A DNA stretch of 42,117 nt from Actinomycetota bacterium (GTDB taxonomy: Bacteria > Actinomycetota > UBA4738 > HRBIN12), in the NCBI GenBank assembly GCA_036395715.1, contig DASWDB010000020.1, forward strand, positions 1 through 42,117, written 5' to 3'. Shown one piece after another: positions 1 to 42,117 of the stretch (positions within the stretch are counted from its first letter, which is position 1; each line of letters starts with the position of its first letter). A program made the position numbers and the translations under genes. Under the pieces are notes generated by a model that saw only the letters and a program-made list of their open reading frames with translations, was not told where the DNA came from and searched no databases.

Positions 1-1
1 G

Positions 2-1624
2 GAGGGGCACGACTACACCGACGCGCTCAACCGTCCGAGCCCCAACCCCTACGCTATCCAGGGCCTCGTTCCCTTCTTCGACGGAGCGAGGCTGATCCTC
101 GGACTGCTGTTCATCGTGGTCATGGGCTTGGCCGTGGCGTCGCTCGTGGTGCGCTTCCGCCGAGGCGACGGGGAAGAACGTGAGCAGATCAAGTGGCTGA
201 TGTTCGCGGGAGCTGCCACCGTGATCTGGTTCGCCCTGCCCCTCAACCATGGGAACGGTGGATGGCCCGACTTCGTCCAGGGATTCGTCCTCGCCCTGAT
301 CCCGTTGTCGATCGGCGTCGCGATCTTGAAGTACCGGCTCTACGACATCGACGTCGTGATCCGCAAGACCGTCGTGTTCGGCGTCCTCGCCGCGTTCATC
401 ACGCTGGTGTACGTCGCGATCGTTCAAGGGCTGGGATCGCTGTTCACCGACACGTTGGTCCTGCGGATCGTGGCGACGGCGCTCGTCGCGGTCGCGTTCC
501 AGCCCGTACGCGATCGCGCGAACCGGCTCGCGAACCGGCTCGTCTACGGGGATCGAGCGACGCCCTACGAGGTGCTCGCGCGCTTCGGCGAGCGCGTCGG
601 CGAGACGTATGCGAGCGACGACGTGCTGCCACGGATCGCACGGGTGATCGCCGAGGGAACCGCGGCGGCCCGTTCGGACGTTTGGCTCCGGCTGGGGGAC
701 AGGCTCACGCTCGCGGCCTCGTGGCCCGTCGTCGAACCGCAGGGTTCGTTCGCGATGGAGGGCGACGAGCTCCCCCCGATCGATGCCGACCGGGTTGCGC
801 CCGTGCGCCACCAGGGAGAGCTCCTCGGCGCGATCGCCGTGACCAAGCCGGCGAGCGAACCGCTCGGCGCCGGGGAAGCCGAGCTCCTGGACCGTCTCGC
901 GGAGCAGGCGGGGCTCGTGCTCGCGAACGCGCGGCTCACCGCCGATCTGGAGGCTCGACTGATGCAGATCGCGCAGCAAGCCGCCGATCTCCGTGCCTCC
1001 CGGCAAAGGATCGTGGCCGCGCAGGACGAGGAACGTCGACGCTTGGAGCGCAACATCCACGACGGAGCCCAGCAGCACCTGGTCGCGCTCGCCGTGAAGC
1101 TTCGCCTCGCGAAGAGCGCCCTCCAGAAGGACCCGGCGCACGGACGACGGATGCTCGAAGAGATCCGCGGAGAGGTCGACGCGGCGTTGGACACCTTGCG
1201 ATCGCTCGCTCTGGGCATCTACCCCCCGCTCCTCGAGGAGCAAGGCATCGCCGCCGCGCTCGCTGCCCAGTACGTGCGGAGCAGTCTGCCCGTCCGGATG
1301 GCGAGCGACGGGATCGGGAGGTATCCGATCGAGCTCGAGGCCGCCGTGTACTTCTGCACCCTCGAGGCGCTGCAGAACGCGGCGAAGTACGCGCACGCGA
1401 GCGCGATCACGATCTCGTTCCGGGAACTGGACGGCGCCCTCGAGTTCAGCGTCGTCGATGACGGTGTCGGCTTCGATCCGACGTCGCGACCGGCGGGAAG
1501 CGGCATCCAAGGGATCCGCGACCGGATGGCGGTGTTCGGTGGGGATGCCGAGATCGCGTCGTCGCCCGGCGCCGGGACCACGGTCGTCGGACGGGTGCCC
1601 GTCCACGAAACGGTGCGGGCATGA
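2..1624 (+). CDS. Sensor histidine kinase paralog 1 (HisKA_3 / NarL-partner type), 5' end cut by window edge
   Basis: The frame is open from nt 2, with no stop upstream of the track start at 116, so the gene is 5' partial. TM segments, an ILKYRLYDIDVVI motif and a GAF-like linker are present. H-box RIVAAQDEERRRLERNIHDGAQQHLVAL, N-box LEALQNAAKYA, G1 DDGVGFD, G2 GSGIQG. The stop overlaps the next start (ATGA at 1621-1624). Confidence 0.9.
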   Translation, partial: EGHDYTDALNRPSPNPYAIQGLVPFFDGARLILGLLFIVVMGLAVASLVVRFRRGDGEEREQIKWLMFAGAATVIWFALPLNHGNGGWPDFVQGFVLALIPLSIGVAILKYRLYDIDVVIRKTVVFGVLAAFITLVYVAIVQGLGSLFTDTLVLRIVATALVAVAFQPVRDRANRLANRLVYGDRATPYEVLARFGERVGETYASDDVLPRIARVIAEGTAAARSDVWLRLGDRLTLAASWPVVEPQGSFAMEGDELPPIDADRVAPVRHQGELLGAIAVTKPASEPLGAGEAELLDRLAEQAGLVLANARLTADLEARLMQIAQQAADLRASRQRIVAAQDEERRRLERNIHDGAQQHLVALAVKLRLAKSALQKDPAHGRRMLEEIRGEVDAALDTLRSLALGIYPPLLEEQGIAAALAAQYVRSSLPVRMASDGIGRYPIELEAAVYFCTLEALQNAAKYAHASAITISFRELDGALEFSVVDDGVGFDPTSRPAGSGIQGIRDRMAVFGGDAEIASSPGAGTTVVGRVPVHETVRA

Positions 1625-3639
1625 GGCGCCGAGCGGCGATCGCGTTCCTGGTGGCGCCGCCGCTCATCCTCGTGGCGGCCTGCGGCGTGAACGCCTGGGC
1701 GGGGAGGAGCTGGGTTGATCCCCTCGAATGGGCACCCCTCGCGCTGGCCTGCGCCGCCGTCGGGTCCCTCCTTTGGCTCCGGCGTGCCGGTGGGGCGATC
1801 GCCGGGCTGTTCATCTACATGGGGATCGGGCTGCCGGTCGGCACGATCGTCGAGGCGTACGCACGAGGGGCGGTCGAACACGGTCTTCCCGGGGCGTCAT
1901 GGGCGGCGTGGCTCTTCCAAACGTCCCTGGGCTTGTCGCTCGGCTTCTACCTGATCCTGCAGCTGTTCCCCACGGGCGCACCCTTGTCACGTCGATGGCG
2001 GGCCCTCGTCTGGCTCACGATCGCGACCGGGGCGGTCGTGCTCCTGACGTCGGCGCTGGGGATGACGCCCGAGTTCACGGCGAACTTCCCGGGGGTGGTG
2101 CATCCGCTCCAGGTCCTCCCCGCCGCAACAACGGATCTCCTCGACGGGATCGGCGGGGCCGGCACGTTGATCTTATTCGTCGCGTCGGCCGTCGAGATCG
2201 TCCTGCGATACCGACGCTCCGCCGGGGAGGGGCGAGCCCAGATGAAGTGGTTCGCCGCGGCCTCTGCATTGGCGGCGGGCGGTTTCATCGTGGGCTTCGC
2301 CACGCTTCCGGACAACCCGGCGATCGCCTTCGCGTTGCTCTCCCCACTGATCCCGATCGCCGCCGGCATCGCGATCCTGAAGTACCACGTCTACGACATC
2401 GACATCGTGATCTCGAAGACGGTGGTCTTCGCGTTGCTCGGCGTGTTCATCGCGGCCGTCTACGTGGCGATCGTGGTCGGGATCGGGACCGTCGCCGGCA
2501 ACACGACGAGCCCCGCACTCTCGATCGCCGCCACCATCCTGGTGGCGGTGTTGTTCCAGCCAGTGCGGGTGCGCGCGCAACGCCTGGCGAACCGGCTGGT
2601 CTACGGCGAGCGGGCCACGCCGTACGAAGTGATGGCGGGCTTCTCCGGACGGGTCGCTGACGCCGTTTCGACCGACCGGGTCCTGCCGCAGATGGCCGAG
2701 GCGGCGGGCCGGGGGGTCGGAGCCGTCGAAGCGTCTGTTCGCGTCCGTCTGCCCGGTGGGCTCGAGCGGGTGGAGCGGTGGTCGGCGCCGGGCGCCACCA
2801 CGGACCGCGTCGCCGAGCCGTTGACGATCACGATCGGTTATCAGGGAGAACCCGTAGGGGACCTGAGCGTGACGAAGTCGCCGACCGACCCCTTGACGCC
2901 GGCGGAGCAGGTGCTCCTGCGCGATCTTGGCGCGCAAGCGGGGCTGGCGCTGCACAACGTCCGATTGTCCGAAGAGCTCGAGACGCGTCTGCGCGAACTG
3001 GACGTGCAGGCCGCGGCGCTGCGCCTGTCGCGTGAGCGCCTGGTCACCGCGCGCGACGCGCAGCGCCGCGGCCTCCAGCGCGATATCCACGAGGGACCCG
3101 AGCGGCAGCTGCTCGACATCCGGCAGCGGCTCCACCAGGTACGCGATGCCGACGAACTGGACGAGCTGATAACGCAGACGAACGACACCCTCGACGGGCT
3201 CCGCGACCTGGCGCGCGGGATCTTCCCGCCGCTCTTGGCCGAGCAGGGTGTCGTCGCCGCGCTCCGAGCCCATATCCGCAAGACGGGGGCGAACGCAACG
3301 GTCGAAGCGGGGCTCGGCTTCGACGATCAGCGCTTCGACGCCGACACCGAGGCGGGTGTGTACTTCTGTTGTCTCCAAGCGATCCAGAACGTGATCCGCC
3401 ATGCGAACAATGCGCCGTGCGTGGTCGCGCTGTCCCGCGATGCGGACGCGATCGCGTTCGAGATCCGCGATGCCGGCCCCGGGTTCGATGTCGCGACCAC
3501 GCCGCGTGGCATGGGCCTGCAGATCGTCCAGGATCGAGTCGACGCACTCGACGGATCCCTGGAGGTCGCAAGCGGCCCGGGACGAGGGACGCGGGTCGCC
3601 GTCCGCCTGCCTATCCGAGAGCTGGAGTCGGTCGGATGA
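1621..3639 (+). CDS. Sensor histidine kinase paralog 2 (HisKA_3 type, divergent DHp)
   Basis: 672-aa ORF. Multi-TM N-terminus with LFPTGAPLSRRWR and ILKYHVYDIDIVI motifs, then RLANRLVYGERATPYEV and a GAF-like region. Divergent H-box LQRDIHEGPERQLLDI, N-box QAIQNVIRHA, G1 DAGPGFD, G2 GMGLQ. ATGA overlaps occur at both ends (1621-1624, 3636-3639). Confidence 0.88.
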   Translation: MRRRAAIAFLVAPPLILVAACGVNAWAGRSWVDPLEWAPLALACAAVGSLLWLRRAGGAIAGLFIYMGIGLPVGTIVEAYARGAVEHGLPGASWAAWLFQTSLGLSLGFYLILQLFPTGAPLSRRWRALVWLTIATGAVVLLTSALGMTPEFTANFPGVVHPLQVLPAATTDLLDGIGGAGTLILFVASAVEIVLRYRRSAGEGRAQMKWFAAASALAAGGFIVGFATLPDNPAIAFALLSPLIPIAAGIAILKYHVYDIDIVISKTVVFALLGVFIAAVYVAIVVGIGTVAGNTTSPALSIAATILVAVLFQPVRVRAQRLANRLVYGERATPYEVMAGFSGRVADAVSTDRVLPQMAEAAGRGVGAVEASVRVRLPGGLERVERWSAPGATTDRVAEPLTITIGYQGEPVGDLSVTKSPTDPLTPAEQVLLRDLGAQAGLALHNVRLSEELETRLRELDVQAAALRLSRERLVTARDAQRRGLQRDIHEGPERQLLDIRQRLHQVRDADELDELITQTNDTLDGLRDLARGIFPPLLAEQGVVAALRAHIRKTGANATVEAGLGFDDQRFDADTEAGVYFCCLQAIQNVIRHANNAPCVVALSRDADAIAFEIRDAGPGFDVATTPRGMGLQIVQDRVDALDGSLEVASGPGRGTRVAVRLPIRELESVG

Positions 3640-5723
3640 GCGACACGGATCGCGAGCGCGCGAACGCACGGAGGATCGCGATCGGGCTCGTCGCGCTCTT
3701 CGTCGCGCTCTGGGTGATCCGTCTGATCCTGGGCATCGCCACCGGCAGCCTGACCGACCAGTCGAGCTGGATCCTGGACCTGATCTTCGACGCCAGCGCG
3801 ATCGTCTTCTCCACGTTGATCCTGCTCGTCGGGTGGGCGATCGTGACCCGACAGCCGAGGAACACGATCGGCTGGCTCCTGATGCTGATCCCGATCCTCG
3901 GGATCCTCGGATTCGTGGTCGGCGATTACGCGACCCAGGCCCTCGCGACCCACCCGGGATCGCTCCCGTTCGGTCGGGTCGCCGCCTGGTTCGATCGTTG
4001 GCTGATCGTCGCCGTCCTCGCGATCTTCATCCCGTTGTTCCTGTTGTTCCCTGACGGGAGGCTCCCGTCGCGACGGTGGCGCCCGGTCCTGTGGTTCACG
4101 ATCGCCGCCACGGTCGTCACCGTGGTCGGGTTCGCCGTGACGCCGGGACGCTTGACCGGCGCCTTCTCCGACCTCACGAGCGTCACGGTGACGAACCCGC
4201 TCGGCATCGATGCGTTCGCCGGGTCGATCGATGTCATCACGCAGCTCGCGGGGATCGCGATCGTGATCAGCGCGTTCCTCGCAGGTGCCGCCATCGTCGT
4301 CCGGTTCCGGGGGGCATCGGGGGAGGTCCGTCAGCAGATCAAGTGGCTCGCGTTCGTGGGGGCCGCGCTCATGGTCGAGTTCGTCGTCGGGATCGTGGTA
4401 ACGGCGATCGTGGGCGACCGGTCCAGCTCGTCGGACACCGTCGGCAACATCCTGTTCGCGATCTGGACCCTCACGCTGCTCGGTGGGATCCCCGTCGCGT
4501 GCGCCATCGCGATCCTCAAGTACCGCCTCTACGACCTCGACGTCGTGGTCCGCAAGGCCGTGGTCTTCGGCCTGCTGGCCGTGTTCATCACCGCCGTCTA
4601 CGCCGCGATCGTCGGCGTGCTGACCACCCAGGTGAGCTCGGCGATCGGCTCGTTCGCCGCGGCTGCGACCTTGGCGGTCCTTTTCGCGCCGGCACGCGAT
4701 CGTGCACGGAGACTCGCCGACCGCCTCGTCTACGGGAAGCGAGCAACCCCGTACGAGGTCTTGGCGGACTTCTCGAGCCGGGTCGGCGAGGCCTATGCCG
4801 CCGACGACGTCTTGGATCGGATGGTGGGCGTCCTGGCCAACGGGACCGGAGCCGAGGTTGCGACCGTCTGGCTGAACGTCTCGAACGACCTCCGGCCCGC
4901 AGCGACGTTCCCCGAGGGAGCCACGCCGGCCGAAGGGACCTCGGTCCCCGTCGTGCATCACGGGGAGGAGCTGGGTGCGCTCTCGATCAGGATGCCCGCG
5001 TCCGACCCGGTCGATCCAACCAAGCGGAAGCTCGTCGAAGACCTCGCGGCGCAGGCGGGTCTGGTGCTCCGGAACGTCCGCCTGATCGAAGAGCTCCGCG
5101 CGTCGCGGCAACGGCTCGTGGCCGCGCAGGACGAAGAGCGGCGCAAGCTGGAACGCAACCTCCACGACGGCGCGCAGCAACAGCTCGTGGCGCTTTCGGT
5201 GCAGCTCAAGCTTGCGGAGCAGCTCGCGGGCAAGGACACCGAGAAGGAGCGAGCACTGCTCGCGAGGCTTGCCTCCCAAGCGAACGGGGCCCTCGCGGAT
5301 CTCCGCGACCTGGCGCGCGGGATCTACCCACCCTTGCTGGCGGACAAGGGGCTGGCCGCGGCGCTCGAGAGCCAAGCGCGGAAAGCCGCCGTGCCCACGA
5401 CCGTCGAAGCCGATCGCATCGGGCGTTACCCGGAGGAGATCGAGTCGACGATCTACTTCTGCACCCTCGAGGCGCTCAACAACGTCGCGAAGTACGCAGA
5501 AGCCGGTCGCGCGATCGTGCGGCTGTCCCAGCCGGACGGCCACGTCGAGTTCACGGTCGACGACGACGGGCGTGGGTTCGATGCCGCTGCGTCGAGCTAC
5601 GGCACCGGCCTGCAGGGGATGGCCGACCGCTTGGATGCGGTCGGCGGCGAGCTGCGGGTCGAGAGCCGTCCGGGGCACGGCACGAGCGTCACCGGGCGGG
5701 TGCCGGTCGGAGAGGCGCGATGA
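3636..5723 (+). CDS. Sensor histidine kinase paralog 3 (HisKA_3 type)
   Basis: Start chosen at ATG 3636 (MSDTDRERANARR...), in frame with track ORF 3369..5723 and overlapping the HK2 stop as ATGA. Motifs: TRQPRNTIGW, LFPDGRLPSRRWR, ILKYRLYDLDVVV, RLVYGKRATPYEV. A GAF-like region follows. H-box RLVAAQDEERRKLERNLHDGAQQQLVAL, N-box LEALNNVAKYA, G1 DDGRGFD, G2 GTGLQGMADR. Confidence 0.9.
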   Translation: MSDTDRERANARRIAIGLVALFVALWVIRLILGIATGSLTDQSSWILDLIFDASAIVFSTLILLVGWAIVTRQPRNTIGWLLMLIPILGILGFVVGDYATQALATHPGSLPFGRVAAWFDRWLIVAVLAIFIPLFLLFPDGRLPSRRWRPVLWFTIAATVVTVVGFAVTPGRLTGAFSDLTSVTVTNPLGIDAFAGSIDVITQLAGIAIVISAFLAGAAIVVRFRGASGEVRQQIKWLAFVGAALMVEFVVGIVVTAIVGDRSSSSDTVGNILFAIWTLTLLGGIPVACAIAILKYRLYDLDVVVRKAVVFGLLAVFITAVYAAIVGVLTTQVSSAIGSFAAAATLAVLFAPARDRARRLADRLVYGKRATPYEVLADFSSRVGEAYAADDVLDRMVGVLANGTGAEVATVWLNVSNDLRPAATFPEGATPAEGTSVPVVHHGEELGALSIRMPASDPVDPTKRKLVEDLAAQAGLVLRNVRLIEELRASRQRLVAAQDEERRKLERNLHDGAQQQLVALSVQLKLAEQLAGKDTEKERALLARLASQANGALADLRDLARGIYPPLLADKGLAAALESQARKAAVPTTVEADRIGRYPEEIESTIYFCTLEALNNVAKYAEAGRAIVRLSQPDGHVEFTVDDDGRGFDAAASSYGTGLQGMADRLDAVGGELRVESRPGHGTSVTGRVPVGEAR

Positions 5724-7960
5724 CCGCTCGAACGGCGACGCTGATCTCTCGGATCGTGATCGGGCTCGGGCTCCTGATGATCGCGGTCGCGATCCTCGTG
5801 AGCCGAACGACGACGTGGCGAGCGGATCCCCACGAGATCGTGGTGATCCCCCAAGGACTCACGTCTCGGGTCGTCGACGCCGCGGCGACCCTTCGGAACG
5901 ATCCCGAGGCTGCGACGGACCCATCGCTGGCCGACGCGCCCGAGGTGATGCAGCACGAGCAGGACCGCGTGGCGCAGGGCGTGAAGCTCACGACCACGGC
6001 CAACTCCCCGGGCGCGGGCATCGTCTTGGTGGTCAGCCTGCTGTGGATGGGGACGGGGAGCGTGATCGTCTCCCGGCAACCTCGCAACCTGGCCGGGTGG
6101 GTGTTCCTCGCGCTCGGCTTCTTGATCGTCCTGGAAGGACTCAGCCAGATCATGGTGTTCGCCGCGTTGAAGGCGGATGCAGGCATCCCACTCGTGTCGG
6201 CATGGGCCATCGCGGGCGAATACGCGGTCTTCCCCATGGTCCTGTTGCCCCTGTTGTGGCTGCTCTTCCCCGACGGCCGGCCGCCCTCGCCACGGTGGCG
6301 CTGGGCGGTGCGCGGGTTCGTCGTCGCGGTGGGAGTCGCCTTGGCCGCCTACGTGGTCACGCCCGGGCCACTGAACAACTTCGTGGACTTCGGGGTCCTG
6401 TACATGAACCCGCTGGCAGTGTCAGCTTTGTCGGGGATCGCGCCCGCGATCACCGGCATCGGCGGCATGATCGCGTTGATCCTCGGGATCGCGACGATCT
6501 TCGGCGTTCGAGGTCGATTCAAGCGGGCGACCGGCGATGAACGGCAGCAGCTCCGCTGGCTCGTCTTCGTCACGACGCTCGCGGGAGTGCTGTTCTTCGT
6601 CATCTTCGGGAGCGGGCTCATCGCCGAGCAGGTCTTCCATCATCCGAACCCGCATGTGGGCGGCGTCGATGTCTTCGACCTGCTGTTCGGCCTGTTGGCG
6701 GGGCTGATCGTGCTCGGGATCCCCGGTGCCTATCTGATCGCGATCTACCGCTACCACCTCTGGGACCTCGACGTCGTGATCAAGAAGGCGCTGGTCTTCG
6801 CCGTCGTGGCGGGAGGTCTCACGGTCGTGTCGCTCGGCGTGCTCCTGCTTCTCCCAGTGCTGGTCGTCGGAACCGGCCTGACGTCCACGGAGCGTGGCGT
6901 CTTCGTCGTCGGGGTCGTGATCGGAACGCTGTTCGGTCCGCTTCGGCGTCTCGCGCGGCGAGCCGCCGACCGCGCCGTGTACCACACGCGGGCGACCCCG
7001 TACGAGGTTCTCACCGAATTCAGCGGCCGCGTCGGCGAGACGTACGCGACGGACGATGTGTTGCCGCGTATGGCGCAGATCCTCGCGACCGGCGCCGGCG
7101 CGTCGTCGGCCCGGGTGCTCCTCTCGGTTGGGGGCGACCTGCGCGAAGCCGCCGCGTTCGGCGGACCTGTGAACGGAACGGAACATCTCGTCGCGGTCAC
7201 GCACCAGGGCCGAGAGCTGGGAGCGCTCGCGGTGACGATGCCGGCTAACGATCCGATGGATCCGACCAGGGAGAAACTCGTGCACGATCTCGCCGCCCAG
7301 GCGGGACCCGTGCTGCGGAACGTCGGACTGATCGAGGAGCTCCGGGCGTCACGTCAGCGCCTCGTCGCCGCCCAGGACGAGGAGCGACGCAAGATCGAGC
7401 GAAACCTCCACGATGGCGCTCAGCAGCAGCTGGTGGCGCTCGCGGTGCAACTGAAGCTGCTGGAGCAGACCGCGGGGAAGGATCCCGACCGCGACCGGCG
7501 GCTCGCCGCGACGCTCGGCTCCCAGGCCAGCGCGGCGCTCGAGGACTTGCGCGATCTGGCCCGGGGGATCTACCCGCCGCTCCTCGCCGACAAAGGTCTG
7601 TCCGCCGCGATCGAGGCGCAGGCGCGCAAGGCGGCCATCCCGGTGGAGGTCGGATCGAACGTCGCCGCGCGGTACCCACGAGACGTCGAGTCCGCCGTGT
7701 ACTTCTGCATCCTCGAAGCCCTGAACAACGTGGCGAAGTACGCGCAGGCGACCAGCGCCACCGTCACCCTCGCTCAGGCGGACGGCCACCTCACGTTCGA
7801 GGTCAGCGACGACGGAGCGGGGTTCGATCCCGACGACGCGCGCAACGGGACCGGGCTGCAAGGGATGGCCGACCGCCTCGATGCGATCGGAGGTTCGCTC
7901 ACGATCCGCAGCGTCCCCGGACTGGGCTCGACCGTCGGGGGCACGGTACCCATCTCCTAG
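5720..7960 (+). CDS. Sensor histidine kinase paralog 4 (HisKA_3 type)
   Basis: Start chosen at ATG 5720 (MTARTATLISRIV...), in frame with track ORF 4076..7960 and overlapping the HK3 stop as ATGA (5720-5723). Motifs: SRQPRNLAGW, LFPDGRPPSPRWR, IYRYHLWDLDVVI, RATPYEV. A GAF-like region follows. H-box RLVAAQDEERRKIERNLHDGAQQQLVAL, N-box LEALNNVAKYA, G1 DDGAGFD, G2 GTGLQGMADR. Confidence 0.9.
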   Translation: MTARTATLISRIVIGLGLLMIAVAILVSRTTTWRADPHEIVVIPQGLTSRVVDAAATLRNDPEAATDPSLADAPEVMQHEQDRVAQGVKLTTTANSPGAGIVLVVSLLWMGTGSVIVSRQPRNLAGWVFLALGFLIVLEGLSQIMVFAALKADAGIPLVSAWAIAGEYAVFPMVLLPLLWLLFPDGRPPSPRWRWAVRGFVVAVGVALAAYVVTPGPLNNFVDFGVLYMNPLAVSALSGIAPAITGIGGMIALILGIATIFGVRGRFKRATGDERQQLRWLVFVTTLAGVLFFVIFGSGLIAEQVFHHPNPHVGGVDVFDLLFGLLAGLIVLGIPGAYLIAIYRYHLWDLDVVIKKALVFAVVAGGLTVVSLGVLLLLPVLVVGTGLTSTERGVFVVGVVIGTLFGPLRRLARRAADRAVYHTRATPYEVLTEFSGRVGETYATDDVLPRMAQILATGAGASSARVLLSVGGDLREAAAFGGPVNGTEHLVAVTHQGRELGALAVTMPANDPMDPTREKLVHDLAAQAGPVLRNVGLIEELRASRQRLVAAQDEERRKIERNLHDGAQQQLVALAVQLKLLEQTAGKDPDRDRRLAATLGSQASAALEDLRDLARGIYPPLLADKGLSAAIEAQARKAAIPVEVGSNVAARYPRDVESAVYFCILEALNNVAKYAQATSATVTLAQADGHLTFEVSDDGAGFDPDDARNGTGLQGMADRLDAIGGSLTIRSVPGLGSTVGGTVPIS

Positions 7961-7979
7961 GGCGCCCACACGTCGGCCG

Positions 7980-9530
7980 TCAGGACGGTCCCCCGCCCGT
8001 CACCGGCAGAACGCCCGTGACGCGGGTGCCTTTCCCGACGGCCGAATCCACGCGGAGCGACCCGCCCAACGCTCCGAGCCTGTCCACCATGTTCTGGAAA
8101 CCGGCGCCCATCCCCTTGCCCCGCACATCGAAGCCGGCGCCGTCGTCGCTCACCGTGAAGACCAGGCCGGCTTCCTCCTCGCGAACATCCACCGTCACGG
8201 ACGCCGCTTCCCCCGCGTACTTGCCGGCATTCTGGAGCGCCTCGAGGACGCAGAAGTAGACCGTTGCCTCGGCTTCGGCCGGATAGCGTGTGAGGTCGTC
8301 CGTGCGGACCATCGTCGGCCGGACCGCACGCCGTGCCGCTGAGGCGAGGGCCTCCTTGAGCCCCTTGTCCGCGAGCAGGGGTGGGTAGATCCCGTGGGCG
8401 AGGTCGCGCAGCTCCTGCAGCGTGTCGTCGACCGCCACCGACAGGCCGTCGAGAACCTGGACCGCCCGTTCTGGATCAGCGTCGAGCATCGTCCGGGCGA
8501 GCTTCGCCTTGATGCCGAGCGCCACCACGTGCTGCTGTGCTCCATCGTGGAGGTTGCGCTCGATCTGGCGGCGGGCCTCGTCGGCGGCCGCGACGATCCG
8601 TCCGCGTGACGCTTGCAGCTCCTCGGCTTGGCGACGCACTTCGTCGAGCGAAGCCTGGAGCGCGGAGTCGAGCCGCGCGTTGTGCAACGCCACGCCGAGC
8701 ATCCGCCCCAACTCGATGACCGTGCGCTCCTCCTCGGGTGAGAAAGAATCGGCAACCGTGACCGCGCGCTCCACCACGATGACGCCCTGAAGCTCCCCGG
8801 CGTGTGACATCGGGGCCATACGGACGAACGCGTCCTCGCGACCCTCGAGCATCGCCGGGAGCCACACCTTCATCCACCCGTGGCCGGAGAGGCCCGCCTG
8901 GACGACCGTCCCAGGATCGAGTCCACGCAACTGCATCGGCGGCGGCCCGAAGTCCGGATCGCCGATCCACGGGTGGAGTGTCCCCTCATGCACGGTCCAC
9001 AGCTCGACGGCCTGCAGGTGCAGCTCCGCTCGAAGGGACTCGGCGACCTGCAGCGCCAACTCATCCAAGGGGACCGCGCGCGTCATGCGCGACGTGAGCG
9101 TCCGCACGAGGTCACCGTCCGCGCGATGATCCCTCGCGACGAACCGGCGGGCAGCCCGTTCGAGGCGTGGGTATAGGGAGCGATACGCGAGGGCGGCGAA
9201 CGAAACGACGAGGAGCGCAAGCCCGAGGAACCACCGCTCGCCCTCGACCGGGCTTCGTCCTGCCAGGAGGAGCACGGCGGCATACGCACCGGCTGCGACC
9301 ACGAACAGCCCCGCCAGCGACACCGACGCGACGAAGGCGCCGTCGGCCGCGTGGGCAACCCATCCTCCGCGCAGCGAGAGCCCTGCGGGGACGACGGCGA
9401 GGAGACCGGGCGTTCCCGCGAGCCAAAGAGGCCACGTCCACCCGAGCAGACCGCCGAAGAGCGAGGCGACGCCGACCCCGACGAGCGACACCACGAGCCC
9501 GCACGCCAGCCACTTGGCCCACGCGTGCAC
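7980..9530 (-). CDS. Sensor histidine kinase 5 (HisKA_3 type), last gene of the ABC-transporter operon
   Basis: Start chosen at GTG 9530 (VHAWAKWLAC...), 2 nt after the TAA stop (9533-9535) of the upstream permease. A different, shorter TM sensor is followed by a GAF-like region. H-box RIVAAADEARRQIERNLHDGAQQHVVAL, N-box LEALQNAGKYA, G1 DDGAGFD, G2 GMGAGFQNM. The track ORF 7980..10811 simply runs on upstream, overlapping the permease gene in another frame. Confidence 0.85.
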   Translation of the reverse strand: MHAWAKWLACGLVVSLVGVGVASLFGGLLGWTWPLWLAGTPGLLAVVPAGLSLRGGWVAHAADGAFVASVSLAGLFVVAAGAYAAVLLLAGRSPVEGERWFLGLALLVVSFAALAYRSLYPRLERAARRFVARDHRADGDLVRTLTSRMTRAVPLDELALQVAESLRAELHLQAVELWTVHEGTLHPWIGDPDFGPPPMQLRGLDPGTVVQAGLSGHGWMKVWLPAMLEGREDAFVRMAPMSHAGELQGVIVVERAVTVADSFSPEEERTVIELGRMLGVALHNARLDSALQASLDEVRRQAEELQASRGRIVAAADEARRQIERNLHDGAQQHVVALGIKAKLARTMLDADPERAVQVLDGLSVAVDDTLQELRDLAHGIYPPLLADKGLKEALASAARRAVRPTMVRTDDLTRYPAEAEATVYFCVLEALQNAGKYAGEAASVTVDVREEEAGLVFTVSDDGAGFDVRGKGMGAGFQNMVDRLGALGGSLRVDSAVGKGTRVTGVLPVTGGGPS

Positions 9531-9532
9531 GG

Positions 9533-11992
9533 TTATTCCGCCCGGAGGACGGCGGCCGGCCGCGTCCGCCGGGCCGCGATCGCGGGCCCGAGGCCCACGA
9601 CCACCGCAAGCCCGATCGTCGCGGGGATCACGAGTGCGACGGCCCCCCACGCGATGACCGGCTCCACGATGACCCCGAGCCGGTCGGCGAACAGACCCCA
9701 CGCCAACCTCCCGAGCAAGATGCCGGTCGGCACGCCGATCGCGAGCGCGACGGCGGCCAGGGTCGCCGATTGCCATGCGACGGTCCACATCACCTGCCCT
9801 CGCTTGAACCCGAGCGTACGCAGGATCGCCAGATCGCGACGCCGTCGCCGCACGGAGGAGATCAACAGGTGGACGAGCGTGCCCAACGCGACGACGGCGA
9901 ACAACGCGGCCAACAGGAGCGGAAGCCGCTCCGACCGCAGCGCATCCCGCACCCGGAACCCCTGCGATCCGACGTCGCCTTCGACGGTGTTCGCGCCGAG
10001 CGGGTCCAAGACCCGGTTGACGCGCTCGTAGGTCGCCGACACATCCGCTCCGCGCGCGAACGTCGCGAGGACCAGGTTCTGGGTCGCATCCGGATAGAAC
10101 ACGTGGAGCCCGTCCATCGTCATCCCCGCACCCTGTCCCAGCCCGGTGCCGAAGCCGATGTCGGGGAAGACCGGGATGCCGACGACGGTCATCGGGATCG
10201 TCGTCTGACCTGCCTGAACCTGAACCTGGTTTCCGATCCCGACCCCGAGGGCCCGCGCGGTCTCCTGACCCAACGCCACTTCGTCGGACCGGTCGGGCCA
10301 GCGTCCGTCCCGCATCGACGTGTGCACGAGGGGCCCGCGGAGCGGCTCGAGAGCCCACGCGAAGACGTGTGCGCTGCCGCACGGGCCAGCGACATCCAGC
10401 GCGTTCTGGAAATTGCCGGCGGTCACGGCGTCGAACCCCGGATCCCCCTCCACCGCCGGGACCGCCTTGTCCTCGAAGCGGCTGCCGATGTAGGGGTGCC
10501 CGGCTGCGAACGCGAAGTCCACACCCCACAACCTGGGCGTGCTGCCGAAATGAACCGCACTCGCCGCGAACCCGAACGCACCGACCATCGCCGCCACGGC
10601 GATCGCGAGTCCGACCACGGCGCTCCGAACGGGGACCGCCGTTCGCCCGTGCCCGGGCTCGAGGGCCAGTCGTGAACCGGCGACCGCGGTCGGGGGCATC
10701 CCCACCCGAGCGAACGCGGCCGCGATACGCGACGGCCGCTCCGCACCGGCAAGCTCCGCCGTCCCCAGCACACCGGCGCGGGCCCCGGCCATGCGCCACC
10801 CCGTGATCCATGAGACGAGCACCGCACCCGCGGCGATGAGGCCGCCACCGATCACCAGGATCTCGCCGTCTGCGTGGATGCCCGGTGTGGGCTCGATGAA
10901 GCGCGCGAAGCCGAGCGGCGTGAGCGGCGACACCGCGATCGTCGCGATCACCGCGATGAGAGCGCCGCCGATCCCGACGATCGCGCCGGGGATCAGCGCC
11001 GCGTTCGCCACCTGACGCCGCGTCATCCCGAGCGCGCGAAGGATCGGATCCTCGTTGGCGCCGAGCACGATCCGTCGCACGAGCGCCTGTCCGAGAACGA
11101 GGGCCCCGGCCAGGGCCACGAGCACCCCGAAAAGCCTGGCCACGATCGCGACGAGGTGCGTCTTGCCCGAGGCCGCCGCGGCCTCGTCGGACAGGTTGAA
11201 CGAGTTAACGCCCGGCCGGATGGAGGACACGCCACGCAGGAACGGGTCGACGTCGTGGAGGCCACCACGGAGATGGAACACTCCCTCCGTGCAACTCACG
11301 GTTCCCCGTCCGTAGGTCTGGACGAACGCCGCAGATGCCACGAGACCGTTGTCGTCCCCGCTCAACCCGCCGAAGGGGATGTACTCGCCGACGACGCTCA
11401 AACGCACCGGGGGCAGGAACGCCCCCTCCGGGGGCTCACCTCCGCCCGTGTAGCGGATGGCGCGATCGAGGTGACGGACGTTCACGAGACGTACGACCAC
11501 GGTGTCTCCGACGTGCGCGCGTGGCCCGTCCGTGGTCCCCCATCCGATCGCAACCTCGTTCGCCCGCTCGGGAGCTCGGCCGTTCAAGAACAGCGGCGAG
11601 CCGAGCTCCTGTAGGCCTCCCGGCGCCGTCGGGGCTTCCATCGACCCTTCGGGGGAATCTCGGTAGAAGAGGGGTGTCTTCCCGTCTGCAGCGAAGAAGA
11701 GCCCCACCGGCGTGACCCACGCGCGAGCCCACGACGCCACCTGGGGAAGTTTCGCCGCCTGTTCGAAGGGTGCCGCCGCCCCGAAGCCCAACGCCGGCGG
11801 GCATCCGATGAGCACCACGTCGGGCTCGCGGGTCGCCGCTCGATACCGGTCGTAAGCGGAATCCGTCCGCCGAGCCGCCGCCACCGACGTCATGGCTGCG
11901 GCCCCTGCGAGACCCGTGAGCACCGTGAGCACGATCAAGGACGTTCGCCGCGTGCGCATGTCGGCTCGCGCGCGCATCCCGAACGCGCTCAT
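9533..11992 (-). CDS. ABC transporter permease with two FtsX-type domains (MacB-like fused permease)
   Basis: 819 aa. N-terminal TM, a large extracytoplasmic region, and two blocks of four TM helices, each preceded by the LRALGMTRRQV / LRTLGFKRGQV type FtsX signature. The ATG overlaps the ATPase stop (ATGA, 11989-11992). Confidence 0.85.
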   Translation of the reverse strand: MSAFGMRARADMRTRRTSLIVLTVLTGLAGAAAMTSVAAARRTDSAYDRYRAATREPDVVLIGCPPALGFGAAAPFEQAAKLPQVASWARAWVTPVGLFFAADGKTPLFYRDSPEGSMEAPTAPGGLQELGSPLFLNGRAPERANEVAIGWGTTDGPRAHVGDTVVVRLVNVRHLDRAIRYTGGGEPPEGAFLPPVRLSVVGEYIPFGGLSGDDNGLVASAAFVQTYGRGTVSCTEGVFHLRGGLHDVDPFLRGVSSIRPGVNSFNLSDEAAAASGKTHLVAIVARLFGVLVALAGALVLGQALVRRIVLGANEDPILRALGMTRRQVANAALIPGAIVGIGGALIAVIATIAVSPLTPLGFARFIEPTPGIHADGEILVIGGGLIAAGAVLVSWITGWRMAGARAGVLGTAELAGAERPSRIAAAFARVGMPPTAVAGSRLALEPGHGRTAVPVRSAVVGLAIAVAAMVGAFGFAASAVHFGSTPRLWGVDFAFAAGHPYIGSRFEDKAVPAVEGDPGFDAVTAGNFQNALDVAGPCGSAHVFAWALEPLRGPLVHTSMRDGRWPDRSDEVALGQETARALGVGIGNQVQVQAGQTTIPMTVVGIPVFPDIGFGTGLGQGAGMTMDGLHVFYPDATQNLVLATFARGADVSATYERVNRVLDPLGANTVEGDVGSQGFRVRDALRSERLPLLLAALFAVVALGTLVHLLISSVRRRRRDLAILRTLGFKRGQVMWTVAWQSATLAAVALAIGVPTGILLGRLAWGLFADRLGVIVEPVIAWGAVALVIPATIGLAVVVGLGPAIAARRTRPAAVLRAE

Positions 11993-12744
11993 GACGAACC
12001 GTCGTCCCCAAGCACTCCGAACACGCCCCTCGGTGCGACGGCAGGTTCCGCGTCATCGTCGAGTCGACCGTCCTTCATTCGGACGACCCGTGTTGCGGTC
12101 GCCGCCACGACCTCGTTGTGCGTGACCATGACGATCGTCTGTCCGTCGGCGTGCAATCGTCGGAATAACTCGAGCACCTCGCCGCCGCCGGCAGAGTCGA
12201 GCGAACCGGTGGGCTCGTCCGCGAGCAGCAGGGTGGGAACGTTCGCCAACGCACGTGCGATCGAAAGGCGCTGACGTTGGCCCCCCGACAAGACACCAGG
12301 CGACTTCGCCGACTTGTCCGCTATCCCCAGCAGGTCCAAGAGGTCGCGAGCGCGCGTCTCCGCCTGCTTGCGAGGCCGCCCCGCGACGACCGCCGGGAGC
12401 GCGACGTTCTCGAGCACCGTCATCCCCTCCAACAGGTTGAAGAACTGGAAGACGATCCCGATGTGCCGTCGCCGCATCACCGCGAGATCGTCCTCGGACA
12501 GGCCCTCGAGCGACTCTCCCGCGACCCGGATCTGCCCGGCCGTTGGCCTATCCAGGCCGGCGATCAGGTTCAGCAGGGTCGACTTGCCGCACCCGGACGG
12601 GCCCATCACCGCGATGAATTCTCCTGCCGAAACCGCGAGGTCCAGGCCCCGAAGCGCCCGCACGGGGATCTGCTCGTCATCGGGAGCATCGAAGGTCTTC
12701 CGGAGCCCCTCGACCTCGAGTGCATCGACCGTGGCCGGGTCCAT
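11989..12744 (-). CDS. ABC transporter ATP-binding protein (MacB/LolD-like)
   Basis: Walker A GPSGCGKST, Q-loop, ABC signature LSGGQRQRLSIARAL, Walker B LLLADEPTGSLD, H-loop VMVTHN. Confidence 0.93.
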   Translation of the reverse strand: MDPATVDALEVEGLRKTFDAPDDEQIPVRALRGLDLAVSAGEFIAVMGPSGCGKSTLLNLIAGLDRPTAGQIRVAGESLEGLSEDDLAVMRRRHIGIVFQFFNLLEGMTVLENVALPAVVAGRPRKQAETRARDLLDLLGIADKSAKSPGVLSGGQRQRLSIARALANVPTLLLADEPTGSLDSAGGGEVLELFRRLHADGQTIVMVTHNEVVAATATRVVRMKDGRLDDDAEPAVAPRGVFGVLGDDGSS

Positions 12745-12793
12745 GCCTGGAGGCTAGGCCGTGCCTGGGTCGCCGTCGACGGGAAGGGCACCA

Positions 12794-12806
12794 CTCCCGC
12801 CGGGAG
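12794..12806 (-). other. Palindrome CTCCCG-C-CGGGAG between the REC gene and the ABC ATPase gene
   Basis: 13-bp perfect palindrome sharing the CTCCCG/CGGGAG arms with the 13261-13276 palindrome. The loop is too short for a good hairpin, so it fits a dimeric protein operator better. Confidence 0.3.
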
Positions 12807-12819
12807 GCAGGCACCCGCA

Positions 12820-13191
12820 TCAGACGTGGGTGGCGGCCTCCCAAGCGGTCTCGAGACGGTCCGGGCCGAAGACCGCCTTAGGGATGTATGCGGCCGCGCC
12901 GCATTCAGCAGCGCGGGGCGCGTATTCCTCTTCCTCGTACGTCGAGAGCAGCAACACCACGGGTGCCCCCTCGGCGGCGAGGATGCGGCGGGTCGCTTCG
13001 AGCCCGTCGATCCCGGGCAGGTTCACGTCCATCAGCACGAGGTCGGGTGCGAGGTCGGCCGCCATCGTCACGGCGTCCTCGCCGGTCTCCGCCTCTCCGA
13101 CGACGTCGAATCCATCGGTGACGTCGACCACCATGCGCGCGGCAAGCCGGAAGGGCTCTTGGTCATCGACGATCAACACACGAACGGGCAT
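12820..13191 (-). CDS. Stand-alone receiver-domain response regulator (NarL-type REC, no output domain)
   Basis: Start chosen at ATG 13191 (MPVRVLIVDDQ...), preceded by GGAGATCCAG; the track start 13251 adds 20 non-REC residues. Acidic pocket DD, phospho-acceptor context LVLMDVNLPGIDG, LLLST and IPK motifs. The protein stops after the receiver, and only 75 nt remain before the next gene, so there is no room for an HTH. Confidence 0.85.
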   Translation of the reverse strand: MPVRVLIVDDQEPFRLAARMVVDVTDGFDVVGEAETGEDAVTMAADLAPDLVLMDVNLPGIDGLEATRRILAAEGAPVVLLLSTYEEEEYAPRAAECGAAAYIPKAVFGPDRLETAWEAATHV

Positions 13192-13234
13192 CTGGATCTC
13201 CAGGTCAAGCGTCGCAGAGGACCTCGCGGCTGAC

Positions 13235-13276
13235 AGTGGTGCCAGCACCACTCCGAGACGCTCCCGCGCGCGGGAG
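13235..13276 (-). terminator. Two adjacent GC-rich inverted repeats just downstream of the Pro-rich protein gene
   Basis: A perfect 16-bp palindrome, CTCCCGCGCGCGGGAG (13261-13276), begins 5 nt after the stop. It is followed by AGTGGTGC-ca-GCACCACT (13235-13252). There is no U-tract, so the terminator role is tentative. Confidence 0.3.
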
Positions 13277-13280
13277 GAGC

Positions 13281-14660
13281 TCAGGATGGATGCTGCTCGT
13301 CCGCTTCGCGGCGCTCCTTCGAACCCGGCTTCTTGAGCGCGGCGGTTCTCGCAAGTTTCGCGCGCAGGTCGCCCGGAGCGTCGGTGGGACCGTGTTCGGT
13401 CACGGGTTCCACGAGCCGGTCGAGCATGTCCGAGGCCGATTCCTTGCCGCTCGACGTCCGGGCGTGCTGCAGTTCGGGGACGATCACGACGGCGGGCCTA
13501 CCGATCGCAGGGGTCGGTTCGGCGTCCGCGACGGGTGCGGGCTCAGGTTCCCGGGTGACGATCGGCTCAGGCGCGGGAGCCGGTTCCGGCGGTGGAACGA
13601 TGGGGGCCGGCTCGGGCTGCGGTGTTTCCGCGACGTGTGCAGGCGCGACCGGCTTCGGAGCCGGAACCGCCACGGGTCTCGGCTTGCGCTTCGGCGCTCG
13701 TTCTTCCTTGGGAACCCGCGGCGCTCGGCGGCGTCGTGCGGGGGCCGGCTCGGGCTGCGCCGCCTCGACGACCTCGGAAAGCGGCGGCTGCGGCTCTGGC
13801 ACGGGCATCCGACGGCCCGGTGTCGCGAGCGCAGCCAGAGCTTGCTGCAGTTGGCCTTCGCCACGGAGGCGTTCGGCCTCGCTCTCCTCCAACTTGTGCT
13901 GGAGCGACGTGACGCGTTCCTTGATGCGACCGCCCGCGTGTTGGATCTCGACGGCGCGATCGGCATCCATCAGCGTGAGGTATCTCGGCACCGACTCGGG
14001 GTAGAAGGGCACGCCGGTCCCGATCTTCGCCGCCGGCTCGCGCATCGACAAGAACGAGAAGGTCAAAGCCAACAGGAAGCCGAGGCCGAGCGCGATCTGA
14101 TAGCCCAGCCATGCGAACCGAACGTCCGAGGTCAGCGTCGCGTCGCGGTACTCGAACTGCGTGACGAGGGACCGTCCCCCGATCGCCGTGTACGAGTAGT
14201 AGGTCGCGGGCCCGGGCTCGTTCGTGGGTGTCCGCTTCGTGACCACCCACGTCGGGCCGCCGGCTGCTTGGATCGCCGCGTCGATGTCGCGGTCGTTCAG
14301 CGAGTGAGCGGAATCGAGTGGCTCGTGAAGCGAGGACCACAGCAGGAAGTGTTGCTGGGACCAGATCCGGACCGCCCTGATCCGGGTGTCGTTCACGAGG
14401 ATCTCGTCGCGAACCTCCTTGGTCAGCGAGTCGCTCAGCGATCCCGTGATCGGCGCCGAAGCCGAGGCCGACGCGACGCTCGGCGCGATCACCCGTTGGC
14501 TGAGGGCGGCATCGACCGCCGCTGTGTCGCGATGCCGCGCGGCGACCGCGCGGTGCTCGGCGGGGAACGTCACGACGAACAGGACGAGGAGCACCATGGT
14601 GAAGGGCCACCACACCTTGGCGCTGACGTCATCCAGCGTGAACCGGTCGATGAAGCGCAT
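13281..14660 (-). CDS. Hypothetical two-TM membrane protein with coiled-coil and Pro-rich (PEPAP-type) cytoplasmic tail
   Basis: Start chosen at ATG 14660 (MRFIDRFTLDD...), preceded by GAGGAGGGACGCCAGGGGG. The upstream part of track ORF 13281..15719 overlaps holB, on the same strand but in another frame. TM1 WWPFTMVLLVLFVV, then a ~170-aa extracytoplasmic segment, then TM2 LGYQIALGLGFLLALTFSFL. A heptad-like segment (KERVTSLQHKLEESEAERLRGEGQLQQ) and a P/E/A/K-rich low-complexity region follow. I recognised no known domain. Confidence 0.6.
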   Translation of the reverse strand: MRFIDRFTLDDVSAKVWWPFTMVLLVLFVVTFPAEHRAVAARHRDTAAVDAALSQRVIAPSVASASASAPITGSLSDSLTKEVRDEILVNDTRIRAVRIWSQQHFLLWSSLHEPLDSAHSLNDRDIDAAIQAAGGPTWVVTKRTPTNEPGPATYYSYTAIGGRSLVTQFEYRDATLTSDVRFAWLGYQIALGLGFLLALTFSFLSMREPAAKIGTGVPFYPESVPRYLTLMDADRAVEIQHAGGRIKERVTSLQHKLEESEAERLRGEGQLQQALAALATPGRRMPVPEPQPPLSEVVEAAQPEPAPARRRRAPRVPKEERAPKRKPRPVAVPAPKPVAPAHVAETPQPEPAPIVPPPEPAPAPEPIVTREPEPAPVADAEPTPAIGRPAVVIVPELQHARTSSGKESASDMLDRLVEPVTEHGPTDAPGDLRAKLARTAALKKPGSKERREADEQHPS

Positions 14661-14755
14661 CCCCCTGGCGTCCCTCCTCAGCCGCCCGACGGTTGAGGGT
14701 ACCTTCCCAGGTCGGGTGGGTCGACGGCCGGAAGTCGGTCGGACTGGCGAAAGAC

Positions 14756-15871
14756 CTACCTGCGTTCCTCGACCGAGAGCTGCAAGAACGCTCGTTCCAC
14801 GACGAGCCGGGGGTTGAGGTTGACGTCGTCGGCGAGGGCCGCCCTCGCCTCCTCCATCGCCGCGATGCCCGCCACGGTCCTCGTCGGCGAGCGTTCCTCG
14901 GGTGCCTCCCGGTCCGGGTTCAACAAGGCGTCGGCGGTCACCCCCGTCCCGGCGGCGACGGCGTCGCGCAGCAAGGCCGACGCCGCCATCAGCACGCGAT
15001 CGAGGTGATCTCGTTCCGCTCGACGCTCCCGGCGGTGGAACCGGGTCTCGATCCTCCGGATCGAGCCCCGGTAGGCCTCCTCGGGCCGTCCCTTCTCGTC
15101 GAGGAACGGCGCGAGCTCGGCATCGAGTTCGCGCGCCAGTCCCTTCTTGTGCTCGGCCGCCGCCGCGATCACCGTGTCGGCGGCCTCGAGCGCGCCAGCC
15201 GGTCCCGCGGATCCGAGCTCGAGCGCGTGCGCCGCCACATCGCGGAACGCGAGCCCGTCCTCGTCCACGGCCATCCGCCGTGCGCGGCCGAGGTTCCCGC
15301 CCGCAAGTCGGGCCGCGAGCCGTGCCCGGGCCCGCGCGATGCCCTCGGCCTCGAGCTGTTCGACCACGAATGGCTCGCTGAGCGCCGTGAAGGTCACGAC
15401 GTGACACCGGCTCCAGATCGTCTCCGGGAGCTCGTGCGCCCGCGCGGAGAGCAGCAGGAAGACGGCATCCGCGGGAGGCTCCTCCAGGACCTTGAGCAGC
15501 GTGTCGGCGGCTGCGGGCGAGAGCCGGTCGGCCTCGCGGATCAGGAACACCTTCCGGCCGGGCTCCGGCGCGGTCAGGTAGGCGGGATGCCACACCTCGT
15601 CGCGCACCGTCTCCACGTGGATGTCGCGTCCCTCGGGCTCGACCACGAACTCGTTCGGATGCCGGTCGTGGAGCGCGAGACGGCAGTCGCGGCACTCGCC
15701 GCACCCGCCGTTCGCACACAGGAGCGAGGCCGCGAAGGCACGGGCGGCGAGCGACTTCCCTGAGCCTTCGGGCCCGGCGAAGACGTAGGCGTGATGCGGA
15801 CGTTCGGCCGCCCCGCGGAGGAACGCCATGGCGGCGTCCTGTCCCGGAACCTGGTCGAGCACGGTCTGCAC
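14756..15871 (-). CDS. holB: DNA polymerase III subunit delta prime
   Basis: HAYVFAGPEGSGKS Walker-type box, zinc-module-like CANGGCGECRDC, KVFLIREADRL, LLKVLEEPP, SRC motif (WSRCHVV). It sits downstream of tmk, as is typical in Actinobacteria. The start is uncertain: GTG 15871 (VQTVLDQVPGQD) or ATG 15829. Confidence 0.85.
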   Translation of the reverse strand: MQTVLDQVPGQDAAMAFLRGAAERPHHAYVFAGPEGSGKSLAARAFAASLLCANGGCGECRDCRLALHDRHPNEFVVEPEGRDIHVETVRDEVWHPAYLTAPEPGRKVFLIREADRLSPAAADTLLKVLEEPPADAVFLLLSARAHELPETIWSRCHVVTFTALSEPFVVEQLEAEGIARARARLAARLAGGNLGRARRMAVDEDGLAFRDVAAHALELGSAGPAGALEAADTVIAAAAEHKKGLARELDAELAPFLDEKGRPEEAYRGSIRRIETRFHRRERRAERDHLDRVLMAASALLRDAVAAGTGVTADALLNPDREAPEERSPTRTVAGIAAMEEARAALADDVNLNPRLVVERAFLQLSVEERR

Positions 15872-15917
15872 GTTCCCAAGACTAGCGACGGCCGCGGACG
15901 GAGGGGCGTCGCGGAAC

Positions 15918-17960
15918 TCAGCCCGCTGGGTGATGGTCGTCACGGTCGTGGATCGCGCGATCGAGCGCGACCCGGACCGAATCGAACACCGTCGCCGGGT
16001 CGCGGTCGGCATCCACCACCACGAACCGCTCCGGGTTCTCCTCGGCGATCTTGAGGTATGCGTCCGCGACCTTCGCGAGGAACTGCTGCCCTTCCCGCTC
16101 CATCCGATCCAACGGTTCATCGGATCGGGCCAAGCCGCGTTCCGGCTCGAGGTGGAGCAGGATCACCATGTCGGGGAACAGCCCCTGGGTCGCCCACACG
16201 TTGAGCGACAGGATGTCGGGCTCGCCGAGCCCGCGCGCCCAGCCCTGGTAGGCGAGCGAAGAGTCGACGTAGCGATCGCAGATCACGACCTTGCCTTCGG
16301 CGAGGGCCGGCCGGATCACGTTGGCGACGGTCTGCGCTCGAGAGGCGGCGAACAGGAGCGCTTCAGCCCGCGCATCCAGCTTGCCGGTGTCCGGATCGAG
16401 CAGGAGCTCGCGGATCTGCTCACCCGCCGTGGTTCCACCGGGTTCGCGCGTGACCAGGACGTCGAGGCCGAGGGACCGCAGGTGCGCCTCGGCCATCGTG
16501 ATCTGGGTGCCCTTGCCCGCGCCCTCGACCCCTTCGAAGGCGATGAACAGGCCGGTGGCGGGCGGTCGCTTCAGCTTTGGCACCAAGGTGAGGGGGACGG
16601 GTCGCGACAGACGGTACCGCTTGAGCAAGCGCCTGGTGTTGAACCCAGCGCCGACCACCATGAGGCCTGCGGTGCAGAGCGCGAGCCTCGTCCCCGACAG
16701 GTCGATCCGATTGCCGCCGACGTAGACCTGTCCCGAACTCACCGCCTTGATGACCCACTTGTAGATCTGCGCGAGGACGGGGAACGCGGCGAGCGACAGG
16801 AACAGGACCATCCGCGACAGCGTCGTGAGCGCCCCGAACGTCCGGCCGCGGAACTCGTCGACGACGTTCTCCTGGAGCAACGTATAGCCGCTGACCCACG
16901 CGAGACCGCAGAACGCGCCGAGCCACACCGTGAACACGATGGCCCACGACAGGTTGGGCATCGTCGCGAGGACGAACAGCGCAGCGGCGGCGGCGATCAA
17001 CGACCAGACGAAGAGGAGCTCGCGCTCGAGCGCCTTCGCCGCCTGGCCGGCAGTGGCCATGCCGAGCCCCATCCCGACCCCGAAGGCCGAGACGACGAGT
17101 CCCCATCCGGACGGACCGGCCTCGAGCGTCTCGCTCACGAACACGGGGCCGATCGCGAGGACCGCCCCGACCGCTGCGAACGCGCCCACGATCCCCCCCG
17201 TCATCGCCGACGCGAGCGAGTTCTCACGCAGGAAGTTGATGCCGTCCAGCGTGTCGTGCCACACGCGCGAGACGTCCATGTGCCCGGTCGCATGACCGGG
17301 TTGGGTCCGGATCGCGATCCCCGCGACCATGGCCGCCGAGAACAAGAACGTCCCGGCGTCGAGGATGAGCGCCAGGGCCTCCGGCTTCGCCGCCAGCGCC
17401 GGGATCCGCGCGCCCATCCAGATGGAGACCGCCGTCAGCGCCGCGAACGCGGCCCCGCCGATCGGCAGCGTGGCGTAGGAGCTGAGGAGCACCAGCGAGT
17501 TGGCGTTCGTGAGCTGCCGACGAGGAACGAGGTTGGGCAGCGATGCGTCTCGCGCCGGGCTCCAGAGCAACGACAGGCACTCGATCGCGAACGACAGGAG
17601 GTAGATGGCCCACAACCGCTGGAAGAACGCCATCGAGAGGTACATCGCGCCGCGCGCGACGTCCGCACCGATCATGATCCGCTTGCGGTCCAATCGGTCC
17701 ACGAGGGTCCCCGCGATGGGGCCGAACAGGAACGCCGGGAGCGTTCGTGCGATCATCACGCCGGACACGGCGAGCGACGCCGTCGTACCGCCGAGACTCA
17801 CCACGATCGACGTCACGGCGACGAACCCGACCCAATCGCCGAACGATGAGACCGACATCGCTGCGAGCAGCCGGGCGAACGGCCGGTGGGTGAGCAGATC
17901 CCGGAAAGTGGCGGACCGGGTGCCGCGGAGGGCTGCGACCTCCTCGGCGATGGACGACAC
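15918..17960 (-). CDS. tmk: Bifunctional MFS transporter / thymidylate (dTMP) kinase fusion
   Basis: Start chosen at GTG 17960 (VSSIAEEV...), 11 nt after a GGAGG that overlaps the topA TAA stop. The N-terminal ~470 aa form a 12-TM MFS-like region (17960 down to ~16554). The C-terminal 211 aa (16553-15921) are Tmk: P-loop FIAFEGVEGAGKGTQ, TREPGGT, DRYVDSSLAYQG. Confidence 0.88.
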   Translation of the reverse strand: MSSIAEEVAALRGTRSATFRDLLTHRPFARLLAAMSVSSFGDWVGFVAVTSIVVSLGGTTASLAVSGVMIARTLPAFLFGPIAGTLVDRLDRKRIMIGADVARGAMYLSMAFFQRLWAIYLLSFAIECLSLLWSPARDASLPNLVPRRQLTNANSLVLLSSYATLPIGGAAFAALTAVSIWMGARIPALAAKPEALALILDAGTFLFSAAMVAGIAIRTQPGHATGHMDVSRVWHDTLDGINFLRENSLASAMTGGIVGAFAAVGAVLAIGPVFVSETLEAGPSGWGLVVSAFGVGMGLGMATAGQAAKALERELLFVWSLIAAAAALFVLATMPNLSWAIVFTVWLGAFCGLAWVSGYTLLQENVVDEFRGRTFGALTTLSRMVLFLSLAAFPVLAQIYKWVIKAVSSGQVYVGGNRIDLSGTRLALCTAGLMVVGAGFNTRRLLKRYRLSRPVPLTLVPKLKRPPATGLFIAFEGVEGAGKGTQITMAEAHLRSLGLDVLVTREPGGTTAGEQIRELLLDPDTGKLDARAEALLFAASRAQTVANVIRPALAEGKVVICDRYVDSSLAYQGWARGLGEPDILSLNVWATQGLFPDMVILLHLEPERGLARSDEPLDRMEREGQQFLAKVADAYLKIAEENPERFVVVDADRDPATVFDSVRVALDRAIHDRDDHHPAG

Positions 17961-17976
17961 GGGCGGCCGGGCCTCC

Positions 17977-20427
17977 TTAGGCCTTCTTCGCCGCCGAGGG
18001 TTTCGCCGCGGCCGTCTTCTTCTTGCGTGCCGTGGTCTTCTTCTTCGCCGCGGGCTTCTTGCGCGCCGCAGCCTTGCGCGCACGGGCCTCCGCCTTCGCG
18101 CGTCGCGCCTCGGCCTCCGCCTCAACGTCACCCGATCTCGTGACGTTGTAGTCCAGGTCCAGCTCGGCGCCGCAGTTCCAGCAGCGGAGCGACTTCGGCC
18201 TGCGGAGCATTAGCGAGCCGCACTCCGGACACGGACGATCCTTCTCCGGCGGGTTGTTCACCGCGAGGTCGCAGTCGGGGTACCGATCGCACCCGTAGAA
18301 CGTCCCGAAGCGCGTGTGCTTCTCCACCAGCTCGCCTCGGTGACACTGCGGGCAGGTCACGCCGGTGGATGTCGGGGGGTCCTTCTTGATGTAGCGGCAC
18401 TCCGGGTACCCGCTGCATCCCACGAACGGGCCGTACCGGCCGACCCGGCGCTGGAGCTGCCGCCCGCAATCGGGACAGGTCTCGTCGAGCAGCTCCGGCT
18501 CGGCGCGCTCGGTCCCGTCCATGTTGCGGATGTAGCGGCACTCCGGGTAGTTGGGGCACCCGATGAACTTGCCGTAGCGACCGAGCTTGACCTGGAGCCG
18601 CCCGGGCTCTCTCCCCTCCTGCGGACAGAGCGGGCACAGCTCGTCCAGCTCCTCGGAGTATCGCTCGAACGAGTCTTCGGCCTTCTCGAGCGAGCGCTCG
18701 AAGGGCCCGTTGAACTCCTCGAGCATCTGGACCTTGCGGAGCTGGCCCTCGGCGATGTCGTCGAGCTCCTTCTCCATGTACGCGGTGAAGTCGGGGTTGA
18801 CGATGTCGGGGAAGTGCTCGACCAGCTTGTCGGTGACGACGTACCCGACGTCTTCGGGTCGGAACCGTCGATCCTCCAGGCGCACGTACCCGCGGTCCTG
18901 GATCGTCGAGATGATCGACGCGTACGTGGAAGGACGGCCGATCCCGAGCTCCTCGAGCTTCTTCACGAGCGAGGCCTCCGTGTACCGCGGCGGCGGCTGC
19001 GTGAAGTGCTGCTCCGGCAGGACCTCCAGCATGCGGAGGACCTGCTCCGCGGTGAGCACCGGTAACGCCGCCTCGGCGTCCTCGTCCGGCTCGTCGTCGC
19101 GCCCCTCCCGGTAGAGCTTCAGGAACCCGTCGAACGTGAGGGTCTGCCCGGTGGCCCGGAGGCCGTAGCGGGTCTGCCCACCGTTGCCGGCGCGGGTGAG
19201 GGCCTCGATGTCGATCCCGACCTGGTTGAACCGCGCATCGGCCATCTGCGTCGCGACGGTCCGCTGCCAGATCAGCGTGTACAGCCGGAGCTGATCGCGC
19301 TCGAGCGCCGCCGCGACGCGCTGCGGCGTCCGGAACACGCTCGTCGGGCGGACCGCCTCGTGGGCTTCCTGCGCGTTGCGCGACCGGGTCTTGTACCGGC
19401 GCGCCTGGGCCAAGGAGTAGTCCTTCCCGTAGTCGTGCGTGACGAGCTCCGCGATCTCGCGGAGCGCCGAATCCGCGATCGTCACGGAGTCCGTCCGCAT
19501 GTAGGTGATCAGGCCGGTCGTGCCCTCCCCCGGCAGGTCGATCCCCTCGTAGAGCCGCTGGGCGAGCGTCATGGTCTTCCGAGCGCTGAAGCCGAGCTTC
19601 CGCGCGGCTTCCTGCTGGAGCGTCGAGGTGGTGAACGGTGGCGCCGGGGAGCGCTTGCGCTCCTTCTTCTCCACACCGATGACCCGGTACGACGCTCCGC
19701 GGAGCCGCTCGACGTGCTGCGCCGCGTCTCCCTCGGTCCCGAGGAGCAGTCCCTTCTTGTCGGGACCGGTGGCGAGCTTGCCCTCGGGGATCTCGGTGAG
19801 CCGTGCGAGGAACGGCTGCTCGACGTCCTCGGGGGTGAGCCGGACGTCGATGCTCCAGTATTCGACCGGCACGAACGCGTCGATCTCGCGCTCGCGCTCG
19901 ACGATCAGCCGCACGGCCACGGACTGGACGCGGCCGGCGGACAGGCCCGGTTGCACCCGCTTCCACAGGAGCGGTGAGATCTTGTAGCCGACCAGACGGT
20001 CGAGGATCCGTCGGGCCTCCTGGGCGTCGAACAGCTCCATGTCGATCGTCCGGGGATGCGCGAACGCGTCGATGATGGCGTCCCGGGTGATCTCGGTGAA
20101 GGTCACGCGCTTGGCGTCGGAGGGCTCGACCCCCAGCAGGGTCGCCACGTGGAAGGCGATGGCCTCCCCCTCACGGTCGTAGTCGGTCGCGAGGACCAGG
20201 TCCTCCGACTGCTTCCGGGCCTTCTTCAGGTCGGCGACGTGCCGTTTCGAGTCCTCGGGGACCTCGTACTGCACCGCGAAGTTCCGATCGGTGTCGACCC
20301 CGAGCTTGGAGCGAGGGAGGTCCCGGATGTGCCCATACGAAGCCCGGACGGCGTAGCCGTCCCCCAGGTACTTCTCGATCGTCTTCGCCTTGGCAGGCGA
20401 TTCGACGACGACGAGCGTTTTGGTCAT
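17977..20427 (-). CDS. topA: DNA topoisomerase I with four C-terminal zinc ribbons and Lys/Ala-rich tail
   Basis: Toprim N-terminus MTKTLVVVESPAKAKTIEKYLG and DYDREGEAI. Active-site region GLITYMRTDS. Four CxxC...CxxxxC modules lie at 18169-18636, and a basic KKPAAKKKTTARKKK tail at 17980-18168. Confidence 0.95.
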   Translation of the reverse strand: MTKTLVVVESPAKAKTIEKYLGDGYAVRASYGHIRDLPRSKLGVDTDRNFAVQYEVPEDSKRHVADLKKARKQSEDLVLATDYDREGEAIAFHVATLLGVEPSDAKRVTFTEITRDAIIDAFAHPRTIDMELFDAQEARRILDRLVGYKISPLLWKRVQPGLSAGRVQSVAVRLIVEREREIDAFVPVEYWSIDVRLTPEDVEQPFLARLTEIPEGKLATGPDKKGLLLGTEGDAAQHVERLRGASYRVIGVEKKERKRSPAPPFTTSTLQQEAARKLGFSARKTMTLAQRLYEGIDLPGEGTTGLITYMRTDSVTIADSALREIAELVTHDYGKDYSLAQARRYKTRSRNAQEAHEAVRPTSVFRTPQRVAAALERDQLRLYTLIWQRTVATQMADARFNQVGIDIEALTRAGNGGQTRYGLRATGQTLTFDGFLKLYREGRDDEPDEDAEAALPVLTAEQVLRMLEVLPEQHFTQPPPRYTEASLVKKLEELGIGRPSTYASIISTIQDRGYVRLEDRRFRPEDVGYVVTDKLVEHFPDIVNPDFTAYMEKELDDIAEGQLRKVQMLEEFNGPFERSLEKAEDSFERYSEELDELCPLCPQEGREPGRLQVKLGRYGKFIGCPNYPECRYIRNMDGTERAEPELLDETCPDCGRQLQRRVGRYGPFVGCSGYPECRYIKKDPPTSTGVTCPQCHRGELVEKHTRFGTFYGCDRYPDCDLAVNNPPEKDRPCPECGSLMLRRPKSLRCWNCGAELDLDYNVTRSGDVEAEAEARRAKAEARARKAAARKKPAAKKKTTARKKKTAAAKPSAAKKA

Positions 20428-20561
20428 CTCCGGTGCTTCCTCCGGTGCCGGACGCTACCACCGGCTGCCCTCGCGGCCGGCATGGCCGTCACGAGACCGC
20501 CACAACGCGCTGTTACGCTCGGCGTATTCCCCGCACCCCTTGAGACCACCCCGGAGGACGC

Positions 20562-21230
20562 GTGCTCGCCCTGCTCACGGACACGATCATCCGGCTGGTC
20601 AGCGAGCACGGATACCTGGCCATCTTCGTCCTGATGTTGCTGGATTCGGCGTGCGTGCCGTTCCCGAGCGAGGTGACGTTGCTCTTCGGTGGCGCTCTCT
20701 CGAGCACCGCGTTCGTCGGTGCGGGGCAGGAGTTATCGTTGGTTGGGGTCGTCTTCTGGGCGATAGTGGGGACCTTGATCGGATCGTGGCTCGCCTATGG
20801 GGTGGGCTACGCGGGCGGTCGGCCTGTGATCGACCGATTCGGCCGGTATCTGTTGATCCGGCCGCACGAGATCGACCGGGCTCACGATTGGTTCGAGCGC
20901 CACGGTGAGGCCGTGGCCGCGTACGGGCGGCTCATCCCCCTGGTCCGGTCCTTCGTGAGCCTGCCCGCGGGTGTCGCCGCGATGCGGTTCTGGCGATTCA
21001 CCCTGTACACGCTGCTGGGCTCGGTCATCTGGTGCGTCGGTCTCGCGTCGATCGGGCACGTGTTCGGCGATCGCTGGCGCGAGATCGAACGGGTGATCCA
21101 GCCGTTCGCGTGGATCATCGCCGGGGTCGTCGTCGTGGCACTCGTCGTGTTCGTGTCGCGTCGCTGGGGGCAGGTACGGCGCGAGTACGCCGCGATCGAC
21201 GCCCGGGAGGACGGGCCGGCGAGCACGTAG
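20562..21230 (+). CDS. DedA/SNARE-associated family membrane protein
   Basis: GTG start 3 nt after GGAGGA (20553-20558). DedA signatures GYLAIFVLMLLDSACVPFPSEV and RLIPLVRSFVSLPAGV. Multi-TM. Confidence 0.8.
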   Translation: MLALLTDTIIRLVSEHGYLAIFVLMLLDSACVPFPSEVTLLFGGALSSTAFVGAGQELSLVGVVFWAIVGTLIGSWLAYGVGYAGGRPVIDRFGRYLLIRPHEIDRAHDWFERHGEAVAAYGRLIPLVRSFVSLPAGVAAMRFWRFTLYTLLGSVIWCVGLASIGHVFGDRWREIERVIQPFAWIIAGVVVVALVVFVSRRWGQVRREYAAIDAREDGPAST

Positions 21231-21236
21231 CACCTG

Positions 21237-21716
21237 TCAGAGGTTGGCGACCATGGTCCAGCTCCCGCCGGACTCATCGACCTTCTCGAACCCGGCCTTC
21301 TGATACATCATCCGCGACCGGTTATGCACCGCGACCGAGAGGGACAGCGCCTGGAACCCCTCCTCGCGGGCCTGCACCATGCACGATCGCAGGAGCGCCT
21401 CGCCGATCCCCTTGCGCCGGTGCAGAGGGACGACCGCGATCGACAGCTCGGGGATCTTGTCATCCACGAAGCCGTAGCCAGGATCCTCAGCCGTGAACAG
21501 CCGGTACCACGCCGCCCCGACGGGCACGCCCTCGACCTCGGCCACCACGCCGCCGTCTCCTTCCCGGCCCCACCCTTGGTGGTACCGCACCAGAACGGGG
21601 TCGGCCAGGACCTCTTCGATCGGCTCGCGGGGCCAGTCGGGGTTCCACCGGGCGGCCTCATAGAGCATCTTCTTCAGGAACTGAACGTCGTCTTTCGTCG
21701 CGGGGCGGATGTTCAT
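21237..21716 (-). CDS. GNAT family N-acetyltransferase
   Basis: 159 aa. Acetyl-CoA binding motif A LHRRKGIGEALL, followed by NRSRMMYQKAGF. GGAGG lies 10 nt upstream of the ATG. Confidence 0.8.
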   Translation of the reverse strand: MNIRPATKDDVQFLKKMLYEAARWNPDWPREPIEEVLADPVLVRYHQGWGREGDGGVVAEVEGVPVGAAWYRLFTAEDPGYGFVDDKIPELSIAVVPLHRRKGIGEALLRSCMVQAREEGFQALSLSVAVHNRSRMMYQKAGFEKVDESGGSWTMVANL

Positions 21717-21748
21717 CCGGAAGGAGCCTCCGTGAGAACCTCGGGTGC

Positions 21749-22585
21749 ATGGGAACCCTAGCGCAGCCGGGGAGGGGCCGACCGTTCGGTCGCAGGATCG
21801 TCTCGCTGGGACGAGAGCTGCGACGCAAAGCGCTGCGCGACGACGTCGCGACCCAAGCCTCGGCGTTGACGTTCACCGCGTTCCTCTCGATCTTCCCGTT
21901 GCTGCTGCTCGCCACGTCGTTGATCGGGTTCCGGCTCCAGGACCGAGGGATGCGGTCCATCGACCAGATCGTCTCGACCATCCCCGGGCTGCAGCAGCTC
22001 GTCGCCGGGCAGACGCAGACCATCGTCGACGGCCGGTACACGACGGGCATCGTCGGTCTCGCCGGTCTGATCTGGGCGGCGTCGGCGCTTTCCAACCGGG
22101 CTCGGCGGGCGCTCGGCGTGATCTTCGAGCACCACGAGACGGTGCTCGCGAGCCGGTTCGTATCCCTCGGCGACACGTTCGCGCTCGGCGCGCTCCTGCT
22201 CGTGGGCACAGCCATCGCCGGAGCGGTTACCACCATCGCGCACGATCGCACCGGCGGCTGGCTGGGCATGGTCGCCGCCGATGCCGGCGTGTTCGTGATG
22301 CTCGTTGGCTTCTTCCTCGCCGCCTATCGACTCCTCGTGCCCGGCCATCAGACCTTCCGCGACCTCCTTCCCGGCGCGGTCGTGTGCGCGCTCGGGTGGA
22401 CCATCCTGCAAGGGATCGGGAGCTGGTTCGTGGCGCGCCAGGTGGCGCAGTGGTCGGTGCTCTACGGGACGATGGCGACCGTGTTCGGCGTGCTGCTGTT
22501 CCTCCGGATCGCAGCGTGGATCTTCCTCGCCGGTGCGGAGCTGTCGGCGATCCTTCGTCGGCCGGCCGTCGCTCAGCTCGACTGA
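21749..22585 (+). CDS. YihY/BrkB (virulence factor BrkB / RNase BN-like) family membrane protein
   Basis: ASALTFTAFLSIFPLLLL signature and 6 TM helices; C-terminal FLRIAAWIFLAGAELSA is typical of the family. Confidence 0.75.
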   Translation: MGTLAQPGRGRPFGRRIVSLGRELRRKALRDDVATQASALTFTAFLSIFPLLLLATSLIGFRLQDRGMRSIDQIVSTIPGLQQLVAGQTQTIVDGRYTTGIVGLAGLIWAASALSNRARRALGVIFEHHETVLASRFVSLGDTFALGALLLVGTAIAGAVTTIAHDRTGGWLGMVAADAGVFVMLVGFFLAAYRLLVPGHQTFRDLLPGAVVCALGWTILQGIGSWFVARQVAQWSVLYGTMATVFGVLLFLRIAAWIFLAGAELSAILRRPAVAQLD

Positions 22586-24912
22586 ACGGGGACCGAGGCG
22601 ACATCCCGTTCGAGCACGAACGGGACGCTCGTGAGCAGGACGCGATCCTCGTGGAGGAAGAGCCGTTTGATGAAGAGCGCGCTCTGGTTATGCAGGGGGA
22701 GCTGCCACCAGTGGGACACGATCACCTCGGGCACCAAGACGTTGACCATGACGTTCGGGTGCATCGAGAATCGTCGCACCTCGTTCAGCATCGGACGGGT
22801 GAGGTCTCGGAACGGGGCTTCCACGATGTCGAGCGGAACGTCGAGCCCGAGGTTGAACCACGACTCCTCGAGCCGATGCGCCTGCTCGGGATCCACATCG
22901 AAGTAGATCGCGCGTGTGACGGTCGCATCCAGCGTGCGCGCGTAGTTGATCGCGCGGATGGTCACGTCGTTGACCGACGAGACGAAGACGAGGGTCACCG
23001 TCTTCTGCGGGATCAGGGGCTTGGAGACGTCGGCGTGCCGGGCAGGGTCTTCGACCACCGGCACGTCGGTCACGACGACGTGCGCCTCCCGCAGGAGCCC
23101 CGCCTTCAGTCGGACCAGCTCGTTCTTGCCGACGAGGTACCGGACCAACCCCTGATCAACGATCTCCGGGACCATGATCGTCACGACGTCGGCGGGGCCG
23201 GGCTGCAGACGCCGAACGTACGCGCGCACCGCCGAGGTGAGGTTGCCGCCGCCGACCGCCTCGAGCTCAGGTGTTCCCGGCTCGCAGAACGATCGCCATC
23301 CCGTCGCCAGATCCGGCGGGACCGACGCGCCCGGGGTCACGGGGTGCAAGGACGCGGGTCGGAACGAGCGCACGTAGCCGAGCGCCTCCGCCGTGGATGC
23401 GTCGACGTCGCGGACCAGCAGCACCACGTGGTTCGCTTCCGGCGCGCCCGGCCGTTCCGCACCCCGGCGCGTCTGGGCGCGCACCCACCCGTAGTGCCGA
23501 TGGATCGCGTAGAAGCCCGGGACGAGCAGCGCGATGATCAAGATCGAGAGCCATGCGCCTTCGGCGAACTTCGAGAGCACCACCACGACCAGGACGATCG
23601 CGGTCGTGATCGCCCCGATGATGTTGATCACGATCGACCGACGCCATCCGCGCATCGCGGCATCGCCCTTGCGTCCCTCGGCCAGCCAATGCCTGACCAT
23701 CCCGGTCTGCGACAGGGTGAACGAGGTGAACACGCCGACCACGTAGAAATGGATCAGGGTGTTCAGGTCGGCATCGAAGGCGTAGATCATCACGCACGAG
23801 AGCAGCCCAAGCACGATCACGCCGTTGGAGAAGACCAGCCGGTCGCCGCGGTTGACGAACTGGCTCGGCATGAACCGGTCGCGCGCGAGGATCGAGGCGA
23901 GCCGCGGGAAGTCCTGGTATGCGGTGTTCGCGGCGAGGATCAGGATGGCGGCGGTGAAGAACTGCACCAGGAAGAATCCCAGCGTCGCGTTGCCGAAGAT
24001 CCCGATCGCGATCTGCGCGACGACCGATCTCTGCTCGCTCGCGACGACGCCGTCCATGTGGGTGGCAAGCCACGAGATCCCGAGGAACATCGTGACGGCG
24101 ATCGTCCCCATGATCGCGAGGGTCGCGGCGGCGTTCCTGGCCTGGGGGCGCTTGAACGCGGGCACACCGTTGGAGATCGCCTCGACGCCGGTGAGCGCGG
24201 TGGCACCCTGGGAGAACGCCTTCAGGATCGCGAACAGGCCGACCGCCGCGGCGGTCGTGGCCGCACCCGGGATCAGGTCCGAGCTGACGCCGACGGCCGG
24301 GCAGCCATGGAGGCACCGCGCCAGCCCGATCACGACGAGGAGAAGGATCGAAACGACGAACCCGTAGGTCGGGATCGCGAACACCGTTCCCGACTCCCGC
24401 GCGCCCCGGAGGTTCGCGAACGTCACGAGCAGGACGAACAGGATGGACAACAGGACCCGGTGCTCGTTCGCCCACTCGAACGCCGACCCGATCGCGAAGA
24501 CGCCGGCGACGACCGACACGACGACGGTCATCATGTAGTCGAACAGCAGGGCCGCGGCCGCGACCAGGCCCGGGAGCGTCCCGAGGTTGTCCTTGCTGAC
24601 GATGTACGCGCCGCCGCCCCCCGGGTACGCGCGGACGGTCTGACGGTACGAGCTCACGACGATCGCCATCAGCAACGCGATCGCGATCGCGATCGGCATC
24701 ACGTAGGACTGGGGGCGCGACGTGACGAGCGTGAGCGCGATCAGGATCTCCCCGGTGGCGTAGGCGACCGACGACAGGGCGTCGGACGCGAAGACCGGGA
24801 GCGCAAGCACCTTGGGCAGCAGGGTGTGCTCCAGTTGCTGGCTGGTGAACGCGCGCCCCACGAAGATGCGCTTGATGATCGAGGTCGGGGGGGCGTGCGA
24901 CGTCGTTGCCAT
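22573..24912 (-). CDS. APC-superfamily permease A with ~310-aa cytoplasmic C-terminal extension (candidate TrkA-associated K+ transporter subunit)
   Basis: 779 aa with ~12 TM. Motifs shared with permease B: SSVAYAT, YRQTxxAYPxxGGAYIV, RESGxxFAxPTY, TGVEAISNGVPAF, ILAANTxxxDFPRLAS, RLVFSNG, GVFTSFTLSQ. Only 22 nt downstream of the KdpE-like regulator on the same strand. Confidence 0.8.
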   Translation of the reverse strand: MATTSHAPPTSIIKRIFVGRAFTSQQLEHTLLPKVLALPVFASDALSSVAYATGEILIALTLVTSRPQSYVMPIAIAIALLMAIVVSSYRQTVRAYPGGGGAYIVSKDNLGTLPGLVAAAALLFDYMMTVVVSVVAGVFAIGSAFEWANEHRVLLSILFVLLVTFANLRGARESGTVFAIPTYGFVVSILLLVVIGLARCLHGCPAVGVSSDLIPGAATTAAAVGLFAILKAFSQGATALTGVEAISNGVPAFKRPQARNAAATLAIMGTIAVTMFLGISWLATHMDGVVASEQRSVVAQIAIGIFGNATLGFFLVQFFTAAILILAANTAYQDFPRLASILARDRFMPSQFVNRGDRLVFSNGVIVLGLLSCVMIYAFDADLNTLIHFYVVGVFTSFTLSQTGMVRHWLAEGRKGDAAMRGWRRSIVINIIGAITTAIVLVVVVLSKFAEGAWLSILIIALLVPGFYAIHRHYGWVRAQTRRGAERPGAPEANHVVLLVRDVDASTAEALGYVRSFRPASLHPVTPGASVPPDLATGWRSFCEPGTPELEAVGGGNLTSAVRAYVRRLQPGPADVVTIMVPEIVDQGLVRYLVGKNELVRLKAGLLREAHVVVTDVPVVEDPARHADVSKPLIPQKTVTLVFVSSVNDVTIRAINYARTLDATVTRAIYFDVDPEQAHRLEESWFNLGLDVPLDIVEAPFRDLTRPMLNEVRRFSMHPNVMVNVLVPEVIVSHWWQLPLHNQSALFIKRLFLHEDRVLLTSVPFVLERDVASVPVQSS

Positions 24913-24934
24913 GGTCGCTGATGCTACGCGGCGA

Positions 24935-25618
24935 TCAGGCGGATTCGCCGATCCAGCGGTACCCGACGCCCGGTTCGGTGACGATCAGCCCGGGTGAGGA
25001 CGCGTCGTCGCCCAGCTTCTTGCGGAGCGCGCGGATGTACGTGCGGAGGTAGGTCGTCTCCGTCCCATAGCCCTGCCCCCAGACCCGGCGGAGGAGCCAC
25101 TGGTGGGTGAGGAGCTTCCCGGGGTTGGAAACGAGCGCCTCCAATAAGGAGTACTCGGTGGGGGTCACGTGCAGCTGCTCCCCGTCCAGGGTGACCAGCC
25201 GACGGGCGAGATCGATCTCGAGCCCACCGTAGCGGAGCGTCGGCTGGGGCGGTTCGTCCGGGCCCGCGCGGCGGAGCGCCGCGCGGGCCCTCGCGAGCAG
25301 CTCCTCCATGGCGAACGGCTTCGTCACGTAGTCGTCGGCGCCGGCATCGAGCGCCGCGACCTTGTCCGACTGGGCCTCGCGGACCGACAGGATGATCACC
25401 GGGACGTCGGAGAACCCGCGGACCCTCCGGATCACCTCGGTGCCGTCCATGTCGGGGAGCCCGAGGTCCAGCAGCACGAGGTCGGGCTGCTGGTCGGCCG
25501 AGGCGACCACCCCCTCCTCCCCGGTTCCGACCGTCGCGACCTCGTAGCCGTGCGCCTCGAGGCTCGTCCGGAGCGCGCGCCGGATCTGCGGTTCGTCGTC
25601 GACGACCAACACCTTCAC
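24935..25618 (-). CDS. OmpR/KdpE-like response regulator 1
   Basis: GTG start overlapping the kinase stop (GTGA, 25615-25618). REC: VLVVDDEPQI, LDLGLPDMDG, ALDAGADDYVTKPF. Winged helix: LTPTEYSLLEAL, YLRTYIRALRKKL, TEPGVGYR. Confidence 0.9.
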   Translation of the reverse strand: MKVLVVDDEPQIRRALRTSLEAHGYEVATVGTGEEGVVASADQQPDLVLLDLGLPDMDGTEVIRRVRGFSDVPVIILSVREAQSDKVAALDAGADDYVTKPFAMEELLARARAALRRAGPDEPPQPTLRYGGLEIDLARRLVTLDGEQLHVTPTEYSLLEALVSNPGKLLTHQWLLRRVWGQGYGTETTYLRTYIRALRKKLGDDASSPGLIVTEPGVGYRWIGESA

Positions 25619-27051
25619 AGCACCGCCTCCTCGGTCGGGACGTCAACCACCATCGCCGTCCCGCCTCCCGTCGTCTCCTCGACCCGGATGCGCCCGCCAT
25701 GGGCCGTGACGATGGCGCGCGCGATCGCGAGGCCGAGGCCGCTGCCCGAGGACTCCGGGCTCTCGCGGCCCCGGTAGAAGGCTTCGAACACCTTCTCACG
25801 CTCCTCGGGCTTGATGCCCGGACCCTCGTCGGCGACGCGGACGCGGACCGCGCCGCGCGTCTCGGCGACGTGGATCCGGATCGTTCCGCCGCGCGGCGAA
25901 TGCCGCGCCGCGTTCTCCAGCAGGTTCGTCAGCACCTGGTCGAGCTGCACCGGATCCGCGGGGACCTCGGGGAGGTCGGGCGCCAGCTGCAGCTCGACCG
26001 CGAAGTCGGCGAGCAACGGACGCATCCGCGCCACGACCGCTTCCGCAACCTCGTCGACCGCCGTCGGCACGCGCTTCGGGATCAGCGCGCCCGCTCGGAT
26101 CCTCGCGAGATCGAGGATGTTCCCGACCAATCGATTCAGTCGGTCGGTCTCCTCGAGGATCGTCGTGAGCAGTTCGCGCTGCTGGGACGCGTCGTGCGTC
26201 GCGCTCACGTCCAGCAGGCTCGTCACCCCCGCCTTGATCGATGCGAGCGGGGTCCGCAGATCGTGGGTGACCGACGAGAACATCGCGGCGCGCAGCTGGT
26301 TCGTCTCGGCATCCAATTGCGCGAGCCGCGCTCGAGCGTCCAACCGCGCTCGGTCCAACGCGACCGCCGCCTGTCGCGTCGCGGCCTCCAGGAGCAGCCG
26401 CTCGTCGCGCGTGAACGGGCGTCTGCCCTCCGGCCGTTCCGCGATCAACGTCCCGAGCGGGATGTTCGACACGACGACGGGGATCACCTCGGTCGGTCCC
26501 CCTCGGGGCACACCCGGACGGACGGCCCTCGCCTCGATGTCCTGGCCGTCGAGGGTCACGGACACCTGGCACGACGCGAGTCCGAACGGCTCCAGGAGAA
26601 CCTGCACGAACTCGTCGAGCACCCGGTCGGGGACGTCTCCGGACAGGAGCTTCGCCGACAGGAAGGCGAGCAGCCGCGCCTCGCGCTCCCGACGGCCCGC
26701 CCGGTCGCGCTCATCCGCCGCGTTGCCGACCACGAGGCCGACGACGACGGCGATGGCCAGGAACACGACCGCGGCGATCAGATCCCGCAGCTGATCGAAG
26801 CGGAGCACGCGATCCGGGGATTCCACGATCGGCAGGGCGATCGAAGCGAGCACCGCCGCCACGACCCCCGCCCACAACCCGCCGCTCACTGCCGCGACCG
26901 TCACCGCGAGGATGAAGATCGCGACGCCGGCGCCCTGGAGCTGGGACGTGAGCAGCGCGAGCACCGCTCCGGCCATGGTGGCGAGCAGCCCGATGCCGAT
27001 CGCACGCAGCGTCAACCGGGCGAGACGACCGCGAGGACCCTCGACCACCAC
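25615..27051 (-). CDS. KdpD-type sensor kinase lacking the N-terminal KdpD/Usp module (DUF4118-like TM + GAF-like + HisKA + HATPase)
   Basis: 478 aa. The TM bundle resembles the KdpD membrane domain. H-box FSSVTHDLRTPLASI, N-box LTNLLENAARHS, G1 DEGPGI, G2 GSGLGLAIA. GTG start, uncertain by a few codons. Confidence 0.82.
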   Translation of the reverse strand: MVVEGPRGRLARLTLRAIGIGLLATMAGAVLALLTSQLQGAGVAIFILAVTVAAVSGGLWAGVVAAVLASIALPIVESPDRVLRFDQLRDLIAAVVFLAIAVVVGLVVGNAADERDRAGRREREARLLAFLSAKLLSGDVPDRVLDEFVQVLLEPFGLASCQVSVTLDGQDIEARAVRPGVPRGGPTEVIPVVVSNIPLGTLIAERPEGRRPFTRDERLLLEAATRQAAVALDRARLDARARLAQLDAETNQLRAAMFSSVTHDLRTPLASIKAGVTSLLDVSATHDASQQRELLTTILEETDRLNRLVGNILDLARIRAGALIPKRVPTAVDEVAEAVVARMRPLLADFAVELQLAPDLPEVPADPVQLDQVLTNLLENAARHSPRGGTIRIHVAETRGAVRVRVADEGPGIKPEEREKVFEAFYRGRESPESSGSGLGLAIARAIVTAHGGRIRVEETTGGGTAMVVDVPTEEAVL

Positions 27052-27081
27052 GGGCGAACGCTACCGCCCACGCGGTGGCCG

Positions 27082-27147
27082 TTCACGCCTACGGGGCATT
27101 CACGACATCTTCACGCCACCGGCGGCTTCCTTCACGCCCCGCTCACG
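27082..27147 (+). promoter_or_regulatory. Array of TTCACG hexamers with 11/21-bp phasing (candidate OmpR-family regulator binding sites)
   Basis: TTCACG at 27082, 27099, 27110 and 27131, and CTCACG at 27142. Start-to-start spacings are 17, 11, 21 and 11 bp. Three copies extend to TTCACGCC. The array lies 31-96 nt upstream of the short kinase start, in the divergent region shared with trkA. Confidence 0.45.
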
Positions 27148-27272
27148 TCCGATGCCGGAGCCTACTCATCGGAAAGAGGTTTTCTGCCGGGTGGGTCGCG
27201 TGGCCGTCACCCCTAGGCGATTCGCCGGGCAGGATGGGTACATCCACCACTTTCCTCCGAGCCCGTCTTCGG

Positions 27273-27300
27273 GGCCGGCAGCTCCCTCCAGCTGCCGGCC
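27273..27300 (+). other. Strong GC stem-loop in the long trkA upstream region
   Basis: GGCCGGCAGCT / AGCTGCCGGCC form an 11-bp perfect stem (27273-27283 and 27290-27300) with loop CCCTCC. A smaller hairpin, CCCG TCTT CGGG, lies just upstream. No U-tract follows. Confidence 0.4.
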
Positions 27301-27391
27301 TCAAGACATTTCTGGGGTGGTACGCGACGACCACTCTCGCCCGAACGGGCGTCATGTCATCGATGGTGCCCCGCAGTACCCTTCTGCCTCG

Positions 27392-28054
27392 ATGCGCGTC
27401 CTGATCATGGGTTGCGGGCGGGTCGGATCCGAGCTTTCGCACGCGTTGCTCGAAGGCGGCCACGATGTGACCGTCATCGACAAGAACCCGGAAGCGTTCT
27501 GGCGATACCCACCCGGCGAGGGCGCCCGGCAGATGGTCGGGCTGGGGTTCGATCGTGAGCTCCTCGAGGAAGCCGGGATCAAGGACGCCGACGCGTTCAT
27601 CGCCGTTTCCTCCGGAGACAATTCGAACATCGTCTCGGCACGGGTGGCGCTCGAGCACTTCCACGTGCCCAAGGTGATCGCCCGGATCTACGATCCTCGG
27701 CGCGCCGAGATCTATGGGCGGCTCAACATCCCGACGGTCGCGACCACGACCTGGGGCATCAAGCAGATCCAGCTGATGCTGCTGCACGACCGAGAGGAGA
27801 TCCGCGAGAGCCTCGGCGGCGGCGACATCCTCCGTGTGCGGGTCCCGGTCCCCGCCCACCTGATCGGCAAGCCGGCCAACATCCTCAACGTCGAGGGCAA
27901 GATCCTGGTCGCGGGGGTCTCACGTGGCGGCACGGGCTTCCTCCCGACACCCGACAGCACGCTGCAGGCCGGCGATTACCTCGTCGTGATGATGGTCAAG
28001 GACGGTCTGGAGATGCTCGACCAGCAGCTCGAGCCCGCATCGGAGCACCACTGA
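27392..28054 (+). CDS. trkA: TrkA/RCK-type K+ transport regulatory protein 1 (CeoB-like)
   Basis: Start chosen at ATG 27392 (MRVLIMGCGRVGS...), the canonical TrkA N-terminus with a GxGxxG Rossmann motif. The upstream part of the track ORF from 26912 is non-coding-like. A TrkA_C-like C-terminal half is present. The stop overlaps the next start (TGATG at 28052-28056). Confidence 0.88.
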   Translation: MRVLIMGCGRVGSELSHALLEGGHDVTVIDKNPEAFWRYPPGEGARQMVGLGFDRELLEEAGIKDADAFIAVSSGDNSNIVSARVALEHFHVPKVIARIYDPRRAEIYGRLNIPTVATTTWGIKQIQLMLLHDREEIRESLGGGDILRVRVPVPAHLIGKPANILNVEGKILVAGVSRGGTGFLPTPDSTLQAGDYLVVMMVKDGLEMLDQQLEPASEHH

Positions 28055-28719
28055 TGCGGGTGGTGGTCACCGGGGGCGGCGCGATCGGCCGGCACCTCTC
28101 GGCCGATCTGGTGGAGCGCGGACACGACGTGACCCTGATCGAGCAGCATCGTTCCGTCGTCGACCGGCTCCGCGAAGAGATCCCCGACGTGAAGGTGATG
28201 TTCGGCGACGCATGTGAGCCTCGCATCCTCGACGAGGCCCACCTCTCCGACGCCGACGTCGTCGTCGCGGCCACCGGCGACGACGAGGACAACCTGGTCA
28301 CATCGTTGCTGGCGAAGCAGGAGTTCGCCGTGCCCCGCGTGCTCGCCCGCGTGAACCATCCCGGCAACGAGTGGTTGTTCAACGAGCAGTGGGGCGTCGA
28401 TCAGGCGGTCTCGCCGCCACACATGCTCACGGCGATGGTCGAAGAGGCCGTGACCACTGGCGACCTGGTCCGCTTGCTGCGGCTGGAGGGTGGACGCGCC
28501 TCGATCGTCGAGACCAAGCTCACGACGGTCTCGCCGGCGACGGGCAGGGCGCTCTACGAGCTCCGGCTCCCGCCCGACTCCACGATCGTGGCGATCCTCC
28601 GCGAGGGTCACGTGGTGATCCCGCAGCCGGAGACGGTCCTCGCAGCCGGGGACGAGCTCGTCGCGCTCGCCGCGCCCGAATCGGAGCTGACGCTCCGCGA
28701 AGCGATCGTCGGCGACTGA
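28054..28719 (+). CDS. trkA: TrkA/RCK-type K+ transport regulatory protein 2 (CeoC-like)
   Basis: MRVVVTGGGAIGRHLSADLVERGHDVTLIE Rossmann motif, ATGDDEDNL, and a TrkA_C-like C-terminus. 221 aa. Confidence 0.88.
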   Translation: MRVVVTGGGAIGRHLSADLVERGHDVTLIEQHRSVVDRLREEIPDVKVMFGDACEPRILDEAHLSDADVVVAATGDDEDNLVTSLLAKQEFAVPRVLARVNHPGNEWLFNEQWGVDQAVSPPHMLTAMVEEAVTTGDLVRLLRLEGGRASIVETKLTTVSPATGRALYELRLPPDSTIVAILREGHVVIPQPETVLAAGDELVALAAPESELTLREAIVGD

Positions 28720-28770
28720 CGGGGCTCAGCTGTCGGGAGTCGTCGGCCGTCAGGGCTCGGTCGTCGGCGA

Positions 28771-29457
28771 TCATCCGCCCGGCTCGAACCGGTAGCCCAT
28801 CCCGGGCTCGGTGATGAAGAAACGGGGGCGTGCCGGCTCCGGCTCGAGCTTCCGTCGGATCTGCGCCATGTACACGCGGAGGTAGTTCGTCTCCTCCTCG
28901 TACCGCGGACCCCAGACCTCCTGGAGGAGCTGGCGCTGACCAACCAGCTTCCCCGGATGCCGAACCAGGATCTCGACGAGGTGCCACTCGGTCGGCGTGA
29001 GACGGATCGCCGTCTCGTCGGCCGCGACCACCTTCTTCGCGGTGAGGTCGACGGTGAACGCCGGCGTGCGAACCACCGCTTCCTCGGCGTCGGGCGAGAC
29101 CGCCCGGCGTTCGGACGCTCGCACCCGGGCGAGCAGCTCACCCATCCCGAACGGCTTCGTGACGTAGTCGTCCGCCCCGGCATCAAGCGCGTCGACTTTC
29201 TCGGATTCCTGCTCCCGCGCCGACAGCACGATGATCGGAACAGCCGTCCAGGTCCGCAGGCCCCGGATCACGTCGACACCGTCGATCCCGGGCAGCCCGA
29301 GGTCGACGATGACGACGTCGGGCCGATGGCGAGCCGCCAGATCCAGGGCCGCCTCACCGTCCGGCGCCGTATCCACGACGTAGCCCCGAGCGACCAGGTT
29401 GGTCCGGAGTCCACGGAGGATCTGTGGCTCATCGTCGACGACGAGGACCCTCGTCAT
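28771..29457 (-). CDS. kdpE: KdpE-like OmpR-family response regulator 2
   Basis: ATG overlaps the kdpD stop (ATGA, 29454-29457). VLVVDDEPQILRGL, VDLGLPGIDG, LSAREQESEKVDALDAGADDYVTKPF, LTPTEWHLVEIL, YLRVYMAQIRRKLE, TEPGMGYR. Confidence 0.9.
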   Translation of the reverse strand: MTRVLVVDDEPQILRGLRTNLVARGYVVDTAPDGEAALDLAARHRPDVVIVDLGLPGIDGVDVIRGLRTWTAVPIIVLSAREQESEKVDALDAGADDYVTKPFGMGELLARVRASERRAVSPDAEEAVVRTPAFTVDLTAKKVVAADETAIRLTPTEWHLVEILVRHPGKLVGQRQLLQEVWGPRYEEETNYLRVYMAQIRRKLEPEPARPRFFITEPGMGYRFEPGG

Positions 29458-31964
29458 GTCGACGCCGCCCGGAAGGCGAGCACCATCGTGAGCCCGCCAC
29501 CGGGCGTGTCTTCGACCGAGAGCTCACCGTCCATCGCCTCGACGAAGCCCTTCGCCACGGCGAGCCCGAGCCCGATCCCGTCGCGGCTCGTGCCGTCGCC
29601 CAGCCGCTGGAAGGGACGGAACATCCGCTCGCGGTCCTGTGGCCCGACGCCGGGCCCGCGGTCGATCACCCGCAGCTCCACGCGGCCGCCAGCCGCGGAG
29701 CCATGGATCCGCACAGGGCGATCGGGCGGCGCCACCCCCGACGCGTTGCCCACGATGTTCGCGATCGCCCGCTCGAGCAGACCGGGATCCACGTCGATCC
29801 GTGGGAGCGTCTCCGGCACCTCGACGAACAACCCGCGCCCACCGTCCGGGAGACTGGCGAGCGCCTTCGGCACCACCTCGTCGAAGCCGACGACGTCACG
29901 CACCAGCTTGAGGGCCCCGGCCTGCAGGCGGCTCATGTCGAGGAGGTTCGCGACGAGGCCCGTGAGACGGTCGGTCTCCTCCTCGATCGTGCCCAGGAAG
30001 AGCCCCGTCTCCTCGGGCGACCACGCAACATCGTCGTCACGGAGGCTCGAGACCGACGCCTTGATCGACGCGAGCGGGGTTCGCAGGTCGTGTGACACGG
30101 CCGCGAGGATCGCGGTGCGGAGCGCGTCCGCCTCCGCCCTCGTCGCGGACTCCGCGGCCTCCCGAGCGAGCTCCCGGCCGCGGACGGCGAGCCCGAGTTG
30201 CCCGGCGAACACGGAAAGGAGCTGCAGCCGATCGGCCGGGAGCGGGTTCCCACGGAGCGCGAGGACGGTGTCGTTCCCGAGCTGCACGACCTGCCCGGCC
30301 TCCTCCGGATCGTCCGGAGGGCCGGCACCCGCGGTCGCCTCTCGCGCCCACGTGCCCTCGTGACCGGCGCCGTCGCCGTTCTCCCGGCGACGGAGCACCG
30401 AGACCGCCTCGGCGCCGAACGTCGTCCGTGCGTACTCCACGAGCTCGGGCAGGGGGTCGCCCTCGGCGGCCACCCGCGCGGTCAGGCGGGCGAGCGCCTC
30501 CGCTTCGGCCCCCCGCCGCTGCGCTTCCGCCCGATGCCTCGCCTCGCGGTCGACGAGGACGCTCACGCTCCCCGCGACGACGACGAACACGATGAGGGCA
30601 ACCACGTCCTCGGGGTTGGCAACCTTCCAGGTGTGGACTGGCGGTGTGAAGAACCAGTTGATCAGCAGGGCGGACACCACCGCCGCCGGGATCGCCGGTC
30701 GTAGACCGCCACCGAACGCGATCCCGATGACGACCGTCAGGTACAGGAGCATGATCGTGGACAGCGCCATCTGTCGGTCGAGCGCGGCGACGGCGGTCGT
30801 CAGGCAGATCAGGACGATCGCGCCGGCGACACCCGCGATCAGTTGACGATCGCTCGAGAGGCCGGTCGCGACGCGGCCCGTCACGCGGACGCGCTGCGGG
30901 GCCGCTTCCTGCGAGATGACGTGGACGTCGATCGGGCCCGAGCCGCGGATCACGTCGAGGACGACGGAGCCCCCGAGCAACCCCCGGAACCGCGAGCGAT
31001 GGTCGGCTCCGACCACCACCTGCGTGATCCCCTCGGCCCGCGCCATGTCCAAGATCGCCTCCGGAACCCCCGCCCCCACGACCTCCTCGAACCGGCCACC
31101 GACCTGCCGCACGAGCTCGCGGATCGCCTCGAGGTGCGGCGCGTCGTCCCGGCCCCGACCCGGGATGACGTGGACGGCGATCAGATCGCCGCCGCGTCGC
31201 GCGGCCATCCGCGCGGCGCGGCGGACGACGGGCTCGTCCTCCGGACGACCCCGCACCGCAACGAGGATGCGCTCGCGCGCCTTCCCCGGCTCGGATCCCC
31301 GAGCCGGGGACGGCCCCGCCCGGAGCTCCTCGTCCACCCGGTCGGCCATCCACACGAGCGACAGCTCGCGCAGACGTGCGAGGTTCTCGGCACGGAACGT
31401 CCGCGCCAACGCGGCGTCCATCCGTTCGGGCGGGAAGACGTTCCCGTGCGCCAGCCGGCGCTGGAGCGCCTGTGGCGTCATGTCGACGAGCTCCAGCTGG
31501 TCCGCGCCCCGAACGAGGGCGTCGGGGACGGTGTCCGCCGGCGCCTCGCCCGTGATCCCCTCGATCACGTCGTGCAGCGACTCGAGGTGATGGATGTTGA
31601 CCGTCGAGATCACGTCGATGCCGCCGGCGAGCAGCTCCTCGACGTCCTGCCAACGGTGCGCGTTGCGCGACCCGACGGCGTTCGCGTGCGCGAGCTCGTC
31701 GACCACGGCGACCTCAGCACGGCGGGTCAACACGGCGTCGACGTCCATCTCCTCGGTCGCGCTTCCATCGAGACCGACGCGTCGCGGGACCACCTCCAGG
31801 TCGCGGGTCAGGGCGGCGATCTCCTGTCGGCCGTGCGTCTCGACGAAGGCGAGCACGACGTCGGTACCGCGCCCGCGGCGGCGCCGAGCTTCGTCGAGCA
31901 TCGCGTAGGTCTTGCCGACGCCCGGCGCGTACCCAACGTAGATCCTCAGCCGTCCGGGCTCCAT
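29454..31964 (-). CDS. kdpD: Full-length KdpD-type sensor kinase (KdpD N-domain + Usp + TM + GAF-like + HisKA + HATPase)
   Basis: Start chosen at ATG 31964 (MEPGRLRIYVGYAPGVGKTYAML...), the typical KdpD N-terminal P-loop; the track ORF starts at 32078. A Usp-like block ERILVAVRGRPEDEPVVRRAARMA is followed by 4 TM helices. H-box AVSHDLRTPLASI, N-box IANIVGNAS, G1 DRGPGV, G2 GIGLGLAVA. Confidence 0.88.
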   Translation of the reverse strand: MEPGRLRIYVGYAPGVGKTYAMLDEARRRRGRGTDVVLAFVETHGRQEIAALTRDLEVVPRRVGLDGSATEEMDVDAVLTRRAEVAVVDELAHANAVGSRNAHRWQDVEELLAGGIDVISTVNIHHLESLHDVIEGITGEAPADTVPDALVRGADQLELVDMTPQALQRRLAHGNVFPPERMDAALARTFRAENLARLRELSLVWMADRVDEELRAGPSPARGSEPGKARERILVAVRGRPEDEPVVRRAARMAARRGGDLIAVHVIPGRGRDDAPHLEAIRELVRQVGGRFEEVVGAGVPEAILDMARAEGITQVVVGADHRSRFRGLLGGSVVLDVIRGSGPIDVHVISQEAAPQRVRVTGRVATGLSSDRQLIAGVAGAIVLICLTTAVAALDRQMALSTIMLLYLTVVIGIAFGGGLRPAIPAAVVSALLINWFFTPPVHTWKVANPEDVVALIVFVVVAGSVSVLVDREARHRAEAQRRGAEAEALARLTARVAAEGDPLPELVEYARTTFGAEAVSVLRRRENGDGAGHEGTWAREATAGAGPPDDPEEAGQVVQLGNDTVLALRGNPLPADRLQLLSVFAGQLGLAVRGRELAREAAESATRAEADALRTAILAAVSHDLRTPLASIKASVSSLRDDDVAWSPEETGLFLGTIEEETDRLTGLVANLLDMSRLQAGALKLVRDVVGFDEVVPKALASLPDGGRGLFVEVPETLPRIDVDPGLLERAIANIVGNASGVAPPDRPVRIHGSAAGGRVELRVIDRGPGVGPQDRERMFRPFQRLGDGTSRDGIGLGLAVAKGFVEAMDGELSVEDTPGGGLTMVLAFRAAST

Positions 31965-31983
31965 GCATCGGAGGCTAGCCCCC

Positions 31984-32000
31984 TTGACGCGATCTTGACG
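31984..32000 (+). promoter_or_regulatory. Direct repeat TTGACG-N5-TTGACG (11-bp phasing) in the kdpD / permease B divergent region
   Basis: TTGACG at 31984-31989 and 31995-32000, followed immediately by TCGACG. The repeats lie 20-36 nt upstream of the kdpD ATG and 77-93 nt upstream of the permease B ATG. The hexamer is also -35-like. Confidence 0.4.
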
Positions 32001-32076
32001 TCGACGGGCGATCCCTGGCGGAACCCTGATGCGTCCGCCGCGGGAACCCGCCCGTTCGCTCCCTAGCGTGGGATGC

Positions 32077-34440
32077 ATGGAACACGACGTCGATCTGGGG
32101 ACGGGCTACGCGTTCAAGCGCCTGCTGCTGGGTCGGCCCCTCGCCACGTCTCGGTTGGAGCACGAGCGTTTGGGTCGACCGACCGCGCTCGCGGTCTTCT
32201 CATCCGACAACATGTCGTCGGTCGCCTACGCGACCGAGGAGATCCTGCGGGTCCTGATCCCGGCGATCGGCATCCTGGCGTTCTCCTACGTGCTCCCCAT
32301 CTCGTTCGTGATCGTCCTGATCGAGGCGATCCTGATCTTCTCGTACCGGCAAACGATCAAGGCGTACCCGACCGCCGGCGGCGCCTACATCGTGACGAAG
32401 GACAACCTCGGGCTGCTGCCGGCGCAACTGGCCGGCGTAGCGCTCCTCGTGGACTACGTCCTGACGGTGAGCGTGTCCACGGCGGCAGGCGTTCAGGCGA
32501 TCAGCTCGGTGGTGCCGCTCGCGGTGCCGATCAGGATCGTGCTGTCCCTCGTGTTCGTGTGGATGATCGCCTACGGCAACCTGCTCGGCGTGCGGGAGTC
32601 GGGCAAGATCTTTGCCGCGCCCACCTATCTCTTCATCGTGAGCCTCGGTCTCACGTGCGTGATGGGGATCTACGAGGTCCTGTCCGGCCACCTCCAGTCG
32701 TTCCCGATCCAACACCAGGTCGCGGGCGGAAGCCTCAGCCCGTTCGCCGGCGCCGTCACGGTCTTCATCCTGTTGCGCGCGTTCGCGTCCGGTGGCGCGG
32801 CCGTGACCGGGGTCGAGGCGATCTCGAATGGCGTGCCGGCGTTCCGCAAGCCCGAGTGGCGCAACGCCCAGATCACGCTGGTATGGATGGGCCTGGTCCT
32901 TGGGTCGTCCTTCCTCGCTGTGTCGTACCTCGCCGCGAAACTCCAGGTGGTCCCGGTCGCGAACGAGAGCAAGTCGGTCCTGGCGATCATCGCGCAGGCC
33001 GTCTACGGCACCGGCGCCGTCGGACGGTTGCTCTTCCTCATCCTGCAGATCGGCACGACCCTCATCCTGATCCTCGCGGCCAACACGTCGTTCGCCGACT
33101 TCCCGCGGCTGGCCAGCTTCCACGCGGGTGACGCCTTCATGCCCCGCCAGCTCACGAAGCGCGGACACCGGCTGGTCTTCTCGAACGGGATCGTAGCGCT
33201 GGCCGCCGCCGCCAGCCTGGTCCTCATCGCGTTCAGGGCGAGCGTCACGGCGATGATCCCGCTGTATGCCCTCGGCGTGTTCACGTCGTTCACGCTCTCG
33301 CAGAGCGGCATGGCCAAGCGCCATCTCCGCCTGCGCGAGAAGGGCTGGAAGTTCGGGCTGTTCGTGAACGGTCTGGGAGCGATCGCGACCTTCGTCGTGG
33401 CGGTCGTGATCGCGATCGTCAAGTTCGCGGGTGGCGCGTGGATCGTGATGGTGACGGTGCCGATCCTCGTCGCGATCCTGGTCCGGGTGAACAAGACCTA
33501 CGAGGCCGAGGACGAGCAGCTCGTGATCGGCCCCGAGGACCGGGCGAACGGCGCCACCACGCGGGCCGAGCACAACGCGGTCGTGCTGGTGGACGAGCTC
33601 GACGCCGATACGTTGCACGCCGCGCAGTACGCACTCACGATCCGCCCGACCCATGTCACGGCGCTGCACCTCGGCGGTCGCGACCCGGAGCTCGAGGCGG
33701 CGTGGCGCGACGCCGGGCTCCGCATCCCGCTCGTCGCGATCCCCGGCGACGAACGACCCGGGCGGGCGATCGCACGCCACCTCCGTGACCTCGGCGTCAC
33801 GCAGCACCAGGTGACGGTGATCCTCCCGGCCCCCGCCAACGAGGCCTTCCTCGCGCGGGTCCGACGCATGCGGGCCTGGGCCGGGCTCGCCGAGTCACTC
33901 CGCGAGCTGCCGAACGTGGGCGTCGTCATCGTCCGGGCGCACGGCGACACCGCCGATCCGGCCCATCCACACCGCGTGCAGCTCTCCCCGCGCCGACGTC
34001 ATGTCGCGCTGATCCTGGTCGAGGACCTGGACCGGGCGGTCCTCAAAGCCTCGCGGTACGCACGCGGGATCGAGGCGATGGAGGTACGGGCCGTCCACGC
34101 GGCGAGCGATCCCGACCGCGCAAAGATGTTGATCGACCAGTGGATCGCGTTCGGGTACCTGGCCAGGATCCCCCTGGACGTCGAGGAATGCAACGATCGC
34201 AACATCGAGCGGAGCCTGCGACGCTACGTGTCGCGGTTCCAGGACGAAGCGACCGAGGTCACGCTGATCCTCCCGCGCCGGCATTTCCCGAAGCGCCGCC
34301 ACCTCCTGCTGCACGATCGAACGAGCCGAAGGATCGCCGGTACGTTCGCGGAAGAGCCTCACGTCGACGTCGTCGTCGTGCCGTACCGCCTCGGCGCGGA
34401 TCGGACGTCGGCGCCCGAAGCCGAACTCGCTACGCGGTGA
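32077..34440 (+). CDS. APC-superfamily permease B with ~315-aa cytoplasmic C-terminal extension (paralog of permease A)
   Basis: Start chosen at ATG 32077 (MEHDVDLGTGYAFKRLLLGRP...) by alignment with the N-terminus of paralog A. It has the same conserved motif set as permease A and the same two-repeat C-terminal tail. Confidence 0.8.
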   Translation: MEHDVDLGTGYAFKRLLLGRPLATSRLEHERLGRPTALAVFSSDNMSSVAYATEEILRVLIPAIGILAFSYVLPISFVIVLIEAILIFSYRQTIKAYPTAGGAYIVTKDNLGLLPAQLAGVALLVDYVLTVSVSTAAGVQAISSVVPLAVPIRIVLSLVFVWMIAYGNLLGVRESGKIFAAPTYLFIVSLGLTCVMGIYEVLSGHLQSFPIQHQVAGGSLSPFAGAVTVFILLRAFASGGAAVTGVEAISNGVPAFRKPEWRNAQITLVWMGLVLGSSFLAVSYLAAKLQVVPVANESKSVLAIIAQAVYGTGAVGRLLFLILQIGTTLILILAANTSFADFPRLASFHAGDAFMPRQLTKRGHRLVFSNGIVALAAAASLVLIAFRASVTAMIPLYALGVFTSFTLSQSGMAKRHLRLREKGWKFGLFVNGLGAIATFVVAVVIAIVKFAGGAWIVMVTVPILVAILVRVNKTYEAEDEQLVIGPEDRANGATTRAEHNAVVLVDELDADTLHAAQYALTIRPTHVTALHLGGRDPELEAAWRDAGLRIPLVAIPGDERPGRAIARHLRDLGVTQHQVTVILPAPANEAFLARVRRMRAWAGLAESLRELPNVGVVIVRAHGDTADPAHPHRVQLSPRRRHVALILVEDLDRAVLKASRYARGIEAMEVRAVHAASDPDRAKMLIDQWIAFGYLARIPLDVEECNDRNIERSLRRYVSRFQDEATEVTLILPRRHFPKRRHLLLHDRTSRRIAGTFAEEPHVDVVVVPYRLGADRTSAPEAELATR

Positions 34441-34789
34441 ACTCGAGCCGCGGGTTGATCATCTGGATCCCGCCGCGCTGCGCCCCAAGCACCCCTTCGA
34501 CGACCACCTTCGCCCCCAGGCCGAGCCCGCCGATCGCACGGCGTCCCATGAACCGAACGACGACCTCGCCCGTGCCGTCGGAGACCACCGCCTCGAGCGA
34601 CTCGTTGTCCTTCATCGGGAACACGGTGAGCCGTCGGATCACGCCCGCGATCTTGACCCGTTGCCGCAAGGGCGCCTCGGCGATGCGCACCGAGCCGGGC
34701 ACCTTGTCCGCCCAGTCGCGGATCTCGGACTCGAGGCGCGTTTCGTCGCTCTCGGTGAGACGCCGAAGGAAGCGACGGAACCCTCCCAT
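34430..34789 (-). CDS. Small OB-fold nucleic-acid-binding-domain-like protein
   Basis: Start chosen at ATG 34789 (MGGFRRFLRRL...), 119 aa. The core VKIAGVIRRLTVFPMKDNESLEAVVSDGTGEVVVRFMGRR...VVVEGVL resembles the actinobacterial OB-fold proteins found near trkA. The upstream part of the track ORF overlaps hppA, on the same strand but in another frame. Confidence 0.6.
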   Translation of the reverse strand: MGGFRRFLRRLTESDETRLESEIRDWADKVPGSVRIAEAPLRQRVKIAGVIRRLTVFPMKDNESLEAVVSDGTGEVVVRFMGRRAIGGLGLGAKVVVEGVLGAQRGGIQMINPRLEFTA

Positions 34790-34830
34790 GCCGCGGGTGA
34801 GCCTATCCGGAAACGATCGCGTCCCCGGCC

Positions 34831-37083
34831 TCAGACCGCCGCGCGGGCCTTGCGCAGATCCTCTTCGAGCTCGGACTTCCGGTTCTTCGAGACCCAGATC
34901 ATGGCCGCCACGATCACCGCGCCGACGAGCGCCACCGCGATCCGGATCGCCGTGTCGTCCGCGTACTCGACGACGAGTGGTGCGATCAACAGCGCCACGA
35001 GGTTCATCACCTTGATCAAGGGGTTCAGCGCCGGGCCGGCGGTGTCCTTGAACGGATCGCCGACCGTGTCGCCGATCACGGCGGCCTTGTGACTCTCCGA
35101 GCCCTTGCCGCCGTAGTTCCCCTCCTCGATGAACTTCTTGGCGTTGTCCCAGGCGCCGCCCGAGTTGGAGAGCATCACGGCGAGCAGCTGTCCGGTGAGG
35201 ATCGCCCCCGCCAGGAACGCGCCGAGCGCCTCCGCCCCGAGGAAGAACGCAGCGATCACGGGCGCCAGGACGGCCAACAACCCCGGTGTCGTGAGCTCCC
35301 GGAGCGACGTCTTCGTACAGATGTCGACGACGGCGGCGTAGTCGGGCTTCTCCTCGTAGGTCATGATCCCCGGGTGGTCTCGGAACTGGTTCCGGACCTC
35401 GACGACGACTTGCATCGCAGCCCGTCCCACCGCCCGGATCGCGAGCGAGGAGAACAGGAAGGCGACGCACCCACCCAACAACAGGCCGACGAGCACATCG
35501 GGCTGATCGACCCGGATGCCGAGGAACGTGTATCCGGCGTTCTCCAAGGCCGCCTCGAACGAACCGAACAACGACGTCGCCGCGATCACCGCGGTCGCGA
35601 TGGCCATGCCCTTCGTGATGGCCTTCGTCGAGTTGCCGATCGAGTCCAGCCCCCCGAGGATCTCCGCCGGCCGTCCTTCGAACTCACCGGACATCTCGGC
35701 GATGCCCTGGGCGTTATCCGAGATGGGGCCGAACGTGTCCATCGACACGATGACGCCGACGGTGGTCAGCATGCCCATCCCCGTCAGCGAGATGAAGTAG
35801 AGCCGCTCGAAGGCCGTGTGACCGAGGTAGAAGGCCGAGGTCATGGCCGCTCCGATGAGCAAGGCCGACCACACGGTGGACTCGAGCCCCACCGAGAACC
35901 CGGACAGGATCGTGGTCGCGGCACCCGTGACGGTCGACTCAGCGATCTCCTGCACGGGCTTGTACTTCGCGTCGGTGAAGTACTGCGTGAGGACCTGGAT
36001 CAGCGACGCGAGGATCAGACCGATCAGCACCGCCGCGAACGGTCGCCAGTCCTTCGTCACCAACTCGGAGGCGACGAAGACGATCCCCGCCGAGAGGGCG
36101 GCCGAGACGAAGAACCCGCGGTTGATCGCCTTCATCCCATGCTCCTCCTCGGAGCGCGGCGAGACCGACAGGATGCCGACGATGGAGGTCAGAACGCCGA
36201 TCGCTCGCACCCAGAGCGGGAACATCACGCCCGCGATCGCACCGACCTCGCTCCCGCTGAACGCCGCGGCGCCCAGGATCAGCGAGGCGACGAGCGTGAC
36301 CTCGTAGGACTCGAACAGGTCCGCGGCCATCCCGGCGCAGTCACCGACGTTGTCGCCGACGTTGTCGGCGATCGTGGCAGCGTTGCGCGGGTCGTCCTCG
36401 GGGATGCCCTGCTCGATCTTCCCGACCAGATCGGCGCCTACGTCGGCGGCCTTCGTGAAGATCCCGCCGCCGACGCGCATGAACATCGCGAGCAGCGCCC
36501 CGCCGAACCCGAAGCCGACCAGCACGCTCGTGGCGTCGCCCTTGTAGATGATCAGGATCAACGTGGCGCCGAACAGCCCCATCCCGACCGTGAACATCCC
36601 GGCGACGCCGCCGGCCCGGAACGCGATCCGGACCGCTCGGCGGAGCCCCGACTCCCGTGCCGCGTTCGCGGTCCGCACGTTGGCGCGGACGGCGAGCCAC
36701 ATCCCCACGTAGCCGGTGACCATCGACGCGAGGGCGCCGAGCAGGAACGCGATCGAACGCCCGAACCGGATGCTGAGTGCGCTGTGCTCGGCGTTCTTCG
36801 GCACGGGAAGGACGAAGAAGAGCACGATCGCGAGGACGCCGAGGAACACCGCGAGCGTCCGGTACTGCCGGTTGAGGTAGGCCTTCGCCCCCTCCTGGAT
36901 CGCGCGGGCGATCTCCTTCATCTTCTCGGTGCCCTCGGGCGCGGCGAGCACCTCGCGGACCAGGTACCAGGCGAACAGCAACGCGACGAGAGAGACGCCG
37001 AAGATGAGCCACAGGGCCAGGTTCTCGCCCGACCCGAACCGCGCCTGGATCGGGCCGCTCTCCTGGGCAAGCGAGCCGACCAT
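34831..37083 (-). CDS. hppA: Membrane-bound H+-translocating pyrophosphatase (K+-independent signature)
   Basis: 750 aa. GGIFTKAADVGADLVGK, DNVGDNVGDCAGMAADLFESY, GNSTKAITKG, IGDTVGDPFKDTAGPALNPLIKV. GGAGG lies 4 nt upstream of the ATG. Confidence 0.95.
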   Translation of the reverse strand: MVGSLAQESGPIQARFGSGENLALWLIFGVSLVALLFAWYLVREVLAAPEGTEKMKEIARAIQEGAKAYLNRQYRTLAVFLGVLAIVLFFVLPVPKNAEHSALSIRFGRSIAFLLGALASMVTGYVGMWLAVRANVRTANAARESGLRRAVRIAFRAGGVAGMFTVGMGLFGATLILIIYKGDATSVLVGFGFGGALLAMFMRVGGGIFTKAADVGADLVGKIEQGIPEDDPRNAATIADNVGDNVGDCAGMAADLFESYEVTLVASLILGAAAFSGSEVGAIAGVMFPLWVRAIGVLTSIVGILSVSPRSEEEHGMKAINRGFFVSAALSAGIVFVASELVTKDWRPFAAVLIGLILASLIQVLTQYFTDAKYKPVQEIAESTVTGAATTILSGFSVGLESTVWSALLIGAAMTSAFYLGHTAFERLYFISLTGMGMLTTVGVIVSMDTFGPISDNAQGIAEMSGEFEGRPAEILGGLDSIGNSTKAITKGMAIATAVIAATSLFGSFEAALENAGYTFLGIRVDQPDVLVGLLLGGCVAFLFSSLAIRAVGRAAMQVVVEVRNQFRDHPGIMTYEEKPDYAAVVDICTKTSLRELTTPGLLAVLAPVIAAFFLGAEALGAFLAGAILTGQLLAVMLSNSGGAWDNAKKFIEEGNYGGKGSESHKAAVIGDTVGDPFKDTAGPALNPLIKVMNLVALLIAPLVVEYADDTAIRIAVALVGAVIVAAMIWVSKNRKSELEEDLRKARAAV

Positions 37084-37188
37084 CGAACCTCCTACGTTGG
37101 GAACCGACCCTCACCCGCGCCGGCGCATCCGTGCCTGGCGCTGGAACCCGCAGAGGATACCCGAGCCTCCGTCGCGCTGACCTGCGAC

Positions 37189-38580
37189 TTAGGCGGGTCC
37201 GGCGGACGGGGATCCCTCGACGCCACCGAGCACGATCTCCAACGCCTCGTACGCGGCCAGCACGTCGCGGCGATCCGCGGGCTCGGGCACGGATTCCTCC
37301 GATGCGCGGAGGATCATCTCGGCCTCGTGGCCGATGATCCCGGTCTCCCGACCATCGCCCAGCGCGACGGCCACCTTCGAGAGGTTCTCCAGCTGCCGGA
37401 TCAAGACGGCGGGCATCCCGCGGGCCGACTGCCTGATCTTGTCCGACGCCCGCCCGACCAGTCCGTCGAACGTGATCGTGCGATCCAGCACGCGCACGAC
37501 GCCGTCGACATCTCGATACCGCCCGCCGGGCAGGGGTCCGCGGCCGGCCCGACACAGACAGTCTCCGAGCCAATCGATGCAGTTGAGCGCGGTGAACGGA
37601 TCGTTGACGGCCGGTGAGATCGCCCGGATGGCCACCTCGACGAGCTGGTCGACGGCGAAGCCGAGATCCTGCGTCAACGTCCGGCTCGACCCCACGATGT
37701 GGGCACGATCCAACGTGTCCGCGACCACCTCGGCGGCCCCGACGGGCCAGACCCTGGCGAGCGGTTGACCCTCGACCACGAAATGCCCGGGACGGTGGAG
37801 CAGCTGGATCGTCGCACCCGACGACGCCGCGATCCGGACGAGTTGCTCGTGCCCGACGCTCTGGAGGAACCCCGGGGTTCGCGCCCGGACGAGCCCGCTC
37901 GCTTCGTCCAACAGGGCGGACAGCTCCCGTCCCTCCGCGTCCGGATCGGGATGCTCTGGTCCCATCCGCGCCGCCTCGTCCTGCAGCGTGTCGAGCGTCG
38001 ACCGGAAATCGCGAGCGATGCCGGCGATGACCGACGTGACCTGGATCGAGGTCGCGACGTGATGGATGAAGTAGATGAGGACCCCGAGATCGCCGAGCGT
38101 GAGGACGAGCGCGACGGTGACCGACAGATGCGGGACGAACGCAGCGGATCCGTGGGCGACCGATCCGAGGGTCAGGACCGAGTACACGAACGTCCCCACG
38201 AACGCGCCGAGGCTCACCTGCGTCCCCACATCGCGGATGAAGTTCCGCAGCATGCGCGGCCCGAACTGCTGTGACGCGAGCTGCAGCGCCAAGATCGTGA
38301 TGGAGAACATCACCCCGGCGACGGTGATCACGGCGGCCGCGATCCCGATCAGGACCTGGCGCGAGGCGTCCGCCTCGCCGGCGATCGCCCATCCCGGCAG
38401 CGACAGGCGTCCGTTCGCGATCGCTCGGTCGAGACCGTAGGTGACCGCGAACAGCACGACCGCGGTCGCGACCATGGCCGCCGGGACCACCCAGAGGGTC
38501 GTTCGCAGCGCTTCGCGCCGCCACGGAGAGAGCCCGGTCCGTCGCCCGCTCGAGGCCCGAGATCTCGCGCTGTCCGTCAT
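37189..38580 (-). CDS. DUF2254-like membrane protein
   Basis: Start chosen at ATG 38580 (MTDSARSRASS...), in frame with track ORF 37189..39141. Four N-terminal TM helices with QFGPRMLRNF, and a soluble C-terminal half with ISPAVNDPFTA. This is a family call from memory of the motifs. Confidence 0.65.
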   Translation of the reverse strand: MTDSARSRASSGRRTGLSPWRREALRTTLWVVPAAMVATAVVLFAVTYGLDRAIANGRLSLPGWAIAGEADASRQVLIGIAAAVITVAGVMFSITILALQLASQQFGPRMLRNFIRDVGTQVSLGAFVGTFVYSVLTLGSVAHGSAAFVPHLSVTVALVLTLGDLGVLIYFIHHVATSIQVTSVIAGIARDFRSTLDTLQDEAARMGPEHPDPDAEGRELSALLDEASGLVRARTPGFLQSVGHEQLVRIAASSGATIQLLHRPGHFVVEGQPLARVWPVGAAEVVADTLDRAHIVGSSRTLTQDLGFAVDQLVEVAIRAISPAVNDPFTALNCIDWLGDCLCRAGRGPLPGGRYRDVDGVVRVLDRTITFDGLVGRASDKIRQSARGMPAVLIRQLENLSKVAVALGDGRETGIIGHEAEMILRASEESVPEPADRRDVLAAYEALEIVLGGVEGSPSAGPA

Positions 38581-38752
38581 CGCGGCGTCACCTATCCAGT
38601 CAGTACCGATGCCGACCAGTCTTCCCGGCTCGCCTGCGTGACCCGTGCATCGTACCCCGCAACGGATGCCGGGAGCATCCCGAGCGGGCATCACGAACTC
38701 GCAACGCGGAGATGCCAAGAACGCGGCAGACGCCTGGTAGCCTCGTCGCGTT

Positions 38753-39487
38753 TTGGCAACCGAAGACAAAACCCCGCTCCGCGAGGGCGTGCCTTCCAAC
38801 TCCGGACGACCCACCAAGACCGCAGATCGGTCGAAGGTCGCCCGGAACCGGATCATCGCCGGCGTCGTCGCTGCCGTGGTCGTGATCGTCGCCATCTTCC
38901 TGCTGACGCGCGGCGGCGGTGTCATCGGCATCGGGCACGGCGTCCCGCCAGGCAATGTCGACTTCCAGCTGAAGGGGTCGACGTTCGTCCCCACGCAGCT
39001 CCAGGGCGACAAGCAGGCGCAGCAGAACGCAGCGAAGACCACCGCGAACGACATCCGGAAGCAGTTGGACGTCCTGTTCGACACCGCGTACGTGAACCCC
39101 GACACCTGGGGAGACACGGGCGAGATCGGGGATCTCTTCACCGGCGGCGCGAAGGATCAGCTCGACGGCGACATCAAGACCCTCACCCTCGGCGAGAAGG
39201 CGGGCGACACCTACAAAGCCGTCGATCCCGGCAAGAGCACCGTCAAGGTCCGCGTGCTGACCGACGCGAAGGGCAACGCGATCCGCGCGTCGGCCACACT
39301 GACGTTCACCGGTCTGGCGACCCACAACGACGGCACCTACTCGGCCATCACGGTGACCGGGACCGCGATCTTCGTGCAGGACGGCGGCACCTGGAAGATC
39401 GAGGCGTACAGCCTCACCCGCTCGGAGAAGCCGGCGAAGGCTCCGGCCCCGTCCGGCTCCACCTCACCCACCTCGGAGGCATCGTGA
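38753..39487 (+). CDS. Hypothetical N-terminally anchored extracytoplasmic protein
   Basis: TTG start (uncertain). One TM, IIAGVVAAVVVIVAIFLL, then a ~170-aa domain ending ...AIFVQDGGTWKIEAYSL (an NTF2-like feel) and a P/S/T-rich tail. The stop overlaps the LCP start (GTGA, 39484-39487). Confidence 0.55.
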   Translation: MATEDKTPLREGVPSNSGRPTKTADRSKVARNRIIAGVVAAVVVIVAIFLLTRGGGVIGIGHGVPPGNVDFQLKGSTFVPTQLQGDKQAQQNAAKTTANDIRKQLDVLFDTAYVNPDTWGDTGEIGDLFTGGAKDQLDGDIKTLTLGEKAGDTYKAVDPGKSTVKVRVLTDAKGNAIRASATLTFTGLATHNDGTYSAITVTGTAIFVQDGGTWKIEAYSLTRSEKPAKAPAPSGSTSPTSEAS

Positions 39488-40434
39488 CCAGACGCTTCGT
39501 GGCGATCGTGCTGGTCCTCGGTGCGTGGGTCGGCGGGACCGTCGTCGGCTCGGTCGGGGGAACGCCGGCCGCCGCCTCGAACCCCGGCATCCTGATCGGG
39601 AAGGCGCACGCCGATTACAGCCCTTCGCTCACCGGCTCGAAGCCGATCGTGATCCTCGCCGTCGGCAGCGGCGCCCGACCGGGCGAGGACCTGTTGCACT
39701 CGCTCTCGGACTCGTTGCACCTGATCTTCGTGAACCCCGACCAGCACCGCGTCGCGATGGTGGGCATACCGCGGGATTCGTGGGTGGACATCCCCGGCCA
39801 TGGGACGAACAAGATCAACAGCGCCCTCGCAGCCGGGGGACCCGATCTGATGGTGCAGACGGTCGAGTCGCACTTCGGCGTCCACATCGACTATTGGGCG
39901 ATCACGACCTTCTGGGGCTTCAAGGCGATGATCGACAAGGTCGGGGGGCTGGTCGTCAACGTCCCGTTCCGCTTCTTGGACACGGCGTCCGGGGCGGACC
40001 TCCACACTGGGGTACAGCGCATCGACGGGACGCAGGCGCTCGCGATGGCGCGGGACCGCCACAGCATGCTCGGCGGCGACTTCGCCCGCCAGGAGAACGG
40101 GGGACGGCTCTTCCTCGCCGCGCTCGCCCAGTTCCAGAAGGAGTACGACAAGGACCCCGGCGCCCTGCTCACCTGGATCGGAGCGGGCCTCTCGAACATG
40201 AGCACGACCGTCCCCGTGGACCAGGTGCTGCAGCTGGCCTACACCGTGACGTCGCAGCCGGTCAAGAACGTGCAGAACGTCGTCCTGCCGGGTTCCTCGC
40301 AGACGATCGGCGGGTTGTCGGTGGTCGTCCTCAACGCCGGGGCGGTCTCGGCGATCTTCAACGACGTCACGCCCGACGGCATCATCTCCAAGCAGAACGT
40401 GCCGCCGAGTCCCACCGCGAACCAGCCACGCTAG
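39484..40434 (+). CDS. LytR-CpsA-Psr (LCP) family cell-envelope phosphotransferase
   Basis: Start chosen at GTG 39484 (VTRRFVAIVLVLG...). Signal-anchor, SDSLHLIFVNPDQHRVAMVGIPRDSWVDIPGHGTNKINSA, ALAMARDRHSMLGGDFARQENGGR. Confidence 0.8.
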   Translation: MTRRFVAIVLVLGAWVGGTVVGSVGGTPAAASNPGILIGKAHADYSPSLTGSKPIVILAVGSGARPGEDLLHSLSDSLHLIFVNPDQHRVAMVGIPRDSWVDIPGHGTNKINSALAAGGPDLMVQTVESHFGVHIDYWAITTFWGFKAMIDKVGGLVVNVPFRFLDTASGADLHTGVQRIDGTQALAMARDRHSMLGGDFARQENGGRLFLAALAQFQKEYDKDPGALLTWIGAGLSNMSTTVPVDQVLQLAYTVTSQPVKNVQNVVLPGSSQTIGGLSVVVLNAGAVSAIFNDVTPDGIISKQNVPPSPTANQPR

Positions 40435-40440
40435 CTCCGT

Positions 40441-41484
40441 TCACAGCTTCGTCACCACGTACGCGACGTACCCGACGTAGAACACGCCTTGGAGCAACAG
40501 GAGGCGCGCGGACAAGCGCCCGCGGAACCGAAGGGTCAGGTACAGGACGGAGCCCGCGAGGAGCGCGACGCAGGCCGCGACCAACGCTTCGTGGGCGAGC
40601 TCCCACGGTGTGAGTAGGAGCCCGACCGTCACCGGGAACGACGACTGGAACACCATGGCCCCGGTCATGTTGCCCATCGCCAAGGTGTCCTTCTTCCGGC
40701 GTACCCACAGAACGCTGTTGAACTTCTCGGGCAGCTCCGTCGCGAGCGGGGCGACCAGCAACGAGAACGCGAGCGGGGGCAGGCCCGCGGCCTTACCGAG
40801 GTTGCCCACCGCGTCGACGAAGAGCTCTGCTCCACCGACCATGAGGATGAGGCCGAAGGTGACCTGGACGAAGGGCGCGGCCGTCGAGCGCTCGACGGTC
40901 CACTCCGGGAGCCTCCGTACCCCCATCCGGAGCACCACCCAAAAGCGGAGCGGCCGGATGTCGTTCCCGTCCCCTTCGTTCTCGGGTTGCGGCGCCTGGA
41001 AGTGCCGCCGCACGTAATACGCGTACCCCACGACCAGCACGATCGCGAGGCAGACGTCGATCGTGCGAACGTGCAGCAGCCCGGCGATCATCGCCAGGGC
41101 GTACATCACCAGGAAGTAGCCCAGATCCTGTTGGATCACGCGCCGGTCGATGTCCAGATCGAGGCTCCGACGCCCGCCGCGACCGTAGAACAGGACCGCG
41201 ACCCCGATCACGACCATCGCGAGCGTGGTCAGCATGAACGGGGCGCCCAGGATCGCGCCGATCCCGATCGCATCGCCGGCCTCGTGTCCCGACACGATCG
41301 CGACGATCGGCAGCAGGGTCTCGGGCAGGGCCGTCCCGACCGCGGCGAGGACGGAGCCGACGGCCCCCTCCGACAGGCCGAACCCCTCGCCCACCCACTC
41401 GATGCCGTTCGTGAAGAGCTCCGCCGCAACGAGGATGATCAGGAGCGAAGCGACCAGGAAGACCCAATCCATGTGGCGGGCCAT
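40441..41484 (-). CDS. CaCA (sodium/calcium exchanger, YrbG-like) family membrane protein
   Basis: Alpha-repeat signatures GTALPETLLPIV and LATELPEKFNSV; ~10 TM. Start is ATG 41484 (MARHMDW) or ATG 41472 (MDW). Confidence 0.78.
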   Translation of the reverse strand: MARHMDWVFLVASLLIILVAAELFTNGIEWVGEGFGLSEGAVGSVLAAVGTALPETLLPIVAIVSGHEAGDAIGIGAILGAPFMLTTLAMVVIGVAVLFYGRGGRRSLDLDIDRRVIQQDLGYFLVMYALAMIAGLLHVRTIDVCLAIVLVVGYAYYVRRHFQAPQPENEGDGNDIRPLRFWVVLRMGVRRLPEWTVERSTAAPFVQVTFGLILMVGGAELFVDAVGNLGKAAGLPPLAFSLLVAPLATELPEKFNSVLWVRRKKDTLAMGNMTGAMVFQSSFPVTVGLLLTPWELAHEALVAACVALLAGSVLYLTLRFRGRLSARLLLLQGVFYVGYVAYVVTKL

Positions 41485-41514
41485 GCTCGCAGGGGTGCTA
41501 GGGTCTCGCAACCG

Positions 41515-42117
41515 ATGAGCCGCGCGGAGGCGACGCAGCGACCCGGTCTCCCTCTGCTCGTGGTGGGCGTCGCCCTCCTGTCGGCCGTCCCGGCGCTCTG
41601 GCTCCGGTTCGCGACCCCGCACCTCTCGCACCCGATCGAGGCGCTGCTCTTCGGTCTGGCGATCGTCGGGGCGGCGTTCCTCCTGTCGTGGGCGGCGGAG
41701 GTGGCCCAGCTGGACATCTCCGCCGGCCTCGCGATCGCGGTGTTGGCGCTGATCGCCGTGCTCCCGGAGTACGCGGTCGACTTCGTGTTCGCATGGCAGG
41801 GCGGCGCGTCCGTCCAGCAGTACGGCGCGGCGTGCCCGGCCACCGACCCGGGCGCCGCTTCGCCGTGTTCACTCGCGCTCGCGAACATGACCGGCGCCAA
41901 CCGGCTGTTGATCGGTCTCGGCTGGACCAGCGTGGTGTTCATCGCGTGGTACCGGACGCGGCGGGTGCGCCGGGCGCTCCCGGAGGGAGCGCCGGCGCGC
42001 CCGCCGCGCTTGTCGGGGGTCGCGCTCGACCGAACCCATTCGGTCGAGCTCGCGTTCCTCGCAGTCGCGACGCTCTACTCGCTGACGCTGCCGCTGAAAT
42101 CCAGCATCACGCTGATC
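41515..42117 (+). CDS. Second cation exchanger-like membrane protein (CaCA-like), 3' end cut by window edge
   Basis: Not in the ORF track because it is unterminated. ATG 41515 gives MSRAEATQRPGLPLLVVGVALLSAVPALW...AAEVAQLDISAGLAIAVLALIAVLPEYAVDF... and the frame stays open to the window end (201 codons). TM-rich, GC3-rich, and carries a PE-type alpha-repeat-like motif. Confidence 0.6.
   Translation, partial: MSRAEATQRPGLPLLVVGVALLSAVPALWLRFATPHLSHPIEALLFGLAIVGAAFLLSWAAEVAQLDISAGLAIAVLALIAVLPEYAVDFVFAWQGGASVQQYGAACPATDPGAASPCSLALANMTGANRLLIGLGWTSVVFIAWYRTRRVRRALPEGAPARPPRLSGVALDRTHSVELAFLAVATLYSLTLPLKSSITLI

Follow-up and report, generated by a model that had tools for sequence, protein, structure and literature searches.

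The stretch of DNA analysed here (42,117 nt at its full length, referred to as the window) opens with a run of sensor kinase genes, and the question raised by this locus is whether these genes constitute a set of four kinases lacking a cognate regulator, as a reading made from the sequence only had proposed, or part of a larger signalling locus with receivers of its own. Four consecutive plus-strand ORFs, designated HK1 to HK4, were confirmed at nt 2–7960, and the 4-nt ATGA stop/start overlaps proposed for the three junctions were all located exactly as claimed (Table 1), an arrangement that was conserved in relatives. HK1 lacked about 160 N-terminal residues, which were cut off by the contig end. 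A consensus scan of the window, uninformative in DNA of 69% G+C, returned no promoters, and terminators only at the level of shuffled sequence.

Table 1. Features of the kinase array and of the downstream minus-strand genes in the window
Feature	Position (nt)	Strand	Remarks
HK1, kinase e ortholog (fifth of eight in relatives)	2–1624	+	5′ end cut by window edge
ATGA stop/start overlap HK1/HK2	1621–1624	+	
HK2, kinase f ortholog, atypical kinase-like paralog	1621–3639	+	
ATGA stop/start overlap HK2/HK3	3636–3639	+	
HK3, kinase g ortholog	3636–5723	+	85% identical to L002 g
ATGA stop/start overlap HK3/HK4	5720–5723	+	
HK4, kinase h ortholog, last gene of the array	5720–7960	+	79% identical to L002 h
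HK5, fifth family HisKA_3 kinase, convergent with HK4	7980–9530	-	Pfam HisKA_3 2.1e-12, HATPase_c 6.9e-11
FtsX/MacB-type ABC permease	9533–11977	-	Pfam FtsX, MacB_PCD; operon of HK5 and receiver
ABC transporter ATPase	11989–12744	-	Pfam ABC_tran 2.4e-36
Stand-alone receiver, NarL/UvrY-like, REC only, 123 aa	12820–13191	-	Pfam Response_reg 1.9e-23
Protein X, conserved protein	13281–14660	-	N-terminal TM helix, coiled coil, Pro-rich tail

HK1 comprised a polytopic sensor, a linker module with the RATPYEV motif, a HisKA_3 DHp domain (Pfam, 1.1e-13) and a HATPase_c domain (2.4e-09). In HK3, the linker module, HisKA_3 DHp and HATPase_c were preceded by a sensor of 10 predicted TM helices (N-in, C-in; mean pLDDT of the AF2 model, 86), which bears out the multi-TM sensor proposed before, while HK4 possessed an additional extracytoplasmic loop of about 70 aa following TM1. 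The motifs ILKY(R/H)(L/V)YDxD(V/I)V and R(L/A)VY(G/H)xRATPYEV were present in all four kinases, HK4 having the variant IYRYHLWDLDVV. Description of the linker as GAF-like was not borne out, GAF matches to this small alpha/beta module being sub-threshold and partial only. HATPase_c was detected by Pfam search in all four array kinases and exceeded the Pfam cut-off in five out of five when HK5 was included, with N, G1 and G2 boxes visible in the alignments. A HisKA_3 DHp had likewise been assigned to all four; this held for HK1, HK3 and HK4 (51.9, 51.7 and 51.7 bits, and 47.8 bits for HK5, with a cut-off of 24 for PF07730), but HK2 gave no HisKA_3 match in Pfam even at E<0.01. The DxxxQ sequence immediately following the His is a phosphatase motif known from work on NarX; it was observed as H-D-G-A-Q-Q in HK1, HK3, HK4 and HK5, whereas HK2 had H-E-G-P-E-R and had lost the motif.

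In their catalytic core, these proteins resembled the DesK/NarX/LiaS-VraS class, with which HK1, HK3, HK4 and HK5 shared the Pfam domains HisKA_3 and HATPase_c and the H-D-x-x-x-Q motif, and the kinase core of HK3 matched DesK structures in Foldseek searches (best matches, DesK with E about 1e-9 and VraS CA with TMt 0.85). They differed from this class in the 10-TM sensor, which carried the cytoplasmic-loop motifs LFPDGxxxSxRWR, RFRxxxGExRxQxKW and ILKYRLYDxD. For this large sensor family, which numbers about 13,000 representatives at 50% identity, no Pfam model exists, and the sensor had no structural match among the 50 Foldseek matches listed; NCBIfam equivalogs remained far below cut-off, e.g. 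99–116 bits versus 700 for MctS.

The window contained four array genes, but as the size of the array four was a lower bound set by the contig end in HK1; an independent ENA contig began at the same base inside HK1, and no contig spanning the 5′ end of the window was obtained by exact-match search. In the closest complete relative, the four genes corresponded to genes 5 to 8 of a predicted eight-kinase operon, with orthologs 77–85% identical. HK1 to HK4 shared 78, 77, 85 and 79% identity with kinases e, f, g and h, respectively, of JGI contig Ga0070707_100000743, in which all seven junctions of the eight-gene array were 4-nt overlaps, and HK1 was 78% identical to kinase e (702 aa) of L085/L002. 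About seven kinases each were observed in two long-read MAG contigs (L089 and L090), and JGI short-read, ENA and long-read assemblies all showed the a–h order. Among arrays with both ends closed, 23 had 1–7 kinases and one had 8; the array comprised seven or eight genes within this clade, compared with one to five where the relationship was more distant. The carriers were related uncultured soil Actinomycetota, and all of those found were MAGs, which sets a practical limit. As judged by these sequence comparisons, the array is predicted to be a conserved, translationally coupled operon of paralogous membrane sensor kinases with overlaps at its junctions, and belongs to a signalling locus of uncultured soil Actinomycetota.

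HisKA_3-class kinases normally have a NarL/LuxR-family response regulator as neighbour. Absence of a cognate regulator was upheld insofar as Pfam detected a GerE/LuxR domain in none of the 29 genes predicted for the window; by synteny it did not hold for the locus, with a receiver in the window itself and, in 33 related loci, a LuxR-type response regulator ahead of the array. Such a regulator upstream of HK1, predicted here by synteny, was what the sequence-only reading had itself named as evidence against it. In these 33 loci the regulator gene was located at most 1.5 kb upstream on the same strand as the array, with a Usp gene in between in 31 of them; in the closest complete relative, a REC+GerE regulator was followed by the Usp gene on the opposite strand and then by the eight kinases. 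Because the opposite-strand Usp gene separates them, the LuxR gene is not expected to be co-transcribed with the array, and since the window starts inside HK1, we infer this upstream regulator and kinases a–d from the relatives. In order, the locus comprised a REC-HTH-cyclase gene and the gene of a family kinase, z, which shared one strand, the LuxR-type response regulator, the opposite-strand Usp gene and the kinase array, followed by genes convergent with the array, namely those of the stand-alone receiver, protein X, holB, tmk and topA.

The stand-alone receiver, whose best NCBIfam matches were UvrY/GacA, CheB and NarL, possessed the acidic pocket DD, the acceptor D in LMDVNLPG, and the S/T and K residues. 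Its orthologs next to the array's 3′ end were 79–88% identical among seven loci of an HK3-based survey, and in the window it was located 4.9 kb downstream of the array, sharing a minus-strand operon with HK5. In a receiver-seeded search independent of the kinases, covering 28 loci that had an ortholog and 700 bp or more of downstream sequence, a convergent family kinase came directly after the receiver in 20 of the 28, including 12 of 12 at 75% identity or more; in several lower-identity loci the receiver adjoined the LuxR response regulator instead. Linkage of the array to the same three receivers persisted although the number of kinases ranged from 1 to 8 among related genomes. Protein X, encoded between holB, on its upstream side, and the receiver, gave no Pfam or NCBIfam match and was found beside the receiver also in L002, L005, L051, L089 and L090; the receiver may functionally belong to the X-holB side rather than to that of the kinases.

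HK5 and the stand-alone receiver had been overlooked before. The DHp (ERNLHDGAQQHVVAL) and CA of HK5 were as in the array kinases, with a short N-terminus of about 4 TM helices replacing the 10-TM sensor. The HK5/ABC module was not present in L002 and L005, and by this comparison is an insertion between the array and the stand-alone receiver in the window. In its short membrane anchor and its operon with an ABC ATPase, a MacB/FtsX permease and a receiver, HK5 resembled Bce-type modules, although it is of the HisKA_3 class with the linker module and the receiver has no DNA-binding domain; this likeness applies to the inserted module only and not to the array.

Pairwise, HK1 to HK4 shared 37–54% protein identity and at most 77% DNA identity, with saturated synonymous sites. 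For the DHp of HK3 and HK4, pS was 0.58 (saturated) and dN/dS 0.12, which together with the conserved a–h order agrees with the view that the duplication was old and under purifying selection. Since the longest DNA repeat between genes was only 77% identical over 300 nt, recent gene conversion could also be dismissed, as had been claimed. The statement that HK3 and HK4 were nearly identical in DHp and CA was right for the DHp, in which the reported string was exact and identity was 82%, but the CA domains were only 59% identical. Between paralogs, sensor regions shared 28–41% identity versus 44–82% for the DHp; between orthologs, dN/dS was 0.10–0.24 for linker plus kinase core in all four genes and 0.19–0.58 for the sensors, which diverge faster. 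Each of HK1 to HK4 is under purifying selection.

Partner specificity after duplication normally diverges in DHp helix 1. Among the canonical paralogs, helix 1 had a mean identity of 76%, though the proteins were 40–54% identical overall; the consensus ERN[IL]HDGAQQ[QH]LVAL was nearly invariant in all but HK2, and HDGAQQQL was observed in 158 of 200 family kinases. This invariance extended to the family as a whole, even to dispersed single kinases that had no receiver in a range of 10 kb, and may therefore reflect a structural constraint and not a shared partner.

HK2 had an intact sensor, linker and HATPase_c and a degenerate DHp, the H-box being IHEGPERQ in place of LHDGAQQQ, with Pro at His+3 and loss of DxxxQ; HK2 itself keeps the acceptor His. 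Among the 120 homologs closest to it, only 5 had a precomputed HisKA_3 match. The acceptor position, compared in 109 homologs, was occupied by H (44), Q (31), R (28) or other residues (6), so that the phospho-acceptor His was replaced in 65 of them (about 60%), and the ATP-binding motifs were kept (N-box in 102, G1 in 106 and G2 in 93 of the 109). The core of HK2 had a dN/dS of 0.24 versus its ortholog, and the gene adjoined co-directional kinase genes with an ATGA overlap on both sides. By its predicted domains, HK2 is not a canonical HisKA_3 kinase, and the frequent loss of the His with retention of the ATP-binding domain in its branch indirectly favours some partner-dependent action.

The four genes are probably the promoter-distal half of a kinase operon that would feed parallel inputs to a small number of shared receivers, HK2 being a putative non-canonical partner subunit. 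Different, fast-evolving 10-TM sensors combined with an almost invariant DHp helix 1 make it most likely that the array kinases, whose low sensor identity points to different inputs, would phosphorylate or dephosphorylate the same few receivers in parallel. The LuxR regulator would then be the transcriptional output, and the stand-alone receiver a shared hub or phosphate sink. HK2, in whose clade the acceptor His appears dispensable and the ATP-binding domain is kept, would be a non-canonical conserved member, most likely working via a partner kinase, by modulation or trans-phosphorylation, and not as an autonomous kinase.

The reading from which the analysis started, that of an orphan kinase set without dedicated regulator, in which near-identical dimerisation helices and coupled translation would lead to heterodimers and to combinatorial sensing with one output, seems unlikely. 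FasBC of group A Streptococcus provides a precedent of heterodimerising tandem kinase-like proteins (PMC12675982), and ATGA coupling at every junction, the high conservation of the DHp among canonical paralogs and the His-less, ATP-binding f-type branch, which fits best with a partner, also agree with it. However, its orphan premise fails on the LuxR response regulators in 33 related loci and the conserved receiver at the 3′ end, the CA domains of HK3 and HK4 share only 59% identity, and DHp similarity by itself is no predictor of heterodimers. Paralogous kinases reportedly, from work of the Laub laboratory, usually homodimerise specifically. We also regard as doubtful the more specific proposal that the array forms hetero-oligomeric sensor complexes and not independent homodimers, in which HK2 would pair with its coupled neighbours and either trans-phosphorylate them or gate their kinase/phosphatase balance.

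Insulated parallel pathways, with the array as a hot spot of tandem duplication whose kinases have their own receivers elsewhere and neighbouring regulators that serve one or two of them, would suit the strongly diverged sensors, the many dispersed single family members without nearby receivers, and surveys in which crosstalk was generally rare and expanded kinases were often orphans (PMC1630713). They appear still less likely in view of the nearly invariant helix 1 across paralogs, the 4-nt coupling and gene order kept across assemblies, and the linkage to the same three receivers at copy numbers from 1 to 8. Assembly artefacts, such as a mis-assembled or collapsed repeat, or pseudogenes could be suspected from the common break of the window and the ENA contig in HK1 and from frameshifted fragments in long-read MAG loci; yet the gene order was repeated in three kinds of assembly, collapse is unlikely because the paralogs are too different in DNA sequence, and against decay all ORFs of the window were intact with ortholog dN/dS of 0.1–0.6, so that this explanation is hardly credible.

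The AbrC kinases are of the NarL class. In Streptomyces coelicolor, AbrC1/AbrC2/AbrC3 comprises two kinases and one regulator (PMC4428217), and is comparable to the present locus as an actinomycete system in which multiple adjacent kinases serve one response regulator. In contrast to the two AbrC kinases, the array has up to eight; the coupled array, the His-less member, the stand-alone receiver and the cyclase receiver found here do not feature in the description of AbrC. In FasB/FasC/FasA, the tandem kinase-like products heterodimerise, one being a pseudokinase, and both feed one regulator (PMC12675982). By analogy, FasBC would be the best parallel to an HK2 that depends on a partner, although it has two members, is from Firmicutes and has one partner whose kinase domain is dispensable, whereas the HK2 clade lost the acceptor His and kept the ATP-binding domain. 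KinA–E of B. subtilis, acting on Spo0F, form a many-to-one network. Another is that of the Sphingomonas Pak kinases acting on PhyR, as outlined in PMC5898713, and kinase–kinase regulation through DHp contacts is represented by GacS-RetS of P. aeruginosa, as cited in PMC12675982. The array resembles such multikinase networks in that several kinases with different inputs would converge on one receiver or hub; in those networks, however, the kinases are dispersed and not close paralogs, whereas here up to eight paralogs are in a predicted coupled operon. Alm et al. described expanded kinase paralogs as generally unclustered, the B. subtilis kin locus excepted (PMC1630713).

Expanded histidine-kinase families are normally scattered in the genome, with their paralogs insulated (PMC1630713); the array places up to eight paralogs in one predicted coupled operon and conserves the DHp portion whose divergence normally insulates pathways. 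If the hetero-oligomeric complexes considered above were formed, the eight-gene operon would combine many membrane inputs into one output on the LuxR regulator and the stand-alone receiver; such a built-in combinatorial receptor array is not known to have been described for two-component systems. Since most members of the f-type branch lack the acceptor His, while the branch retains the ATP-binding site and is under purifying selection, it is a candidate bacterial histidine pseudokinase family, comprising well over a hundred sequence clusters. The locus is naturally suited to two questions, namely what number of inputs a single two-component output is able to integrate, and whether tandem duplication is the way in which sensor arrays expand.

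The codon-position G+C scan and the ORF list bore out the four consecutive plus-strand sensor-kinase genes, HK1 to HK4, that the sequence-only reading had proposed in this window (G+C content, 69%), and the ATGA overlap was exact at each of the three junctions. The motifs ILKYRLYDxDVV and RLVYGxRATPYEV were both found in the translations of HK1 to HK4, as was, exactly, the string quoted for HK3 and HK4, RASRQRLVAAQDEERRK[L/I]ERNLHDGAQQQLVAL. Pfam detected HisKA_3 and HATPase_c, both claimed for all four proteins, in HK1, HK3 and HK4, whereas HK2 matched HATPase_c only. The proposed GAF-like linker gave only partial, sub-threshold Pfam GAF matches; in the AlphaFold2 model of HK3 (mean pLDDT 86, alignment of 77 homologs), it appeared as a small alpha/beta module that followed a helical membrane bundle and preceded a long helix continuing into the DHp domain. 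HK3 and HK4 lacked a 14-residue segment (two heptads; alignment A1, columns ~620-640) of this linker-DHp connecting helix that was present in HK1, HK2 and HK5, indicating that the signalling helix differs in register or length within one array. Consensus scans of nt 1-15000 were uninformative, with no promoter found and terminators at shuffle level.

Features of the window, with positions and strands
Feature	Position	Strand	Remarks
HK1	2-1624	+	codon-position G+C scan and ORF list
HK1/HK2 overlap	1621-1624	+	ATGA
HK2	1621-3639	+	codon-position G+C scan and ORF list
HK2/HK3 overlap	3636-3639	+	ATGA
HK3	3636-5723	+	codon-position G+C scan and ORF list
HK3/HK4 overlap	5720-5723	+	ATGA
HK4	5720-7960	+	codon-position G+C scan and ORF list
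HK5, HisKA_3 kinase	7980-9530	minus	convergent; 19 bases past HK4; absent from the sequence-only reading
Receiver, ABC ATPase, MacB/FtsX permease and HK5	7980-13191	minus	module
Stand-alone receiver	12820-13191	minus	123 aa; all phosphorylation residues present
Protein X	13281-14660	minus	no Pfam or NCBIfam match
MFS-thymidylate kinase fusion	15918-17978	minus	686 aa; MFS transporter domain N-terminal
Potassium-related-looking cluster	22573-34440		
AA_permease_2 protein	22573-24897	minus	~780 aa; flanks the cluster
Second kinase and OmpR-type regulator	24935-27024		kinase with DUF4118, without KdpD N-domain
Two TrkA genes	27317-28719		in the cluster
KdpD/KdpE	28771-31964		in the cluster
AA_permease_2 protein	32077-34440	+	~780 aa; flanks the cluster

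Topology prediction for HK3 gave 10 TM helices with the N- and C-terminus inside and placed all conserved motifs in short K/R-rich cytoplasmic loops. A PDB fold search with the full-length HK3 model returned only kinase-core matches (DesK, VraS, HK853) and none to the 10-TM sensor among the 50 matches listed, and Pfam searches with the sensor alone and with sensor-only homologs found no family. The weak HisKA_7TM match of HK1 (16 bits, cut-off 28.6) was not accepted as membership of that family. The NCBIfam equivalogs MctS (a rhizobial kinase regulating pyruvate transport), UhpB, LiaS, NarX/Q, MadS and MacS were dismissed as assignments because their matches were confined to the kinase core and scored far under cut-off. 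In a 50%-clustered library, 13,021 representatives matched the sensor at E<=1e-3, and 6,527 did so at E<=1e-10. Many matches, such as P0271, P0274 and P0279, were only ~400 aa long with zero Pfam domains; thus, either the sensor also occurs without kinase output or these are fragments.

The paralogs shared only 28-41% identity in their sensor regions. Between HK3 and HK4, for which near-identity of DHp and CA had been claimed, this applied to the DHp domain (82%) but not to the CA domain (59%). Synonymous differences between paralogs were saturated (pS 0.5-0.68), the dN/dS of the HK3/HK4 DHp was 0.12, and the best DNA repeat among the array genes was 77% over 300 nt. With saturated synonymous sites and DNA identity no higher than this, recent gene conversion is ruled out as the source of the HK3/HK4 DHp identity, and the proposal of an old duplication under purifying selection is correct.

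An independent ENA contig of 19 kb with an identical HK3 began exactly where the window does, inside HK1, indicating that HK1 is truncated by the contig end and that four is a lower bound for the number of kinases. With DNA identities among the paralogs no higher than 77%, simple repeat collapse is an unlikely cause of the shared break. No JGI metagenome contig spanning the 5' end of the window emerged from an exact-match search, so the upstream structure is deduced from relatives. Homologs of HK3 numbered thousands, nearly all soil-metagenomic, and the closest long contigs, JGI Ga0207684_10000025 and Ga0070707_100000743, both carried an array of eight kinases, designated a to h (695, 686, 685, 676, 702, 672, 695 and 746 aa), with a 4-nt overlap at 7/7 junctions. 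HK1 to HK4 corresponded to its last four genes, e, f, g and h, with 78, 77, 85 and 79% identity, respectively; the HK3 ortholog of the two contigs was also put at 83% identity. On the 5' side of the array came first an oppositely oriented Usp gene, separated from kinase a by a divergent region of ~180 nt, and then a 227-aa REC+GerE (LuxR-type) regulator oriented like the array, divergent from which lay genes for a REC-HTH-class III cyclase and a further family kinase, z; on its 3' side, the stand-alone receiver, X, holB, tmk and topA were convergent. The same frame, with four kinases, recurred on a 1-Mb contig in a relative at 65% identity, and the long-read contigs L089 and L090 had about seven each.

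The proposed gene-neighbourhood survey for array size and partner regulators, annotated with HMMs built from proteins of the window and of related loci L002, L005 and L085, covered one genome per GTDB species and returned 79 loci, all from MAGs and, save three with other labels, labelled only uncultured Actinomycetota or Actinomycetes. Arrays with both ends closed numbered 23 and had one (4 loci), two (6), three (3), four (7), five (1) or seven (2) kinases, the eight-gene array being additional to these. At 33 loci, a LuxR-type regulator in the same orientation as the array was encoded no more than 1.5 kb upstream of it, with the Usp gene between in 31. The absence of such a regulator from the array and downstream of it, as first described, was correct for the window, none of whose genes encoded a GerE/LuxR domain. 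The view of an orphan array is not borne out, given these 33 loci and a conserved link to a receiver; a LuxR-type regulator just upstream of HK1, which the sequence-only reading had named as the finding that would speak against it, is predicted outside the window by synteny with the relatives. The earlier observation is thus real yet incomplete, its evolutionary reading being supported and its orphan-array headline not.

The receiver link was also recovered when metagenome contigs were searched from the stand-alone receiver and not from any kinase. Of the 28 ortholog loci whose downstream sequence extended 700 bp or more, 20 had a convergent family kinase directly past the receiver, among them 12/12 loci with receiver orthologs of at least 75% identity; at several more distant loci, the receiver instead adjoined the LuxR regulator back-to-back. 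This agreement indicates that the stand-alone receiver, which scored best against UvrY/GacA, CheB and NarL receivers, is a stable part of the array's signalling locus.

In the window, the receiver was additionally co-operonic with HK5, which possessed the family DHp and CA domains and a short N-terminus of ~4 TM helices. The tightly packed minus-strand operon ran from protein X through the receiver, an ABC ATPase and a MacB/FtsX permease to HK5; no hairpin was evident in the 19-nt convergent HK4/HK5 spacer. Upstream of X on the same strand were holB, the MFS-thymidylate kinase fusion and topA, and the module from the receiver to HK5 separated the array from this X-holB-tmk-topA block. Since L002 and L005 lacked the ABC genes and HK5, the module appears to be a Bce-like sensing insertion that captured the receiver. 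HK5-like kinases beside FtsX were again near the receiver in L093 and L113. Protein X combined an N-terminal TM helix with a ~200-aa domain, a coiled coil and an extended tail rich in Pro, Ala and Glu, and its position between holB and the receiver was kept in several relatives; the fusion between holB and topA was kept in all related loci. Elsewhere in the window, a potassium-related-looking cluster contained further signalling genes, and no kdpFABC genes were present in the window.

The H-box of HK2 was IHEGPERQ versus LHDGAQQQ, with the DxxxQ motif lost and Pro at His+3, and only 5 of its best 120 homologs had a precomputed HisKA_3 match. Among 109 homologs with a locatable H-box, the acceptor position was H in 44, Q in 31, R in 28, E and S in 2 each, and Y and N in 1 each; the ATP-binding motifs were kept in most of them (N-box, 102; G1, 106; G2, 93). 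This f-type branch also occurred inside arrays of more distant MAGs, with Q (L005) or R (L009, L010, L034, L079) as acceptor residue, and was array-internal in every locus seen. HK2 was under purifying selection (ortholog dN/dS 0.24 in DHp+CA and 0.17 in the linker). This pattern fits a kinase-like subunit that does not need its own His, and another kinase is therefore the probable target or mediator of f-type action. HK2 itself retains the His and could autophosphorylate. For the putative heterodimers of array kinases suggested previously, the HK2 pattern offers one new, indirect argument.

Networks in which several kinases converge are known, such as KinA-E acting on Spo0F. Others are the Pak kinases acting on PhyR (PMC5898713) and GacS/RetS (as cited in PMC12675982), while AbrC of actinomycetes is a two-kinase system (PMC4428217) and FasBC consists of tandem kinase-like proteins that heterodimerise, one being a pseudokinase (PMC12675982). 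According to Alm et al. (PMC1630713), expanded kinase paralogs are generally unclustered in genomes. Unlike in these systems, a single, putatively translationally coupled operon here encodes up to eight paralogs, the kinase number differs from one relative to another, and the array includes a conserved branch that is His-less. Literature searches on tandem kinase arrays turned up no account of one like this.

The array genes are overlapping, co-oriented and conserved paralogs with diverged sensors, and their linkage to the LuxR regulator, the REC-HTH-cyclase and the stand-alone receiver is conserved. In two-component systems, work from the Laub laboratory places partner specificity mainly in the part of DHp helix 1 that lies below the His and in the beginning of helix 2. 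Across all canonical paralogs, z and HK5 among them, helix 1 was near-invariant (mean identity 76% versus 40-54% overall), so the kinases are probably not mutually insulated and would feed the same few receivers. The same helix-1 sequence was carried by 158/200 family kinases, dispersed singletons included, and its conservation may thus reflect a family-wide constraint instead of pointing to a common partner. In relatives, the gene for the REC-HTH-class III nucleotidyl cyclase, whose HTH is LuxR-like, overlapped that of kinase z, divergent from the LuxR regulator (nt 690-4068 in L085, with equivalents in L005, L009, L034 and L058), and the receiver domains of the cyclase and the regulator were close paralogs (EDN...TDIxMPP). 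If the kinases share their partners, the array would form a many-to-few network converging on a few common receivers, with the LuxR protein providing its transcriptional output and the stand-alone receiver serving as hub or sink; the close receiver paralogy suggests that this network may also have a second-messenger output through the cyclase.

Follow-up and report, generated by a model that had tools for sequence, protein, structure and literature searches.

The stand-alone receiver encoded beside a histidine kinase array in an Actinomycetota genome, here called REC-only, is probably the second, output-less receiver of a branched HisKA_3/NarL-type system comprising many kinases and two receivers. 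Judged from its genes, this system is conserved across Actinomycetota and is also present in some metagenome-assembled genomes (MAGs) labelled Dormibacterota or Chloroflexota. The input layer would consist of the bona fide membrane kinases HK1, HK3, and HK4, the transporter-coupled HK5, and further paralogs past the contig end, accompanied by an HK2-type divergent paralog that appears to have lost its phospho-histidine in most genomes. A canonical LuxR-type regulator heading the kinase operon would supply the transcriptional output. Both the regulator and, at D55, REC-only would receive phosphate from the canonical kinases in parallel, and REC-only would then act at the protein level upon the kinase layer. 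This explanation draws on gene anatomy, conservation, synteny, loss of the His in paralogs, and a promoter-like element; from these we infer the phosphotransfer, how REC-only acts, and which protein binds the operator.

Gene organization of the locus

The window analyzed here (42,117 nt) is the entire contig C20 of a fragmented, 76%-complete MAG. On its minus strand, the REC-only gene (12820..13191) encodes a protein of 123 aa that matched Pfam Response_reg alone (residues 5-116, E 1.7e-23). After a gap of 75 nt (12745-12819) it was followed on the same strand by the gene of a MacB-type ABC transporter ATPase (11989..12744, 251 aa; PF00005 [ABC_tran], E 2.4e-36), which overlapped by 4 nt (ATGA, 11989-11992) with that of an 819-aa duplicated FtsX permease carrying a MacB periplasmic core domain (9533..11992, minus strand; PF02687 x2, PF12704 [MacB_PCD]). 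Hydropathy of the permease gave about eight hydrophobic segments and two large extracytoplasmic regions. HK5 (7980..9530, minus strand, GTG start) came 2 nt further on; Pfam, alignment, and hydropathy assigned to it HisKA_3 and HATPase_c domains and a short membrane anchor, with hydrophobic segments separated by short loops alone. Its stop was 19 nt (7961-7979) away from that of the convergent HK4, and this layout from REC-only to HK4 agreed to the base with the original prediction. A consensus promoter/terminator scan and folding of the gap between REC-only and the ATPase gene yielded nothing beyond shuffles (z -0.06), and Rfam matches on 12700-13400 were at chance level only.

The plus strand carries the kinase array, in which HK1 (2..1624), HK2 (1621..3639), HK3 (3636..5723), and HK4 (5720..7960) are linked to one another by ATGA overlaps. 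The 5′ end of HK1 is cut by the contig start. HK2, recognized by alignments and giving no Pfam HisKA_3 match, is a divergent paralog with a remodelled DHp helix, RDIHEGPERQLLD. HK3 is a paralog of HK4 (ORF, Pfam, and alignment), and HK4, the final array gene, encodes a multi-TM, GAF-like HisKA_3 kinase. Upstream of REC-only, both on the minus strand, are X (13281..14660), the product of which has two TM segments, a coiled coil, and a Pro-rich tail, and holB (14756..15871; DNA polymerase III delta', PF13177), the start codon of which is uncertain (candidates 15829-15871). X had zero Pfam or NCBIfam matches and was restricted to the nearest relatives (L001-L009, L013, and L014); elsewhere REC-only directly followed holB.

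A canonical regulator heads the array in relatives

Because the window is the complete contig of a fragmented MAG, it is uninformative on the region upstream of HK1. The same kinase array was headed, in 12 of 12 relatives, by a canonical REC+GerE regulator encoded on the contig that also carried the REC-only gene. These regulators were 77-87% identical to one another, and in the tree they fell into one clade with the regulators that adjoin REC-only in other lineages. The order regulator, kinase, HK1-like kinase was seen directly on a metagenome contig (L092), and a close relative (L091) carried at least two further kinases upstream of its HK1 ortholog. Hence the earlier picture of five kinases sharing one output-less receiver was not supported: the kinase count was too low, and a canonical regulator stands at the array head in all 12 relatives. 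That REC-only is the only receiver in 13 kb is right for the window as assembled but not for the system, given the regulator that these relatives encode at the array head.

The ortholog of the array-head regulator was not found in this MAG, where a genome-wide GerE search gave none on C20. The search for orphan LuxR-type regulators proposed with the original prediction did bring up a best match of 48-51% identity (C162) and three tandem LuxR-type regulators on C63, but not the array-head ortholog; the three on C63 were rejected as missing partners because the tree places them far from the array-head clade. A REC-HTH-cyclase, the usual divergent neighbor of the regulator, was truncated at the start of contig C198. 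An exact protein look-up of HK2 returned no record, and hence no longer contig of the same species. An exact 32-mer (window bases 11-42) had no match in JGI metagenomes, where a degenerate pattern recovered three relatives, none of them of the same species. Extrapolating from the gene order of relatives, we expect the missing regulator, together with more kinases, in the unassembled stretch that precedes base 1. For genome scans this is a caution, as "orphan" kinases or missing regulators at MAG contig ends are often assembly boundaries, not biology.

Loss of the phospho-histidine in kinase paralogs

We next compared the kinases. Alignment showed that HK1, HK3, HK4, and HK5 have one DHp helix type in common, and the helix of the canonical kinases was almost invariant, HDGAQQ(Q/H)(L/V)VAL. 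The assignment of all five kinases to HisKA_3 was borne out for these four; HK2 scored under the Pfam HisKA_3 threshold, yet it retains the His (H489) and all ATP-binding boxes (N, G1, and G2). In most HK2-type orthologs, R or S replaces the His (L010, L012, L022, L032, and L041; 5-7 close relatives in all), and it was retained within a remodelled DHp in the window HK2, L009, and L004. For the close-clade arrays of L021 and L028, no HK2-type gene was visible within 10 kb. Of the 34 loci of the distant group, at least 25 had no His in the kinase closest to REC-only, and the second kinase had it in 23 of 23. Replacements of the His in paralogs were R, S, D, A, G, N, or I. The His-less paralog is multi-TM and GAF-like, its ATP-binding boxes are also gone in Propionibacteriales, and its DHp varies greatly by lineage (EGPERQL, SREVLPHL, and DSGPQQQ). 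Since HK2 of the window keeps both the His and the ATP-binding boxes, the argument for a pseudokinase rests on the relatives.

The alpha1 helix of REC-only, QEPFRLAARMVV, was conserved and unlike that of the LuxR-type regulator, NYLVREGTAALL; the two receivers need not have kinases in common. As the DHp of the His-less paralogs is divergent and the REC-only alpha1 conserved, docking of REC-only on the invariant canonical DHp fits better than a conserved contact of the DivL kind. REC-only could well compete for or drain phosphoryl groups, a suggestion to which we give slightly less than even weight. It is possible, if doubtful, that phosphorylated REC-only instead docks on the His-less or HK2-type paralog, by analogy with DivK~P, which is bound by the pseudokinase DivL (PMC5361649). 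Still more tentatively, HisKA_3/LuxR-type systems across Actinomycetota may use a reverse signalling of the DivK/DivL style, in which REC-only~P would be read by the His-less paralog, this paralog would switch the true kinases between kinase and phosphatase, and the LuxR-type regulator of the system would drive the REC-only promoter through the operator at -42.5, completing a feedback loop.

A phosphorelay hub resembling MrrA or Spo0F was also considered, in which phosphate would pass from the kinases to REC-only, from there to the His of HK2 acting as a phosphotransferase, and finally to the LuxR-type regulator. There is a precedent in Caulobacter crescentus, where the single-domain regulator MrrA receives phosphate from six or more kinases and PhyK, not acting as a kinase, accepts phosphate from MrrA and passes it on (PMC5964349). 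The His kept in the remodelled DHp of three HK2-type proteins and the very high conservation of REC-only, as for a hub, would suit such a role. However, an HK2-type gene is missing from some arrays, and the canonical kinases already make up an ordinary pair with the regulator. The His is gone in most HK2-type orthologs and most of the distant nearest kinases, so a relay via HK2 cannot be what the family has conserved. Scanning of the proteins brought up no Hpt domain. We regard the relay as unlikely, and the branched system with two receivers as the better account of these data.

The ABC-FtsX-HK5 cassette

Modules of the Bce/MacB type encode together an ABC ATPase, a permease of the FtsX family that has a large extracytoplasmic domain, and a kinase anchored by short loops. 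The ABC-FtsX-HK5 cassette likewise encodes all three parts in one operon, with an ATPase, a permease with an extracytoplasmic domain, and a kinase that is without an extracytoplasmic sensor domain and has short anchor loops. It differs from such modules in having no cognate DNA-binding regulator, REC-only alone being adjacent; in its kinase, which combines HisKA_3 with a GAF-like linker; and in its apparent role, which is to feed as an accessory into a wider system of many kinases.

HK5-type or ABC-FtsX-HK5 cassettes adjoined REC-only in L011, L016, L038, and L041, at differing positions, and those of L011, L016, and L038 also contained no cognate DNA-binding regulator. In L038 the cassette alone separates REC-only from the regulator, and in Propionibacteriales loci the kinase pair is bordered by ABC/FtsX genes. 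A cassette placed between the conserved neighbors of REC-only, holB (or X) and the kinase array, is confined to this species and a few others. Identities were 70-77% for the ATPase and 40-47% for the permease, as against 77-89% for REC-only. The cassette is an accessory whose position shifts.

The original prediction allowed that REC-only might be a protein-protein effector acting for example on the transporter and need not be a transcription factor; taken further, REC-only would be the dedicated receiver of this cassette, with no transcription factor involved. The four genes indeed run in one direction, spaced by 75, -4, and 2 nt with no sign of a terminator, the cassette lacks its own regulator, and such cassettes recur beside REC-only and, in Propionibacteriales, around the kinase pair. 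The link to the transporter stands to that extent, but the REC-only gene is not specific to transporter operons. Most of the ~32 close-clade species and many distant ones have no adjacent transporter, and the REC-only family is far wider spread and more conserved than the cassette. Moreover, the canonical regulator occurs at the same locus in relatives, and the DHp type of HK5 is that of the array kinases. A dedicated receiver of the transporter is thus unlikely.

Gene neighborhood and predicted promoter

On its upstream side REC-only has a conserved neighbor in holB (or X), and on its downstream side in the convergent kinase array. A convergent HisKA_3 kinase was the next recognized downstream gene in ~65 of 86 REC-only loci, often with overlapping 3′ ends, so that the comparison of ortholog neighborhoods suggested earlier ties the gene to such kinases. 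Family members were found in uncultured soil Actinomycetota, Nocardioides, Kribbella, Acidimicrobiia, and some Dormibacterota/Chloroflexota-labelled MAGs, and their companions were a LuxR-type regulator, one to eight paralogous kinases, and frequently a His-less kinase paralog.

Upstream of REC-only, we identified a predicted extended -10 element, TGCGACGCT (13208..13216, minus strand), with the pattern TGnnAnnnT, the T, G, A, and T of which are invariant in 32 species. It is accompanied on the minus strand by a -35-like CTGTCA (13231-13236), an SD GGAG (13198-13201), and an 18-bp inverted repeat, AGTGGTGCTGGCACCACT (13235..13252), a predicted operator that overlaps the -35 region with its center near -42.5. 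The repeat was present in one copy per locus in 32 loci and is unique in the window's own genome. Its spacing to the extended -10 element was constant (17-18 nt) in 31 of the 32 loci, whereas the distance from the -10 element to the ATG varied from 10 to 27 nt. No second copy was found near the divergent genes of the regulator and the REC-cyclase, whose start codons are ~30-45 nt apart. Variation of the repeat within the close clade was all C->T in the 3′ arm, that is, G-U compatible.

REC-only is thus predicted to be transcribed from its own promoter of the extended -10 type, which probably also drives the ABC-FtsX-HK5 cassette in this species. The position of the repeat near -42.5 suggests that the level of REC-only would be set by a dimeric DNA-binding protein. 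The obvious candidate is the LuxR-type regulator of the system, which would give a feedback loop. Two other readings of these elements were rejected. An RNA hairpin is at odds with the constant spacing of the repeat to TGnnAnnnT and its varying distance to the start codon, with uncompensated G-A and A-A oppositions in the distant group, and with the predicted transcription start, which is downstream of the repeat. A sigma-54 promoter (TGGCAC...) was dismissed because the genome is without Sigma54_DBD and the -12 element is a misfit.

In about 30 species of the close clade, REC-only adjoined holB (or X) with gaps of 69-139 nt. On this basis, REC-only might belong to a housekeeping cluster of topA, MFS/tmk, and holB, for example by coupling signalling to replication or nucleotide supply, with its proximity to the kinases incidental. 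Outside the close clade, however, REC-only followed a LuxR-type regulator instead of holB (immediately so in Nocardioides, Kribbella, Acidimicrobiia, and Dormibacterota) and the convergent kinases were retained; REC-only also has the predicted promoter of its own. We consider the housekeeping role very unlikely.

The REC-only protein family

REC-only contains all the phospho-acceptor residues expected by the original prediction (D9, D10, D55, S83/T84, and K105), and these were at least 95% conserved across 81 family members. An estimate of dephosphorylation speed from the D+2 and T+2 residues was dropped, because re-alignment puts the T/S position at S83, not T84. The NarL-type features noted earlier were also recovered: the closest named PDB and NCBIfam matches were the receiver domains of LuxR-family, VraR, NarL, and UvrY proteins. 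Scores against NCBIfam were far under every cut-off (e.g., 83 bits vs 280), giving no curated family, and Pfam gave no GerE match.

Homologs formed more than 120 clusters at 86-100% identity, every one of ~123 aa, and in all 88 homologs of at least 55% identity the C-terminus was 0-26 residues past the end of the REC domain. In the tree, the family was monophyletic (support 100/100), a separate clade among LuxR-type receivers and apart from that of the LuxR-type regulator; GerE was present only in an outgroup of 47% identity (L089). The sequence of REC-only recurred unchanged in several independent metagenome contigs. Median identities to the window in the close clade were 82.8% for REC-only, 74.5% for TopA, 67.5% for HolB, and 37-48% for the kinases, and REC-only was more identical than TopA in 22 of 22 comparisons. 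Such extreme constraint fits a protein with many partners. Phylogeny and the uniform length of its members mark the family as genuine and ancient and REC-only as a true single-domain protein with no lost HTH, in keeping with the view that the 75 nt downstream leave no room for a decayed one. REC-only is most likely not a transcription factor, as had been allowed for.

Some relatives are annotated "response regulator transcription factor" or "DNA-binding NarL/FixJ family" and the nearest solved structures are NarL/LuxR-family receiver domains, but a LuxR-type regulator that lost its HTH by frameshift, assembly error (a possibility raised in the original prediction), or recent truncation is effectively refuted by the identical stop position in independent assemblies, the unchanged sequence on independent contigs, the short downstream space (or, in relatives, a convergent gene within 0-25 nt), and the separate ancient clade.

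Comparison with known systems

To our knowledge, detailed study of single-domain receivers and pseudo-histidine kinases has centered almost entirely on Alphaproteobacteria and chemotaxis. REC-only represents a previously uncharacterized family of stand-alone receivers that is more conserved than topoisomerase I. If the branched scheme is true, it offers a tractable system for the funnelling of many sensors into one output and its tuning by a second receiver, and the orthologous loci in cultured Nocardioides and Kribbella make it testable.

In CheY-type phosphate sinks, such as CheY1 of Sinorhizobium meliloti, an output-less second receiver competes for phosphoryl groups and so tunes the regulator that has an output. 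The same holds for LovK/LovR (PMC5964349). Those systems serve chemotaxis or general stress and use other kinase classes, and for REC-only the sink behavior is what we infer.

The likeness to MrrA lies in a stand-alone receiver, many sensor kinases, one kinase-like protein that is not a kinase, and a canonical output regulator (PMC5964349). The partners of MrrA are HWE/HisKA2 kinases and a PhyR partner switch, whereas the present system is of the HisKA_3/LuxR type. PhyK retains its His and relays; here, most of the divergent paralogs are without it, and the genes are clustered in one locus. DivK and DivL pair a single-domain receiver with a kinase homolog whose phospho-histidine is replaced, as may be the case in relatives of this locus, and the replaced kinase fold of DivL reads out the phosphorylated receiver (PMC5361649). 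DivL, however, has Tyr for His and controls CckA in the cell cycle; here the replacement is any of seven other residues, and the window's own HK2 retains the His. AbrC1/AbrC2/AbrC3 of Streptomyces coelicolor is similarly an atypical actinobacterial system with more than one adjacent histidine kinase per response regulator, but it has two kinases and no stand-alone receiver, whereas the locus described here has at least five kinases, a paralog that is divergent or has no His, and an additional receiver lacking an output (PMC4428217).

Gene organization around REC-only

The anatomy of the window, which is the entire contig C20 (69% GC) of a metagenome-assembled genome (MAG) of 2.14 Mb in 211 contigs and 76% complete (G000), was checked by open reading frame (ORF) listing, translation, and Pfam searches. 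The single-domain receiver gene REC-only (12820-13191, minus strand) encodes 123 aa with Response_reg as its only Pfam domain. A 75-nt gap separates it from an ABC ATPase gene (11989-12744, minus strand), which shares a 4-nt ATGA overlap with a permease gene encoding a duplicated FtsX and a MacB periplasmic core domain (9533-11992, minus strand); the kinase HK5 (7980-9530, minus strand, GTG start) follows after 2 nt. Its stop lies 19 nt from that of HK4, the last of four plus-strand kinase genes linked through ATGA overlaps: HK1 (2-1624, its 5' part cut off by the contig start), HK2 (1621-3639), HK3 (3636-5723), and HK4 (5720-7960). HK2, alone among them, fell below the Pfam HisKA_3 threshold. 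Every element named in the original prediction, from REC-only, the ABC ATPase, the FtsX permease, and HK5 to the gaps and the convergence with HK4, was thus confirmed.

On the strand of REC-only, its upstream neighbours are X (13281-14660, minus strand), holB, an MFS-thymidylate kinase (tmk) fusion gene, and topA. The protein X, assigned to no family, combines two transmembrane segments and a ~150-aa extracytoplasmic domain with a coiled coil and a Pro-rich tail. It was found between holB and REC-only in the nearest relatives only (35-40% identity), and elsewhere holB leads directly to REC-only; therefore, X is not a conserved receiver partner.

REC-only represents a conserved receiver family

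Among 5.8 billion proteins searched, more than 120 clusters had 86-100% identity to REC-only, all of ~123 aa and containing Response_reg only. In all 88 genomic loci with a homolog at least 55% identical, the stop codon was located 0-26 residues past the receiver domain, and a GerE domain was carried only by an outgroup protein (L089, 47% identical). Residues D9, D10, D55, S83/T84, and K105 were at least 95% conserved, together with the family motifs VDDQxPFRxAAR, LSTY, and F-PD-L--W. In the close clade (~32 species, all uncultured Actinomycetota, REC-only 76-89% identical), median identity was 82.8% for REC-only, 74.5% for TopA, 67.5% for HolB, and 37-48% for the kinases; within the neighbourhood, REC-only ranked first in conservation, and it exceeded TopA in 22 of 22 comparisons. 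An NCBIfam search matched no curated family, and the closest solved structures were ordinary receiver domains of LuxR, NarL, VraR, and PdtaR.

In a receiver-domain tree, the REC-only family formed one clade (100/100 support) on a long stem, apart from the clade of co-localised LuxR-type regulators, and is therefore not a recent copy that lost its HTH. These comparisons indicate that REC-only belongs to a real, ancient, output-less receiver family. Two further receiver domains of G000, in short frames of 144 and 183 aa (C183:6935-7270 and C138:18787-19107), grouped with OmpR-type receivers on long branches and may be extra single-domain receivers of other types.

Neighbourhoods in relatives

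To tabulate the neighbourhoods, six-frame ORFs were compared with the window proteins by BLAST. In the close clade, topA, MFS/tmk, holB, and sometimes X precede REC-only, which converges on a tandem array of 2 to at least 5 HK1-4-type kinases, often 0-25 nt apart. A canonical REC+GerE regulator stands at the far, upstream end of the array, and beyond it come a divergent REC-HTH-cyclase gene and more kinases. REC-only and the array may adjoin directly (e.g., L009, L021, and L027) or be separated by an M36 peptidase gene (L004), other genes (L022 and L032), or the ABC-FtsX-HK5 cassette (the window, L006, L011, and L038). The cassette lies on the upstream side of REC-only in L016 and is reduced to an HK5 remnant in L041; L001 is without a nearby kinase array.

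The distant group (REC-only 55-72% identical) comprises Nocardioides, Kribbella, other Propionibacteriales, Acidimicrobiia, and Dormibacterota- or Chloroflexota-labelled MAGs. Here, a LuxR-type regulator gene precedes REC-only, which converges on two kinase genes, and the 3' ends frequently overlap; the Propionibacteriales loci continue with a divergent ABC-FtsX pair. Overlaps of REC-only with a convergent His-less kinase gene, with ORF boundaries offset by 7 to 81 nt, occurred in L048, L052, L057, L062, L067, L071, L073, L074, L076-L078, L080, L082, and L085, and could link expression via antisense transcription.

Three contigs with a typically actinobacterial locus are binned, by record title, as Gemmatimonadota (L026), Chloroflexi (L042), and Kiloniellaceae (L069) MAGs; mis-binning is likelier than transfer, and L026 retains the full tmk-holB-REC-only synteny. 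In a long-contig MAG (L024:491-6255), topA, MFS/tmk, and holB are each broken into several frames, which looks like homopolymer or indel errors of long-read assembly rather than pseudogenes.

A canonical regulator at the head of the array in relatives

The array-head regulator of L019 was used as a query against the genomes behind 12 close-clade loci. An ortholog (77-87% identical) was found in all 12, on the contig of REC-only and at the opposite end of the array. In the genome G001, for example, REC-only is at ~669.4 kb (plus strand), the regulator at 679.9-680.6 kb (minus strand), and the REC-cyclase gene begins at 680.6 kb (plus strand). The array-associated regulators of both groups formed one clade in the receiver-domain tree, and their HTH recognition helix, (T/S)ERAVEKHI(N/G)S-F-KL, is almost invariant.

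No ortholog of the L019 regulator was found in G000, where the best match was 48-51% identical (C162, with its own kinase). The REC-cyclase ortholog is present (70-74% identical) and starts truncated at base 1 of contig C198; an ENA contig of the same species (L006) breaks roughly where the window does. In metagenome scans, L091, with DNA 86% identical to window positions 309-2993, carried two extra kinases upstream of the HK1 ortholog, and L092 directly displayed the order regulator, kinase, HK1-like kinase. Together with the synteny of relatives, these data indicate that the array exceeds five kinases, with its canonical regulator most likely sited in the assembly gap before base 1. The headline of the original prediction, five kinases with one output-less receiver, falls because a canonical regulator exists. 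What stays is an auxiliary receiver family that is well defined, testable, and unusually conserved.

G000 encodes about a dozen other REC+GerE regulators. Three tandem LuxR-type genes with no adjoining kinase (C63:866-3049), two of them with weak receiver-domain scores (27.7 and 33.1 bits), were ruled out as the array-head regulator, all being on long branches in the receiver tree. In the REC-HTH-cyclase, a conserved protein of ~490 aa, a receiver domain and an HTH-like linker are combined with a C-terminus that resembles class III nucleotidyl cyclases and has the motif FQGDAVMAVFGAP (C198:1-1147 in G000; L014, L017, L018, L024, L027, L030, and L037). Its gene diverges from that of the regulator, with start codons ~30-45 nt apart, and more kinase genes follow.

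Histidine loss in kinase paralogs

An alignment was made of the DHp-CA regions of 143 kinases encoded at these loci. HK1, HK3, HK4, HK5, and their relatives in every lineage carry the DHp motif HDGAQQ(Q/H)(L/V)VAL. HK2 of the window retains the His and the N, G1, and G2 boxes on a remodelled DHp helix. The HK2-type motif, (H/R/S)EGPERQL, has its His in the window, L009, and L004; R or S takes its place in L010, L012, L022, L032, and L041, and L023 and L040 carry similar R variants. Even where the His is replaced, the ATP-binding boxes of HK2-type paralogs are intact; such paralogs may still be capable of ATP binding or of phosphorylating a partner subunit in trans.

Of 34 distant-group loci, at least 25 have no His in the kinase that directly converges on REC-only. 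The residue in its place is A, S, or G in Propionibacteriales, where the N, G1, and G2 boxes are lost too, and D, I, N, or R in Acidimicrobiia, where the boxes are intact. The His is present in all 23 of 23 second kinases. Taken with the HK2-type losses, this alignment indicates that the stand-alone receiver is repeatedly accompanied by a divergent kinase paralog, usually a non-phosphorylatable one.

A predicted promoter of REC-only

In 32 loci, the REC-only start codon is preceded, at 45-70 nt, by the element AGTGGTG-CTGG-CA(C/T)(C/T)ACT (13235-13252 in the window); it is single per 20-kb locus and in the whole G000 genome. In the alignment of upstream regions, an invariant TGnnAnnnT follows after 17-18 nt in 31 of 32 species (window 13208-13216, minus strand, TGCGACGCT), at a variable 10 to 27 nt from the ATG. 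A -35-like CTGTCA (13231-13236, minus strand) is overlapped by the 18-bp inverted repeat. This is the pattern of a predicted extended -10 promoter with a putative operator centred near -42.5, which is where class II activators such as LuxR bind. GTGTGG-AAAA-CCACAC-like repeats occupy the equivalent place in the distant group. An RNA hairpin was rejected because the repeat has a fixed spacing to TGnnAnnnT and a variable distance to the ATG, because G-A and A-A oppositions are left uncompensated in the distant group, and because the predicted transcription start is downstream of the repeat; Rfam gave only chance-level hits for 12700-13400. A sigma-54 promoter was rejected because a search of the genome found no Sigma54_DBD and the -12 element does not match. 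For binding to the operator, the obvious candidate is the regulator of the system itself; no second repeat site backing this was found in G000 or the regulator/REC-cyclase region.

Possible roles of REC-only

Given the observed anatomy, conservation, synteny, His loss, and promoter-like element, we propose that the canonical kinases would phosphorylate both the LuxR-type regulator, for transcriptional output, and REC-only, which would work on the kinase layer without binding DNA. We tentatively favour a role for REC-only as a phosphoryl competitor or sink, because its alpha1 helix is invariant, as is the canonical DHp helix across all lineages, and the His-less DHp varies between lineages. That variation fits less well with a DivK/DivL-like readout of REC-only by the His-less paralog, a rather unlikely possibility suggested by their tight and ancient adjacency (PMC5361649). 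A phosphorelay through HK2, as in MrrA/PhyK (PMC5964349), is improbable and would be possible in the window's species only, since the His is retained there.

The closest known systems, namely the MrrA hub, DivK-DivL, AbrC1/2/3 (PMC4428217), CheY-type sinks, and Bce/MacB-type modules, do not unite all features of this one: a HisKA_3/LuxR-type tandem kinase array, a frequently His-less paralog, and a stand-alone receiver with its own predicted promoter. Full-text literature searches turned up no account of such a family from Actinobacteria.

In the window's species, HK5 and ABC-FtsX are probably transcribed from the REC-only promoter; no terminator or structured gap was detected between REC-only and the ABC gene by scans that are weak in such GC-rich DNA. 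HK5 with ABC-FtsX would add a transporter-coupled input to the same two receivers, since its DHp is of the same type and, in L038, it is the sole kinase between REC-only and the regulator.

Follow-up and report, generated by a model that had tools for sequence, protein, structure and literature searches.

The window analysed here, a 42,117-nt stretch of actinomycetotal DNA, encodes two KdpD/KdpE-type two-component systems and a pair of TrkA proteins together with two large permeases, which raises the question of which potassium transporter these regulators serve. The E. coli KdpA, KdpB, KdpC, TrkH and Kup proteins gave no match in the 42-kb window as tblastn queries, and Pfam scans of the flanking genes found no kdpFABC, trkH or ktrB type gene either. 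The initial annotation of the locus is thus correct in that these three systems are missing from the window but not in its statement that no kup-like gene is present, since both permeases belong to the KUP family. Overall, we consider it probable that the cluster is an island for potassium acquisition in the genome of an uncultured soil actinomycete of high GC content, with KimA-type importers under KdpDE-type control and a TrkA pair that works with these importers.

The reading frames and junctions were checked in the sequence, and the layout first proposed for the cluster (coordinates, overlaps and gaps) was borne out. The genes of a short KdpD-type histidine kinase (25615–27051), a KdpE-type response regulator (RR_A, 24935–25618) and the first permease (permA, 22573–24912, 779 aa) form an operon on the minus strand, with a GTGA overlap between the kinase and regulator genes and a gap of 22 nt between the regulator gene and permA. 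The trkA1 (27392–28054) and trkA2 (28054–28719) genes on the plus strand are joined by a TGATG overlap and are followed on the minus strand by kdpE (KdpE_B, 28771–29457) and a full-length kdpD (29454–31964), which overlap by ATGA. The reading frame of kdpD is open to position 32078, and the in-frame ATG at 31964 is the likely start because of the domain position, an RBS-like context and the overlap with permB. The second permease gene (permB, 32077–34440, 787 aa) lies on the plus strand, and the gene of a small OB-fold protein (34430–34789) lies on the minus strand. A coding-type GC3 of 0.86–0.94 was found across the open reading frames of the cluster.

The permeases as KimA homologues

PermA and PermB are paralogues, as initially annotated, with 38% identity over their full length. 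KimA (6S3K) was the sole match of each permease in a phmmer search against the PDB (E = 1.7e-117 for PermA, with both the TM and the C-terminal domains aligned, and E = 8.8e-102 for PermB). Permease residues 13–483 align to KimA residues 5–463, and the TM domain, which extends to about residue 481 in PermA, is about 45% identical to that of KimA. Residues D36, Y43, D117, Y118, T121, S125, T230, E233, N237 and Y377 are kept in PermA, PermB and 98 homologues. Among them are the residues of K+ coordination and the gate (D36, Y43, T121, T230 and Y377, together with D117 and S125), which are identical in both permeases, and the proton-coupling glutamate E233. The roles of these sites were defined in KimA, the K+/H+ symporter of B. 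subtilis and a member of the KUP family, for which genetics, function and cryo-EM structures have been studied (PMC6994465, PMC10284832). A Foldseek search with an AF2 model of PermA returned KimA as the top matches (8B70, 8B71 and 6S3K). Judged by sequence and predicted structure, both permeases are clear homologues of KimA within the KimA subfamily of the KUP family.

Public annotation would make the two proteins amino-acid or polyamine transporters, given that both match the Pfam family AA_permease_2 and that 120 out of 120 close homologues are annotated as “APC family permease” or “amino acid transporter” type. However, KimA itself matches AA_permease_2 and carries the PDB label “APC family permease | Potassium transporter KimA”, Foldseek favors KimA over amino-acid carriers by about 20 orders of magnitude, and the genomic context consists of K+ genes only. 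Together with the degree of identity to the TM domain of KimA and the retention of all K+/H+-binding residues, this makes amino-acid or polyamine transport highly improbable and supports the initial prediction that the permeases are K+ transporters.

The same prediction had placed the permeases in an experimentally uncharacterised transporter class, as pore subunits that are gated by TrkA in the manner of TrkH or KtrB. The lack of trkH, ktrB and kdpFABC in the window and the very strong trkA–permease synteny (see below) would suit such a class. However, KimA-type proteins are LeuT-fold carriers that are coupled to protons and have an alternating-access architecture, unlike TrkH and KtrB with their channel-type pores. 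Furthermore, every functional residue of KimA is kept in the permeases, the proton-coupled transport and the structures of KimA are already established (PMC6994465, PMC10284832), and the Streptomyces homologues are already listed as KimA-like proteins in a 2023 review (PMC10117811). Based on the homology to KimA (6S3K), the conserved residues and the Foldseek result, the reading as an uncharacterised class was rejected as very unlikely. With the KimA family and its Streptomyces members already known, what the window adds is a duplicated cytosolic domain and, probably, a rewired regulation.

The window permeases share with B. subtilis KimA the 12-TM LeuT fold, the identical K+-site, gate and proton-coupling residues, and a homologous PPAT-like C-terminal cytosolic domain (PermA 636–765 aligned with KimA 472–603, i-E = 2.6e-9). 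Between TM12 and the C-terminal domain they have about 145 residues more than KimA, and these constitute a second cytosolic domain. The tail of PermA consists of two tandem alpha/beta domains (CD1, about 494–620; CD2, about 637–766), an arrangement also found in PermB, and represents a tandem duplication of the cytosolic domain of KimA, which is of the nucleotide-binding type, because the AF2 model shows the fold twice (two consecutive five-strand beta-alpha domains, pLDDT 80–93) and because CD1 and CD2 are detectably similar (BLASTP E = 8e-6). The cation-chloride cotransporters (NKCC, KCC, NCC; 3G40), which are the next structural matches after KimA (Foldseek E about 1e-14), likewise combine a membrane domain of the APC fold with tandem alpha/beta lobes on the cytosolic side, and the KimA paper describes the cytosolic domain as similar in fold to the C-terminal domain of the prokaryotic cotransporter 3G40. 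With 9–13% sequence identity and other substrates and ion sites, this resemblance is one of architecture only.

All five residues of the c-di-AMP pocket (R337, H579, N580, Q581 and S582) are kept in the short actinomycete homologues, and the pocket residues are kept in 80 out of 80 trkA-linked homologues. PermA has a serine at the R337 position and keeps the H-N-Q-S motif (H579, N580, Q581, S582), and PermB keeps R337 with a motif that reads HDRT. The kimA gene of B. subtilis is controlled by a c-di-AMP riboswitch; a search for a ydaO-type c-di-AMP riboswitch in the window found none.

KdpDE-type systems and promoter repeats

The permease genes of the window differ from B. subtilis kimA in that they are tied to KdpDE-type systems and adjoined by a trkA pair. 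The full KdpD architecture (KdpD N-terminal, Usp, four-TM DUF4118, HisKA and HATPase domains; Pfam KdpD E = 7.5e-84) is present in the kinase encoded at 29454–31964, which shares 31.5% identity with E. coli KdpD across 869 residues. The short kinase corresponds to the C-terminal half only (Pfam: DUF4118, HisKA and HATPase, the KdpD N-terminal and Usp domains being absent) and aligns to residues 413–867 of the full-length KdpD of the window (34%) and to residues 429–884 of E. coli KdpD (28%). RR_A, which contains Response_reg and Trans_reg_C domains, is 48% identical to E. coli KdpE over its full length and KdpE_B is 52% identical. The best NCBIfam families are KdpD or KdpE for all four proteins (KdpD 415.6, short kinase 190.1, KdpE_B 254.5 and RR_A 237.1 bits), with every score below the equivalog cutoff (KdpD 1123, KdpE 325). 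The full-length domain set and the KdpE-type regulators are those of the E. coli and M. smegmatis systems, from which the window differs in that the adjoining genes encode KimA-type carriers instead of the P-type ATPase KdpFABC and that one kinase lacks the entire N-terminal KdpD/Usp sensor half.

Direct repeats with a 6-5-6 geometry were identified upstream of both the permA operon and permB. Two repeats with four conserved hexamers (27099–27147, plus strand) lie 48–96 bp upstream of the short kinase start, TTCACG-n5-TTCACG at 27099–27115 and TTCACG-n5-CTCACG at 27131–27147. The third, TTGACG-n5-TTGACG (31984–32000, plus strand), lies 77 bp ahead of the permB ATG, in the 112 bp that separate kdpD from permB. 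The window holds these three matches in all (27099, 27131 and 31984), every one of them in one of the two divergent promoter regions. The E. coli KdpE operator (TTTATA-n5-TTTACA) has the same direct-repeat geometry. The geometry is also shared with a footprinted KdpE site of M. smegmatis, which reads TTGATG-n5-TTTACG on the complementary strand (PMC5401905).

Because this window is where the motif was first defined, the independent evidence is its conservation in other loci only. Across eight related loci (nine diverged sequences) the hexamers of the permA-operon repeats are invariant and the spacers and flanks have diverged. TTCACG boxes recur in 11 related loci. TTGACG boxes precede kimA-like or kdpD genes in L015, L017, L021, L028, L045, L052, L055 and L068. 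Overall, the motif occurs in at least 13 loci with a two-component system versus 3 matches across 1.02 Mb of sequence from loci that have none. The repeats are candidate regulator sites, with TTCACG tentatively assigned to RR_A and TTGACG to KdpE_B, and the initially proposed wiring of the permeases to KdpDE-type systems gains comparative support from the operon junctions and these conserved promoter repeats.

A different explanation is that both KdpDE-type systems still regulate a kdpFABC operon elsewhere in the genome and that their position beside kimA is without regulatory meaning. The kdpDE genes of Streptomyces are unlinked from kdpFABC and, in the Streptomyces loci retrieved, lie beside trkA/kimA. 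Furthermore, kdpABC is found close to the related island in L004, L008, L010, L011, L020, L023 and L030, and these relatives have a further KdpDE-like pair, so the KdpDE pair of the window may also, or mainly, serve a kdpFABC elsewhere in the genome. A position without regulatory meaning is nevertheless unlikely, since permA is part of the kinase-regulator operon, the conserved repeats are located exactly in the two promoter regions, the kdpD-kdpE-kimA order recurs as two tandem units in an Actinomadura locus (L051), and TTGACG boxes lie about 90–120 bp upstream of kimA in L017 and L021.

Under KdpDE-type control, K+ limitation or an osmotic upshift would cause the KdpD-type kinases to phosphorylate the KdpE-type regulators, whose binding to the direct repeats would then turn on expression of the symporters. 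The permA operon, with permA as its third gene, would also switch itself on, and the proton motive force would then power K+ uptake. Each kimA paralogue would have a KdpD/KdpE-type system in place of the riboswitch of B. subtilis.

The TrkA pair and its genomic neighbors

Both TrkA proteins contain the TrkA_N and TrkA_C domains of an RCK regulatory subunit (Pfam; also NCBIfam for TrkA1). TrkA1 (220 aa) matches the N-terminal half of TrkA (4J9U, 4G65) and has the nucleotide-binding motif GCGRVG, and TrkA2 (221 aa) matches TrkA 4J9U with E = 1e-47. As in TrkAH and KtrAB, these are RCK proteins with GxGxxG motifs; the two translationally coupled proteins of about 220 aa together correspond to one canonical TrkA and would most likely form a nucleotide-sensing RCK ring.

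The leader of trkA1 carries a conserved element (27254–27300, plus strand; alignment of seven loci) that consists of an invariant CCUCCGA (27254–27260) and a hairpin with an 11-bp stem (27273–27300) and an invariant CCCUCC loop. RNAalifold indicates compensatory changes in 9 out of 20 pairs among six sequences, and an Rfam search gave no match for the element.

The conserved neighbor of the trkA pair is a KUP-type carrier gene, in contrast to the TrkH/KtrB partners of TrkAH and KtrAB. The trkA1-trkA2 pair directly adjoins a kimA-type gene in 172 out of 172 judgeable loci of the class Actinomycetes (79/79 and 93/93 in two independent retrievals), with the retrieved loci spanning the Mycobacteriales, Pseudonocardiales, Micromonosporales, Streptosporangiales, Micrococcales, Bifidobacteriaceae and others. 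Five MAGs (L004, L008, L010, L015 and L023) contain a tight kimA-trkA1-trkA2 operon in which kimA stops 7–12 nt before the trkA1 start. The window contains no TrkH/KtrB type gene, and in 159 out of 160 related loci none adjoins the trkA pair, trkH being near the pair in the remaining one. These data support a genomic coupling of the TrkA pair to the KimA-type carriers of actinomycetes, species of Mycobacterium among them. A point against the link is that about half of the KimA-like genes from the first retrieval are without trkA in the vicinity (36 out of 74 have it).

The comparative genomics suggests that the RCK ring works with the KimA-type carriers, and not with TrkH/KtrB, in a post-translational tuning of uptake. 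Judged from synteny only, the chance that TrkA physically gates KimA is about even. We know of no RCK protein that regulates a KUP/APC carrier, and no paper linking KimA with the actinobacterial TrkA (CeoB/CeoC) was found in the literature searched. The broader claim, for which we see slightly less than an even chance, is that the KimA-type carrier is the missing membrane partner of the split TrkA (CeoB/CeoC), including the Rv2690c orthologues, with KdpDE control and the duplicated domain added in the clade of the window. An RCK-regulated KUP-type K+/H+ symporter would be a previously unknown complex, and the kimA–trkA pairing that recurs across actinomycetes suggests a testable membrane partner for “orphan” TrkA proteins.

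It is also quite conceivable, if somewhat short of an even chance, that trkA and kimA are merely co-located and co-regulated in a K+ island, with TrkA1 and TrkA2 acting as soluble sensors or on other targets (TrkH/KtrB encoded elsewhere, a CPA2 antiporter, a channel or DUF3159). An Acidimicrobiia locus (L033) has the trkA pair followed by trkH and then kimA, an order which shows that genes can be adjacent because they belong to one K+ island and need not encode a complex. In Mycobacterium, Streptomyces and Micromonospora, trkA2 has a conserved neighbor in the gene of the small membrane protein DUF3159. To our knowledge the RCK partners so far are TrkH, KtrB, CPA2 and channels, and KimA, a homodimeric carrier in Bacillus, already has its own cytosolic regulatory domain, the c-di-AMP pocket residues being kept in the trkA-linked homologues as described above. 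Against mere co-location stand the adjacency in every judgeable locus of a whole class, the tight operons, the single locus out of 160 with trkH nearby, and the absence of DUF3159 from the 42-kb window. The 2023 review (PMC10117811) also reports two KimA-like proteins in S. venezuelae and none of TrkH, KtrB and KtrD. As weak evidence in the same direction, a scan for TrkH relatives had no genome of the class Actinomycetes among its best 80 matches.

A partnership of TrkA and KimA can also be viewed from the mycobacterial loci, where the split-TrkA pair is that of M. tuberculosis CeoB/CeoC. The kimA-like/split-trkA arrangement was found in M. simulans, M. szulgai, M. asiaticum and other Mycobacterium species in the order DUF3710–DUF3159–trkA2–trkA1 <> kimA-like–TRAM methyltransferase, which we take to be that of the M. 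tuberculosis Rv2689c–Rv2696c region. The Rv2690c–ceoB–ceoC arrangement named in the initial annotation is thereby reproduced in other members of the genus, M. tuberculosis itself being outside the retrieval. The mycobacterial loci differ from the window in having neither a two-component system nor repeat boxes and in a short, single-domain KimA-like protein of about 650–670 aa. Potassium import persists in a kdp/ceoBC triple mutant of M. tuberculosis (PMC13163235), which is consistent with a carrier that can operate in the absence of its regulator.

The small gene downstream of permB, initially annotated as an OB-fold gene, has weak Pfam matches of the OB-fold type (RecG_wedge and CcmE) and is homologous to an OB-fold gene beside DUF3159/trkA in a Streptomyces locus (L079, E = 4e-10), and the assignment therefore stands. 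Relatives were identified in about 90 fetched loci with the L079 query and in 28 with the open reading frame of the window as query, and the OB-fold gene is a conserved neighbor of the trkA/kimA locus in actinomycetes.

Organization of the island and identity of the permeases

Open reading frames in the window (67–73% G+C) were picked by codon-position G+C and Pfam, and the resulting calls reproduced the gene map of the initial annotation. An operon on the minus strand comprises a short kinase gene (25615-27051; domains DUF4118, HisKA, and HATPase only), the gene of the KdpE-like regulator RR_A (24935-25618), and the permease gene permA (22573-24912, 779 aa). The remaining genes are trkA1 (27392-28054) and trkA2 (28054-28719) on the plus strand, kdpE (KdpE_B, 28771-29457) and the full-length kdpD (29454-31964, with the reading frame open to 32078) on the minus strand, and the second permease gene permB (32077-34440, 787 aa) on the plus strand. 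All four junctions that had been claimed (GTGA, 22-nt gap, TGATG, and ATGA) are exact, PermA and PermB are paralogs with an end-to-end identity of 38%, and a tblastn comparison of the window with E. coli KdpA, KdpB, KdpC, and TrkH gave no match, in agreement with the reported lack of kdpFABC and trkH-type genes. The proposed OB-fold gene (34430-34789) is a real open reading frame that is homologous to the Streptomyces OB-fold gene near trkA. The island is flanked by topA, a tmk fusion gene, and holB on one side and by H+-pyrophosphatase, DUF2254, and Na/Ca exchanger genes on the other, and kdpABC lies close to the island in relatives of the window.

Both permeases match only the generic Pfam family AA_permease_2, NCBIfam holds no family for either, and the public annotation of all close relatives reads "APC family permease" or "amino acid transporter". 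Their identity emerged when every PDB chain was searched by sequence: each permease matched a single protein, KimA of Bacillus subtilis (6S3K, 8B70, and 8B71; PermA, E 1.7e-117; PermB, E 8.8e-102), a characterized K+/H+ symporter of the KUP family (PMC6994465, PMC10284832). The membrane domains are ~45% identical to KimA and the C-terminal cytosolic domain of PermA aligns as well. An AlphaFold2 model of PermA (mean pLDDT 71, with values of 80–93 in the cytosolic part and low-confidence regions in the membrane domain) had the three KimA entries as its top PDB matches (E 2e-31 to 6e-28), and the amino acid carriers of the APC superfamily followed at E ~1e-8. The alignment served to rebuild the KimA numbering, with the residues described in the structure papers (PMC6994465, PMC10284832) as a check, and PermA and PermB were compared with 18 homologs from a first and 80 from a second retrieval of related loci. 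The K+ ligands and gates (D36, Y43, T121, T230, and Y377), the trans-inhibition site D117, the proton-coupling residue E233, and residues S125, Y118, and N237 are identical in PermA, PermB, and all 98 homologs.

The reading of these proteins as amino acid transporters was rejected because the generic label "APC family permease" applies to KimA itself. PermA and PermB are very probably KimA-type K+/H+ symporters, an activity predicted from their homology and the retained ion-site residues. The initial annotation was right that the permeases concern K+ but wrong to call the carrier class uncharacterized, and its statement that no kup-like gene is present fails at the family level; E. coli Kup, which is too distant, gave no BLAST match in the window. 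Thousands of Actinomycetota entries annotated as "APC family permease" or "amino acid transporter" are probably K+ importers.

PermA and PermB carry ~145 residues that are missing from KimA and from the short homologs of Streptomyces, Nocardia, and Mycobacterium (roughly 640–690 aa). This insert is located between TM12 and the cytosolic domain and resembles the C-terminal domain behind it weakly but significantly (a single BLASTP comparison, E 8e-6). The PermA model contains two cytosolic domains, CD1 (494-620) and CD2 (637-766), with a common beta-alpha-beta five-strand topology. The sequence similarity and the shared modeled topology indicate that the insert is a tandem duplication of the PPAT-like domain of KimA. 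The long form is also present in Acidimicrobiia, Acidobacteriota, and Ktedonobacteraceae loci. The next-best Foldseek matches of the PermA model after KimA were the eukaryotic cation-chloride cotransporters NKCC1, KCC1-4, and NCC (E ~1e-14), in which an APC domain is likewise joined to tandem C-terminal lobes, and the two-domain KimA-type form recalls this C-terminal architecture. The c-di-AMP pocket is partly kept in the window, with R337S and an intact HNQS in PermA and an intact R337 and the motif HDRT in PermB; all five pocket positions are intact in the short actinomycete homologs.

Probable KdpDE-type control and the trkA1 leader

The best NCBIfam family of both RR_A and KdpE_B is KdpE, with scores below the equivalog cutoff and identities to E. 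coli KdpE of 48% and 52%, respectively. The KdpD architecture is complete in the long kinase, and the short kinase is the counterpart of KdpD residues 413-867. Three sites in the 42-kb window fit the intergenic pattern TTSACG-n5-TTSACG when one mismatch is tolerated: two upstream of the short-kinase operon (27099-27115 and 27131-27147, at a distance of 48–96 bp) and one in the 112-bp spacer between kdpD and permB (31984-32000, 77 bp before the permB ATG). Since the motif was derived from the window itself, its conservation in other loci serves as the independent test. Both TTCACG pairs were found at the same position and with a fixed 32-bp offset in eight retrieved loci (L001, L003, L006, L013, L022, L023, L024, and L032); L004 and L018 have a single TTCACG pair, and L015 carries a TTGACG pair at the matching position. 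The hexamers are invariant in an alignment of nine sequences, in which the spacers and flanks have diverged (mean identity 51%). TTGACG-type pairs also occur upstream of kimA-like or kdpD genes in seven further loci (L017, L021, L028, L045, L052, L055, and L068). The site of M. smegmatis KdpE footprinted with DNase, CCGTAAAGAAACCATCAAGGCC (PMC5401905), reads TTGATG-n5-TTTACG on the opposite strand and is the same 6-5-6 direct repeat, with half-sites related to those of the window.

Actinomadura sp. DC4 (L051:1626-11869) contains two consecutive kdpD-kdpE-kimA units on one strand, and in the window permA sits within the kinase-regulator operon. Together with the conserved repeats, these arrangements lend good support to the view that the adjacent KdpDE-type systems control the kimA paralogs, probably through the 6-5-6 candidate operators; which regulator would bind which box we infer. 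The wiring of the permeases to KdpDE-type systems had been recognized correctly in the initial annotation. KdpDE-type systems would be able to leave the Kdp ATPase and take on secondary K+ carriers as targets, by way of a candidate operator that can be recognized, and Actinomadura sp. DC4 is a cultured organism in which such control of KimA is testable. The same locus has a kdpB/kdpC remnant or end just upstream of the two units and a further trkA1-trkA2 pair divergent from a kimA gene 7 kb beyond them. In the trkA-kimA loci without two-component genes (1.02 Mb), the repeat matched just three times and never in the intergenic DNA of the locus. Because KdpE-type boxes are absent from the trkA-kimA intergenic regions of Mycobacterium, Pseudonocardia, and others, the predicted two-component control is clade-specific.

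The 245-nt leader of trkA1 contains an element (27254-27300, plus strand) that consists of an invariant CCUCCGA followed by a hairpin with an 11-bp stem and the invariant loop CCCUCC. Compensatory changes were observed in 9 out of 20 predicted pairs among six sequences, and the element is confined to the clade in which the first gene across from the kinase operon is trkA1. It has no match in Rfam; a new cis-regulatory RNA is one possible reading and an anti-Shine-Dalgarno element another. An additional conserved sequence, GGAAAGAGGTT, is located at 27171-27181. A small minus-strand reading frame behind the GGAGG-like motifs of the leader was discarded, as this stretch shows no coding-type conservation. 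Neither a c-di-AMP (ydaO) riboswitch nor any other Rfam family was detected in the whole window at the gathering threshold or in the trkA leader at E<=5.

Linkage of the split TrkA pair to KimA-type genes

Each of the two 220-aa TrkA proteins matches one half of the canonical two-RCK TrkA (4J9U, 4G65), and the two genes overlap. Two N-terminal extensions of TrkA1, by a 380-aa reading frame from 26912 and by the in-frame GTG at 27191, were both rejected: the former overlaps the kinase gene, the third-position G+C of the stretch looks low for coding, and the region is variable or deleted in relatives.

The first retrieval, with PermA as the query, placed a trkA pair within ~2.6 kb of a kimA-type gene in 36 out of 74 judgeable loci, the others representing a second, unlinked type of kimA paralog. 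With a profile of the trkA-linked short KimA proteins (second retrieval), trkA2-trkA1 was divergently adjacent to kimA in all 79 judgeable loci, with intergenic spacers of 75–384 bp, in Pseudonocardia, Amycolatopsis, Lentzea, Saccharopolyspora, Rhodococcus, Nocardia, Gordonia, Mycobacterium, Mycolicibacterium, Micromonospora, and Actinoplanes. A third retrieval with a conserved DNA pattern found the adjacency in 93/93 judgeable loci among the matches listed and added M. szulgai, M. asiaticum, Cellulomonas, Citricoccus, Bifidobacteriaceae, Kineococcus, Nanopelagicales, and Streptosporangiales. Five MAGs related to the window (L004, L008, L010, L015, and L023) carry a PermB-type kimA that is followed after 7–12 nt by trkA1 and the overlapping trkA2, forming a tight operon. 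The pairing is family-wide.

The M. simulans locus contains DUF3710, DUF3159, trkA2, trkA1, a kimA-like gene (672 aa) in divergent orientation, and a gene for a TRAM methyltransferase, which agrees with the order of the M. tuberculosis Rv2689c-Rv2696c region. For the DNA pattern conserved in Mycobacterium, the matches listed included other mycobacteria but not the M. tuberculosis locus. The small membrane protein DUF3159 and an OB-fold protein are encoded by constant neighbors downstream of trkA2 in Mycobacterium, Streptomyces, and Micromonospora (e.g., L119:2417-3088, L079:7404-8210, and L125:3737-4423); the window keeps the OB-fold gene without DUF3159.

We consider it plausible, at close to even chances, that the split TrkA works on KimA-type carriers, because the synteny is unusually strong and operon arrangements occur. 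Several points count against such an action: we know of no RCK–KUP partnership, KimA has a regulatory domain of its own, and an Acidimicrobiia MAG (L033:5028-11102) carries trkA1-trkA2-trkH-kimA in this order on a single strand, so that a K+ island can hold all three types of gene. This was the only one of 160 loci with trkH nearby, and its order may be the ancestral state from which trkH was later lost in actinomycetes. DUF3159, a conserved neighbor elsewhere, was rejected as the TrkA partner because it is absent from the window, and survives only within a rival explanation. The argument from TrkH absence draws on one Streptomyces review, background knowledge of M. tuberculosis, and the best 80 loci of a TrkH scan, none of them from class Actinomycetes, and because the scan gives these best 80 loci it is not conclusive genome-wide.

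According to that review of osmoadaptation from 2023, S. venezuelae has two KimA-like proteins (39% and 42% identical to KimA) and TrkH, KtrB, and KtrD were not found; TrkA is not mentioned (PMC10117811). Constitutive "Trk" K+ uptake of M. tuberculosis and M. smegmatis is still presented as a pair of TrkA proteins, named CeoB and CeoC in M. tuberculosis, without a membrane component (PMC13163235, 2026; PMC5401905), and a kdp/ceoBC triple mutant still imports K+, for which the authors suggest unknown channels (PMC13163235). Judged by titles and abstracts, none of the literature naming Rv2690c is concerned with K+ transport, and that on KimA with TrkA, RCK, Trk, or actinobacteria contains no proposal of a KimA-TrkA unit. 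That a KimA-type carrier gene almost invariably accompanies the trkA pair makes this carrier a concrete, testable candidate for the missing mycobacterial "Trk" membrane component.

Neighboring genes

A membrane H+-pyrophosphatase gene adjoins the island (34831-37083, minus strand; Pfam H_PPase E 1.6e-255) and also adjoins trkA2 in L004, L008, L013, and L024. This pump, which makes proton motive force, may be functionally linked to the neighboring proton-coupled K+ importers. The motif GNTT(A/K)A was not found in the protein as written. Histidine kinase genes of the HisKA_3 (NarL-partner) type form a series of five paralogs at 116-10811, four on the plus and one on the minus strand, and some encode very long N-terminal regions without Pfam domains. 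Between holB and topA, a single reading frame (15918-18131, minus strand) joins an MFS transporter-like N-terminal half (MFS_3/MFS_1) to a C-terminal thymidylate kinase domain. The minus strand also encodes a membrane protein with DUF2254 (37189-39141) and a member of the Na/Ca-exchanger family (40441-41631), and ion-handling genes are abundant in this neighborhood (37189-41631).
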